Positions 1 to 55,277 of a stretch of 55,277 nucleotides of DNA are shown here, piece by piece. Both the position numbers and the translations under genes were made by a program. This DNA comes from Nemertoderma westbladi. Taxonomy: Eukaryota; Animalia; Xenacoelomorpha. The notes below the pieces were generated by a model, which saw only the letters and a list, made by a program, of their open reading frames with translations, was not told the origin of the DNA and made no database searches. The first letter of the stretch is position 1. Each line of letters begins with the position of its first letter. The stretch spans positions 1 through 55,277 of the forward strand of contig JAUCBJ010005493.1 of assembly GCA_032718475.1 (NCBI GenBank), written 5' to 3'.

Positions 1-330
1 GCTACCGGTAACGCACAACACTGCTCACTGATATGCCGACAGTTACTGACTTTGATCAGGTATAAAGAGATATGCACTGGACTCAGGTAGTGTCTGTCAA
101 ACAACATTAGATTCACTACAAACGCAATAATAAAGTCGCAATTGTTGTACATAACCCTTCTCTCTAACCTGTAGTGTATCAAGGATATTGGGAAAATTGT
201 GGGTTGATTATTGATATTCTTCAACTAATAACATCCAATTATACTGATACAAAATTACAAACAGTAAAAGCAGTATGACGGTAGGTTAAGATATAATTAG
301 ATTGCATTGAATCGTTAAGTTATAAATTGG

Positions 331-372
331 AATCGTGTCGAATCGAATCGGATCGAATCGGATCGAATCGAT
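331..372. repeat. Pentanucleotide microsatellite (ATCGA/ATCGG)n
   Basis: Sequence tcgaatcgaatcggatcgaatcggatcgaatcgat. Confidence 0.85.
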
Positions 373-1483
373 AATAGCTATGCTTTCTATAATTTAGCCT
401 ACTAATGTTCTTATAAAAAGGCAGAAACATTGCGTCATTCCAGCCGATCTTCAGGCAGTATGGAACGACATAAACACTGAGTTTGGGAGCTGCTGTAGGT
501 ATCTCTTCAAGGAAAACGCAAATCACCCTGATTGGTTGTTAGACCAAAACAAAGGAACCAGGAGTCCAATGAGAGCTCCCTCCACGTCATCATCCAGCTG
601 GGAGATGTCGTAATCAGAATCCTTCCCTTGACATAGTGACAGTGAAATGCCGCATTGCGGGTTGTGTACCCTGCTACGTCCGCATAAAGCACACATTCAG
701 AAGAATCTATTTTATGTCCGTTAAAAACACTTATACAGCACCCCGAGGGCTAGGGGATCCAATTATATCTGTAAACGCTTTTACAGCAGGTTTCAGAGTA
801 TTTCAGCGTATGGGGGAAAAACTGGATCGCGGGGCGAAGGACCAGTTGCATCCCACAGAAGCTTTTACAAAGATATAAAAATAATTATACTTAAAAATTA
901 TACAGCTGTAATCCCCACACCCCATTCCATTATAGTTTTTAATTAGTTCAAGTGATTTGCTTTAAGAAATGTGTTTTTAATTGATCTAAACGTAATTATG
1001 CTATCAAAATACCACCGTCTCTCTATACTTCCAGCTCCATCATTCATTGGCATGCTTGCTATTGCCTAGCCCAGCAGCTGCTGGCGCTGGGAACCGGTCC
1101 AACAACCTCAGCACTACTTGGCATCGGGTAATTACATCAATAGGACATAGGCACAAGTGTAAGGTTACTAATAACCCAGCTTGCTTTATCTCGCAAAATG
1201 ATTGGCTAAGTATTTAATCGTGATTCTCTAGAATAATTAACTAAATAATTTCGTTGAGGTGTTGGTTGACATGATCAATTAATCCGTGGCCGGAGACGAC
1301 CCTTCGATAGCTGCTACTCACAGCCCTAGTTTTGCCCCCAATAATTTAATTTAACTAGTAGTTGAGTATTCATGATTCTAAATTAATTAGTTAACAATTG
1401 ATTGGATTATTATTGCAATGATAATTCTCAATGCTAAAATTAACCGACCCCCGTTCCGCTGTAGGTCTAGTTTATCGACTCAC

Positions 1484-2013
1484 CGATGCCATGGTAACCC
1501 ACACATTTAACCCGTAGGATGAGTGCGCCGTAAGGTCTATGGCCGTCTGTACATCCGTAACTGAGTACGTCGTTCTCCATATACGGTTCCGCGTGAATCC
1601 CGGCCACGAGTCGCGAGTTCTCTATACTAACGACAGGCGGCGCGTCGCACTTGATCCTATTAGCCGGGGCCTCCGGAAGCTTGAGGGAGCCGCCCTTGGG
1701 GCACGAGGTCTCGTCCTTCCGATCGATACAGTCAACGATGTCGTTGCACAACTTATTGGCGGGAACGCAATCCCCGGTGTCGCACCGGATCACGCAGTCG
1801 TAGTTACTCGTGTCCACGCACAGATAGTTGGGCTCCCGATTCCAGACTCCGTTCACCGTGCAGCTGATTAGTACCGCGGCCATCCCGGACACCATGTAGC
1901 CGGCCTTGCAGCCGTACAGCACCGTCGTCTTGGCGTGGTACCTCCGGCGTTTTCTCGAGGCTACGATTCCGTTTACCACTCGTGGTTGACTCGGGGGCAC
2001 GCAGGTGACCAGC
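1484..2013 (-). CDS. Exon (phase 2-1), CCP-LDLa unit and start of a further CCP
   Basis: Acceptor attcccttag, donor G|GTGAGT. LDLa motif CVPANKLCNDIVDCIDRKDETSC. Confidence 0.87.
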
Positions 2014-2447
2014 CTAAGGGAATATAATAAGTGAAGGTTCCTGTAGTATGTAGCACAACAGTGTAGTACAATTAGCATTATCGAAACCAAAATGAAACAT
2101 TTTTTTTAGAAATATTAAAACAGGCTGAAAGCTATAATGATATCATTATTGTCATACATGTTGTTAACAGTTCGAAAGTGAAAGTAATTTCGGACTGACG
2201 AGCTTAAGATTGGTTCCAACTGGTGGTCGGATAATATTTCCGTGGGGAAATTTTTAAGGTTTTTATTATCTTTTTTTTTAATTAACTGTTAATATAATTA
2301 ATTTGGAAGAATTTTCAAAAAAGATATTTTAAAAAATATATAATACGTAAGTAATTATGCAGCAGCCTAGTGCAGCTATGGATGTCAGTTATTTATTATA
2401 TAATGATTATTATTAATATTAAGATTCCGGTCTTACATCGGGCGTAC

Positions 2448-3244
2448 CTGGGTCGTTTCTTTGGCCGCTTGATGTGGGAGTTGTCGGTGGGGCAGTGCGT
2501 TTCGTCCGCCTCGTCCCGACACTGACGGTGGTAATTACAGACCTTATCCGCGGGAACGCAGACCTTCCCGTCGTCGCAACGCAATGCGCATTCGTAATTC
2601 CGCTCGTTGAGACAAATAAACTTCGGGGATCCCGACCATTCGCCGCTCTCCAGACACTTTATATCGGTTCCCTCCATCCCGGACACGATGAACCCGTCCG
2701 CGCAACCGTAATGCAGGATATCGCCGGACACGTAGGACCTCCCGAGCTGCGCGGTCGAGAGCAGCTGACTGTTGCGGATCTGGGGGTGCGGAGGCGCGGC
2801 GCAAGTCGCTTTGAGTCGGGGAGTAAACTCGGGGAGTTTGAGAGCAGCGCGGTTCGGCGGACAGGAAGATTCGTCGAGTTTATCTCGACACAACTCGACT
2901 CCGTCGCAGATCTTATCCGCGGCGACGCAGGTCTGTTTGTCGCAGGTCAGCGTGCAGTGGTAGTCAGTGCGGTCCAGACATAAGTAGTTGGGTCCGGCGT
3001 TCCAGACGCCGTCCTCGGTGCAGCGGACCTGGCTGATTGCGGCCCCGGACACCATCCGCGTCCGTCCGGCACATCCGTACACCACCGCGTCCCCCGCGTG
3101 GTACGGTATCGGATGACTCCCGTTCACTATGACGCCGTATCGCACAAGGTTCTCCGGCGGTCCGGGACATTGCGCCTTTTTAATGGGTTTGTATATCGGA
3201 ATGGCTAATAGATTGGCGCTATCTGGACACGATGATTCATCCGT
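2448..3244 (-). CDS. Exon (phase 0-2), two CCP-LDLa units
   Basis: Acceptor acttttcag, donor AG|GTACGC. This donor was chosen because the next exon requires phase 2 (KRP-R-LVTC). Confidence 0.87.
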
Positions 3245-3447
3245 CTGAAAAGTATTTGAACGATATAAATAATTATAAACAAAACCAAATAACTATACAT
3301 AATCAGTTCAAAACTGAAAGTTCTTATATCTGAGGAAACTTGTCGTGTTTTTGTTCTCATTAACATAAGACACTACTTTATGTCCTACCGAGAAACTACC
3401 GATTATTTGTATTCCAGGTTATTTAACATTATCACCATATTGTTTAC

Positions 3448-4385
3448 CTTATCTATGCAATCGTTTATTTCATCGCAGACCTTATTGGCTGCGATACACT
3501 GCTCGTTGTCGCATCGTAAAGCACACTGGAAGTCCTCGGTTAGTAAACAAATGAAACTGATCTTTGGACTCCATCCGCCAGTCTGGTCGCAGAAGGTAGC
3601 CACCCTGGCCATACCGGATACCATATACCCTTCCTTACACTCGTACTGCAGTCGCTCCCCCTCCCGGTACGGCAGTTCGTGGCCCGCCACGGCCCGACTG
3701 TTCGCGTCCACTCCCCGCGGGAACTCCCGACAGAAGGCCTTCGCGTTGGGCCGCGGCAGCCGTATCTGGGCGCCGTCCGTCGGACACGAGGCCTCGTCCT
3801 GTCCGTCCCGGCAGTCGCTGGACCCGTCGCAGACGTTGTTCGCGGCCACGCAGACCCCGCGGTCGCAGCTGAGCGCGCACTCGTAGCTGTCCGATCGGAG
3901 ACAGAAGAAGTTGGGTTCCCGGTCCCACCGCCCGGTGGCGCCGCATCTAACGTCAGTGAACTCGAGACCAGACACCAGGTACCCCGGTTTACACTTGTAG
4001 CTGACAGTATCCTCCTCGTAATAAGGTAGTAGATGCAACCCGGAATCAACCAGGGCGTTGTCAATCTTAGGTTTGGGCGGCTCCTTACATTCCGCTTTGG
4101 GTTTCTCCTTAAATTTCGGCAGTTTGATTGGCTTCCCGTCCATGGGACACGATGATTCGTCGACATTGTCGTTGCGACAATCGGCGACGCCGTTGCATAC
4201 CCCGTCAGCGCGAACGCAGTCCCCGTTGCCGCATAGTAACGCGCACTGGTAGTTATCCTCCTCGAGGCAAATAAAGTTTGGTTTATTTCCCCCACTCCAC
4301 TCCCCCGTTGGGAGACACATAATGTCGGTGAGTTCTAGGCCAGATACGATAAATCCTTTCTCACATCCATATCTGATAATTTGCC
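3448..4385 (-). CDS. Exon (phase 1-0), three CCP-LDLa units
   Basis: Acceptor gttttctccag, donor AAG|GTAAAC. Example LDLa: CVAANNVCDGSSDCRDGQDEASC. Confidence 0.9.
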
Positions 4386-4807
4386 CTGGAGAAAACAGTA
4401 ATAACAGAGGATTAATACCTTAGCTCATGTTCTTCACTATAGCCGCAATTTCCAAACACAGCATATCTCTATTAATACCTACTAGCTCCCATTTACTCTA
4501 ATAATTATTGTGGTATAATTATATTTTTTCCCTAGAATGGAGGAAAAATAAAAAAAATAATATTTAATAAATATTCCATAAATTATTTATTAGTATTGCT
4601 ATTTATTAATATAAAAAGTTACAAATATAAGTAAAGGCACCAATATAAGGGCCAATATTATGGGTAAGGGTATGTTTAATTGATAAATTAATTCTTGAAT
4701 TAGTTTTCTCTTATCTCCACTAAGATTTGCCATTAGTCACAATTATTATACCCTAATAATTACGTTTATCCACTAAAGTCATGAAGTGTTATTTATACGT
4801 CACTAAC

Positions 4808-5327
4808 CTTCTTCCAGTTTGGAGCCGCTCGCGACTTGAGTGAGTAGAACGCTGTTCCTAACGTCGACGCTAGTTGGCGGGGCGGGGCACTCCGCGGTGT
4901 CCTTAACGGGTCGTTTAATCGGCGAACCGTCGTCCGGACAGGAGATCTCGTCGCCGAAATCGAGACAATCCGCGACCCGATTACAGATCCGGTCGCCGGA
5001 GACGCAGACAGAGTTGGAGCAGCGGAAGGCACAGCGGTAGTTGCCGGCGTTGAGACATATAAACACGGGTGGGTCGCCCCATCGGCCACCGGGCTCGCAC
5101 ACGGTCGAGGTGGCCGCTAATCCCGAGACCATGTAACCCGGAGCGCAGTCGAACTCGGCTCGGTAGCCGAGTTCGTAGGTGTCCGATGGGTTGCTCAGCA
5201 CCGCATGTTGGATCTTGGGTCGCGTCGGCGGTGGGCACGGAGGTTCAGTCGGTTCGCCCGCCGGTCGAATGATCTCCCCAGAATGCGGACAGCTAATCTC
5301 GTCCCAATGGTCGGTGCAGTCTTCCAC
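4808..5327 (-). CDS. Exon (phase 0-1), CCP-LDLa unit
   Basis: Acceptor cgttctag, donor G|GTTAGT. LDLa motif CVSGDRICNRVADCLDFGDEISC. Confidence 0.9.
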
Positions 5328-5586
5328 CTAGAACGTATACGTAAACGTAAAACAAACGGGAGATAGATAATATAACACGCTGGGAGCAATTAGTCTTGTT
5401 TTTATTCAAACTGATAGTATGTTGTTGCATGTTGAAATGAATTGTTCCCTTGTTCACTGTTATTGTAGGTACAGTAGGCCTACACGTACCGGTAAAGTAC
5501 TACTTAGGCTTCTTTAATTTCAGTTTTGAACCACCTGCATATAAGATCTGACGATGGAAGGACATTTAAACTGAAACACAGTGGCA

Positions 5587-6693
5587 ATGGCTGTTGTCGC
5601 ATCCGAATTAATGCAACAATTCGTGGCGATAACACATCTATCGCCGGCCACTAAATCGCCGCAGCGTTACTTGTGGTCCGATGCGTTCGCTGTACTAAAC
5701 CTATTCGAGCTCGCGAGATTAACCAAAGACAAACAATTCGAGATACACGCGCTGGACCTCATAGAACAAGTCCACGACACCTTAGGTAAACACAGAGAGG
5801 ATGACCCCTTGGGGCGCGCGGGATGGCTGTCAGGAGAGAAAGATGCGACGCACCCGTGTAGAGCGGGACTGCGGATAGGCGAACAACTACCGGAGTGTAG
5901 CGAGGGCAAACGAGACAACGAGATAGAAAGTGACTCGGATGGACAATACTATCATCATCTTACTAAATGGATGTTCGCGCTCAACGTTGCTTCCAGTACT
6001 ACCGGCGACGCACGCTACAACGATAACGCTATTGAACTCGCCAGAGCCGCACATAAAGCCTTCGTTTACGCCACAGGGGCGCGAAACTCTCTCCGTCTTT
6101 ATCGGAAGATGAGCATCGATCTAAGCAAACCCTTAGTGAACTCCATGGGCCATCACGATCCGCTAGACGGGTTGATTAGCTACCTGGAGACCGATCCAAA
6201 AGGTCTGTACAATGAGATCGCGGATCTGGCGTCTGTATGCGGCGACAACAAGGCCTGGGTTACTAATGACGCCATGGGTATTGGGGGGTTGCTATGCGAC
6301 ATGTACCGCCTCTCTGTGCTCGCGACCAGAGGCGTGCTGGACGATTACCCCGGGTTACTGGCCTCCGTTATCGAGGCTGCACGACTGAGTTTAGAATCGT
6401 TCTCCCTGTGTAGTCTCCCTACCGAGTACCGCACAGCGTTCGGGGAACTGCGTCTATCTCTGGGTCTACAAGGGATCCCGAGAGCCAAGGTTCTACTCCA
6501 CGGGAAATCCGATACGATCCGACATCTAAAGAAACTCGAGCGATTGGAGAAGTTTCTGCCTCTAGTCGATAAGATTCATTGGTTTTGGCGGGACGAAAGG
6601 AACCAGATGGCTCGCTCCTGGACAGAGCATCGCCACACCAACATGGTAATGTTGTCTACCAGCCTTCTACCTGCGGCATTCTATAGGAATTAG
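5587..6693 (+). CDS. Intronless 368-aa hypothetical protein nested antisense in intron 5328-7189; resembles a microbial uncharacterised family
   Basis: Uninterrupted GC-rich ORF in AT-rich flanks, first ATG at 5587, AATAAA at 6850. Motifs RYLWSDAFAV, GLRIG, DGQYYHHLTKWMFAL and KMSIDLSKPLVNSMGHHDPLDG match, from memory, a bacterial/archaeal/fungal hypothetical family. Confidence 0.8.
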   Translation: MAVVASELMQQFVAITHLSPATKSPQRYLWSDAFAVLNLFELARLTKDKQFEIHALDLIEQVHDTLGKHREDDPLGRAGWLSGEKDATHPCRAGLRIGEQLPECSEGKRDNEIESDSDGQYYHHLTKWMFALNVASSTTGDARYNDNAIELARAAHKAFVYATGARNSLRLYRKMSIDLSKPLVNSMGHHDPLDGLISYLETDPKGLYNEIADLASVCGDNKAWVTNDAMGIGGLLCDMYRLSVLATRGVLDDYPGLLASVIEAARLSLESFSLCSLPTEYRTAFGELRLSLGLQGIPRAKVLLHGKSDTIRHLKKLERLEKFLPLVDKIHWFWRDERNQMARSWTEHRHTNMVMLSTSLLPAAFYRN

Positions 6694-7189
6694 TTGCCAA
6701 GACTAGACTATTATTCTACTGGCGGTATCATTTAAAATATTTTATTAATAATATCGTACTGTATTTTATCATAATTTATCTCCGTAACACAATTTATTTA
6801 AAGCAGTACCGCCCGACTAGTACCATAATTAATTTACTAACAATTCATTAATAAATTCGAGAATAATTAACAATTATTTTAATGAATTTTTTACTATTTT
6901 ACATAATTGCTGGTCGAATGCAAAAAAATATTTCTCTCAATATGGAAGAATGTCAATTAACTAACGGATAGAAATTATATTTAACAGAAAAATATCTGTA
7001 AAAAAAGTTAAAGTAAAAAAATTATTAATTTATTTCTAGTAAAGAAATATTTCCCTGTTACAATATTGCACATTTACGCGAGTTTCTTTTTAAATAATAA
7101 ACACGATTTAAATACCATTATACTGTAGTAACGTAGTAGGCAGTGATTCCGTCCTAAACTAAAGTTAATCTTCTAAATAATTTGCTAAC

Positions 7190-7384
7190 CTTATCGCAAA
7201 CATTGTCGGCCGATACGCATTTGTTGTTGTCACAGGTGAGCGCGCACAAATAGTCGTTGTTGTGAAGGCAAATAAAGTCAGGTTTACTCCATAAACCGTT
7301 ACCGCATTGCGTCTTTATCATGGCTAACCCGGATACTATATAATCTGGCTTACAGGACAGCTCCAATTCAGCTTTGTCTTCAAA
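7190..7384 (-). CDS. Exon (phase 0-0), CCP and start of an LDLa module
   Basis: Acceptor ttctttaag, donor AAG|GTTAGC. Reads FEDKAELELSCKPDY...CVSADNVCDK. Confidence 0.88.
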
Positions 7385-7775
7385 CTTAAAGAATATTCAA
7401 TTCCAGAATTATAATATACGAAAATGTAAATATTATATAACTATACACAGCTAAAACAGGATGTGTTATAACTTTATGGGACGGGTTACATTATAAGACA
7501 GTTGGCGCTCATTGCCCACTATATTATCTGCTTGTCAATCATCTACACCTGTAGTTCATCTTCGTGTGATTGCAAACACTAACTTACTAAATAATCAATC
7601 TATTAAACAGCCCTTTTCTTTAATCTACAGCATATGCCACGCTCCCATTATGCATTACAGTTGGATGGGCTGATACACGTTCCTTTTTCATCTATAATAT
7701 TTGTGAACATTTATCCCCAAAAATAATAGTATAGTGGTAACAATAAACCTAAGTGTACAGGACACCGAAACCTAC

Positions 7776-8953
7776 CTCGGATTTATCCTCATCGTACCAC
7801 ATCGCGTTCGGAATGGTTGTATTAAACTTGCCGCACTTCCTCCCGCTCGGCCGCTCTATATCGCCCTCCAATGGGCACGAACTTTCATCCGATCCGTCTT
7901 TACAGTCGGTCTCCCCATCACAAACTTTATCCGCCGAGAGACACTCACCAAGACAACTCATGGCGCACTCGTAATTCCCCTTCTTCAGACACAAATAGCT
8001 CACCGAGTCTTCCCACTCACCTGTGGAGGAACACGTCGCCGTAGTTTTCCGCTTTCCCGACACCATGTATCCCGCCTCGCACCGATACCGAATAACGTGT
8101 CCAACCCTATAGACCCCGGCAACCGACTTCAGCCCTGAATCTACCATCCCGTTTGTGGGCGGCTCCGGTATGTTCACCGTGCATGGCATCACCTTGGGTT
8201 GGCACTCGTAATCAGGCTGCCCGCTCCACTCTCCGTCCAAACGGCACACAATCACTGTCTTCTCGCCGTGTACGACTTCGTACTCCGCGGAGCAACCGTA
8301 GGACACAACATCCCCGGGACGGTAGACGGAAGCCCGTTCCCCCGACTCCACTACCCCGATTGGGGGTGGCGCAGGGGGATCGGGGCACAATCGTAGCGGG
8401 CAGTGAAGATCCACCAGCACACTCCATTGTCCTGTTGGTTCGCAGATGATCGACTGTTTCGGAGTCCCGCCAGGACAGGCGTAGACAACCCACTCACCGG
8501 TAACATACACATCCTTCAACACCTCCATGACTTCGGCGTTCTCCAAAACTTCCGGCGGTGGGCTACATAATGTCGAGTGCAAACACTCATAGACAATGTG
8601 TGGAGTCCAAACACCGTCTTGGCATTTCGAGATTTTATCGATATTATTAGATGGACTGTATCCATCCTTACATCCGTATTCCACATGATCTTGCTCGAGG
8701 TACTTAATGCCCGACGATGCATCCACCGCAATAATTCCATTGGGGGGTGGATCCGGGGGATACTCGCAACCATTCCCCTCCATGCTCCTGAGGGGATCGT
8801 GCACATCTCGTGGGCTGCGAGAGCTCCTGTCTATTTCGTATTTACGTATCGGTTGTAGAAACCATGGAAACATTCGCGCTAGCTTGCTGGGCACGCATTC
8901 GTATTGCAGTTGTGACTGCATGGCTTTTTTGGGAAACGTGATCCATTTAACTT
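7776..8953 (-). CDS. Exon (phase 1-0), linker, about four CCPs and first LDLa module
   Basis: Acceptor ttttgttgattag, donor GAG|GTAGGT. LDLa motif CLSADKVCDGETDCKDGSDESSC. Confidence 0.9.
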
Positions 8954-9059
8954 CTAATCAACAAAAATTAATGATTATGAGTCAGCTTTAATTTATCTAA
9001 TTTTCCTTTGTATTTTGAAATTTGAAACACAGAAGGTTCATTTCTTTAATTAGGCAAAA

Positions 9060-10160
9060 GCTTATTTTTGGCCAAACTTCGCGAGTTGTAATCGTAGGGC
9101 GCTGGTTTTTGGCTCATTCTGTTCGGAATAATAACGTTTTTATTCAAATCCACTTCCAATTTTATAATCTTATTATGTTTTCTCATTAAAAAAACGCTGT
9201 GAAAAAGCATCTTTTAAAAAATTGTGTTCCAACATTCGAGATTTTGCACTCAAATAGATCAGTAAATTGCTGATTTAAAAAATATATGGGTTTTGAGGTT
9301 TTTATTCGTGGCATTGCAATAATTACGTCCCAAATGCATCCAAATCGTTGTTTTTCGGGAATAATTATTGGAATTGTATAAATGTGTGGTACTAAGACGT
9401 GATAAAAATACATCAGATATTTATTATTGTTAATGTTTCCAAGGAAACCTACCTATTGCATTTGTGGAAGCAGACGGACCATTGTGGTTGGAAATATATT
9501 TGTATTATTGATGTACCTAATACATTATAATGAGTTTATTAATAGGTATTATTACAAAGTTTATTTTGTTTTCTCATCGCGTTATAAGTTGACATAGATC
9601 ATTCACAGCCTCAGTAATATTTACAACAAACTGTACGTACGGTATCTCTATCTACTGTACTGTATCTTCAAATATCCCAACCTAAGAGGCAGATCAATAA
9701 TTATGTAGATTGTCTGTTGACTACGGAAACTTTTCCACCATATTTAACTATAAACATTTTGTTGAAAGGAAATTCATTTATTTAATATTCCGATTATTGT
9801 TATAGAAAAACGACGTTTTGGATGCATTTAAGACGTAATTATTGCATTAATGCCGCTAAATAACAACCTCTAAACCCATATGTTTTTGAAACCAGCAATT
9901 ATCGCTTTATTACAGTGCAAAATCTCCAATGTTGAAATATAATTTTGAAAAAGATATTTTTCACAGCGTTTTTATTTTAATGAGAAAATAAAACAAAATC
10001 GTGTAATCGTTAATTACAGCTGCATTAACAGTTCAACTCCAATTCATTTATCAAAATCGTAAAATTCGAAGTGGATTTGAATAAAACTATTATATTCCAG
10101 AATGAGCCCAAAACCAGCTCCCTAGGATTAAACCTCGCGAAGTTATGGCCAAAATTAAGC
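9060..10160. mobile_element. Foldback/MITE-like element with long diverged inverted arms
   Basis: About 9060-9385 is a diverged reverse complement of about 9775-10160, e.g. ttggccaaacttcgcgag vs ctcgcgaagttatggccaa, and ttattcaaatccacttc vs gaagtggatttgaataa. No ORF. Confidence 0.7.
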
Positions 10161-10187
10161 TGCAGCATAATTTAAAAAAATTGAGTT

Positions 10188-10412
10188 TAGTTTAACTCAC
10201 CGTGGTTGTTACCAAGAAGCTGGAATTTTCGATTTTTTGCCTTTAAATTTTTACAGTCATTTTAAAAAAGTTTCTTTTCGCGAAATTTCACCCTCCGTAT
10301 CGTGGCCATTCCTCACAATAGTCGTAATTTTTTCATATCAATAGAAAGATTGCGTTGCAAGGATTCCAAATATGTAACAATATCTGAATTTCGTTAAGAA
10401 ACAGCTGAGATA
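10188..10412. repeat. Dispersed non-coding repeat, copy 1 (probable non-autonomous transposon fragment)
   Basis: Aligns by eye with 51325-51515 (aactcaccgt.gttgttacca ... atcaatagaaag.ttgcgttgcaaggattccaaatatgtaa) and, inverted, with 51595-51685. Confidence 0.75.
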
Positions 10413-11029
10413 CGTCTCAAAATTTACACCTTAGTTTTTTTTTATAATATCTCCGGAAGTTATTGGTGAAATTTAAAACGGATTTTTCTGATTCTGAATC
10501 TGCAGATGAAGGCGGTTCTAATGATATCTAGATTTCATTCCAAAGACGAAGAATAAAGCCGACGGAGGTGGCTAAATATTGCCAAATAGACGACTTTTAA
10601 CAGCTTTTTGTATCGAATTAGCTCATAAATTGAAAAATCCGGCTCTGCCAGCAGAGAGAAAAGTTGTCGAACTATCATCATACCAAATTTCGATCGATAT
10701 GATTGAAATTTGAGTATTTTATTGTTTTACATGTTTTATTGAGTTGAATAATTTTAAGATAGGAAATAGAGATGTAAATATCTTAAAACGCTACTTAATA
10801 AATGTGCCTAATATATAAATTAATATTGAAATTACAGTATTTCTGTGCTGCGCAGTGTAATCTTTAATTATTATCCACTAGAATCGAATGCAGCTCAAGA
10901 TAAAGGACAACTTTGAGTCTGGTTTAAATGAACACAACATTATAACAAAATTATTAAATTAATTTACTTACAGTTTCCTAACAATATACTTAATAACATT
11001 GCGACGCACTGTAATTAACTTGAACTTAC

Positions 11030-12424
11030 CTTCTCCGTCCAAGGTGCAGAACATGTCGGTTTTCCTTTTGTTCTTGGCAACGTAACCGTCTTTACAACCA
11101 TAGATCACTCGATCCTCCGCCATCTTGTAACTTCCAGAATCTTTCTTACCTTTAATAATGGTGCCGTGTAAGGGAACTATCGGTGTGCCCATAGGCGGAT
11201 CAGGGCACGCCAGGCACTTCATACCGTCCAAATTTGTAGTATTCCAATGTCGCCCTTGAATATGATTTATATCGCCTTTATATACACCATTGAGGATTAT
11301 GACGTCATACATGACATCCGACCATTTCTTACCCTTCAGCATACAATTGACCTCTCGGTCGTAAGTTAAAACTACACGAATTCCATTGTGGTATAGCAAC
11401 ATGCTTGGGGATTTGCATTCAATTCTATATCCTGGCGTTATCTTCACAAGTTGCCTTTCGTTGTTTGTAGATTTGAGCCATTGTGTCGGTGAGGTATTTA
11501 TTGGTACCAGTTTCATGTTATCGTCTATGTGCGGCAAGGGGTCGGTACACGCATCAATTTCCCTTTCACAGTTGAAAACGTCATTCACAGTCTGATACTT
11601 TCGGGGATTCTTATCGCGGGGCAAAAGTTCAAACATTCCCACCATCTGACCCCGTTTCCACCAACCGTCTGAACAGCTAAGCGTTAGTGGTTTACCCACG
11701 GGTCCATAAAAATGAGTGTAACCTTCAATGCACTTGTATTCAACGGCAGCCCCCTCCGCATACCCATACTCATTGTTTATCTGGCTAACGTCGGTTAATA
11801 ATTCCACGTAAACAGAATCTTGGGGCAAATCAGAACAGTATTTGCCCACCGGCCTTCTATCATCAACTTTCCATTTAGGGTTTGCCTTTTTTTGCACGCA
11901 AGTGTAAGTAGAACCTTCGGTCGACCATCTTTCGTTGTAACATCTGATCTCGAAGGAGGCGTAGTTATGGAACTTTTCGTTGCCCAGTTTCGTTAGTCTG
12001 TAACCCGACTCGCAACGGAATGTAAGTCTCGTGAACTGAGCGTACTCGCCGTTCTCGTCGGCGGGGGTGTTGCTGGTCCAGGCCTCCAGATGTGGGATCG
12101 TTACCTTGGGCAGTGGACAGGTTTTCGGTCTGTCCTTCTCGCAAGCGTAGTCCGGCCGCCCAGACCAGGTGCCATCGTTCTTGCAAGTGAGCACAGATGT
12201 GACATTGCGAGACATGTGGTAACCTTCGTGGCAAAGGTATTGCACGTTCGTGCCCTGGTAGTATTCAGTGATGTCATCTGGTATTAGGAATGCGTTCTTT
12301 GCTGATTCGAACGGCGCCCCACATGTAACTCTTACACAGGTGTAATTCAGTTGCGGGGTCCACAGACCAGTTTTGCGGCATTCGATTATACACCATTCCC
12401 GGCTGCAACCATGTCCTTCTGGGT
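11030..12424 (-). CDS. Exon (phase 1-1), Sushi/CCP repeats including divergent long-loop CCPs
   Basis: Acceptor ttgctttccag, donor G|GTAAGT. Motifs YLCHEGY...CKNDGTW, FRCESGY and YKCIEGY. Confidence 0.9.
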
Positions 12425-13817
12425 CTGGAAAGCAATCCAAAAATAACATTTGAGTGACAATTTTCTGAGTAATATATCTAGTGTTGCAAAAGTACCTAAT
12501 GATATTAGTAGTTTATATTATATTGTTAATAGAAACGGTTCTTACTTTAAATTGCCTTGCTTTACTTCAATTAATTTCCTTTGCTTTACTATCTCAATAT
12601 TAAGTAAAGTTCGGTAAGATTAGGATTTCATATTTTTTTAATTTTAATTTATCATCGGACTTACGCCTCCAGCGGCTATATTAAAATCTTGTTAAATTAA
12701 AGATAAAAACAGATTAATTATACATTTTAAATATAAAACAATTGAATAAATGGCAAAGAAAGATGCCCCAAAGAGCTAAATCTAAAAAGTGTATTCCCGA
12801 TAGGAGAGTCCACCAGCCCAAAAAGGTACCTTATAAAAATATTTAATTAATATTAAAGTATTCCAACACTCGTGAATGCTTTTATTTAAAATTCAAACTT
12901 AACACGATATATGTAAACTTAATAAACGACAGTTACATTAGTATTGTTGGAACTCCCGGCCTTATTTCGGATTTAACCGATATGGAGGGATATTGACATT
13001 TACTTATCGGCCTAAGATAATTAGATTTATATCCCTTATTTATGGCCCCTTTGTACAATTATCGTTACTATTCGCTCGTCAAATAATCCATTTCTGGGAA
13101 AATAAAGCGGTGCTTGTTTTCCAGTTATTGTTTGATATTATTGAGGTTGTTATTGACAACATCGCTTTGGCTACTCTATTTACAACCAGATGTGGAACAT
13201 TAACGAACGTGAGCGAATGTGTATTAATTCTATCTGTTATGAATGCAACATCCCGCGAGTTGGAGTTCTACCGTGTTGCACATTCTCTTACATACTCTAG
13301 AATTTGTAATATTATTATTTACTGGAATACGTTAGTAATTTAATAGGTGATATTATTACAGCCGAAGTCCTAAATGTGTTCTTTGAAAATGTTCACCCAG
13401 AGGATACAATCACTCCAATTACAGCCGAAGGTCCCTCTAAAAGTTTTTATCTCGGAATCGTCAACCAATTTTCTGTGACTTCTGCTTTAAAGATAATCTC
13501 AAATATACTTGAGGTACATAGTGTCACATGTTCTAGGCGTTTGTGAGATAATTGTAGGGAAGGTCTGGGTCCGGCCCATGTTACACTCTTTGGCATGTGA
13601 TTAATTTGCATACTAAAATGCATACTAATTTGTATATAAACAAATTGTATACAAAACCTTGAATTGAAATGTAGACATTTATTTGTATACAAAAAAGTTG
13701 CATCCAAAATTTGTATACATAATTTCGTATCCAAATAAATGTGTCTCGTGTATCGCAACATTTTTTTACAGAAACTAAAATACTAATACATGACTGAGAC
13801 TGCTCATTGCTACTTAC

Positions 13818-14480
13818 CGTCTATTCCATAACCGTGGTAACAACCGTAATACATTTTATCACCGGTATGATAAGCGGTTAGATCGGAGTTTTCGGTGAGA
13901 AGTTTCCCTTTGGGGGGCGGGTTGGGTACGTCGGTGCACGGTATCGGAAGCTTCTCGCAGACGTAGTCCAGTCGGGGGGCCCACTCCGCCTCGTTGGTGC
14001 ACTGGATCTCGTTGGCCGCGTTGCCGCCGACGCGCGACCCCGGTTGGCAACCGAAGACTATCGTGTCTCCCGGCAGATAGTCGGTCGACTTTATCCCCGA
14101 CACGTAGACTCCATCGCGATGGGGTACCGGAGGTTTCGGACAAGGTTTCACTTTTTTCTCGCAACGATAATCCAAAACTTTTGTCCACCGGTTTCCCGGC
14201 ATGCAGGTCGAAGATGTTTTGTCCACCAAAACAGGAAAGTCTGACGGACCGTAGAGCATTTGATATCCTTCTGGGCAGAAGTAAGTCACGGCGTCACCCT
14301 CTACGAAAGACGCCCCTTGTTGTGTAGCTGATTTCTCGAAGTACGATAAGGGGTGTTTCGGCGCTTCAGGGTTTAAAGTGCATTCTTGACGTTCTAAATA
14401 GCATTTCATATTCACAAAAGCAGGTTCGAATTTGTGATCTAGCTGACATGTGACAGACACCTTTTGTGATGGCGGTATAC
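13818..14480 (-). CDS. Exon (phase 1-1), Sushi/CCP repeats
   Basis: Acceptor gtccttgcag, donor G|GTAAGT. Motifs YFCPEGY...CMPGNRW and FGCQPGS...CTNEAEW. Confidence 0.9.
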
Positions 14481-14732
14481 CTGCAAGGACGAACATATGC
14501 CAAAATGGGATTACATTGTATTAGTTTACTCACGCCGTCACGCGTGGAATTGTGTAATTTGATATAGAATTCATTTAATTGCATTGCATTCCATTTCATT
14601 TTTTCCTTACGCGCAACACAACTAATATCGCGCATATTCACCAACGATATTAATGAACAATGTTACATAATTATCAAATAAGGGAAATAATTATATAAGG
14701 TTACAGTGAAACGTTATTCTAACATAATCCAA

Positions 14733-17700
14733 CAAAAGAGACCCTGTAGTAATAGTTATTCACTTACTCGTATACCCCTTCTACCAAAAGAGACCCTGTA
14801 GTAATAGTTATTCACTTACTCGTATACCCCTTCTACCAAAAGAGACCATGTAGTAATAGTTATTCACTTACTCGTATACCCCTTCTACCAAAAGAGACCA
14901 TGTAGTAATAGTTATTCACTTACTCGTATACCCCTTCTACTGTACCAAAAGAGACCATGTAGTAATAGTTATTCACTTACTTGTATACCCCTTCTACCAA
15001 AAGAGACCATGTAGTATTAGTTATTCACTTACTCGTATACCCCTTCTACCAAAAGAGACCATGTAGTAATAGTTATTCACTTACTTGTATACCCCTTCTA
15101 CCAAAAGAGACCCTGTAGTATTAGTTATTCACTTACTCGTATACCCCTTCTACCAAAAGAGACCATGTAGTAATAGTTATTCACTTACTTGTATACCCCT
15201 TCTACCAAAAGAGACCCTGTAGTATTAGTTATTCACTTACTCGTATACCCCTTCTACCAAAAGAGACCATGTAGTAATAGTTATTCACTTACTTGTATAC
15301 CCCTTCTACCAAAAGAGACCCTGTAGTATTAGTTATTCACTTACTCGTATACCCCTTCTACCAAAAGAGACCATGTAGTATTAGTTATTCACTTACTCGT
15401 ATACCCCTTCTACCAAAAGAGACCATGTAGTAATAGTTATTCACTTACTTGTATACCCCTTCTACCAAAAGAGACCCTGTAGTATTAGTTATTCACTTAC
15501 TCGTATACCCCTTCTACCAAAAGAGACCCTGTAGTAATAGTTATTCACTTACTCGTATACCCCTTCTACCAAAAGAGACCATGTAGTTATTCACTTACTC
15601 GTATACCCCTTCTACCAAAAGAGACCCTGTAGTATTAGTTATTCACTTACTCGTATACCCCTTCTACCAAAAGAGACCCTGTAGTATTAGTTATTCACTT
15701 ACTCGTATACCCCTTCTACCAAAAGAGACCCTGTAGTATTAGTTATTCACTTACTCGTATACCCCTTCTACCAAAAGAGACCCTGTAGTAATAGTTATTC
15801 ACTTACTCGTATACCCCTTCTACCAAAAGAGACCATGTAGTAATAGTTATTCACTTACTCATATACCCCTTCTACCAAAAGAGACCATGTAGTAATAGTT
15901 ATTCACTTACTCGTATACCCCTTCTACCAAAAGAGACCATGTAGTAATAGTTATTCACTTACTCGTATACCCCTTCTACCAAAAGAGACCATGTAGTTAT
16001 TCACTTACTCGTATACCCCTTCTACCAAAAGAGACCATGTAGTAATAGTTATTCACTTACTCGTATACCCCTTCTACCAAAAGAGACCCTGTAGTAATAG
16101 TTATTCACTTACTCGTATACCCCTTCTACCAAAAGAGACCATGTAGTAATAGTTATTCACTTACTCGTATACCCCTTCTACCAAAAGAGACCATGTAGTT
16201 ATTCACTTACTCGTATACCCCTTCTACCAAAAGAGACCATGTAGTAATAGTTATTCACTTACTCGTATACCCCTTCTACCAAAAGAGACCATGTAGTAAT
16301 AGTTATTCACTTATTCGTATACCCCTTCTACCAAAAGAGACCATGTAGTTATTCACTTACTCGTATACCCCTTCTACCAAAAGAGACCATGTAGTAATAG
16401 TTATTCACTTACTCGTATACCCCTTCTACCAAAAGAGACCCTGTAGTAATAGTTATTCACTTACTCGTATACCCCTTCTACCAAAAGAGACCCTGTAGTA
16501 ATAGTTATTCACTTACTCGTATACCCCTTCTACTGTACCAAAAGAGACCATGTAGTAATAGTTATTCACTTACTCGTATACCCCGTCTACCAAAAGAGAC
16601 CCTGTAGTAATAGTTATTCACTTACTCGTATACCCCTTCTACCAAAAGAGACCATGTAGTAATAGTTATTCACTTACTCGTATACCCCGTCTACCAAAAG
16701 AGACCCTGTAGTAATAGTTATTCACTTACTCGTATACCCCTTCTACCAAAAGAGACCCTGTAGTAATAGTTATTCACTTACTCGTATACCCCTTCTACCA
16801 AAAGAGACCATGTAGTTATTCACTTACTCGTATACCCCTTCTACCAAAAGAGACCATGTAGTAATAGTTATTCACTTACTCGTATACCCCGTCTACCAAA
16901 AGAGACCATGTAGTAATAGTTATTCACTTACTCGTATACCCCTTCTACCAAAAGAGACCATGTAGTTATTCACTTACTCGTATACCCCTTCTACCAAAAG
17001 AGACCATGTAGTTATTCACTTACTCGTATACCCCGTCTACCAAAAGAGACCATGTAGTAATAGTTATTCACTTACTCGTATACCCCTTCTACCAAAAGAG
17101 ACCATGTAGTAATAGTTATTCACTTACTCGTATACCCCTTCTACCAAAAGAGACCATGTAGTTATTCACTTACTCGTATACCCCTTCTACCAAAAGAGAC
17201 CCTGTAGTAATAGTTATTCACTTACTCGTATACCCCTTCTACCAAAAGAGACCATGTAGTAATAGTTATTCACTTACTCGTATACCCCTTCTACCAAAAG
17301 AGACCCTGTAGTAATAGTTATTCACTTACTCGTATACCCCTTCTACCAAAAGAGACCATGTAGTAATAGTTATTCACTTACTCGTATACCCCTTCTACCA
17401 AAAGAGACCCTGTAGTAATAGTTATTCACTTACTCGTATACCCCTTCTACCAAAAGAGACCATGTAGTTATTCACTTACTCGTATACCCCTTCTACCAAA
17501 AGAGACCATGTAGTAATAGTTATTCACTTACTCGTATACCCCTTCTACCAAAAGAGACCCTGTAGTAATAGTTATTCACTTACTCGTATACCCCTTCTAC
17601 CAAAAGAGACCATGTAGTAATAGTTATTCACTTACTCGTATACCCCTTCTACCAAAAGAGACCCTGTAGTAATAGTTATTCACTTACTCGTATACCCCTT

Positions 17701-20700
17701 CTACCAAAAGAGACCCTGTAGTAACAGTTATTCACTTACTCGTATACCCCTTCTACCAAAAGAGACCCTGTAGTAATAGTTATTCACTTACTCGTATACC
17801 CCTTCTACCAAAAGAGACCATGTAGTTATTCACTTACTCGTATACCCCTTCTACCAAAAGAGACCCTGTAGTAATAGTTATTCACTTACTCGTATACCCC
17901 GTCTACCAAAAGAGACCCTGTAGTAATAGTTATTCACTTACTCGTATACCCCTTCTACCAAAAGAGACCATGTAGTAATAGTTATTCACTTACTCGTATA
18001 CCCCTTCTACCAAAAGAGACCATGTAGTAATAGTTATTCACTTACTCGTATACCCCTTCTACCAAAAAGAGACCATGTAGTAATAGTTATTCACTTACTC
18101 GTATACCCCTTCTACCAAAAGAGACCATGTAGTAATAGTTATTCACTTACTCGTATACCCCTTCTACCAAAAGAGACCCTGTAGTAATAGTTATTCACTT
18201 ACTCGTATACCCCTTCTACCAAAAGAGACCCTGTAGTAACAGTTATTCACTTACTCGTATACCCCTTCTACCAAAAGAGACCCTGTAGTAATAGTTATTC
18301 ACTTACTCGTATACCCCTTCTACCAAAAGAGACCATGTAGTAATAGTTATTCACTTACTCGTATACCCCTTCTACCAAAAGAGACCATGTAGTAATAGTT
18401 ATTCACTTACTCGTATACCCCTTCTACCAAAAGAGACCATGTAGTTATTCACTTACTCGTATACCCCTTCTACCAAAAAAGACCATGTAGTAATAGTTAT
18501 TCACTTACTCGTATACCCCTTCTACCAAAAGAGACCATGTAGTAATAGTTATTCACTTACTCGTATACCCCTTCTACCAAAAAGAGACCCTGTAGTAATA
18601 GTTATTCACTTACTCGTATACCCCTTCTACCAAAAGAGACCCTGTAGTAACAGTTATTCACTTACTCGTATACCCCTTCTACCAAAAGAGACCCTGTAGT
18701 AATAGTTATTCACTTACTCGTATACCCCTTCTACCAAAAGAGACCATGTAGTAATAGTTATTCACTTACTCGTATACCCCTTCTACCAAAAGAGACCCTG
18801 TAGTAATAGTTATTCACTTACTCGTATACCCCTTCTACCAAAAGAGACCCTGTAGTAACAGTTATTCACTTACTCGTATACCCCTTCTACCAAAAGAGAC
18901 CCTGTAGTAATAGTTATTCACTTACTCGTATACCCCTTCTACCAAAAGAGACCCTGTAGTAACAGTTATTCACTTACTCGTATACCCCTTCTACCAAAAG
19001 AGACCCTGTAGTAATAGTTATTCACTTACTCGTATACCCCTTCTACCAAAAGAGACCCTGTAGTAATAGTTATTCATTTACTCGTATACCCCTTCTACCA
19101 AAAGAGACCCTGTAGTAATAGTTATTCACTTACTCGTATACCCCTTCTACCAAAAGAGACCCTGTAGTATTAGTTATTCACTTACTCGTATACCCCTTCT
19201 ACCAAAAGAGACCCTGTAGTAATAGTTATTCACTTACTCGTATACCCCTTCTACCAAAAGAGACCATGTAGTTATTCACTTACTCGTATACCCCTTCTAC
19301 CAAAAGAGACCATGTAGTAATAGTTATTCACTTACTCGTATACCCCTTCTACCAAAAGAGACCATGTAGTAATAGTTATTCACTTACTCGTATACCCCTT
19401 CTACCAAAAGAGACCATGTAGTAATAGTTATTCACTTACTCGTATACCCCTTCTACCAAAAGAGACCATGTAGTAATAGTTATTCACTTACTCGTATACC
19501 CCTTCTACCAAAAGAGACCATGTAGTAATAGTTATTCACTTACTCGTATACCCCTTCTACCAAAAGAGACCATGTAGTAATAGTTATTCACTTACTCGTA
19601 TACCCCTTCTACTGTACCAAAAGAGACCATGTAGTAATAGTTATTCACTTACTCGTATACCCCTTCTACCAAAAGAGACCCTGTAGTAACAGTTATTCAC
19701 TTACTCGTATACCCCTTCTACCAAAAGAGACCCTGTAGCTGTAGTAACAGTTATTCACTTACTCGTATACCCCTTCTACCAAAAGAGACCCTGTAGTAAT
19801 AGTTATTCACTTACTCGTATACCCCTTCTACCAAAAGAGACCATGTAGTAATAGTTATTCACTTACTCGTATACCCCTTCTACCAAAAGAGACCCTGTAG
19901 TAACAGTTATTTACTTACTCGTATACCCCTTCTACCAAAAGAGACCCTGTAGTAATAGTTATTCACTTACTCGTATACCCCTTCTACCAAAAGAGACCAT
20001 GTAGTAATAGTTATTCACTTACTCGTATACCCCTTCTACCAAAAGAGACCATGTAGTAATAGTTATTCACTTACTCGTATACCCCTTCTACCAAAAGAGA
20101 CCCTGTAGTAATAGTTATTCACTTACTCGTATACCCCTTCTACCAAAAGAGACCATGTAGTAATAGTTATTCACTTACTCGTATACCCCTTCTACCAAAA
20201 GAGACCCTGTAGTAATAGTTATTCACTTACTCGTATACCCCTTCTACCAAAAGAGACCATGTAGTAATAGTCATTCACTTACTCGTATACCCCTTCTACT
20301 GTACCAAAAGAGACCATGTAGTAATAGTTATTCACTTACTCGTATACCCCGTCTACCAAAAGAGACCCTGTAGTAATAGTTATTCACTTACTCGTATACC
20401 CCTTCTACCAAAAGAGACCCTGTAGTAATAGTTATTCACTTACTCGTATACCCCTTCTACTGTACCAAAAGAGACCATGTAGTAATAGTTATTCACTTAC
20501 TCGTATACCCCTTCTACTGTACCAAAAGAGACCATGTAGTAATAGTTATTCACTTACTCGTATACCCCGTCTACCAAAAGAGACTCTGTAGTAATAGTTA
20601 TTCACTTACTCGTATACCCCTTCTACTGTACCAAAAGAGACCATGTAGTAATAGTTATTCACTTACTCGTATACCCCTTCTACCAAAAGAGACCATGTAG

Positions 20701-23700
20701 TAATAGTTATTCACTTACTCGTATACCCCTTCTACCAAAAGAGACCCTGTAGTAATAGTTATTCACTTACTCGTATACCCCTTCTACCAAAAGAGACCCT
20801 GTAGTAACAGTTATTCACTTACTCGTATACCCCTTCTACCAAAAGAGACCCTGTAGTAATAGTTATTCACTTACTCGTATACCCCTTCTACCAAAAGAGA
20901 CCCTGTAGTAACAGTTATTCACTTACTCGTATACCCCTTCTACCAAAAGAGACCCTGTAGTAATAGTTATTCACTTACTCGTATACCCCTTCTACCAAAA
21001 GAGACCCTGTAGTAATAGTTATTCACTTACTCGTATACCCCTTCTACCAAAAGAGACCCTGTAGTAATAGTTATTCACTTACTCGTATACCCCTTCTACC
21101 AAAAGAGACCCTGTAGTAACAGTTATTCACTTACTCGTATACCCCTTCTACCAAAAGAGACCCTGTAGTAATAGTTATTCACTTACTCGTATACCCCTTC
21201 TACCAAAAGAGACCATGTAGTTATTCACTTACTCGTATACCCCTTCTACCAAAAGAGACCCTGTAGTAATAGTTATTCACTTACTCGTATACCCCTTCTA
21301 CCAAAAGAGACCATGTAGTTATTCACTTACTCGTATACCCCTTCTACCAAAAGAGACCATGTAGTAATAGTTATTCACTTACTCGTATACCCCTTCTACC
21401 AAAAGAGACCATGTAGTAATAGTTATTCACTTACTCGTATACCCCTTCTACCAAAAGAGACCATGTAGTAATAGTTATTCACTTACTCGTATACCCCTTC
21501 TACCAAAAGAGACCCTGTAGTAATAGTTATTCACTTACTCGTATACCCCTTCTACCAAAAGAGACCCTGTAGTAACAGTTATTCACTTACTCGTATACCC
21601 CTTCTACCAAAAGAGACCCTGTAGCTGTAGTAACAGTTATTCACTTACTCGTATACCCCTTCTACCAAAAGAGACCCTGTAGTAATAGTTATTCACTTAC
21701 TCGTATACCCCTTCTACCAAAAGAGACCATGTAGTAATAGTTATTCACTTACTCGTATACCCCTTCTACCAAAAGAGACCATGTAGTAATAGTCATTCAC
21801 TTACTCGTATACCCCTTCTACTGTACCAAAAGAGACCATGTAGTAATAGTTATTCACTTACTCGTATACCCCCGTCTACCAAAAGAGACCCTGTAGTAAT
21901 AGTTATTCACTTACTCGTATACCCCTTCTACCAAAAGAGACCCTGTAGTAATAGTTATTCACTTACTCGTATACCCCTTCTACTGTACCAAAAGAGACCA
22001 TGTAGTAATAGTTATTCACTTACTCGTATACCCCGTCTACCAAAAGAGACTCTGTAGTAATAGTTATTCACTTACTCGTATACCCCTTCTACTGTACCAA
22101 AAGAGACCATGTAGTAATAGTTATTCACTTACTCGTATACCCCGTCTACCAAAAGAGACTCTGTAGTAATAGTTATTCACTTACTCGTATACCCCTTCTA
22201 CTGTACCAAAAGAGACCATGTAGTAATAGTTATTCACTTACTCGTATACCCCGTCTACCAAAAGAGACCCTGTAGTAATAGTTATTCACTTACTCGTATA
22301 CCCCTTCTACTGTACCAAAAGAGACCATGTAGTAATAGTTATTCACTTACTCGTATACCCCTTCTACCAAAAGAGACCATGTAGTAATAGTTATTCACTT
22401 ACTCGTATACCCCTTCTACCAAAAGAGACCCTGTAGTAATAGTTATTCACTTACTCGTATACCCCGTCTACCAAAAGAGACCATGTAGTAATAGTTATTC
22501 ACTTACTCGTATACCCCTTCTACTGTACCAAAAGAGACCATGTAGTAATAGTTATTCACTTACTCGTATACCCCGTCTACCAAAAGAGACCCTGTAGTAA
22601 TAGTTATTCACTTACTCGTATACCCCTTCTACTGTACCAAAAGAGACCATGTAGTAATAGTTATTCACTTACTCGTATACCCCTTCTACCAAAAGAGACC
22701 ATGTAGTAATAGTTATTCACTTACTCGTATACCCCTTCTACCAAAAGAGACCCTGTAGTAATAGTTATTCACTTACTCGTATACCCCGTCTACCAAAAGA
22801 GACCATGTAGTAATAGTTATTCACTTACTCGTATACCCCTTCTACTGTACCAAAAGAGACCATGTAGTAATAGTTATTCACTTACTCGTATACCCCTTCT
22901 ACCAAAAGAGACCCTGTAGTAATAGTTATTCACTTACTCGTATACCCCTTCTACCAAAAGAGACCATGTAGTAATAGTTATTCACTTACTCGTATACCCC
23001 GTCTACCAAAAGAGACCATGTAGTAATAGTTATTCACTTACTCGTATACCCCTTCTACCAAAAGAGACCATGTAGTAATAGTTATTCACTTACTCGTATA
23101 CCCCTTCTACCAAAAGAGACCATGTAGTAATAGTTATTCACTTACTCGTATACCCCTTCTACCAAAAGAGACCCTGTAGTAACAGTTATTCACTTACTCG
23201 TATACCCCTTCTACCAAAAGAGACCATGTAGTAATAGTTATTCACTTACTCGTATACCCCTTCTACCAAAAGAGACCATGTAGTAATAGTTATTCACTTA
23301 CTCGTATACCCCTTCTACCAAAAGAGACCATGTAGTAATAGTTATTCACTTACTCGTATACCCCTTCTACCAAAAGAGACCCTGTAGTAATAGTTATTCA
23401 CTTACTCGTATACCCCTTCTACCAAAAGAGACCATGTAGTAATAGTTATTCACTTACTCGTATACCCCTTCTACCAAAAGAGACCATGTAGTAATAGTTA
23501 TTCACTTACTCGTATACCCCTTCTACCAAAAGAGACCATGTAGTAATAGTTATTCACTTACTCGTATACCCCTTCTACCAAAAGAGACCATGTAGTAATA
23601 GTTATTCACTTACTCGTATACCCCTTCTACCAAAAGAGACCATGTAGTAATAGTTATTCACTTACTCGTATACCCCTTCTACCAAAAGAGACCCTGTAGT

Positions 23701-26700
23701 AATAGTTATTCACTTACTCGTATACCCCTTCTACCAAAAGAGACCATGTAGTAATAGTTATTCACTTACTCGTATACCCCTTCTACCAAAAGAGACCATG
23801 TAGTAATAGTTATTCACTTACTCGTATACTCGTATACCCCTTCTACCAAAAGAGACCATGTAGTAATAGTTATTCACTTACTCGTATACCCCTTCTACCA
23901 AAAGAGACCATGTAGTAATAGTTATTCACTTACTCGTATACCCCTTCTACCAAAAGAGACCATGTAGTAATAGTTATTCACTTACTCGTATACCCCTTCT
24001 ACCAAAAGAGACCATGTAGTAATAGTTATTCACTTACTCGTATACCCCTTCTACCAAAAGAGACCATGTAGTAATAGTTATTCACTTACTCGTATACCCC
24101 TTCTACCAAAAGAGACCATGTAGTAATAGTTATTCACTTACTCGTATACCCCTTCTACCAAAAGAGACCCTGTAGTAATAGTTATTCACTTACTCGTATA
24201 CCCCTTCTACCAAAAGAGACCATGTAGTAATAGTTATTCACTTACTCGTATACCCCGTCTACCAAAAGAGACCCTGTAGTAATAGTTATTCACTTACTCG
24301 TATAACCCTTCTACTGTACCAAAAGAGACCCTGTAGTAATAGTCATTCACTTACTCGTATACCCCTTCTACCAAAAGAGACCATGTAGTAATAGTTATTC
24401 ACTTACTCGTATACCCCTTCTACCAAAAGAGACCATGTAGTAATAGTTATTCACTTACTCGTATACCCCTTCTACCAAAAGAGACCCTGTAGTAATAGTT
24501 ATTCACTTACTCGTATACCCCTTCTACCAAAAGAGACCATGTAGTAATAGTTATTCACTTACTCGTATACCCCTTCTACCAAAAAGAGACCCTGTAGTAA
24601 TAGTTATTCACTTACTCGTATACCCCTTTTACTGTACCAAAAGAGACCATGTAGTAATAGTTATTCACTTACTCGTATACCCCTTCTAACAAAAGAGACC
24701 CTGTAGTAATAGTTATTCACTTACTCGTATACCCCTTCTACTGTACCAAAAGAGACCATGTAGTAATAGTTATTCACTTACTCGTATACCCCTTCTACCA
24801 AAAAGAGACCCTGTAGTAATAGTTATTCACTTACTCGTATACCCCTTCTACCAAAAGAGACCATGTAGTAATAGTTATTCACTTACTCGTATACCCCTTC
24901 TACCAAAAAGAGACCCTGTAGTAATAGTTATTCACTTACTCGTATACCCCTTCTACTGTACCAAAAGAGACCATGTAGTAATAGTTATTCACTTACTCGT
25001 ATACCCCTTCTAACAAAAGAGACCATGTAGTAATAGTTATTCACTTACTCGTATACCCCTTCTACCAAAAGAGACCCTGTAGTTATTCACTTACTCGTAT
25101 ACCCCTTCTACCAAAAGAGACCCTGTAGTAATAGTTATTCACTTACTCGTATACCCCTTCTACCAAAAGAGACCATGTAGTAATAGTTATTCACTTACTC
25201 GTATACCCCTTCTACCAAAAGAGACCATGTAGTAATAGTTATTCACTTACTCGTATACCCCTTCTACCAAAAGAGACCATGTAGTAATAGTTATTCACTT
25301 ACTCGTATACCCCTTCTACCAAAAAGAGACCCTGTAGTAATAGTTATTCACTTACTCGTATACCCCTTCTACTGTACCAAAAGAGACCCTGTAGTAATAG
25401 TTATTCACTTACTCGTATACCCCTTCTACCAAAAGAGACCATGTAGTAATAGTTATTCACTTACTCGTATACCCCTTCTACCAAAAGAGACCCTGTAGTA
25501 ATAGTTATTCACTTACTCGTATACCCCTTCTACTGTACCAAAAGAGACCATGTAGTTATTCACTTACTCGTATACCCCTTCTACCAAAAGAGACCATGTA
25601 GTAATAGTTATTCACTTACTCGTATACCCCTTCTACCAAAAGAGACCATGTAGTAATAGTTATTCACTTACTCGTATACCCCTTCTACCAAAAGAGACCA
25701 TGCAGTAATAGTTATTCACTTACTCGTATACCCCTTCTACCAAAAGAGACCATGTAGTAATAGTTATTCACTTACTCGTATACCCCTTCTACCAAAAGAG
25801 ACCCTGTAGTAATAGTTATTCACTTACTCGTATACCCCTTCTACCAAAAGAGACCATGTAGTAATAGTTATTCACTTACTCGTATACCCCTTCTACCAAA
25901 AGAGACCATGTAGTAATAGTTATTCACTTACTCGTATACCCCTTCTACCAAAAAGAGACCCTGTAGTAATAGTTATTCACTTACTCGTATACCCCTTCTA
26001 CCAAAAGAGACCATGTAGTAATAGTTATTCACTTACTCGTATACCCCTTCTACCAAAAGAGACCATGTGTAATAGTTATTCACTTACTCGTATACCCCTT
26101 CTACCAAAAGAGACCATGTAGTAATAGTTATTCACTTACTCGTATACCCCTTCTACCAAAAGAGACCATGTAGTAATAGTTATTCACTTACTCGTATACC
26201 CCTTCTACCAAAAGAGACCATGTGTAATAGTTATTCACTTACTCGTATACCCCTTCTACCAAAAGAGACCCTGTAGTAATAGTTATTCACTTACTCGTAT
26301 ACCCCTTCTACTGTACCAAAAGAGACCATGTAGTAATAGTTATTCACTTACTCGTATACCCCGTCTACCAAAAGAGACCATGTAGTAATAGTTATTCACT
26401 TACTCGTATACCCCGTCTACCAAAAGAGACCATGTAGTAATAGTTATTCACTTACTCGTATACCCCGTCTACCAAAAGAGACCATGTAGTAATAGTTATT
26501 CACTTACTCGTATACCCCTTCTACCAAAAGAGACCATGTAGTTATTCACTTACTCGTATACCCCTTCTACCAAAAGAGACCCTGTAGTAATAGTTATTCT
26601 CTTACTCGTATACCCCTTCTACTGTACCAAAAGAGACCATGTAGTTATTCACTTACTCGTATACCCCTTCTACCAAAAGAGACCATGTAGTAATAGTTAT

Positions 26701-27185
26701 TCACTTACTCGTATACCCCTTCTACCAAAAGAGACCATGTAGTAATAGTTATTCACTTACTCGCATACCCCTTCTACCAAAAGAGACCATGTAGTTATTC
26801 ACTTACTCGTATACCCCTTCTACCAAAAGAGACCATGTAGTAATAGTTATTCACTTACTCGTATACCCCTTCTACCAAAAGAGACCATGTAGTAATAGTT
26901 ATTCACTTACTCGTATACCCCTTCTACCAAAAGAGACCATGTAGTAATAGTTATTCACTTACTCGTATACCCCTTCTACCAAAAGAGACCATGTAGTAAT
27001 AGTTATTCACTTACTCGTATACCCCTTCTACCAAAAGAGATCATGTAGTAATAGTTATTCACTTACTCGTATACCCCTTCTACCAAAAGAGACCATGTAG
27101 TAATAGTTATTCACTTACTCGTATACCCCTTCTACCAAAAGAGACCATGTAGTAATAGTTATTCACTTACTCGTATACCCCTTCT
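14733..27185. repeat. 12.4-kb minisatellite, about 240 copies of a 52-bp unit (46-, 53-, 57- and 58-bp variants) derived from the exon/5' splice-site junction
   Basis: Unit ctaccaaaagagacc(a/c)tgtagtaatagttattcacttactcgtatacccctt. The array runs directly into the exon at 27171-27185 and into unique intron sequence at about 14732. Confidence 0.97.
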
Positions 27186-27839
27186 CACAACTGTAAATGA
27201 TCTGATCGCCGTCATAGTAACGGGTAAAAACGCGATTCCCTGTCAGCGGCGCCGGATGCCATATGACCTTCTCAATGCGAACGTGTGGCGGCATCAACGG
27301 CTCCTGTTCCTGCTCGCAAGGATACTGACGCAGATGCTCCACGCACAGATCCTCTACAACTTCCCAGTTGCCGTCCATATCACAACGGACCGTTTTAACG
27401 TTGGCCGCTTTCTCGAAACCGCTACAAGGCCGTATATTCGAGTAAGAGAATGTATACCCATGCTCGTAAGTGCCGCTTTTGAAAGAGGTTATCACACTTC
27501 CTTTGCTAGCTAGTACTGATGTTTGTGACAGTCCGATCCCGTCCAATTGGGATGTGCGACACACGATTTTGGAACACTCGTATTCCAGTTGTGGCCAACC
27601 GGTGGCCTCGCAGACTATCTCTGTTGGTCCTTTGGTAGCGTTGTAACCCGCCTCACAGATGTAGCCCGCCTTACTTGGTGTCACCCATGGACCCAGGTAG
27701 GAGGTATCTATGCGCGAGTTCGATTTGGCCTGTGGTGGAGGACCGCAGTGTATGGGTACATTGTCGCATAGCGAACTGAGTCCCAATGGAAGCCACTCAC
27801 TATTCTCCGAACACACAGCTTCTTGCTTCTTATCAATAA
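27171..27839 (-). CDS. Exon (phase 1-1), Sushi/CCP repeats; its 3' end seeds the 52-bp array
   Basis: Acceptor ttttttacag, donor A|GTAAGT at 27170. The join CEKGYT-S-IPPSQKVSVTC with the next exon restores a CCP domain. Confidence 0.9.
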
Positions 27840-27977
27840 CTGTAAAAAAATAGTTTTATATAATAGGATAAAATAAAGACAATTTAAAACATGATATATT
27901 AATTTACGCAGACAGTTTAACGCAATGCATTTTATGACCAGTTTGTATTTCGGTGACATCATAATTTTTGTTAACCT

Positions 27978-29162
27978 TGTAAAAGCTTTTGCGGAATTAG
28001 CTGGTTATTTTTCCCGCAAAGTACTCTGTAGTTGGTTTAACGGACATAAAAAGCCGTTTCCTTACTGTACCGGTGTTTTAGTGGACATAAAAAGCCATTT
28101 CTTCTGTATGTGTAATTTAGCGGACATAACTAGCAATTCTATGTCGCAATACGCTAAAATCCCCTTGAAACAGTGTAGTTACTATGACGACAGCTAACAG
28201 CTGATCTGTACACGTGGAGCTTTTTCTTTGTTCTCTGTCGTTTCTTTGTTCGGTCGACCAATCAGAGCGTTTTTTGACTCTGTGTTGGAGGTTGTATACA
28301 GAAACTCATGAATTGAGTCAGTATGTGTATTTTGTCCACAGCCAGAAGACCGGCTTTGGAACCTCTGTGTTTTCAGGCTTTAGCCCAACATTAGTAGGCT
28401 TAATCATAGAAACGTATATCTGTTATCTTAACAAATCAATCATAACATAACTCACTCACCTAATCATATTGTCAACTACAAACACCGCATTTTTACTGCT
28501 ATTTACTGTCGGTTATTCATTATATCAGTTGATGGAATATTGTTATATTTGGATAATATCGATCAATAATCAGAAACCCCAATCTTCTTGATATACTGAA
28601 GGTTAGAGAGACCGGTTACATATAACAATTGCGACTTACATTAAAGTGGTTTTGGAGTGAATCTAATGCTATTTCATAGGCACTACATGAGTCGGTTGTT
28701 GTTCTCTTTATATGTGACTAAAATTAGTGAAGGTCGGCAGATCGGTGTGCAGCATTGTGCGGTATTGTGCATGATTGTGACTGATAACAAAGCATCTCCT
28801 AAAGAATGCGCTATATACGTGAATCCATAGCCATCCCGTTGTGTCTAGTGTAAGTCATAACTCTGTTTACATATTTAGAGCGCCACGTCCTAAAGGAACT
28901 GTTAATATTTCCCGAAAGTGAATAATATTTGTCAGAGACTATATATTACGATCAGTCGAATAATACAGTAGGCCTACACCGCAATAAGGTTAGGCTTCCG
29001 AATCCAGTCTCCCGGGTATATCCAGCGGGTGAATGGTCGCGCATAGACTGGCTTCGGCTAATGTAGTGTATCAAATACTCGTCATAGGCTAAAGTCGATT
29101 TATTATCTAGAAGACATCCAAATTTGGCAGGTTAAACTGCTAAAGGTCTGAGAGCGCGAACA
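27978..29162 (+). repeat. 5' LTR (1185 bp)
   Basis: Starts tgtaaaagc, ends gcgcgaaca. About six substitutions spotted relative to the 3' LTR. Confidence 0.96.
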
Positions 29163-29174
29163 ATAACAGATATA
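29163..29174 (+). promoter_or_regulatory. Non-tRNA primer-binding site, complementary to LTR positions 28415-28426 (putative self-priming)
   Basis: ATAACAGATATA abuts the LTR terminal CA with no spacer and no TGG. Its exact reverse complement TATATCTGTTAT occurs in both LTRs (28415, 46633). Confidence 0.7.
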
Positions 29175-29503
29175 GATTTCAAATTGCAGTGTAGGCAATA
29201 AAAGCAGTTTAATATTGTTCTGGTAAGAACAATAACGGTTATTGCTTCTGTATTGCAGTAGGAAATAAAGCTGAAGTACCGGTGAACCGGTACCCAGTAG
29301 GCCTAACTACCTAACCACACGAACCGGTACTTACAGCAGTACAGGTACAGCAGTATTATTCGATTTTGATAATTATATACCGGTAGGTCTGAATAAGTAA
29401 TCGGGGACGCCTGGTTTTTATTGGGATTTACTTATTTCTGTCAGTTTTATTTATTTGTAGGCTAATATTGAGCAGAAGGCGTGTAAGCCTGCTCAGATTG
29501 TAC

Positions 29504-30084
29504 AGATAATTTGTAGGCTGGACTGTTGTCTGACTGTTGTTAAGTCTGAAGAGATTGCGGTGTGTGTAGAGTGTATGTCCGATAAAGTACTAGTTAGGAA
29601 AGTAGGGGCTTCCAGTGCTGTGAGGTAAATCCCCTCGAAAGAATAAGTCGTACTACTCGGTTAGAACGCATACTAACTAACCATTTCGGAGTCTGCATAT
29701 ACTGTAGTTTGTTTAGGCTTGATAGTAGTCCGCCAGCGTTTGGTCTGTATTTTGTATGTGTAGTCTGTACGGGTAGTGTAATATTTCTTATTTAGATAAT
29801 TTGTAGGCTGGATTGTTGTCTGGCTGTTGTTAAGTTTGAAGAGATTGCGGTGTGTGTAGAGTGTATGTCCGATAAATTACTAGTTAGGAACGTAGGGGCT
29901 TCCAGTGCTGTGAGGTAAATCCCCTTGAAAGAATAAGTTGTACTACTCGGTTAGAACGCATACTAACTAACCATTTTCGGAGTCTGCATATACTGTAGTT
30001 TATTTGGGCTTGATAGTAGTCTGCCAGAGTTTGGTCTGTATTTTGTTTGAGTAGTCTGTACACGTAGCGTAATATTTATTATTC
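29504..30084 (+). repeat. Two tandem copies of a ~290-bp unit in the retrotransposon 5' leader
   Basis: agataatttgtaggctgga...gagattgcggtgtgtgtagagtgtatgtccgataaa recurs at 29504 and 29794. Confidence 0.9.
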
Positions 30085-31033
30085 AGAGTTTATGCGATTA
30101 TTCGCAACATTCATATCCCCAAGTTAATTCCTACAGTAATTGTGTTTGTTGTACATACCGTTATAGTTAAATTAACCCCGGTACTACATCAGGGCTGCTT
30201 GGCGTAGGTAAAGACTGGTGATTTTGTGCCCCGGTCACTCCAGCAGATACCGTGGTTCTTTTAGCTGTACAAGTATTTCTAACTGCTGATTATTTGTTGT
30301 ATAAGTACTTGTACCTAATTTAGGGTTTAGTGTACAGTGCTTTCCGAAGGTAATTAGTGTGTAGGCAGTATATTTGTGTTGTAAAATGGTTAATAGGCAC
30401 GTTGGTTCTGGTAGACCGCGGTAATTAACTTCTTGGTAGGAACACTCCGTGATACATAACGTAGTACTTATAGCGATACGGCTATAAGTCGTCAGACGGT
30501 GGTATTTTTCTATCTGGACAACGCAATATATTTACTACTGCTTGTTATTTTTAAATACCTTAGTACCCTGTCCGTTGTAATAACCAGATATCCTAACCCT
30601 TTGTTGGGCTGGTTTGTAGACTTCTTGTAAAATTACCCTAAAAATTTGTACGTGTAATTTTTGTGTTTATTTAGAGATTGTAATCTCACCCCGAATTGTA
30701 CGTAATTTGTAGTATTAAGTAACTTAGGTAAATTATAATTATTTGTTTTAGTGTCCAACAAGTAGCACTTCACTGAGAGTGTACAGCTTCTGTGCAGTGA
30801 CACCTTCCCAGAAATAATAACATTTATTTCGAATATTGACAAAAACCCATTAAAACGGGTATATATATTATAAATCAACTCAAACCGATTTATAAAATAG
30901 TAGGCCTGTCATACAACAATTAGGTCTTAATATCAGTTGGACTACTGCTTAAATAACGGTAATCAAGTAAAGTAAAGTAAACAAAACAAGTAACCCCTAA
31001 AATTCAGAAATTCAATTATTCTAAAATAATTGA

Positions 31034-31290
31034 CATACCGGTATTTGCAATAGGCTTATTATATTTATTTCTATAAATTTAGGCTAAATTATATACCGGT
31101 ATTCTGTAATTAATTCTAGTCTGTAATTATACTTATATATATACATTATAAGTGTAAGCTGTATACCGGTATTCACGATAGGCTTATTATATATTGCTAT
31201 ATATTTGCGCTGAAATTACATACCGGTATTCTGTGACAAATCTAGTCTGTAATAATACTTATATATATATTATAAGCATACTGGTATTCT
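31034..31290 (+). repeat. Diverged ~127-bp tandem duplication in the leader, rich in TACCGGTA
   Basis: ataccggtatt...ataggcttattata...ataccggtattctgt...ctagtctgtaat occurs twice. Confidence 0.7.
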
Positions 31291-31424
31291 AATATATTAT
31301 ATATATATCACGCTACACTGAGTAGCAGTATCGGTAATTAATTACTAGGCTAACAGTTGATACTGAATTACTAGACTTGCTTTAACTGTAATATAGCAGT
31401 AGGCATTCAACTGTACAAACAAAC

Positions 31425-31853
31425 ATGTCTGACACAAAGCAAAACCTGTCAGACAGTCTCCTAGATACGACCATCTGTGACCCAGACAGGAGTGTGGAAC
31501 GTGTGAGACCGAAGTTCAACTCACCTCCTACTGTAAGAAAGATCATCCCTCCAGTAGTAGTATCCGACCCTAGGCTAGTCCAACACCGTAGGTCTATCAT
31601 AGGCATTCGAGCTCAAGTCAAGCGAGACCAAGAAGCAGCGGAACAGCAGCAACACTCGAGCCGAGAACGTATTTCTCAGCGGCCCGACAGCTCCAGTAGT
31701 GCGGATACTGTAGAGCTGACACCCGAGCTTGGAGCAAAGATGGCGGATGCGATTTATTCGGATCCCCTTCTCATCCTTCCTGCAGCCGTACTCACTAGGG
31801 TATTGATTGCGGTGGAGGAACACCAGATTGATTGGGCGAGAAGTAAGCGATGA
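31425..31853 (+). CDS. 142-aa ORF upstream of gag, overlapping it by ATGA (separate ORF or frameshifted Gag N-terminus)
   Basis: Coding-like composition starts at ATG 31425. The stop TGA overlaps the ATG at 31850. Confidence 0.5.
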   Translation: MSDTKQNLSDSLLDTTICDPDRSVERVRPKFNSPPTVRKIIPPVVVSDPRLVQHRRSIIGIRAQVKRDQEAAEQQQHSSRERISQRPDSSSSADTVELTPELGAKMADAIYSDPLLILPAAVLTRVLIAVEEHQIDWARSKR

Positions 31854-32594
31854 CCAAGGATAGTTATGCGGGATACACAAGGGAAGAATTGAAGTCTATT
31901 GTCGAGTCGCAATGGAACTTCCCCGGACCCGGACTCCCGTTTGACTTATCGGAAGCTGCCTGGGAAGACATACACAGGATGGGAGTAACAAAAGAAACCA
32001 TCGATCCAGCTGTGTGGAAGAGGTCAGCAGCAGGATACATACAGGGATTCTTCAGCTCTATGGAGCGATTAGAGGAACAACTGTTTCGACAACCCCAAGG
32101 ACCTCAAGAGCAGGGAGAGCTGCTTTATCAAGTTAGAGAAAGAATTCTACGAATCAGACTAATCTTATCGGCCTTTGAGGAGGCTTCGAAAAGAAGACAA
32201 GACACGTCGTTGCAAGTTGCCGTAAAGACTTGGTTTCAGCGGGTGAGTCTCCAAGTTCAAGGAACTGCCCAGTGGAAATCTCAGCTGGCTGAGCGCTCAA
32301 CCCATGGAGAATCAACAGACGCTACATTTTCCCAAGTGGAAAGTGAAGCGACGGCAGAGAAACTGCATAAGAGGGATGCCATTGACATCTATCTGTCGGA
32401 CTATCAACGTTTTGTAGGAGATGAAGAGTTGAGGAGAAGGCTAGATGGACTTAGCCCTAATAGTGAAGGAGCCAAGCTTGTGTTGGACGCAATAGATGCG
32501 GATATGATAGCTGCGAACCAAGCTAAATTTGATGAACGCCTCCGCATCACTAAGGTCCAAGAAGAACAAGTAAAGAAAAAACGTATAGAAGACA

Positions 32595-32840
32595 GAAAGA
32601 CAGCGGCAGTGGCAGCAGCAGTGGCAGCGGCAGAAGTGGAAAGAAAAGCGGCAGTGGCAACGGCAGTGGCAGAAGCGGAAAGAAAAGCGGCAGCGGCAGC
32701 GGCAGAGGCAGAAGTGGAAAGAAAAGTGGCAGCGGCAGCGGCAGAGGCAGAAGCGGAAAGAAAAGCGGCAGTGGCAGCGGCTGAAGCGGAAAGAAAAGCG
32801 GCAGTGGCAGCGGCAGAGGCAGTGGCAGAAGCAGAACGGA
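32595..32840 (+). repeat. Coding tandem repeat in gag (AEAERKAAVAAA-like)
   Basis: Recurrent gaaagaaaagcggcag/gtggcagcgg blocks. The antisense ORFs here are shadows of this repeat. Confidence 0.85.
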
Positions 32841-34188
32841 GAGCGTCTGAAGAAGCCACCCAACTGGAGTTGGAAAACATTCAAGAGAATCAAGACTGCA
32901 TAAATAAACAGTTAACAGCTAGTCAAATGCAGATGATGAGTCGATCAACTCCCAAAAGACAGGGATATACATCATCTGAGGAAGGCGATACCACCGATCC
33001 TGAAGGCGGAGGAAATAGATCTCGTCTAAGCAGACGTAGAAGAATGTCCCACCGTCAGAAATTGCCTGATTTGCCCCCAGCTGTTAGAAGGCAACTAACT
33101 AACACAAACTTAGGTAGTACAGAACCCACAGACCAAATAATTAACATAGAAAGACTCCCTACTATAGTAGATGAGCCTGAAATAATTAGGCCTGTTCTCG
33201 AAGCCACCCCTTCGGTGATAGAGACACCTGTACTCCCAGAACCTACCTCTAAATTCCCTTTGCATAGCACTAAACTACCTGTGCCCAGCAGAACAGCCCA
33301 TGAGACAGTTCCTGTTCTGGACTCCGAGCGAAATATCAATGATTTGTCGCCCGTTGTCCCCCGTCCACCCGCTACTACGTTGGCGGCTCCCGCTTCAGCG
33401 GTCGAGTGGGTGGATCAGAGACGGCGGGGGATGGATCTCCTGCTCGGGCAGATGCAGGAGACTGTTAAGCAGTTCAAAGGCACAGTAAGGGAAAGTAGGT
33501 TAGAGTTGCAAGAAGTGCAGCAAAGTATCGCGTTAGAACGCGATAAATTAGTAAATACACAAAAGGGTATACCACCACCCCCTGTAACAATGTGTCAACC
33601 TGTTAGGTCTGAAGTATTTCATGCGAAAGGTGTGGAGCCTACACGCATCTATACTGCTAGCGAAGTGGAAACTCCTATAGTAAACCCTATTAAGGGTAAT
33701 TATAAACCTGTTGACAATGATATTCCATATAGACCTGATCATAATCCGAGAAATTTATATACCGATAACTCGATATTAAATAACACGATGGCCCAAGAAA
33801 GTTTTACGCGTCAAATGGCTAGAACCGAAGCCCGTCAAGCGGTAAAGGTGGGAGAGATCGTCAAGTTCAATGGAGATGAGATGAAATGGTTACCTTTTAA
33901 TGAATATTACAAAGATAACATACAGAACTCTGTGCTATCAAACGGAGTGAAACTTAGATTCCTCATCGAGTGCTTGGAAGGATCTCCCAAGTTAATGGCG
34001 TTAAAGTTTATTGGACATCCCGATGGATTAAGACAAGTTTGGGATACCCTAAACATCAGGTATGGTAATAGGAATAACATAGCTAGGTATTTGTATGCAA
34101 AATTGGTAGTGCCCCGAAAATTCATTAGCAGCGGGATTATAGAGTTTTCCGATGAGATTCAGGAGATCTGTAGACAATTAGATTGGCT

Positions 34189-34857
34189 GATCGGATGAGC
34201 ATAAGCTCAAAGGATGGTATGCTTGAGCATGTGGACGACTTCTGTTACCTGGGATCATGGATCCGGAAGTCAGGTGAGGACCTTCGAATACGTAAGGGAA
34301 AGGCATGGGCAGCCTTGAATAGGCTTTCCAGGATCTGGAAGTCACCTATAATTAATCGGAAACTTAAGGTCCGATTATTTAGAGCAGCAGTAGTTCCAGT
34401 ACTCCTCTACGGGAGTCCATGCTGGGCTCTAACTGCTGAGGACACCAAATCTCTGGATGGCACATTCACAAGAATGCTACGCCGGGTACATTGTGTCAAG
34501 TACAATGCACACATCTCCAACCAGACACTATATAACATTGGAGGTGTCTCATTGGTTCCCCCAAGCTTGACACTAGAACAAAATCGCCTCCGCTTTGCAG
34601 GACATTGCTTTCGCCGTGAGGACCAGCCAGTGCATAATCTTGTACTTTGGCAGCCTCTTGGAGTGAATAAGCATGGTGGACAGCCCATGACTTTCTTGAG
34701 ACGCATCTTAAAGGACACTGGCCTTAAAGATGCGGATGATCTAGCAAATGTCATGGGTGATAGGGAGTTGTGGCGGTGCAATTTTGTTGACAAGCCGGCA
34801 CAGCATTCTTAAAAATGCAGCTGCAATGCAGCATGCCGATCCTAGTAGTAGTAGTAG
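34189..34857 (+). mobile_element. 5'-truncated RTE-type non-LTR retrotransposon fragment nested in gag
   Basis: 10-bp TSD TAGATTGGCT (34179-34188 and 34858-34867), (TAG)n tail, RT C-terminal motifs FCYLGS, VLLYGSPCW, RLRFAGHCFR. Removing it rejoins gag in frame (RQLDWL-GKSHEY). Confidence 0.92.
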
Positions 34858-37800
34858 TAGATTGGCTAGGTAAGTCTCATGAATATCAGAGTTCTATGGT
34901 TATTGGAGCTGTGGCCTCTACTTTACCGAAGGGTGGAGTAGGTACACGCTGGGATAAGAAAGTGTTATATATGATGGAACAGCAACGACGAGACCCTACC
35001 ATGGCTGATCTCATGTCATTCTTAGATGGAGAAGTGAAATTACAGCTCCAAAAGCAGTCCAGAGAGAAGACACCGGAAAACAAGGTAAGTGAGAAACCCG
35101 TTTCTAGGAGAAAGGTAACACCAGTGTGTTATACCGACGACGGCGAAAGCCAGGCTTCTCAAGGAGAGGACAGCGGGAAAGACACTGAAAGATCTTATTA
35201 TGTCAACAAAACGCCCAAAGACGTAAGTAAATTCAGGTCTCTAACCAATGACAGGAGAGAACAGGTAAGAAAAACCCCTCCTACATCTCCTAAGAGAATT
35301 CAGGTAAGAAAGCCCGAAGAAAGAACGAGTGTGCACAACGTTACTCAAAATAAGGTAAGTAACATCAAACCGAAATGTGCGCTGTGTGACGGGCCCCACC
35401 GTTTGAATGTGTGTGATGAATTCCTAAAGAAATCATTAACGGATAGACGGGAAGTCATGTGGGATAAGCGGTTGTGTTATAATTGCCTCAGACAAGGACA
35501 CCAACGGCGAACCTGTTACTCCGACGTAAGGTGTGCAAAGTGCGGTGCGAAACATCATATCTTGTTGCACACTGAAAAGGATATGTATGAAAAGGACACC
35601 GACAGCGAGCTCACCCTAACTACTTCTGACCGACAACCATCTTGGAAAGCACCAACTTCCAATGTAGGAATCCGAGAATTTCCTGTAGTGCAGTTAAGGG
35701 TCCACGGACCTACAAGGAGTTATATAGTGAACGCCCTCCTTGACTCCGGTAGCACAGGAACATTCATCGACAAAGAACTTGCCGAAGACATCTTTGCTGG
35801 ACAACCCAAGTTCCGAACTAAGCTAAACATGTCAGGAATTATGCAGGTTTGGAAATCTACAGTAATAGCGGATTATTATGTAGGTGCGTTGTCCACCCCC
35901 CAGGATGAACTAGGACAACACAGCATAAGGTCAGTAAAAATGGTGGCGATAAAGAACTTCGCTACCAGCCAAGTAGAACATTATAACTGGGATGAGGACG
36001 ATTTCACCCAGCAGCTTGATATACCTAGATTCAACACCGATTACCCTGGAGTGCAAATACTCATCGGTCAAAATGCGCACGAGGCGCTCGAGACATTGGA
36101 GAAACGGCCTGCTCAACCGCAACCACTACAAGCTTATGCGGGAAGAACTAGAGTGGGTTGGTACTTTACTGGCCCTTCCCGTAGAACTCTCATGGAAAGA
36201 TTACCAAAAGATCAGGTATATCAAGTAAGAGAATGGGAAGTGGAGAGTAGTGAGGTAGACGATCCAACTGAGGGAATACCATACTCCTCAGATAATGACG
36301 ATATCCACCAACTCTTCGACGAGGAGAATACCATTGATCTCCTTACGGAAAACGAGACTTGGCAAAACCAAGTGAACCTATGTCAGCTCATTCGTCCATC
36401 AGAACGAGTCGACTATAACGACGAACTGAATGACGTAATTGAACGTTATAATGCAAAAACTCGGGATGAACACGCCGTACGATTCTTTACTCAAGAGGCT
36501 GTAGAGCCCAATTCCTACGATAAGGCCCTATCGGTAGAAGAAGAAAGAGCCAAGCAGATCCAAGAGACAACTACACGTTTTCTTAAAGATCAAGGTAGAT
36601 ATGAAATCGGTCTACCTTTCCGAAAGCGAGAACCAAAGTTCATAAACAACAGACCCTTGGCGGAGAAAAGAATTGCTCAACTACATCGACGCCTTACGGC
36701 AAATTCTTCAGCTAAAGAAATGTATCAGACGCAGTTGAAGAAATTTATTAACAAAGGATATGCGGAGCGAGTACCGGAAGAAACACCTATAACTGAGAGA
36801 TCGTATTATTTAACACATCATTACGTTCCCAAACCCGGTAAACCTCATGAGGTACGAGTAGTGTTTGACGGCTCCGCCCTTTACATGGGCCAATCCCTTA
36901 ATTCCGAGTTGTTACCAGGACCCAACTTACTCCAATCCTTGTTGGGAATACTCTTAAGATTACGACAATATTCAATCGCTTTCGCCTCCGATATAGAAGG
37001 CATGTTCTTACAAGTCAAGGCGTTGGATAGGGATCGAGACAGCCTACGATTTCTGTGGTGGCCTGAAGGTGACCTCAACCAGAAACCGGTGGAGTATTGG
37101 ATGACCATCCAGGCTTTTGGGATCATCTCAAGCCCTTCAAACGCCTGCTCAGTGGTGCGCACCACTGCTGATGACAACCGGGACGCCTTCTCGAAAGAGG
37201 TGATCGACAACATCAAACGGGATATATACATGGACGACAATTTAAAGTCCCTTCCATCTGTGGAAGAAGCCATTGATGTCGCCAAAGGAACGGTAGAGTG
37301 CTTAAAAAGAGGTGGATTTCGATTAACTAAATTCACCAGCAACTCCCGTGAGTTTCTGGAGTCGATCCCGGTAGAAGATCGAGGAGCGAAAGACCTAGAT
37401 CTAATCAAAGATGATCTTCCAGAAACCAAGACACTTGGTTTGAAATGGGACACAGAGAGAGATATCCTGTTTTTCCAGCTAAAACAGCGAGATAATCCAG
37501 TTCGGACTAAACGGATTTGTTTAAGTATCCTGAGCACTTATTTCGATCCATTGGGATTTATTAGCCCAGTTATATTGATTGCTCGGAGTTTAGTACAACA
37601 AATGTGGCTTGAAAACCACTCATGGGACGATCCACTTAAGGGAGAATTATTAAAGAAGTGGATGAAATGGGAAGATTCTCTACCCGCCATCGAATTAGAA
37701 TTATAAGAATTATAATTTCCCGTTCATATTTTGGTCATGTTCTCCCTACGTATTCCTATCAACTCCATGTGTTTGGAGACGCCAGCGATATGGGAATAGG

Positions 37801-40277
37801 TATAGTAGCCTACCTAAGAGTGGAAACTCCGGATGGAATCAAAGTCGCCTTGGTTACCTCTAAGGCATTGATAAACAACAAGTTGAAAGTTCCTCGAGCG
37901 GAGTTAAAAGCGGCTCTATACGCTACAGCCATCGGCCGGAATGTAACAGAACAGATCGATTATCCGTTGGAGAAAACTGTCTATTGGACCGATGCTTTAC
38001 TCGTGTTGGAGTATATAACCAATGAAGTCTGTCAGTTCAGCGTCTTCGTTACCAACAGAGTAGCCATTATACTTAGTCGCACGAAGATGGATCAATGGAG
38101 ACATTGCCCCGGAACGATTAATCCAGCAGACATCGCTTCCAGGGGAGCAACTCCACAAGAACTGATAGATACTCCAGACTGGTTAGGTGGACCCGACTTC
38201 CTAAGCAAAGAAGAGGATGAATGGCCTCCTCATCTTACTACGGCAGAGATTAGACAGGCCAAGGGAGCAGAGAAAGTCAAACCTAAATCTCAGGCGAGTA
38301 AATCGAAGTTATTTAAACCCGTGGTAGATCTGTCTGTACTACACACTTCCGGAGACGACGATTTGAATCCGAAACCCACAGCCACAAATAAGTCTGTTGT
38401 GGAAATCAGAGAGAGGGATTGGAAATCTGGAATACCAGACGTCTCGCAAGGACTCTCACCTCTCCTGCAGAGAGCGATATATCACTACAGTTCCTGGAAT
38501 CGGCTCTGTAAGGCCGTTACATATTTAAAGCGATGTTTTCATCATCACTACTCCAGGGCGAAGACCAACAGTGATACCGCTCCACTGACATCTGTGCAGG
38601 TCCATGTTGTTAAAGATCTTCCCAAATATAAGATATCCGACAGGTTTCTGAAGGAGAAGATCAGTTATCAGGAGCATGAAGAAACCAATAAGCAGATGCT
38701 GAGACTCCTGCAATGCTATGAGGATTCCGATAAGTATTTCCTGTTGTTGAGAAATCCACAGATGTGCTTAAGGGATCGTTTCTCTAGCACAATGATAGAT
38801 GGGTTGATACGTGTTGGAGGAAGATTAACTAATGCTCCATTATCCTTTGACACCAAGTTTCCCATACTCATTAGAAATCTTGAAATACAAATCAAGATGA
38901 TTGTAGATGTTCACAGCAAACTTTATCATGCTGGTAGAGAACGAGTTCTTAGCGAAATTCGAACTCGCTATTATTTTTATAAACCCCGTAGAGCTCTGAA
39001 CCAAGTTCTTAGGAACTGCATACCCTGTAGGAAAGCATTCAGTAGGCCTTTAACACAGCGAGAGGCAGAATTACCTAGGGAACGAGTAAGCTTCTATGAA
39101 CCACCCTTTACTAATACAGGTGTAGATTTATTTGGCCCTATTGAAGTATATCGTGCTAGGACTATAGTCAAGAGATGGTGTGTCATCTTTGTTTGTATGA
39201 CTTGTAGAGCTATCCATCTCGATATGGTGAACGATTTATCTACCAACAGCTTCCTATTAAGCTTACGACGACAGATCGCTCGCTTTGGAACTAGTAACAC
39301 GATGAGATCTGATAAGGGAACGAACTTCATTGGTGCCAACAATGAAATCAAAGCTTACGTCAAAGATTGGAACCAAAGTCAGGTTGACGATCAGCTAAGG
39401 GTAACAGCGTCTAGCTGGACCTTCAACGCCGCCGACGCCCCTTGGTGGGGAGGAAGTTGGGAGAGATTAATCAGGAGCGTGAAGACCGCATTTCACTTTA
39501 TAGTGCCGTGCCGCGCGTATCTCACCGACGAACTTTTGCGGACGTTAATGGAGGAAATCGCCGCCTATCTCAACGAGAGACTGCTTATGCCAGTCTCATC
39601 GAGTCCCGATTCCCTGGAAGCGCTAACACCCGCACACTTCCTACTGAAGAAACCTGTAGCCATGCTCCCACAATCGGAAATCACAGACGGAGACGAATAC
39701 TGCCGGCAAACTTGGCAACTTATGCAGTTGTTATCCCATCGTTTCGCTGACCATTTCGAAAAACATTATCTGCCCACGCTACAACTTCGAACTAAGTGGT
39801 TTGCGCAGCAAGAAAACGTCAGCGCTGGAGACATGGTCCTTATTGTGGATTCAGATCTTCCACGTAAGCGGTGGCAGACAGGACGTATCATCGAGACTCA
39901 CATCTCGGATGACGGTTTGGTGTGATCGGTAGAACTCGTCGTCATGCGACGTAACTTCAAGAAACCGGGAATTGTCTTCGAGACACAGCAGCTCAATCGC
40001 CCAGTTGGTCGTTTATGTTTACTGGAAAGAGACAGAGAACTCTCCAGAAACTATGGAAGACAAGATACTCTTCCCACGACCACCTCCCTAATCCAACAAA
40101 CATCTAGGGACTCCCCAGCTTAGCAGCGTCTGGAGTGGGTGTGTGACCATATTATTTTATATTCTTATTATTTTATATTTATGTATGTATTATTATGTAA
40201 TTTTATTATAATCGTTTTCTTTAATTTTATTTAGTAGAATGTTATTTTAGCGATTATTTAGTAGATTAGTGCAATAT

Positions 40278-43200
40278 ATCGTCGGTATTTTTTCAAAACC
40301 CCACAAACGACATTTTTGTCAAAAATGAGATATGTGTGTCACGTTATACTAGACAATAATCCGAGGTTATTCTAAACATTTTATAGGGCTACCATTGGTG
40401 GAATTAACATTATATGACAAATTGTTAACCACACAATCGCCATTCTCCAGGGAATGGTTTTTTCAAAACCCCACAAATGACAAAGTCTATGAGATGCTAT
40501 TTTATTTTTCAAAAACCACACAAACGCCAAATGGACAGTTATAATTCAATTTAAAACACCACAAATGACGGAACCTACCTGGGAGCACATTATACTCAGC
40601 TATTTTTTTTAGCCAACCAGCAATTAGTAACATGGTTTTCTCTCAAATAGACACCCAGCTGATTTGGACTACCTATTAATAGCTGTATATATACAGGTAC
40701 AGGTACAGGTATACTGCATTTTATTAATTTCTGCGGTTTTTCGTACATGCTATACATTGCCCTGAAACAATGGAAGAGACTCTGGATTTAGAACTTCTTG
40801 AAATACTTGTGAATAAAGAGGGGGATGTTGTAAATGACGACGTATCTTCAATAATGGTTGATACCATGAGTGCAGAAAGTGGGAATCTGGAAGCCCAACA
40901 GGATGATTTGGTAGTTGTCAATTTTACTGAGGTGGAACCAGCAAATTCAGATGTGGATCCAGAATATGACTATGAAGGGAGTAGCTATGTTCCTTCAGAT
41001 TCCAGTAGCTCTGATGACTTTTTTCCAGGTTTTAAGGATTCTACACCTTCGGCTGTTCTTTCTACGGGTGTGGTTGGTGCTGTGGTTGGAAAACCCAATG
41101 CAAAGAAGTCCAAGTTTCCATATGAGACTGGAAGCCGCAAGGATGCTTGTTTGAGAGGATTATCCTTTGTTTCCTCAAAGGGGAAGGTTCATGTTGAAAA
41201 AAAGATTCGCCCGGTCCCATGCAAAAGTTCGTGCTTGCGTCAGTGCAATAAAATTCCAGAGAATTTGCGGCAACAAGTGTTCACTGAATACTATTCCTGT
41301 CCCACAATAATCGATCAGCGTGCATACCTTGCATCATGTGTTGAAGTGTCTCAAGTTCGACGACATCGTAATGGTAATGATACACCGGTACGCAATCAGA
41401 CAATGACCTATTCTATCGCGTTGAGGGGTGGCCATAGGAAACAAGTTTGCAAGAAATTTCTAGAATGCACATTAGATGTTACGGCCGAGGAACTTCGTAC
41501 TATATCGAAGAAGAAATCAATAAGTGGGGGCACCACAACGCCAACAATTGGAAGGGGCGGGAGACATAACATTATTTCTGAGTCCAAAAGAAATGATGTC
41601 AGGGATTGGATTGGGGAGTTGCCGGCCCTACCTTCACACTATTGTAGAAAAAATTCTTCTCGAAAGTACCTCCCGAAAGAAGTTAGAAGCATGAAAAATC
41701 TGTATCGGATGTACAAGAGAGAGAAGCCAAGGGGTGCAAAGTTTGGAACATTCAGGAGTGTTTATTTTAAAGATTTCAATCTTGGAATCCATATGCCAAA
41801 GAAAGACAAGTGCAATTTGTGCATGCAGTACAAAAGGAAGGAAATTAGTGATGACATGATTAAAACTCATAACGAAGAAAAGGAGGCTGTTGGTGTTGTC
41901 TTTACAACTGCACAGGAGCGAACAGATACATGATTTCGTTGCGCGAGTTTCGACCTACAGAAGGTACTGAACACTCCACATACAGATTCGATGCTTGTAG
42001 GATATTCTCGAAGGTATGCCTATTATAATGAGACCGTTTATGAAAGCCATACTCAGAGGGGCATATGTTTTCTGTGGGGAGAATGTGATGGAAAACGTGG
42101 ATCTAATGAAGTCGCATCGGTTTTGTATAAGTACCTAAATGATGTAGAAAATCTTTGTATTGTTAAGGAGGTTCATCTATTTTGTGATTCTACCAGCGGG
42201 CAGAACAAGAATCGAATGGTTTTGTCAGCCTTATTCCAGGTATTGAGCCATTTTACTAACATCTTAACCATATCCATTACTTTCCTGCTACCAGGTCACA
42301 CTGAGATGCCAGTTGACTCTGTTCATTCTACAATTGAAACGTTTGTTAAGCATAAGGCTGTCTGGGGTCCTTCTGAATGGCCAACAGTTATCCGTATGGC
42401 GCGTCATACACCATTTCCATATGAAACAGTAAAGATGGGTCGTGATAATATTTTCTCTTGGGATAAGAATCCTGAATTCAAAAACAATGTCAATGAGATC
42501 GGCGAAAAAGTGGCGTGGAGCCAGATTCGAAATGTGAAGTTTGTAAAAGAGAACACTTCTGGGAAGATTAGTATTTTTTATACAGAGTCGGCTCAAAGTA
42601 ATGCTGTTGAACATTCTATTATCGTACGTCAGAGGCGCGGTCGGCCTTCTGATAACGTTAGACACCTTCCTGAGATTGCTTATAAGCACCCAGTTGCCAT
42701 CTCCACTGCAAAGTACAACGATTTAATGAAACTCTGCAGAAAGGGAGTAATTCCACCTTCTTATTGCTCAGAATATGAACGAATGGTCTCACTCAACTCT
42801 GTCCCGGATAGGTTGAATGAAACAGATGAGGAGGATTCTGACTTTTAAGAATTGAAATATCAATTGTCTAAACACTCTTATATTTTTGAAATATTTGAAT
42901 TGATCTAAAAAATTTATTCTTGATATCCCTTACTGACCTATGTAATATTAGTTTTATTCATTGGCGCATAATGATAAAAAAAATATCTATCATTGCGAAA
43001 CATGGCATTTGTGTTGTTTTGAAAAACAATGCTTTCAATACAATTTATATATAAGCAATTTTTTCAAAACAACATAAACGCCAAATTTATAAATTAAACA
43101 AATTTAATGCAATTTTGTATACTTTACTTTTATTTTATCAAATCGATAATTAAATTTATAATTCACTGAGACTTGTTTGGATCTATTTCACTAATTTCAG

Positions 43201-43278
43201 ATTTTTTTAGGTGTTTTTTTCTGTTTATGAAAAATGAGGTCAATGGTGTTTATGGGGTTTTGAAAAAATACCGACGAT
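40278..43278 (+). mobile_element. DNA transposon, probably Sola1-like, nested in the retrotransposon 3' region
   Basis: TIR atcgtcggtattttttcaaaacccca is 26 bp perfect and about 37 bp with mismatches. ATAT flanks both ends (termini ambiguous by 2 bp). Subterminal ttttcaaaac...caaa.g.c motifs at about 40460, 40505, 40553, 43005 and 43060. Confidence 0.85.
40770..42848 (+). pseudogene. DDD-type transposase (~692 codons) interrupted by one in-frame TGA at 41931-41933
   Basis: ORFs 40770-41933 and 41991-42848 are in the same frame and are bridged by FRCASFDLQKVLNTP. Motifs SHYCR, PKKDKC, FDLQ, CDSTSGQNKN, GHTEMPVDSVH. Confidence 0.88.
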
Positions 43279-43649
43279 ATATTAGTGTTTATTACTTAAT
43301 TACTTATATATTATATATTTACAGCGACGGCGAGAAATAATTATTTTTCTCTTTCCTTACTGTCCGTATTACATTACAAATACGTAACTACAGTAAGATG
43401 AAATCTCCGTACTTATTAAAGTACAATAAAGCTCCTACTATATTCAAGTATTATCGGTAAAGTAGAGTATTAGGAATGCAAAATTCAGATCCTCGTGTCT
43501 CGGCTAAACCAAGCTCTGGGTAGACCTTGGAAACGACTTGCCTCTTCTCACTGACATTGCTTCGTGCGATATTGCTCTCATACCGTATATTAAATAATAC
43601 ATATAGTAGCGTGATGTCCCTTTAACAGTAGCGTAAAACGCAAAAATAA

Positions 43650-43965
43650 ATCTGTTAAACCCTTTGACCATCTGTAATTCTAGTCGATTAAGATATCGCG
43701 GCACCCACCGATATACTTGAAAGACAAAATCCTAGAATCAGTGGTTAACGTCCCCAGACAAGTTCTGGAATAAACTGGTGCCCATCCTAAATATTAATTA
43801 TTGATATTTACAAAATCTGTTAAATTTCAGATCCTTTAAAATTCTAGTCAATTAAGATATCGTAGCACTTACCGATACTCTTAAAAAGACAAATTTCCTA
43901 GAATCAAGGATCTCAGTCCCCAGACATGCTCTGGAATAAAATTGTGTCTATTTAATATTAAATAA
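43650..43965 (+). repeat. Diverged ~165-bp tandem duplication in the retrotransposon 3' region
   Basis: aatctgttaaa...aattctagtc.attaagatatcg...cctagaatca...ccccagaca...ctggaataaa occurs twice. Confidence 0.75.
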
Positions 43966-44759
43966 TAAAATTTGCGGGAATAAATTTAAATTCATATTTT
44001 AATGAATTTGATAAATTGTCATCTTTCTACAATTTATAACATTCCCAAAATTCCATTAATTAATAGATCATGGGAGCGGAGATTCACCCTATTAAGTGTA
44101 TTAGTGTGCGAGAATCTCCAATATATAGTCAATAGCCGATAAAATTCATAAAATCATGTATAAAGAGGAATATTGACAATTAAAGAATTACTATTAAATA
44201 GCATCCCAGATCTGTATGTATGAGAATTACCCTAATTCTACCGCTAGCTTTCCATAATGTCACCATGGCAACAACCACGCTAGAATTAGAAGTGAGTTAA
44301 AAGAACAATAAAGGCTTGCCCCATTGAATAGCATAGGGAATAAATAGCACACTGCTAGTATCCAAGGATACATAATAATAACGTGGCATTCTGGAAGGCA
44401 CTGACTAACGGACAAATGGCCCGAATGTGTGCGGTTTGTGACAGTTGTGTGGAATTTGTGCGTTTATAGGTGAATGTTACTACTGAAGTGTGTTTACAGT
44501 AGCGAGTCGCAATTGTGAAAGTAGCCCTAACTCTCCAGTAAGAACCTGAAGTAAATCTAAGCCTTTGGGACGGACGGTGGAGTGACTCGCGCTGGTTGTT
44601 GTGGTCGTTGTGCAGCTACGACGTTGGCGATAGGCACATCGGTGAAAGTACACCAGCGCTGAGGATCTTGCGCTGTCCGGGGGCCGAGAGGGGTAGGCAG
44701 CGACGCTCGCTAGCCTAAATATAAACTCATTATAATATTGATAAGCTCATATAGCAGCT

Positions 44760-46118
44760 ATGACTCAGTTGATAGAAGATGATCTTGGTATCAGGGAGAA
44801 ATATACTCTACCGTTGCAAGCGTTTGTTGATAGCTTGACACGCAGCGACGCTAGTCCAACTACTACGGAGGACGATGGTCGTTATATCGAACCGCCAATG
44901 TCCCAGGAGCAACTCACTCGTGAATTGGACTATCGAAAGTTCACTGCTCGCTATGCGCATTGTAATGGTACGTATATGGACTTCTTAACTACTGGCCATC
45001 CTGTCGATTTACACGATACGGACGATATCGACACCGAAAGGGAAGTGGTCCTATTTAAATATCATACCCAGCGGAGTCGGAGCGATAAATTGAGAATCGA
45101 ATACGAAAATTCTATTCGAAATCGACTCGAAAGAGAAGACGTTAAAGAACCGGATAAACGCGGTAACTCCAACGTATATTTGGAATTCTTGAGAGAAACA
45201 TTGTAAAACCGAATAAATATCACCCGCGTTTCCCCTACAAGACGTGCGTCTTTGGTATTATTGCAATGAATGCCCAAGACCCAACCAACAAACAGAAAGA
45301 CATAAACATCCGCGGAGACGTTGCTTTAAACACGGTTTTACTCGCTATATTTACGGGAGTTTCGAGCGAAACTTGTTCGATGTATCACCTACGCTCGCTC
45401 GATTCAAACAATCCTTAAATAAACCTATGATCAGAGTTCCGGAATACTCGGTCAGACCTCCTCATTCCCTAGTTAGACCTCAGACTCTTGATCCTAATAG
45501 TATCACGGATCCTCCCGAACTGTCCTCACTGTTCAAAGATCTAGTGTTACCCGAACAGTTAGTCGGTGGCACTCCGGTTGTGGGCTCCCTAAATATTCGC
45601 CCATCTTACCTAGTCGGATTGGGACGCGGACATCTAATATCGTCATTCAACCGTACCATCGTCCCTGTTTAACCCGATACAACCTGTCACCGAGGCGGAG
45701 GAGAGAGTTGTACGAAACGTGTTGGACACTATTCGTCAAAAGAGCGGAAAATGAACCTACAATTGTTTAGAGAAACGTAAATTGCAGCAGCAAGTCCAAG
45801 CGGTAAACGAATTAACTTTATCTCAGTTCGATCAGGAAATTCAGAATCTCTAAGAAAATATCGAACTTGGACGACCCTATTCTCTGCAAGAGTTTTGGAC
45901 GAACGCATCCAACGATAAGCGGAGGAAAATCAGCTCAAGGAGAAGCATATCGAAATGGACGAGACATCGACCGTAACCCTAAACCTTCAGATGCAATTGT
46001 ATTGCACCCTTTACCCAAGGGTTATAGCCCTCCTAGTAAAGTGGCTCGCCCCAAAGAGAAAAGGACTCTTGCTAGCCTCAAAAAACTGCATAAACGCCGT
46101 CCGCGCAAGAAAAACTAA
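44760..46118 (+). pseudogene. Probable decayed accessory ORF of unknown function between pol and the 3' LTR
   Basis: TATAAA at about 44720 and ATG at 44760. Consecutive same-strand coding-like segments (148 aa, 142 aa with CNEC...H...C..H, a coiled-coil-like stretch with stops, basic tail KKLHKRRPRKKN). Confidence 0.5.
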
Positions 46119-46187
46119 CTGTTTAGAGTATTTCTATATTTTAGAAACTGTGATTTTTATATTTTAAAGAATTAAATCCCATTTTCT

Positions 46188-46195
46188 GGGAGCGG
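46188..46195 (+). promoter_or_regulatory. Polypurine tract (GGGAGCGG) abutting the 3' LTR
   Basis: Lies immediately 5' of the TGT at 46196. Confidence 0.7.
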
Positions 46196-47380
46196 TGTAA
46201 AAGCTTTTGCGGAATTAGCTGGTTATTTTTCCCGCAAAGTACTCTGTAGTTGGTTTAACGGACATAAAAAGCCGTTTCCTTACTGTACCGGTGTTTTAGT
46301 GGACATAAAAAGCCATTTCTTCTGTATGTGTAATTTAGCGGACATAACTAGCAATTCTATGTCGCAATACGCTAAAATCCCCTTGAAACAGTGTAGTTAC
46401 TATGACGACAGCTAACAGCTGATCTGTACACGTGGAGCTTTTTCTTTGTTCTCTGTCGTTTCTTTGTTCAGTCGACCAATCAGAGCGTTTTTTGACTCTG
46501 TGTTGGAGGTTGTATACAGAAACTCATGAATTGAGTCAGTATGTGTATTTTGTCCACAGCCAGAAGACCGGCTTTGGAACCTCTGTGTTTTCAGGCTTTA
46601 GCCCAACATTAGTAGGCTTAATCATAGAAACGTATATCTGTTATCTTAACAAATCAATCATAACATAACTCACTCACCTAATCATATTGTCAACTACAAA
46701 CACCGCATTTTTACTGCTATTTACTGTCGGTTATTCATTATATCAGTTGATGGAATATTGTTATATTTGGATAATATCGATCAATAATCAGAAACCCCAA
46801 TCTTCTTGATATACTGAAGGTTAGAGAGACCGGTTACATATAACAATTGCGACTTACATTAAAGTGGTTTTGGAGTGAATCTAATGATATTTCATAGGCA
46901 TTACATGAGTCGGTTGTTGTTCTCTTTATATGTGACTAAAATTAGTGAAGGTCGGCAGATCGGTGTGCAGCATTGTGCGGTAGTGTGCATGATTGTGACT
47001 GATAACAAAGCATCTCCTAAAGAATGCGCTATATACGTGAATCCATAGCCATCCCGTTGTGTCTAGTGTAAGTCATAACTCTGTTTACATATTTAGAGCG
47101 CCACGTCCTAAAGGAACTGTTAATATTTCCCGAAAGTGAATAATATTTGTCAGAGACTATATATTACGATCAGTCGAATAATACAGTAGGCCTACACCGC
47201 AATAAGGTTAGGCTTCCGAATCCAGTCTCCCGGGTATATCCAGCGGGTGAATGGTCGCGAATAGACTGGCTTCGGCTAATGTAGTGTATCAAATACTCGT
47301 CATAGGCTAAAGTCGATTTATTATCTAGAAGACATCCAAATTTGGCAGGTTAAACTGCTAAAGGTCTGAAAGCGCGAACA
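46196..47380 (+). repeat. 3' LTR (1185 bp)
   Basis: Near-identical to 27978-29162 and followed by TSD AACCT. Confidence 0.96.
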
Positions 47381-47709
47381 AACCTCTTTGGAAGCCTTTA
47401 AAACAGTCAAACAATCACGTATGTTCAGCATACTTGCGCATTATACGGAATTCTTGAGGGAATTGTTGGAGCAATCATGTCACTTACTACAATGGTTCGA
47501 CGACATTTGTATGTACCGCCCATAGTGAGGTTGATATGTGTTTTCCGTTACTTCCCGACCCAATTGTAGTCTATCTGGCCCAGAACTAGTCTTGCCGACC
47601 GAACCAAATATGCTGTTCCTACTTGCCCAATTGCCATTGCCCGAAGTCATTATAGCTCATTGTCTTCAAATATGTAGCTCATTCTAGGTCATCCAACTAT
47701 GGGACTAAC

Positions 47710-49133
47710 TGGATATAGCTGTGTATAGATGAGTATAGGCGAATCTCTGTTTATTGGCTGAGTATAGGTGAATCTGTGTTGTATTAGCTGAGTATAGGTG
47801 ACTATAGCTGCGTATTAGATGAGTGTAGATGAGTATATGTGAGTATAGCTGAGTATAGGTGAGTATAGATGAGTATAGCTGAGTATATGTGAGTATAGCT
47901 GCATATTAGGTAAGTATAGCTGCGTATTAGGTGAGTATAGCTGAGTATAGGTGAGTATAGATGAGTATGCTGAGTATAGGTGAGTATAGCTGAGTATATG
48001 TGAGTATAGCTGCGTATTAGGTGGGTATAGCTGAGTATAGGTGAGTATAGATGAGTATAGCTGAGTATATGTGAGTATAGCTTGCGTATTAGGTAAGTAT
48101 AGCTGAGTATAGCTGCGTATTAGGTGAGTATAGCTGAGTATAGGTGACTATAGATGAGTATGCTGAGTATAGGTGAGTATAGCTGTGTATATGTGAGTAT
48201 AGCTGCGTATTAGGTGAGTATACCTGAGTATAGGTGTGTATAGAGCTGAGTATAGGTGAGTATCTAGCTGAGTATATGTGAGTATAGCTGCGTATTAGGT
48301 GAGTATAGCTGAGTATAGCTGAGTATAGGTGAGTATAGATGAGTGTAGATGAGTATAGATGAGTATGGGTGAGTATATGTGATATATAGCTGCGTATTAG
48401 GTGAGTATAGCTGAGTATTATAGGTGAGTATTTAGCTCCGAGTATAATAGGTGAGTATATAGATAAGTATAGGTGTGTATATAGCTGAGTATAGGTGAGT
48501 ATATGTGAGTATAGCTGCGTATTAGGTGAGCATAGCTGAGTATAGGTGAGTATATGTGATTTAGCTGAGTATATGGCGAGTATTATAGCTGAGTATAGGT
48601 GAGTATAGCTGCGTATTAGGTGAGTATAGCTGAGTATAGGTGAGTATTATGAGTATAGATGAGTATGCTGATTATAGCTGCGTATTAGGTGAGTATAGCT
48701 GAGTATAGGTGAGTATAGATGTGTATGCTGAGTATATAGCTGCGTATTAGGTGAGTATAGCTGAGTATAGATGAGTATAGCTGAGTATAGATGAGTATAG
48801 CTGCGTATTAGGTGAGTATAACTGAGTATAGGTGAGTATAGGGGAGTATAGATGAGTATGCTGACTATAGGTGAGTATAGCTGAGTATAGCACCGAGTAT
48901 AGGTGAGTATATAGAAAAGTATAGGTGAGTATGCGAGTATAGCTGAGTATAGGTGAGAATAGATGAGTATGCTGAGTATAGGTGAACATCTGCGTATTAG
49001 GTGAGTATATGTGAGTATTATAGGTGAGTATAGCTCCAAGTATAGGTGAGTTTATAGATAAGTATAGGTGTGTATAATAGCTCCGAGTATATGTGAGTAC
49101 TGCGTAGATAAGTATAGGTGAATATAGGTGAGT
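47710..49133. repeat. ~1.4-kb minisatellite, 10-bp unit TGAGTATAG(C/G/A) with recurring TGCGTATTAGG variant
   Basis: Direct reading. The Y/S/T/H/L-rich ORFs here are repeat artefacts. Confidence 0.95.
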
Positions 49134-49149
49134 CTGGGTTTTAGCACGT

Positions 49150-49270
49150 ACCCACTAGTTAATCTCCCAGCTCAGCTGATTGTACCCCGTACAACTCACT
49201 AATTATATCTCTCACATCAGCTGATTGTACACCCTACAACTCACTAACCTATTTCTCCCTGCTCAGCTGT
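49150..49270. repeat. Degenerate ~45-bp tandem repeat (about 2.5 copies) spanning the splice donor at 49248
   Basis: tcagctg recurs at 49172, 49217 and 49263; tgtac....tacaactcactaa occurs twice. Confidence 0.75.
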
Positions 49271-49908
49271 ATTCTCCGCGTATTTGCGTTTACACCCGAC
49301 GGTTATACGCTCCCCGGGCATGTATCCCTTCACTTTGATAGTTGGAGGCTCCACGATTACCATGGCCTGCAGGTCTATCTTAGTCTGGGGCTCGGGACAC
49401 GGGATGATCTCCTTGATACAGGAGAAGTCGAGATCGGGTTGCCAAGATCCGTCGAATTGGCAGGAAGTTCGGATGGATCCGCCTTCCGCCTTCACCACGA
49501 ACCCAGTCTCGCAACCGTAGTTTGCTATCGCGCCGTTGCTGTATATCTCCGTCTTGTTGTTCCGGCTGTTAGTAATGCTGAGTAGAACGGCAGGCGGGTC
49601 GGGTATTGGCGGCCCCGCGCAGTCCAGTGGGTCCTTGGCACAACGGTAGTCCGCTCTAGCCGGCACCCACGCCCCGTTGTGGCAGTCCACCACGGTCCCA
49701 CCCACCGGCGAGTAACCCGGTTTACATACGTACACGATCGTTTTCCACAACTTCTTGTTGCCAAGAACGGCGGGGTTTTCGAAGTTTCCGTTGAGTGGTG
49801 GTGGCGGGGGCGGGCTGCATTCAGGGGTCGCCTTCACGCACGTGTGAGCGGGTCTTTCACTCCATTTTCCAGAAGCGAGACATTTAATCACATATTCAAT
49901 TTTTCCAA
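49249..49908 (-). CDS. Exon (phase 1-1), Sushi/CCP repeats
   Basis: Acceptor ttctttcattag, donor G|GTTAGT. Motifs YVCKPGY...CHNGAW and YGCETGF...CQFDGSW. Confidence 0.9.
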
Positions 49909-50433
49909 CTAATGAAAGAAAATAGTTGACAATATAAGGTTTCCTGAAATAACTATTTAAGTGGTAGACTTTTTTTGTCGAGTGATATTATTTGGCGAGC
50001 GTAACGACACAAATAAGAAAGCAAGACAAAAAATGTTACTTTTTTTCCACCACTTACGTCGTTTTATTTGTTGTAAGTAATAATAAAAAATGTGTTCTAG
50101 AACAAAAATATTTTTCAAAATTGATAGCTAACACGTGCTCTATAACATTTATAAAAAATAGCAAAAACTAGCTCGTATAAAAAATCAATATCATGGAAAT
50201 TACTTTGAAATTGAATTCAACATTACTTTTTTTTGTTGACAAAAAATGTGTTCTTTTTTTGTCAAACTTGTTAACGATTTTGACAACAAAAGTAACCTAG
50301 AACAAATAAATATATTTTTCTTATTTATGAATATTATTTCAAGGAATATTCTACAGTGTTCTAGAATGTTGTATTAAATAGCATTACATATGAGTACGCT
50401 ATCTTACTGTTGTATATAGGCACATCAACGTAC

Positions 50434-51057
50434 CATCATATGCGTAGCCCGGCGCACAACTATATATGGTAATGTCCCCAGGATCTGCTACACCATCGTT
50501 CGTATAAACTCGTCTCTCATTGGGCCCCGCCATCTCCGGAGGGGCGCAGGTCTTCAGCTCATCGACGCACTCGAAGTCTGGTAGGTCCCAGAGACCATCG
50601 GGCTGACACTGAGCAGACAATAAACCCTTACCGGAGAGCTCGAAACCCTTGGCGCAGTCGAACATAATCACGTCACCTTCAGTGAAGTTCTGATCGCTGG
50701 GGTTGTCCAACATTATCGAGTGTTTTATATGCGTGTGGGATGGCGTGCCACTACAGTAGACAACAGTCTTCTTGCAAAGAAATTCTGGGGATTTAACCCA
50801 GACTCCGTGTCTGTCGCATTGTATTGAGGTTATCGCAGGAAGCAACTCTATCGTGTATCCATCCATACACCGGTAGTAAGCCGTGTCACCGCTTCGGTAT
50901 CCCGTAGCCACCTGCACTAGCTCCGCATTGGCCGGGGCCATCGGCGGCACGTCGCAATCCACAACTTCCTTCTCGCAGGTAAACTTCGGCAAAGGATGCC
51001 AAACCCCCGTGTCCGTACAGCTCAGTGTGATTCGTTTACTTTGCTCCCCGTTAGCAT
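50434..51057 (-). CDS. Exon (phase 1-1), Sushi/CCP repeats
   Basis: Acceptor ccttttgtattag, donor G|GTACGT. CCP motifs such as YRCMDGY...C...GVW...C and FDCAKGFEL...CQPDGLW. Confidence 0.9.
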
Positions 51058-51324
51058 CTAATACAAAAGGCAAATAAAATGTGTAATATTAATGATTCAT
51101 TTAAGTTAGTAATAATTAATAAATTGATTATTGGATGTAAAGTAATTCCCACATACAGTCTCACACCCAACTGTAGTTGAAATTGGCCATATTCATTCAT
51201 CCACTGTATAGATATACACCATAACCCGTAATATAGTGTCATTTTCTGATGACACGGACCCCCCCCCCCCCCCCCAGATTTTTCTACAAATCGTTATCAT
51301 ATTGCTTGAAATTTGAAACACAAC

Positions 51325-51685
51325 TAGTTCAACTCACCGTCGTTGTTACCATGAAGCCGGAATTTTCGATTTCACCTTAAAATTTTTTTTAATAAGCGTT
51401 TTAAAAAAGTGTCTTTTGCGAAATCGCACCCTTTGTATCATTGCCATTCTTCACTTTAGCCGTAATTTTTTCACATCAATAGAAAGCTTGCGTTGCAAGG
51501 ATTCCAAATATGTAAATAAAAAACATATATATATTTATAAATAGAATAAATGGCCTGCAGCGAACGATAATTCTTGCAATCTTTGAACGCCTAAATCTCA
51601 GTTGTTTCTCAACGAAATTCAGATATTGTTACATATTTTGAATCCTTGCAACGCAAGCTTTCTATTGATACAACAAAATTACTAT
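51325..51685. repeat. Dispersed non-coding repeat, copy 2, with a partial inverted copy
   Basis: 51325-51515 resembles 10188-10378; 51595-51685 is the reverse complement of about 10320-10412. Confidence 0.75.
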
Positions 51686-51719
51686 TTTGTTTAAATCTTT
51701 TTTACTGTTTACTGTTTAA

Positions 51720-52151
51720 ATCACTCTCACACCACACACCGCCCCATTCAACCGCCGTCCCTCTGCCATTATTGGAACGAGGCAGGATGGACCACTACGC
51801 GTTGCGGAACCGCCGCCCTCCATTTCCGATGCGGAACGACAGGCGCACATCCATATTGGACGACTCCATCCCTCCGTTACAAAAGAGAACATAATTGACC
51901 ACTTGACGGCAGAGAATATCAGTTTCGACGAGGTTATTCCGATACAACCAAGAGATGATTCAATGTTCATAAGTTTCCACCTTGTGTGTAAACAAGATAA
52001 ACGAGGAATTCTAATGGATCCCTCCCTCTGGAGCCAAGGTATGACTATTCGAAATTACAAACTATCTGAAGAGGAGAGGGCTGCGTTTGGACTCCGTCCC
52101 CGTTCGGCGTACCAAGGGGTCCATCTCCCTCGACGGGATCATGTGGAATGA
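51720..52151 (+). pseudogene. LINE ORF1 C-terminal remnant (5' end apparently missing)
   Basis: Open frame reading HIHIGRLHPSVTKENIIDHL...FISFHL...LMDPSLWSQGMTIRNY, the pattern typical of ORF1 C-termini in several invertebrate LINE clades. Confidence 0.65.
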
Positions 52152-52205
52152 CGCTCTGAACCACGAAAACTGACCGAAACTCCGCAGCCTCCGCTACGAA
52201 TCTCT

Positions 52206-55055
52206 ATGGTAGACTCTACTTTAAAATGTACAGGTTGTCTCAAACCTTACAGGTATAAGGCAAGTCTGCTTAAACATCATAAACATTGTCTACGTTTTAA
52301 CGCTGCAGAAAACTATAAAATATTACAAGCACTCCCGTTTCCACTGATACCCAAACCGTCCAACAACTCCTTCGCATGGAAAGTTATATTATGGAATGTG
52401 GAGGGTGCTAAATCAACAATAGAAACAACTATCGATGATACTTTTGCCGAGACTGATGTGTTGATGCTTACAGAAACATTCGAAGACGATCTTGATATTC
52501 CAGGATATAAAACATACAATATTCCATGCAATAGAAATCAGGGTGCAGGTAGACCAACCGGTGGTATTACGATTGCTGTTAGTGCTGCAAAGAAGGTTGT
52601 GCACAAAGAACTGTTCCGTAGCAATAATATTCTAGGAATAATTTGTGGAGAGTATAACTTCGTTTGTTGCTATTATGAACCGAACACAGATGTATCAGAA
52701 ATTATCTTGGAAATGGTATTTACAATCAACACAATCAAATCCAAAAACTCTAAACCTATCATTATAGGTGGTGATTTTAATTGTCGTCTCGACGGTGTAT
52801 CAAATAGAGGTGAAACACTTTGCTGTGGATTACTTGGGCTCCACTTACACTGTATTAATGACCCGGTACTCCCAACCTACCAATGCTGGAATGGGAATAG
52901 TGTTATTGATCTGTTGTTCGTTGATTCGAATATCCAGGATAATATCAATGAGATTACAGTTATTCCCACATATAACACGAAACACCAGCGAGTAAATGTT
53001 CTCATTGGCAGCAACCACACGGAACTTAAAGATCGCCGAGAACCGGCTATTAGGCGTATCGATGTAGGAAAACTCGCTGAAACGCTACATACCACCGACA
53101 TATCGGAGGCGTTGACGATGGGTGTTGATAAATTATCTGAACTTATCAACGTCTCGATACAAACTGCTGCAATTCCGCCGAAACAACGGAGATCCAAGCT
53201 GTGGTTTGACAAAGACTGCTACCGAATGAAAGGCGAAGTGGAATCCTCGTTCAGAGTGATGCAAGACAATCCGGACAACCAACCAATTAGAGAGCAGCAT
53301 ATGCAAGCTAAACGCAAATACAAGCTTCTAATTATCAAGAAAAAGAAACAATATAAGTTAAGTAAAGAATTCGAAATGCTAGAAAAATGCGAATCAGATA
53401 AATCCGAGTTTTGGAATATTTTGAAAAGTAAACCGCAACCAAAGCCAGTAAGCAACCAAGTTCCTGAGGAACATTGGGTAGACCACTTTACCTCGTTACT
53501 TTCTGCCAAACAACCAACAATCACATTTCCTGATGTGCCGGACACACACTGTCCATCTCTGGACTCACAAATTCTAGACTCAGAAGTCATCGATTCGGTA
53601 TCCAGTCAGAAGCCAAAGAAAGCGACAGGACCCGACGGAATAAGTAATGAGTCTCTAATTAGTGGGTTTATTTATCTCCTTCCATATTTAATTACTCTGT
53701 TCACCATGTGCTTCGAATTCGCTCAATGTCCAATGATATGGCTGTCTGCTTATCTGATATTGCTCTACAAGGGGAAGGGTTCCAAGTCGGCACCCACAAA
53801 CTATCGGGGCATCGCTCTACTATGCCACCAATTGAAATGCTACACAGCAATACTAGCGAGACGTCTATATACATGGGCGGAAACAAATCAAATCTTGCCG
53901 GACGAGCAGTACGGTTTCAGGGAGAACCGTTCCACGCTAATGGCTGTAAAATTGCTTTATGATGCCATAGGTTCAGTGCTATCAGTCAGTGGAGGGTCAA
54001 TTTACTGTGTGTTTATAGACTTTTCGAAAGCGTTCGATACGGTTAATAGAGAGAAACTAATTTGCAAATTATCTTGCCTAGGGGTTAGCCGAAAGTTTTT
54101 GCTAGCTTTATGGTCGATTCTAGCCATAAATTTTGTACGAATTTGCATTGGTGCCTATTTGCTTGATCCAATACCACAAACGGTTGGAGTCTTACAAGGG
54201 GATAAATTGTCCCCCCTTCTTTTTAGTTTATTTATTTCAGATTTACCTTGTTCTATTATTGTAGCAGCCTGTTGGTGTTTATTATACGCAGATGATTTAG
54301 TTATAGTAGGAACAAGCATATCCGATATTCAACAAAGCTTAGATAAATTATATTTATATTGTTTACAAAATGATTTAAAGGTAAATATTGATAAGACTAA
54401 AGTAGTCAAATTTAGAAGAGGCGGTAAACTCTGTCGTAACGATATTTTGTTATATAATGGTGTACATTTAACATTTCAAAACAAGTTTGAATATCTAGGT
54501 GTAGTCTTTTCCACTAAAAATGGTGCTTCTAATCATTATGAACATCTATACAGAAAAGGTTTAGCATGTTGTGTACGTTTAAATGTCAAGATATGCTTAT
54601 CTAGCGTTACTATAGAAACTGCTAAATTACTATGGTTATCAATTGTAATACCAACAATAACTTATGGGTGTAACATCTTTGATAGTAATATTGAAGTAAG
54701 TGATTTAGTACATGTTCAAAAAGTGAGAGGTTTTTACTGGAAACAATGGTGTGGTATATCAAAGTACGCATCAACTTCGGCTATTCTAACTAAAATAGAT
54801 AACCCGCACTCCGACCCAACGGATATCAACCTGGAAGGTCTGTTTGGAGTACGAAGGAGGGTCGCAGCCCAACTGGTAGCCAACGGTTACCATCACAAGT
54901 TCTGCTCGACAAGAAATTGCTGGAGATCGAGCCCACTATGTGTTTGCAATTGGTGTGATAACTCGTGTTCGGAAACCCACCATTACAAGACATGTCCCAA
55001 ACTGCCGAAACTAAGTACACCGTTGAGACAAGCCTTTTACCTCTCAAAATTATAA
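52206..55055 (+). CDS. LINE ORF2, 949 aa: AP-endonuclease, reverse transcriptase and C-terminal Cys/His domain
   Basis: WNVEG, LTET, GDFNCR, SVIDLLF; KATGPDGI, NYRGIALL, QYGFR, FIDFSKAFD, GVLQGDKLSPLLF, LYADDL, YLG; CNWC...ETHHYKTC. Confidence 0.95.
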   Translation: MVDSTLKCTGCLKPYRYKASLLKHHKHCLRFNAAENYKILQALPFPLIPKPSNNSFAWKVILWNVEGAKSTIETTIDDTFAETDVLMLTETFEDDLDIPGYKTYNIPCNRNQGAGRPTGGITIAVSAAKKVVHKELFRSNNILGIICGEYNFVCCYYEPNTDVSEIILEMVFTINTIKSKNSKPIIIGGDFNCRLDGVSNRGETLCCGLLGLHLHCINDPVLPTYQCWNGNSVIDLLFVDSNIQDNINEITVIPTYNTKHQRVNVLIGSNHTELKDRREPAIRRIDVGKLAETLHTTDISEALTMGVDKLSELINVSIQTAAIPPKQRRSKLWFDKDCYRMKGEVESSFRVMQDNPDNQPIREQHMQAKRKYKLLIIKKKKQYKLSKEFEMLEKCESDKSEFWNILKSKPQPKPVSNQVPEEHWVDHFTSLLSAKQPTITFPDVPDTHCPSLDSQILDSEVIDSVSSQKPKKATGPDGISNESLISGFIYLLPYLITLFTMCFEFAQCPMIWLSAYLILLYKGKGSKSAPTNYRGIALLCHQLKCYTAILARRLYTWAETNQILPDEQYGFRENRSTLMAVKLLYDAIGSVLSVSGGSIYCVFIDFSKAFDTVNREKLICKLSCLGVSRKFLLALWSILAINFVRICIGAYLLDPIPQTVGVLQGDKLSPLLFSLFISDLPCSIIVAACWCLLYADDLVIVGTSISDIQQSLDKLYLYCLQNDLKVNIDKTKVVKFRRGGKLCRNDILLYNGVHLTFQNKFEYLGVVFSTKNGASNHYEHLYRKGLACCVRLNVKICLSSVTIETAKLLWLSIVIPTITYGCNIFDSNIEVSDLVHVQKVRGFYWKQWCGISKYASTSAILTKIDNPHSDPTDINLEGLFGVRRRVAAQLVANGYHHKFCSTRNCWRSSPLCVCNWCDNSCSETHHYKTCPKLPKLSTPLRQAFYLSKL

Positions 55056-55277
55056 TTATAATAAATTATTTAATTTTAAATTGCTTTTATCCCGCTTGTA
55101 TCCCATGTAGTAAATAAACTTAAACTTATCAACTTAACTTAACTAACACTTTTATGAAATTGATTTATATATATGCAATGTTTCATGAGTTTCCTGGTTT
55201 TACTTATTTTTATCTATTGGTGTTTTTACCGATTTATTATAATTAGAATAAATATATGCCCCTATGGGGCGCTTGCT

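What the first reader, a model, noticed from the sequence alone, without database searches (positions are those of the whole stretch)
5538..6855. Intronless microbial-type gene nested antisense in an intron: candidate horizontal gene transfer
Seen: an intact 368-codon ORF fills most of a 1.86-kb intron whose flanking exons join perfectly, so it is embedded in host DNA rather than being a contaminant contig. It has a TATA-like CATATAAG at about 5538, a possible acceptor (tttaatttcag, 5523) and AATAAA at 6850. From memory, its motifs match an uncharacterised, probably alpha-helical toroid (glycosidase-like) family of bacteria, archaea and fungi. Some positions I recall as conserved differ here (e.g. 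GLRIGE, YRTAFGELRL). Inference: a domesticated foreign enzyme gene, possibly diverging in function.
Basis: partly seen in the sequence, partly recalled or inferred. Interest (0 to 1): 0.75.

Follow-up and report, generated by a model that had tools for sequence, protein, structure and literature searches.

The report
Microbe-like enzyme gene inside animal intron
An intact, intron-free gene for a microbe-like, probably sugar-handling enzyme sits backwards inside an intron of an animal gene and is likely in use; it may have come from a microbe, but sea anemones, fungi and protists carry relatives too, so gene transfer is possible, not shown.

Summary
A 368-codon ORF (5587-6693, +) lies in a 1862-nt GT-AG intron (5328-7189) of a minus-strand Sushi/LDLa-repeat gene. 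A second study's contig spans exon-ORF-exon, and a spliced contig skips exactly this intron, so it is not contamination. A run with spliced contigs holds one contig over 5469-6872, ending 17 nt after AATAAA: likely a transcript (strand not shown, one study). Two haplotypes differ by 4 synonymous and 3 mild replacement changes, no indels: likely under purifying selection. The protein is predicted to be an (alpha/alpha)6 toroid (pLDDT 96; Z about 21 to cellobiose 2-epimerase and GH76) of an unnamed family, 43-49% identical to prokaryotic proteins. But the family is also in Nematostella, Actinia, Arcella, Pharyngomonas and Schizophyllum; the alien index is only about 22, and trees place the gene nowhere with support: a position beside the anemone clade is not rejected (AU p 0.34-0.40). 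Transfer is the likeliest single origin (about 45-50%), not demonstrated. The protein has changed 14 of 78 near-invariant family positions (median 3) while keeping all invariant acids and histidines: a likely remodelled binding pocket. Moderate interest.

The parts
5587..6693 (+). Intronless ORF, 368 aa (P0001), member of an unnamed family with a predicted (alpha/alpha)6-toroid fold; begins directly with helix 1, no obvious signal peptide (by eye)
5328..7189 (-). Host intron, 1862 nt, GT...AG, that holds the ORF on the opposite strand
   Evidence: exons join in frame; X5 contig skips 1862 nt, CT..AC on +
7190..7384 (-). Host exon upstream of the intron (Sushi repeat end, first part of an LDLa repeat)
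   Evidence: X5 joints 7384/7776 and 5325/7188
4808..5327 (-). Host exon downstream of the intron (rest of LDLa repeat, Sushi, LDLa); its low end is read from the sequence only
5469..6872 (.). Stretch covered by one 1399-nt contig of run X4, a run whose other contigs are spliced; likely the nested gene's transcript (strand and true ends not shown)
6850..6855 (+). AATAAA, likely poly(A) signal; the X4 contig ends 17 nt further on
5554..5574 (+). Six-codon upstream ORF (ATG 5554, TGA 5572-5574), in frame with the main ORF, good Kozak context; the only upstream ATG within the X4 contig
5538..5545 (+). CATATAAG, TATA-like word; lies 69 nt inside the X4 contig, so likely not the TATA box of that RNA
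5513..5523 (+). TTTAATTTCAG, acceptor-like word; read through unspliced in the X4 contig

Best explanation
This is an intact, intron-free gene lying on the opposite strand inside an intron of an animal Sushi/LDLa-repeat gene; it is likely transcribed from its own unit, likely kept by selection, and likely came into this animal's lineage long ago from a microbe, separately from the related sea-anemone gene. Shown: position, frame, genomic linkage, removal of the host intron, family membership. Inferred: a single-exon microbial gene landed in the intron, where host splicing removes it from the host message; it took on host codon usage and an animal poly(A) signal. The product is predicted to be a cytosolic (alpha/alpha)6-barrel enzyme that binds a sugar or sugar adduct in the central pocket and uses acid/base chemistry from the retained D32, H123, D191, D228, E287 or H348; the loss of three basic (K99, R104, R286) and three aromatic (W115, Y124, W173) family residues likely changed what it binds (for example loss of an anion-binding subsite) rather than abolishing the fold.
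For: Linkage in a second study: one X2 contig spans 4666-9000, and X3 5244-9000 (same sample). X4 is spliced at 2012/2447 and 3244/3448 and has one contig over 5469-6872, none over the rest of this intron among the listed pieces. X4 versus window in the ORF: 4 synonymous of 258 sites, 3 replacements of 846 (E270D, S276C, D328E), no indel; pN/pS 0.23, binomial p 0.057; 7 substitutions and one deletion in 297 flanking nt, Fisher p 0.004 against replacement sites. Eight indels against the family, all in whole codons; simulated neutral decay to 15% changed residues keeps the frame open in 4.5% of 1500 runs without indels, under 0.1% with 5% indels. Codon usage correlates 0.59 with host exons, median 0.16 (max 0.48) with 80 prokaryotic homologues. 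Fold: pLDDT 96.2, pTM 0.94; Z 20.9 cellobiose 2-epimerase, 20.6 GH76, rmsd about 4 A over about 300 residues. 14 of 78 near-invariant columns changed, the most of 131 rows, median 3; all 10 invariant acids and 3 histidines kept. Origin: best hits are prokaryotic (322-324 bits vs 298 Nematostella); no relative above 49% over the full length; the anemone clade is 100/100 supported and the gene falls outside it in the ML tree, and sister positions to Actinia alone are rejected (AU p 0.001 and 0.016); intronless.
Against: Origin is unresolved: 54 of 84 placements (LG) and 66 of 84 (C20) are not rejected, among them sister to the anemone-containing clade (p 0.40 and 0.34); an under-optimised tree forcing the gene together with 15 eukaryote-like rows was also not rejected (p 0.10). 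Alien index about 22 is below the 30 and 45 cut-offs quoted in PMC5664098 (passages read). The gene's branch is long (1.05), so slowly evolving prokaryotes can be top hits by default. Most tree rows have no taxon name. RNA evidence is one contig from one run that the tool labels 'DNA?'; contigs cannot show strand, ends or level. Selection rests on one pair of haplotypes and 7 changes. 10 of 14 changes at invariant sites need only one base change, as drift would give (codons; by eye). Clustering of changes in pocket and lid is not significant (10 of 41 vs 4 of 37, p 0.15; all 13 acids and histidines kept, p 0.08), and pocket positions are assigned from helix ends, not from coordinates. No substrate is known for any family member.
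Confidence: 0.45

Rival explanations
1. Vertical remnant: the gene descends from an old eukaryotic or early-animal copy shared with sea anemones, was lost in most animals, moved into this intron (for example as a retrocopy) and evolved fast.
For: Family members in Actinia (XP_031569281.1), Nematostella, Arcella, Pharyngomonas, Schizophyllum and an Ascomycota-rich Atlas cluster. Identity to anemone proteins (43%) is close to that to the best prokaryotes (47%). Sister position to the anemone-containing clade not rejected. PMC13054926 (abstract read) reports that most earlier transfer candidates became inconclusive with more eukaryote sampling.
Against: ML tree keeps it outside the 100/100 anemone clade; that placement is 7.7-13 log-likelihood units worse and has weight under 0.02. 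Only two named animals among the listed hits of three searches (120 rows listed each). Named eukaryotic members do not form one group in the unconstrained trees. No poly(A) relic or target-site repeat seen at the flanks, and no second copy at 85% or more among the three X1 contigs laid.
Confidence: 0.28
2. Transfer from a microbial eukaryote (protist or fungus), not from a prokaryote.
For: A 2-residue insertion before RxGW is shared with only 7 other rows of 308, several of which look eukaryotic by eye (P0126 groups with Arcella). FastTree put the gene among long, partly eukaryotic rows, without support.
Against: Loop insertions arise repeatedly; named eukaryotes Arcella, Pharyngomonas and Schizophyllum lack it; sister positions to Arcella or Schizophyllum alone are rejected (p 0.03, 0.004).
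Confidence: 0.1
3. A decaying or catalytically dead copy: conserved residues are being lost by drift, and the protein, if made, is only a binding protein or has no role.
For: Most changes at near-invariant sites of 131 rows, several radical (W173R, K99E, R286G, G289R); 10 of 14 are one base away from a consensus-residue codon; a strong upstream ATG could damp translation.
Against: Open frame with eight in-frame indels; neutral simulation rarely keeps it open; replacement sites vary less than flanks; RNA-like contig. A past period of relaxation followed by present constraint, or a non-catalytic binding role, is not excluded.
Confidence: 0.14
4. Contamination or mis-assembly.
For: Closest relatives are microbial; the run search labels are guessed.
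Against: Single contigs from a second study join host exon, ORF and host exon; the flanking exons are spliced across it; codon usage and CpG ratio match host exons; nothing above 49% identity in public microbes.
Confidence: 0.01

Closest known systems
Unnamed 'hypothetical protein' family of about 390 aa (e.g. Nematostella predicted protein P0384, Actinia XP_031569281.1, homologues in Desulfobacterota, Nitrospirota, Methanobacteriota)
   Same: 43-49% identity over 97-99% of the length, E down to 1e-95; motifs RYLW.D, GLRIG, DGQY.H, KMS.DL, HDPLDG, W..H
   Different: 14 of 78 near-invariant positions changed (anemone proteins 1-2); about 20 residues shorter through in-frame deletions; nested in an animal intron
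AGE superfamily (cellobiose 2-epimerase, N-acylglucosamine 2-epimerase, YihS; PF07221)
   Same: (alpha/alpha)6 barrel, Z 20.9, rmsd 4.0 over 300 residues to 5zig; 15 of 115 family members hit PF07221 weakly, best E 4e-4; Atlas lead 0.75
   Different: 8-12% identity; no Pfam hit for this protein; equivalence of the two catalytic histidines not established
GH76 alpha-1,6-mannanases and other six-hairpin glycosidases (GH8, GH88, GH126, GH127)
   Same: Same barrel: Foldseek E 9e-4, TM 0.53-0.56 to GH76A; Z 20.4-20.6; RefSeq names a 30%-identical Rhizobium relative 'glycoside hydrolase family 76 protein'
   Different: No Pfam GH76 hit for this protein or that Rhizobium protein; only 2 of 115 members hit PF03663; fold ties with the epimerases, so it gives no reaction
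Horizontally acquired genes of animals (e.g. tunicate cellulose synthase, named in the abstract of PMC13390645 in a search listing) and nested intronless genes
   Same: Microbe-like, intronless gene integrated in animal DNA on the strand opposite its host gene
   Different: No supported donor, alien index below the usual cut-offs, and relatives in other animals

Membership tests
Horizontally transferred gene | Physically linked to host genes, not a contaminant | tested here: met
   X2 contig 4666-9000 and X3 contig 5244-9000 from a second study; X5 splices across it
Horizontally transferred gene | Much better match to non-animals than to animals (alien index above 30, or 45) | tested here: not met
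   about 22; 24 bits (on the 518 held relatives only, database size set to 1e11); cut-offs from PMC5664098, which also says AI above 0 is 'possible HGT' and above 14 removed unsupported cases in its nematode test
Horizontally transferred gene | Nested with support inside a donor clade, union with other animal copies rejected | tested here: inconclusive
   No supported sister; sister to anemone-containing clade AU p 0.40 and 0.34
Horizontally transferred gene | Absent from related animal lineages | not testable with these tools
   No animal genome search; the organism is coded; only listed top hits were seen
Functional nested gene | Lies wholly within a spliced intron of another gene | tested here: met
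Functional nested gene | Own transcript on its own strand | tested here: inconclusive
   One contig 5469-6872 in a spliced run; strand and ends cannot be read from contigs
Functional nested gene | Purifying selection | tested here: inconclusive
   pN/pS 0.23 (p 0.057); replacements vs flanks p 0.004; one haplotype pair
Six-hairpin (alpha/alpha)6 toroid fold | Six helical hairpins in a closed barrel | tested here: met
   Model pLDDT 96; top rows of both structure searches are this fold, Z 15-21 over 250-317 residues
AGE superfamily (PF07221) | Profile match at the curated score | tested here: not met
   No hit for P0001 up to E 1; members only weak
AGE superfamily (PF07221) | Two catalytic histidines in the pocket (PMC13363691, passage) | tested here: inconclusive
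   H63, H123, H348 near-invariant and H190 at 84%, but no residue-level superposition was available
GH76 | Profile match PF03663 | tested here: not met
GH76 | Adjacent catalytic aspartate pair (recalled; also seen in PDB titles D136/D137) | tested here: inconclusive
   No near-invariant Asp-Asp pair at an inner-helix start in this family; superposition not available
Retrocopy | Poly(A) relic, target-site duplication, intron-bearing parent | tested here: inconclusive
   No convincing flanking repeat; no genome held to look for a parent; old retrocopies lose these marks

The most novel reading that the evidence does not exclude
Animals took up this uncharacterised microbial sugar-barrel enzyme twice, once in sea anemones and once in this lineage, where it was domesticated inside an intron and its pocket rebuilt for a new substrate; the family, whose prokaryotic genes recur beside the protein-repair methyltransferase PCMT, would be an undescribed damage-repair enzyme acting on sugar adducts.
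Probability: 0.1. Interest if true: 0.75.

Novelty: new member of a known kind. Interest (0 to 1): 0.42.

Why it matters
It points to an enzyme family of several thousand members across bacteria, archaea, protists, fungi and a few animals that has no Pfam or NCBIfam model, no solved structure and, in the one accession search made, no paper. The animal copy is a natural variant with a changed pocket, which makes a direct canonical-versus-variant assay possible. If the transfer is confirmed it is a clean case of an old microbial gene domesticated inside an intron; if not, it documents a widely lost ancient gene. Neither would overturn current views: animal transfer candidates and nested genes are known kinds.

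Tried and rejected
No genome held for the window, so no search for paralogues, a parent copy or the organism's other genes. No hit for P0001 in Pfam, NCBIfam or PDB sequences; the family profile gave only cellobiose 2-epimerase at E 0.28. No RNA holder listed by the run search; X4 and X5 were recognised as spliced only after laying. X5, which splices the host intron, has no listed contig on the ORF, and X6 has nothing laid: absence in contigs proves nothing. Contig depths (151 on the ORF, 35 and 16 on host exons in X4) are not a measure of expression level and were not used as such. No relative in viral contigs or phages; none close in metagenome contigs; three distant Rhizobium plasmid hits. 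The anemone-profile metagenome scan gave 80 loci at 51-61% identity, not examined for origin. treekit AU test on 87 rows did not finish; constrained full searches timed out; the fast constrained trees are under-optimised (the fast free tree was 58 units worse than the full one), so its rejections were not used. Earlier trees placed the gene differently each time. Sigma-70 promoter and terminator scans at chance level. P0250/P0381 as a fusion to erythromycin esterase: not supported. No earlier scan notes. Literature: eight searches found no paper on this family or locus; accession search empty. The host protein could not be named. No complex prediction was run.

Full report
1. Observation. The window is animal-like DNA with a long minus-strand gene made of Sushi and LDLa repeats. 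Between its exons 7190-7384 and 4808-5327 lies a 1862-nt GT-AG intron; the exons join in one open frame and complete an LDLa repeat. On the plus strand of this intron, 5587-6693 is an open frame of 368 codons, far longer than any of 2000 shuffles (at most 245).

2. It is host DNA. Five of six listed runs hold the stretch, from three studies, one of them possibly the source. A single contig of X2 (second study) covers 4666-9000, that is exon, ORF and exon; X3, the same sample, covers 5244-9000. Run X5 has a contig that skips 1862 nt at 5325/7188 and 391 nt at 7384/7776, so the host intron is spliced as predicted. Codon usage of the ORF correlates 0.59 with ten host exon pieces (pieces of similar size against the rest: 0.15-0.65) and 0.16 at the median with 80 prokaryotic homologues; GC3 0.58 and CpG ratio 1.18 match host exons. 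Contamination is excluded and the insertion is not recent.

3. Likely transcribed. The tool labels X4 'DNA?' by guess, but its contigs are spliced at two host introns (2012/2447, 3244/3448), so I read it as RNA. It has one 1399-nt contig over 5469-6872 with no loose end, covering the ORF, 118 nt before and 179 nt after, and ending 17 nt after the AATAAA at 6850. No listed X4 piece covers the rest of this intron. That fits a separate polyadenylated transcript better than leftover host intron RNA, but contigs cannot show strand, ends or level, and it is one study. The TATA-like word (5538) and the AG at 5523 lie inside this contig, which is unspliced there, so they do not look like its promoter or acceptor. 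A six-codon upstream ORF (5554-5574) precedes the main ATG.

4. Likely constrained. X4 differs from the window at 7 ORF positions: 4 synonymous (258 sites) and 3 replacements at variable positions (E270D, S276C, D328E; 846 sites), no indel; pN/pS 0.23, p 0.057. The 297 flanking nt in the same contig carry 7 substitutions and a 5-nt deletion; against replacement sites p 0.004, against synonymous sites p 0.56. Host exons show 17 synonymous of 21 listed changes (the table was cut by 10 rows). X2, X3 and X4 share alleles, so this is one haplotype pair. Against the family the protein has eight indels, all in whole codons; simulated neutral decay to 10-15% changed residues leaves the frame open in 14% to 4.5% of runs without indels, and 2.5% to under 0.1% with 5% indels.

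5. The family. No Pfam, NCBIfam or PDB sequence hit. 2815 of 7999 scored candidates and 1234 representatives match; the best are 43-49% identical over the full length, all unnamed or 'hypothetical'. The 80 best genome loci are bacteria and archaea, mostly Desulfobacterota, Nitrospirota and methanogens. Of 29 relatives looked up, five carried an organism name: Arcella, Schizophyllum, Pharyngomonas, Actinia and a Kapaibacterium. A search from the Actinia protein added Nematostella (64%) and two unnamed proteins of the same group. The Atlas lists bacterial, archaeal and Ascomycota-rich clusters without Pfam. So the family is patchy across all three domains and reaches animals.

6. Origin. BLAST favours prokaryotes only slightly: 322-324 bits against 298 for Nematostella; alien index about 22, in the 'possible', not the 'very likely' class of PMC5664098 (passages read). 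In a 44-row tree (LG+F+G4; 44 chosen from about 500 held relatives; most rows unnamed) the anemone proteins, the two unnamed ones, Arcella and P0126 form a 100/100 group; the query stands outside on a branch of 1.05 with no supported sister. Grafting it on all 84 branches, 30 (LG) or 18 (C20) placements are rejected; sister to Actinia alone is rejected, sister to the whole anemone-containing group is not (p 0.40, 0.34). The backbone was fixed in these tests. A separate transfer from a microbe is the simplest reading of an intronless, lineage-isolated gene with prokaryotic best hits, but vertical descent with wide loss remains open; PMC13054926 (abstract) reports how often such cases turn inconclusive. 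My odds: prokaryote donor about 0.45-0.5, vertical about 0.3, microbial eukaryote about 0.1.

7. Fold and likely chemistry. The model is confident (pLDDT 96.2, pTM 0.94). Both structure searches return six-hairpin barrels: cellobiose 2-epimerase Z 20.9, GH76 Z 20.4-20.6, tied, at 8-12% identity. Fold gives no reaction: PMC13363691 (passages) notes the same tie between AGE epimerases and glycosidases for another family. Near-invariant residues gather at the starts of the inner helices (R27-D32, D118-H123, D191, D228, R282-E287, H348), where such barrels have their active site (established knowledge; not checked on coordinates). I infer a cytosolic enzyme on a sugar or sugar adduct. The query changed 14 of 78 near-invariant columns, more than any of 130 homologues (median 3, maximum 13; anemone proteins 1-2), with a typical match at variable columns. 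It keeps all 10 invariant acids and 3 histidines and loses three basic and three aromatic residues: a likely change of ligand. The statistics for this pattern are weak (p 0.08 and 0.15), and 10 of the 14 changes are single-base steps, so relaxation contributed or may explain it.

8. A lead on function. Prokaryotic neighbourhoods are not conserved. The commonest neighbour within two ORFs is PCMT and/or erythromycin-esterase domain: 9 of 162 loci (7 PCMT, of which 2 fused to the esterase, and 2 esterase only), in Nitrospirota, Campylobacterota, Gammaproteobacteria, Rhizobium and metagenome contigs, about six lineages by pairwise identity; two of the nine came from a separate plasmid search. DJ-1/PfpI is next to 5 of 162, mostly close relatives. 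This hints at damage repair; 153 of 162 loci lack the PCMT link.

9. Verdict. Real, embedded, likely expressed and constrained nested gene of an undescribed enzyme family, with a changed pocket; horizontal origin plausible but unproven. New member of known kinds (nested gene, transfer candidate). Interest 0.42.

Noticed in passing
window 27978-47380: A 19.4-kb Bel/Pao-type LTR retrotransposon in an intron of the same host gene: 1185-nt TG...CA terminal repeats 99.5% alike (27978-29162, 46196-47380), 5-nt target-site repeat AACCT, DUF1759, Peptidase_A17, integrase zinc finger and DUF5641 hits. Unusually long; holds a DUF7869 ORF pair (40728-42848), a DUF6451 fragment (34174-34812) and unassigned ORFs at 44745-45672.
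   Followed up: partly
window 14733-27185: A 12.4-kb minisatellite, 239 copies of a 52-nt unit at 94% match, inside a host intron.
   Followed up: no
window 1380-51088, minus strand: The host gene is a very long run of Sushi repeats, with Sushi-LDLa pairs in its 3' part and unusually large exons (up to about 1.5 kb); not named.
   Followed up: partly
window 4387-4495: In spliced run X4 a contig continues from the host exon about 110 nt into the intron and then has 38 unplaced letters; X4 covers host exons only below 4500. Could be an internal start or a different 5' exon for the 3' part of the host gene.
   Followed up: no
window 51720-55055, + strand: LINE-type element with endonuclease and reverse transcriptase in an open 967-codon frame.
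   Followed up: no
window 47759-49076: 10-nt-unit tandem array of about 128 copies next to the right LTR.
   Followed up: no
P0360, P0384, P0385, P0386: Sea-anemone members of the family are 56-59% identical to bacterial proteins and keep nearly all invariant residues; the group sits near Desulfobacterota and Nitrospirota rows without support. It may itself be an unreported transfer; P0385 and P0386 are unnamed.
   Followed up: partly
L081:1928-4840, L082:1929-4852: In Rhizobium plasmids the family gene follows a PCMT-erythromycin-esterase fusion gene at 3-16 nt; in L081 it is split into two annotated pieces.
   Followed up: partly
P0149, P0191, P0215: A few other family members show the same or parallel changes at invariant sites (W to R, Y to H, K to N), so this pocket may degrade or shift in repeatable ways.
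   Followed up: no

Follow-up and report, generated by a model that had tools for sequence, protein, structure and literature searches.

How does a retrotransposon prime reverse transcription if no transfer RNA (tRNA) can pair beside its long terminal repeat (LTR)? This question is raised by an element in a 55,277-nt stretch of DNA from Nemertoderma westbladi (contig JAUCBJ010005493.1), referred to here as the window. The element is assigned to BEL/Pao, which ranks among the three main superfamilies of LTR elements in animals. According to the ICTV profile of the Belpaoviridae, the replication of BEL/Pao elements is poorly understood and tRNA-primed, with an 18-nt site for tRNA-Arg or tRNA-Gly in genomes of 4.2-10 kb that carry LTRs of 0.2-1.2 kb (PMC8742986).

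The element is delimited by 1185-bp direct repeats (27978-29162 and 46196-47380) that differ at six positions (99.5% identity) and have TG...CA ends, which makes them an LTR pair. The sequence AACCT is found on both flanks as a 5-bp target-site duplication. The main parts of the element are as follows.

27973..27977, + strand: target-site duplication, left copy (right copy at 47381-47385)
27978-47380, + strand: BEL/Pao element, recognized by its LTR pair, target duplication and Pol domains
27978..29162, + strand: 5' LTR, 1185 bp, TG...CA, from the direct repeat
31392..39925, + strand: gag-pol region in five overlapping frames, interrupted in the window copy
46188..46195, + strand: polypurine tract adjoining the 3' LTR, from the sequence
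46196..47380, + strand: 3' LTR, from the direct repeat, with a second copy of the predicted primer segment at 46634-46644

The gag-pol frames (31392-31853, 31847-34198, 34174-34812, 34791-37706 and 37640-39925) specify, in order, DUF1759, CCHC knuckles, a protease motif (a weak match only, E 0.017), reverse transcriptase (RT, with YMDD), Peptidase_A17/RNase H, Integrase_H2C2 and DUF5641. Acidic motifs that we take to be those of RNase H are present, as motifs only, in 37640-39925, and a domain scan of 37640-39922 gave no match to a chromodomain. Among the RT relatives listed, 119 of 120 carry PF05380, at 38-46% identity, and the named hosts are cnidarians, echinoderms, hemichordates, molluscs, crustaceans, a nemertean, amphioxus and fish. 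The assignment to BEL/Pao follows from the Pol domains only; the tRNA site of the ICTV profile is missing from the element. The outer LTR ends are 19.4 kb apart, or ~16.4 kb without a nested insertion. Judged by these features, the window element is a recent but interrupted BEL/Pao copy, and it is located, in antisense orientation, between exons that encode Sushi domains in a host gene.

Several other features were observed within and around the element. For example, the leader (29163-31400) is unusually long at 2.2 kb and includes a 290-bp tandem duplication at 29504-30087. The nested insertion (40278-43278) is DNA-transposon-like, with terminal inverted repeats of ~36 bp and ATAT as an apparent 4-bp duplication. 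Of its two abutting frames, the second has DUF7869; the insertion is presumably Sola-like. Extra reading-frame remnants lie between pol and the 3' LTR (44745-46118), and a scan of two of their frames gave no significant Pfam match. Outside the element, exons of the large host gene (1467-14520, 27163-27855 and 49244-51088, - strand) encode numerous repeats of the Sushi and LDL-receptor class A types, and also yield a weak HRM match. A ~12.5-kb array of a 52-bp satellite (14598-27185) is located inside the same host gene region, a G-skewed minisatellite (47714-49133) is found just past the 3' LTR, and a LINE-type ORF with endonuclease and RT domains occupies 52152-55055.

The first TGG beyond the 5' LTR is at 29223, 60 nt downstream, and a tRNA 3' end therefore cannot pair beside the LTR. 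The original prediction, made from the window sequence, had already noted the lack of a TGG tRNA site after the 5' LTR, and this is confirmed. It had also reported that the 12 nt following the LTR are complementary to a segment within it, and its letters and coordinates are all correct: the reverse complement of 29163-29174 occurs letter for letter at 28415-28426 (LTR nt 438-449), in a helix whose terminus coincides exactly with the last LTR base. When the LTR was shuffled with its dinucleotides preserved, such a 12-mer arose at offset 0 in 8 of 20,000 shuffles, in keeping with a predicted chance of a few in 10,000, and at offsets 0-4 in 24 of 20,000. Among the 17,022 12-mers found in the internal region, only 2 are complementary to an LTR segment, one being the primer-site 12-mer itself. 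The feature is thus judged not to be a product of chance. ARAGORN detected no tRNA gene in the window, and scans for exact motif matches gave none in contigs of viral, metagenome or genome origin.

Other copies of the element were read from contigs of five of the eight sequencing runs listed, none of them on record as RNA. Listed substitutions affect one of the 11 positions in 29163-29173 versus eight of the nine in 29174-29182, and the latter segment also has seven listed indels. Within 29153-29173, the sole listed substitution is A>T at 29170, at ~20% of the depth in runs X1 and X3, contig depth here not being equivalent to copy number. One insertion is listed behind 29169, and no listed variant alters 29163-29165. 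Two loose ends have further changes at site positions 8-11. Neither for these nor for the 29170 variant was a partner site seen among the variants listed, which tells against covariation. At 29152, G is present in the 5' LTR, and A in the 3' LTR and in nearly all contigs of other copies.

These differences in variability bear on the length of the duplex. Position 28415 adds a twelfth pair in the window copy only. An extension to 16 of 18 pairs had been predicted as well, and GAAA at 28409-28412 does pair with 29177-29180, but the extension varies among copies; as part of the primer it was rejected, since 29174-29182 is variable. Given the one variable position of 11 versus eight of nine, neither the twelfth pair nor the GAAA/TTTC extension is conserved. 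The conserved duplex is accordingly read as 11 bp, 28416-28426 with 29163-29173, and its two arms are described below.

29163..29173, + strand: non-tRNA primer-binding site adjoining the LTR, complement of 28416-28426, from pairing and conservation among copies
28416..28426, + strand: predicted 11-nt self-primer, LTR nt 439-449, from pairing, with a putative RNA start at A28416

The same copies speak to the idea that a deletion removed a normal TGG site from the window element and that the match to the LTR is due to chance. The window copy is indeed decayed, with an interrupted gag-pol and a nested insertion downstream. Nevertheless, the site is common to copies from two studies, and none of their listed variants in the region 29085-29290 creates a TGG, as would be expected if other copies had a normal tRNA site. 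The shuffles noted above (8 of 20,000) and the same design in relatives, described below, likewise tell against deletion, which is largely refuted and barely credible.

A second LTR in the window, from a sister family, provides a comparison.

9..869, - strand: LTR of a sister family, truncated by the edge of the window, with ~72% identity in its best-matching segment

The 11-nt site of this LTR that is homologous to 28416-28426 runs from 381 to 371 and has other letters at positions 4 and 7. In run X5, a loose end represented by two contigs has the LTR-end CA followed by 11 letters that differ from the window site at the paired positions 8 and 5. These letters are the exact complement of the sister site, a match expected in 1 of 495 cases given two changes, although the sister site and the X5 variant are unlinked records from different organisms. 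A chimera of primer and cDNA was considered as a source of the X5 variant and was rejected, as the letters that follow mismatch the sequence upstream of the sister site. The sister LTR also has, at nt 26-46 (844-824, - strand), a 21-nt stretch that starts with TGG and is missing from the LTR of the window element. We take this stretch to look like a sequence complementary to a tRNA 3' end. A 6-bp inverted repeat encloses it, so it may be either a chance occurrence or the relic of a tRNA site.

Comparable sites are found in relatives of the element. A profile scan gave 80 metagenome loci with 38-45% RT identity, of which 13 had a copy-defined LTR end, 10 were submitted to a free-end scan and 57 were left out for want of a usable LTR pair; one locus (L073) was transferred from the copy-defined to the free-end set. 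In the test applied to relatives, the LTR segment may span a GT...AG intron. At offsets of 0-3 nt, 10 of the 13 copy-defined loci have a self-complement of 10-15 nt; with offsets of 0-4 and the LTR end of L017 set by hand, all 13 loci, representing 12 families, do so (null ≤4/200). Nine of the sites span a predicted splice junction and four are contiguous. None of the 13 has a TGG within 0-5 nt of the LTR end. Helices in all positive relatives terminate within 0-4 nt of the LTR end, and their lengths cluster at 10-12 nt. The LTRs of L035 and L017 apparently end in TA rather than CA; the TA end of L035, in which the two LTR copies do not differ, is confirmed by a 5-bp duplication.

The free-end scan found spliced sites of 10-11 nt in seven of 10 loci, two of which repeat families already counted, and missed L031, L052 and L075; the sites of L001 and L073 were equalled by 1-2 of 25 shuffles. 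A held-out set of 24 genome-contig loci, nine of which were scored, was treated by the same fixed rule as the copy-defined set. Here, five of the six CA-ended loci have a self-complement of 10-11 nt (null ≤2/200), the sixth (L083) being missed at 8 nt. Three loci without a CA end (L085, L096 and L101) scored 5, 8 and 5, for a total of 5/9 if they are counted. In L091, a TGG lies inside the self-complementary site. The pair L086 and L087, with 88% RT identity, differ by two compensatory changes, each located within one contig. Complementarity across related families, which the original prediction had proposed as a test, is thus kept with compensatory changes, unlinked for the sister and X5 records and linked for L086 and L087. 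The feature is not confined to the window element but is spread over BEL/Pao relatives at 36-45% RT identity, most of them with a site predicted to be intron-split. The self-complementary site is read as a lineage-wide trait.

An RT tree of 39 rows with no outgroup has the families with contiguous sites scattered among the spliced ones; the branch that bears the window RT is long (1.69) and its position is unsure. A scan of viral contigs with the RT gave no relative. Twenty-four BEL/Pao loci (L081-L104), several with complete LTR pairs, occur in metagenome-assembled genome records of prokaryotes, and are likely host DNA binned into prokaryote genomes.

The relatives also inform on whether a host tRNA fragment or other small RNA could prime, with the LTR match being incidental. 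Six letters of the primer site presumably resemble the anticodon loop of tRNA-Asn, and the sister site alters these letters. Each family has a site that its own LTR complements, and LTRs of other families almost never do so: only one of 180 non-self pairs attains 10 nt. Moreover, Rfam has no family match at the LTR or leader. Halves of tRNAs do prime some copia elements, as described in part of one report (PMC6317226), but for the window element such priming is very improbable.

If the LTR segment is the primer, its position at the RNA 5' end depends on where transcription starts. The predicted RNA start is A28416 or just before it. A start at 28409-28415 had been proposed originally; conservation favours instead a primer of 11 nt that begins at 28416 as the most likely one. 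A28416 is preceded by a pyrimidine, as is the first base of the sister site. Immediately upstream is a shared motif.

28387..28412, + strand: conserved motif just upstream of the primer segment, 24 of 26 positions identical to the sister LTR

This motif is likely a core promoter, or possibly a splice acceptor, and it ends in YAG in both LTRs. The latter possibility is part of a different reading, in which the primer is an internal RNA segment, either because the RNA starts further upstream or because a cis- or trans-spliced leader is joined at AG 28408-28409. In addition to the YAG, several findings agree with an internal segment. The window copy has no TATA word upstream of 28416, at -30, and has a CCAAT box at 28258; the sister LTR has a TATA-like word 34 nt upstream of its site, a few nt beyond the usual distance; and the predicted first-exon parts of spliced relatives are only 2-9 nt, which is short for a cap-proximal exon. 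In contrast, a TATA word in L062 lies 31 nt before the first base of the primer, and no upstream donor in the window element lengthens the pairing, the best spliced match being 6 nt. (A splice-built primer for the window element, tried in its own right, was rejected, as this match was equalled by 56 of 60 shuffles.) Folding, which is weak evidence for RNAs of this length, also predicts that the primer helix is lost (≤0.17) if an unspliced RNA begins at 28360 or earlier, and that it forms at 0.9-1.0 in RNAs that begin within 28370-28420. An internal primer segment is considered unlikely.

A further RNA end has to be weighed.

29086, + strand: possible downstream RNA 5' end, from one X4 contig

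The contig in question, with a depth of 43.7, joins adaptor-like letters at 29086, which we take to be a template-switch adaptor. The end could be a real, primer-less start or a break introduced with the library, and it tells mildly against an RNA start at 28416. A real start would liken the window element to Tf2, which also makes primer-less transcripts from downstream starts, as noted in part of the Tf2 literature (PMC5341516).

The pairing might also have been selected for a structural role, for example as a switch or as a 5'-3' or dimer contact with 46634-46644, with the primer being another RNA or the 3' end of the element. Under this reading, an RNA start at 29086 would leave only the 3' LTR copy of the segment in the RNA. 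Competing leader hairpins are also present. A second stem had been described in the original prediction.

29132..29141, + strand: U5 arm of the second 10-bp stem, crossing the primer helix, from pairing
29183..29259, + strand: long hairpin of the leader, in competition with the second stem and including its 3' arm (29203-29212), from folding

The second stem, a perfect pairing of 10 bp between 29132-29141 and 29203-29212, was attained in 2 of 2,000 shuffles and is real in the window copy. It crosses the primer helix and is absent from the nested minimum-energy fold, a model that does not include crossing pairs. It does not appear to be a general feature: none of 12 relatives has a perfect U5-leader stem of >6 bp, and some contigs of other copies retain the primer site but lack 82-99 nt beyond it, the 3' arm of the stem among them. 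A precedent for self-pairing at this position is the "conserved hairpin site" of the fungal GalEa copia elements, which replaces the tRNA site and whose role is given as not known. In the sections cited, however, this is a local palindromic hairpin without an LTR-internal complement, whereas the window site has a partner in the LTR (PMC5445492). Other evidence points away from a purely structural role. The distance of 0-4 nt between helix and LTR end in every positive relative is that required of a primer 3' end, and the helix lengths are concentrated at 10-12 nt. Because the letters of the site vary from family to family, no single trans primer fits. The LTR contains no AATAAA, nor is there an ATTAAA upstream of the site. 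A structural role with a different primer is regarded as quite unlikely.

The window element is instead probably self-primed from the RNA 5' end through its 11-nt site (29163-29173 with 28416-28426), as Tf1 is. Self-priming was the core of the original prediction, and it gains from the covariation, the conservation of 11 nt, the absence of a listed TGG variant and the design of the relatives, while its biochemistry is extrapolated from Tf1. In this mechanism, the genomic RNA would have its 5' end at A28416 or immediately upstream, and its first 11 nt would fold back onto 29163-29173 across a 736-nt loop. The RNase H of the element would cut after nt 11 (28426/28427) and leave a 3'-OH facing the terminal base of the LTR. 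From there, RT would copy 29162 back to 28427 to yield minus-strand strong-stop DNA, which would then be transferred to the 3' LTR. Most relatives would build their primer by splicing out an LTR intron, whereas it is contiguous in the window element.

A broader proposal is put forward tentatively, with confidence just short of even. A wide BEL/Pao lineage of aquatic animals may be self-primed throughout, with the splicing of a cap-proximal LTR intron building the 11-nt primer in most families. In families with contiguous sites, the intron would have been lost or never present, and a primer-less start further downstream may turn these families off. If splicing does build the primer, retrotransposition would depend on host splicing.

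To our knowledge, self-priming has been shown only for Tf1 and is predicted for some gypsy and plant copia groups. In Tf1, the first 11 bases pair with the site and RNase H cuts between bases 11 and 12 (PMC7175516), and Tf1/sushi elements are self-primed with a three-duplex structure (PMC10085805, PMC4600332). As far as these sources are drawn on here, the window element shares with Tf1/Tf2, Tj1 and the Tf1/sushi Ty3/gypsy chromoviruses a CA-adjoining site complementary to an LTR segment, with a duplex of 11 nt as in Tf1 (PMC7175516, PMC4600332, PMC10085805). It differs from Tf1/sushi elements in its BEL/Pao Pol, its lack of a chromodomain match and its 736-nt loop within a 1185-bp LTR. Furthermore, the three-duplex "pretzel" does not appear to be conserved in the BEL/Pao relatives, and the site of most relatives is predicted to be intron-split. 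The evidence for Tf1 is experimental, whereas the window element is known from sequence alone. It most likely works like Tf1, but it is not a member of the Tf1/sushi group.

With the Belpaoviridae, the element shares TG...CA LTRs, a polypurine tract, gag followed by PR-RT-RH-IN, Peptidase_A17, DUF1759 and DUF5641, and it departs from the profile in its lack of a tRNA-type site and in its span (19.4 kb versus 4.2-10 kb; PMC8742986). Self-priming has also been predicted from sequence for Tcn1 and TAR (Houba, Osr-1) copia elements of plants, outside the fungal and vertebrate Tf1/sushi elements. These represent other superfamilies and hosts, and no splice-built primer is seen in the portion of that report cited here (PMC6317226). 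A term search found neither "tRNA" nor "priming" in three BEL/Pao surveys (PMC3118150, PMC554778 and PMC6238403). Just as the original prediction knew of no description of BEL/Pao self-priming, a literature search, outside of which lay most subscription papers, supplements, Repbase and GyDB, yielded no publication that describes BEL/Pao self-priming or BEL/Pao primers built by splicing.

If the proposed mechanism is true, self-priming would extend to a third LTR superfamily and would bear on whether tRNA-priming or self-priming came first. Such elements may be freed from control by host tRNA fragments, and their mode of priming would explain why they are missed by annotation based on primer-binding sites.
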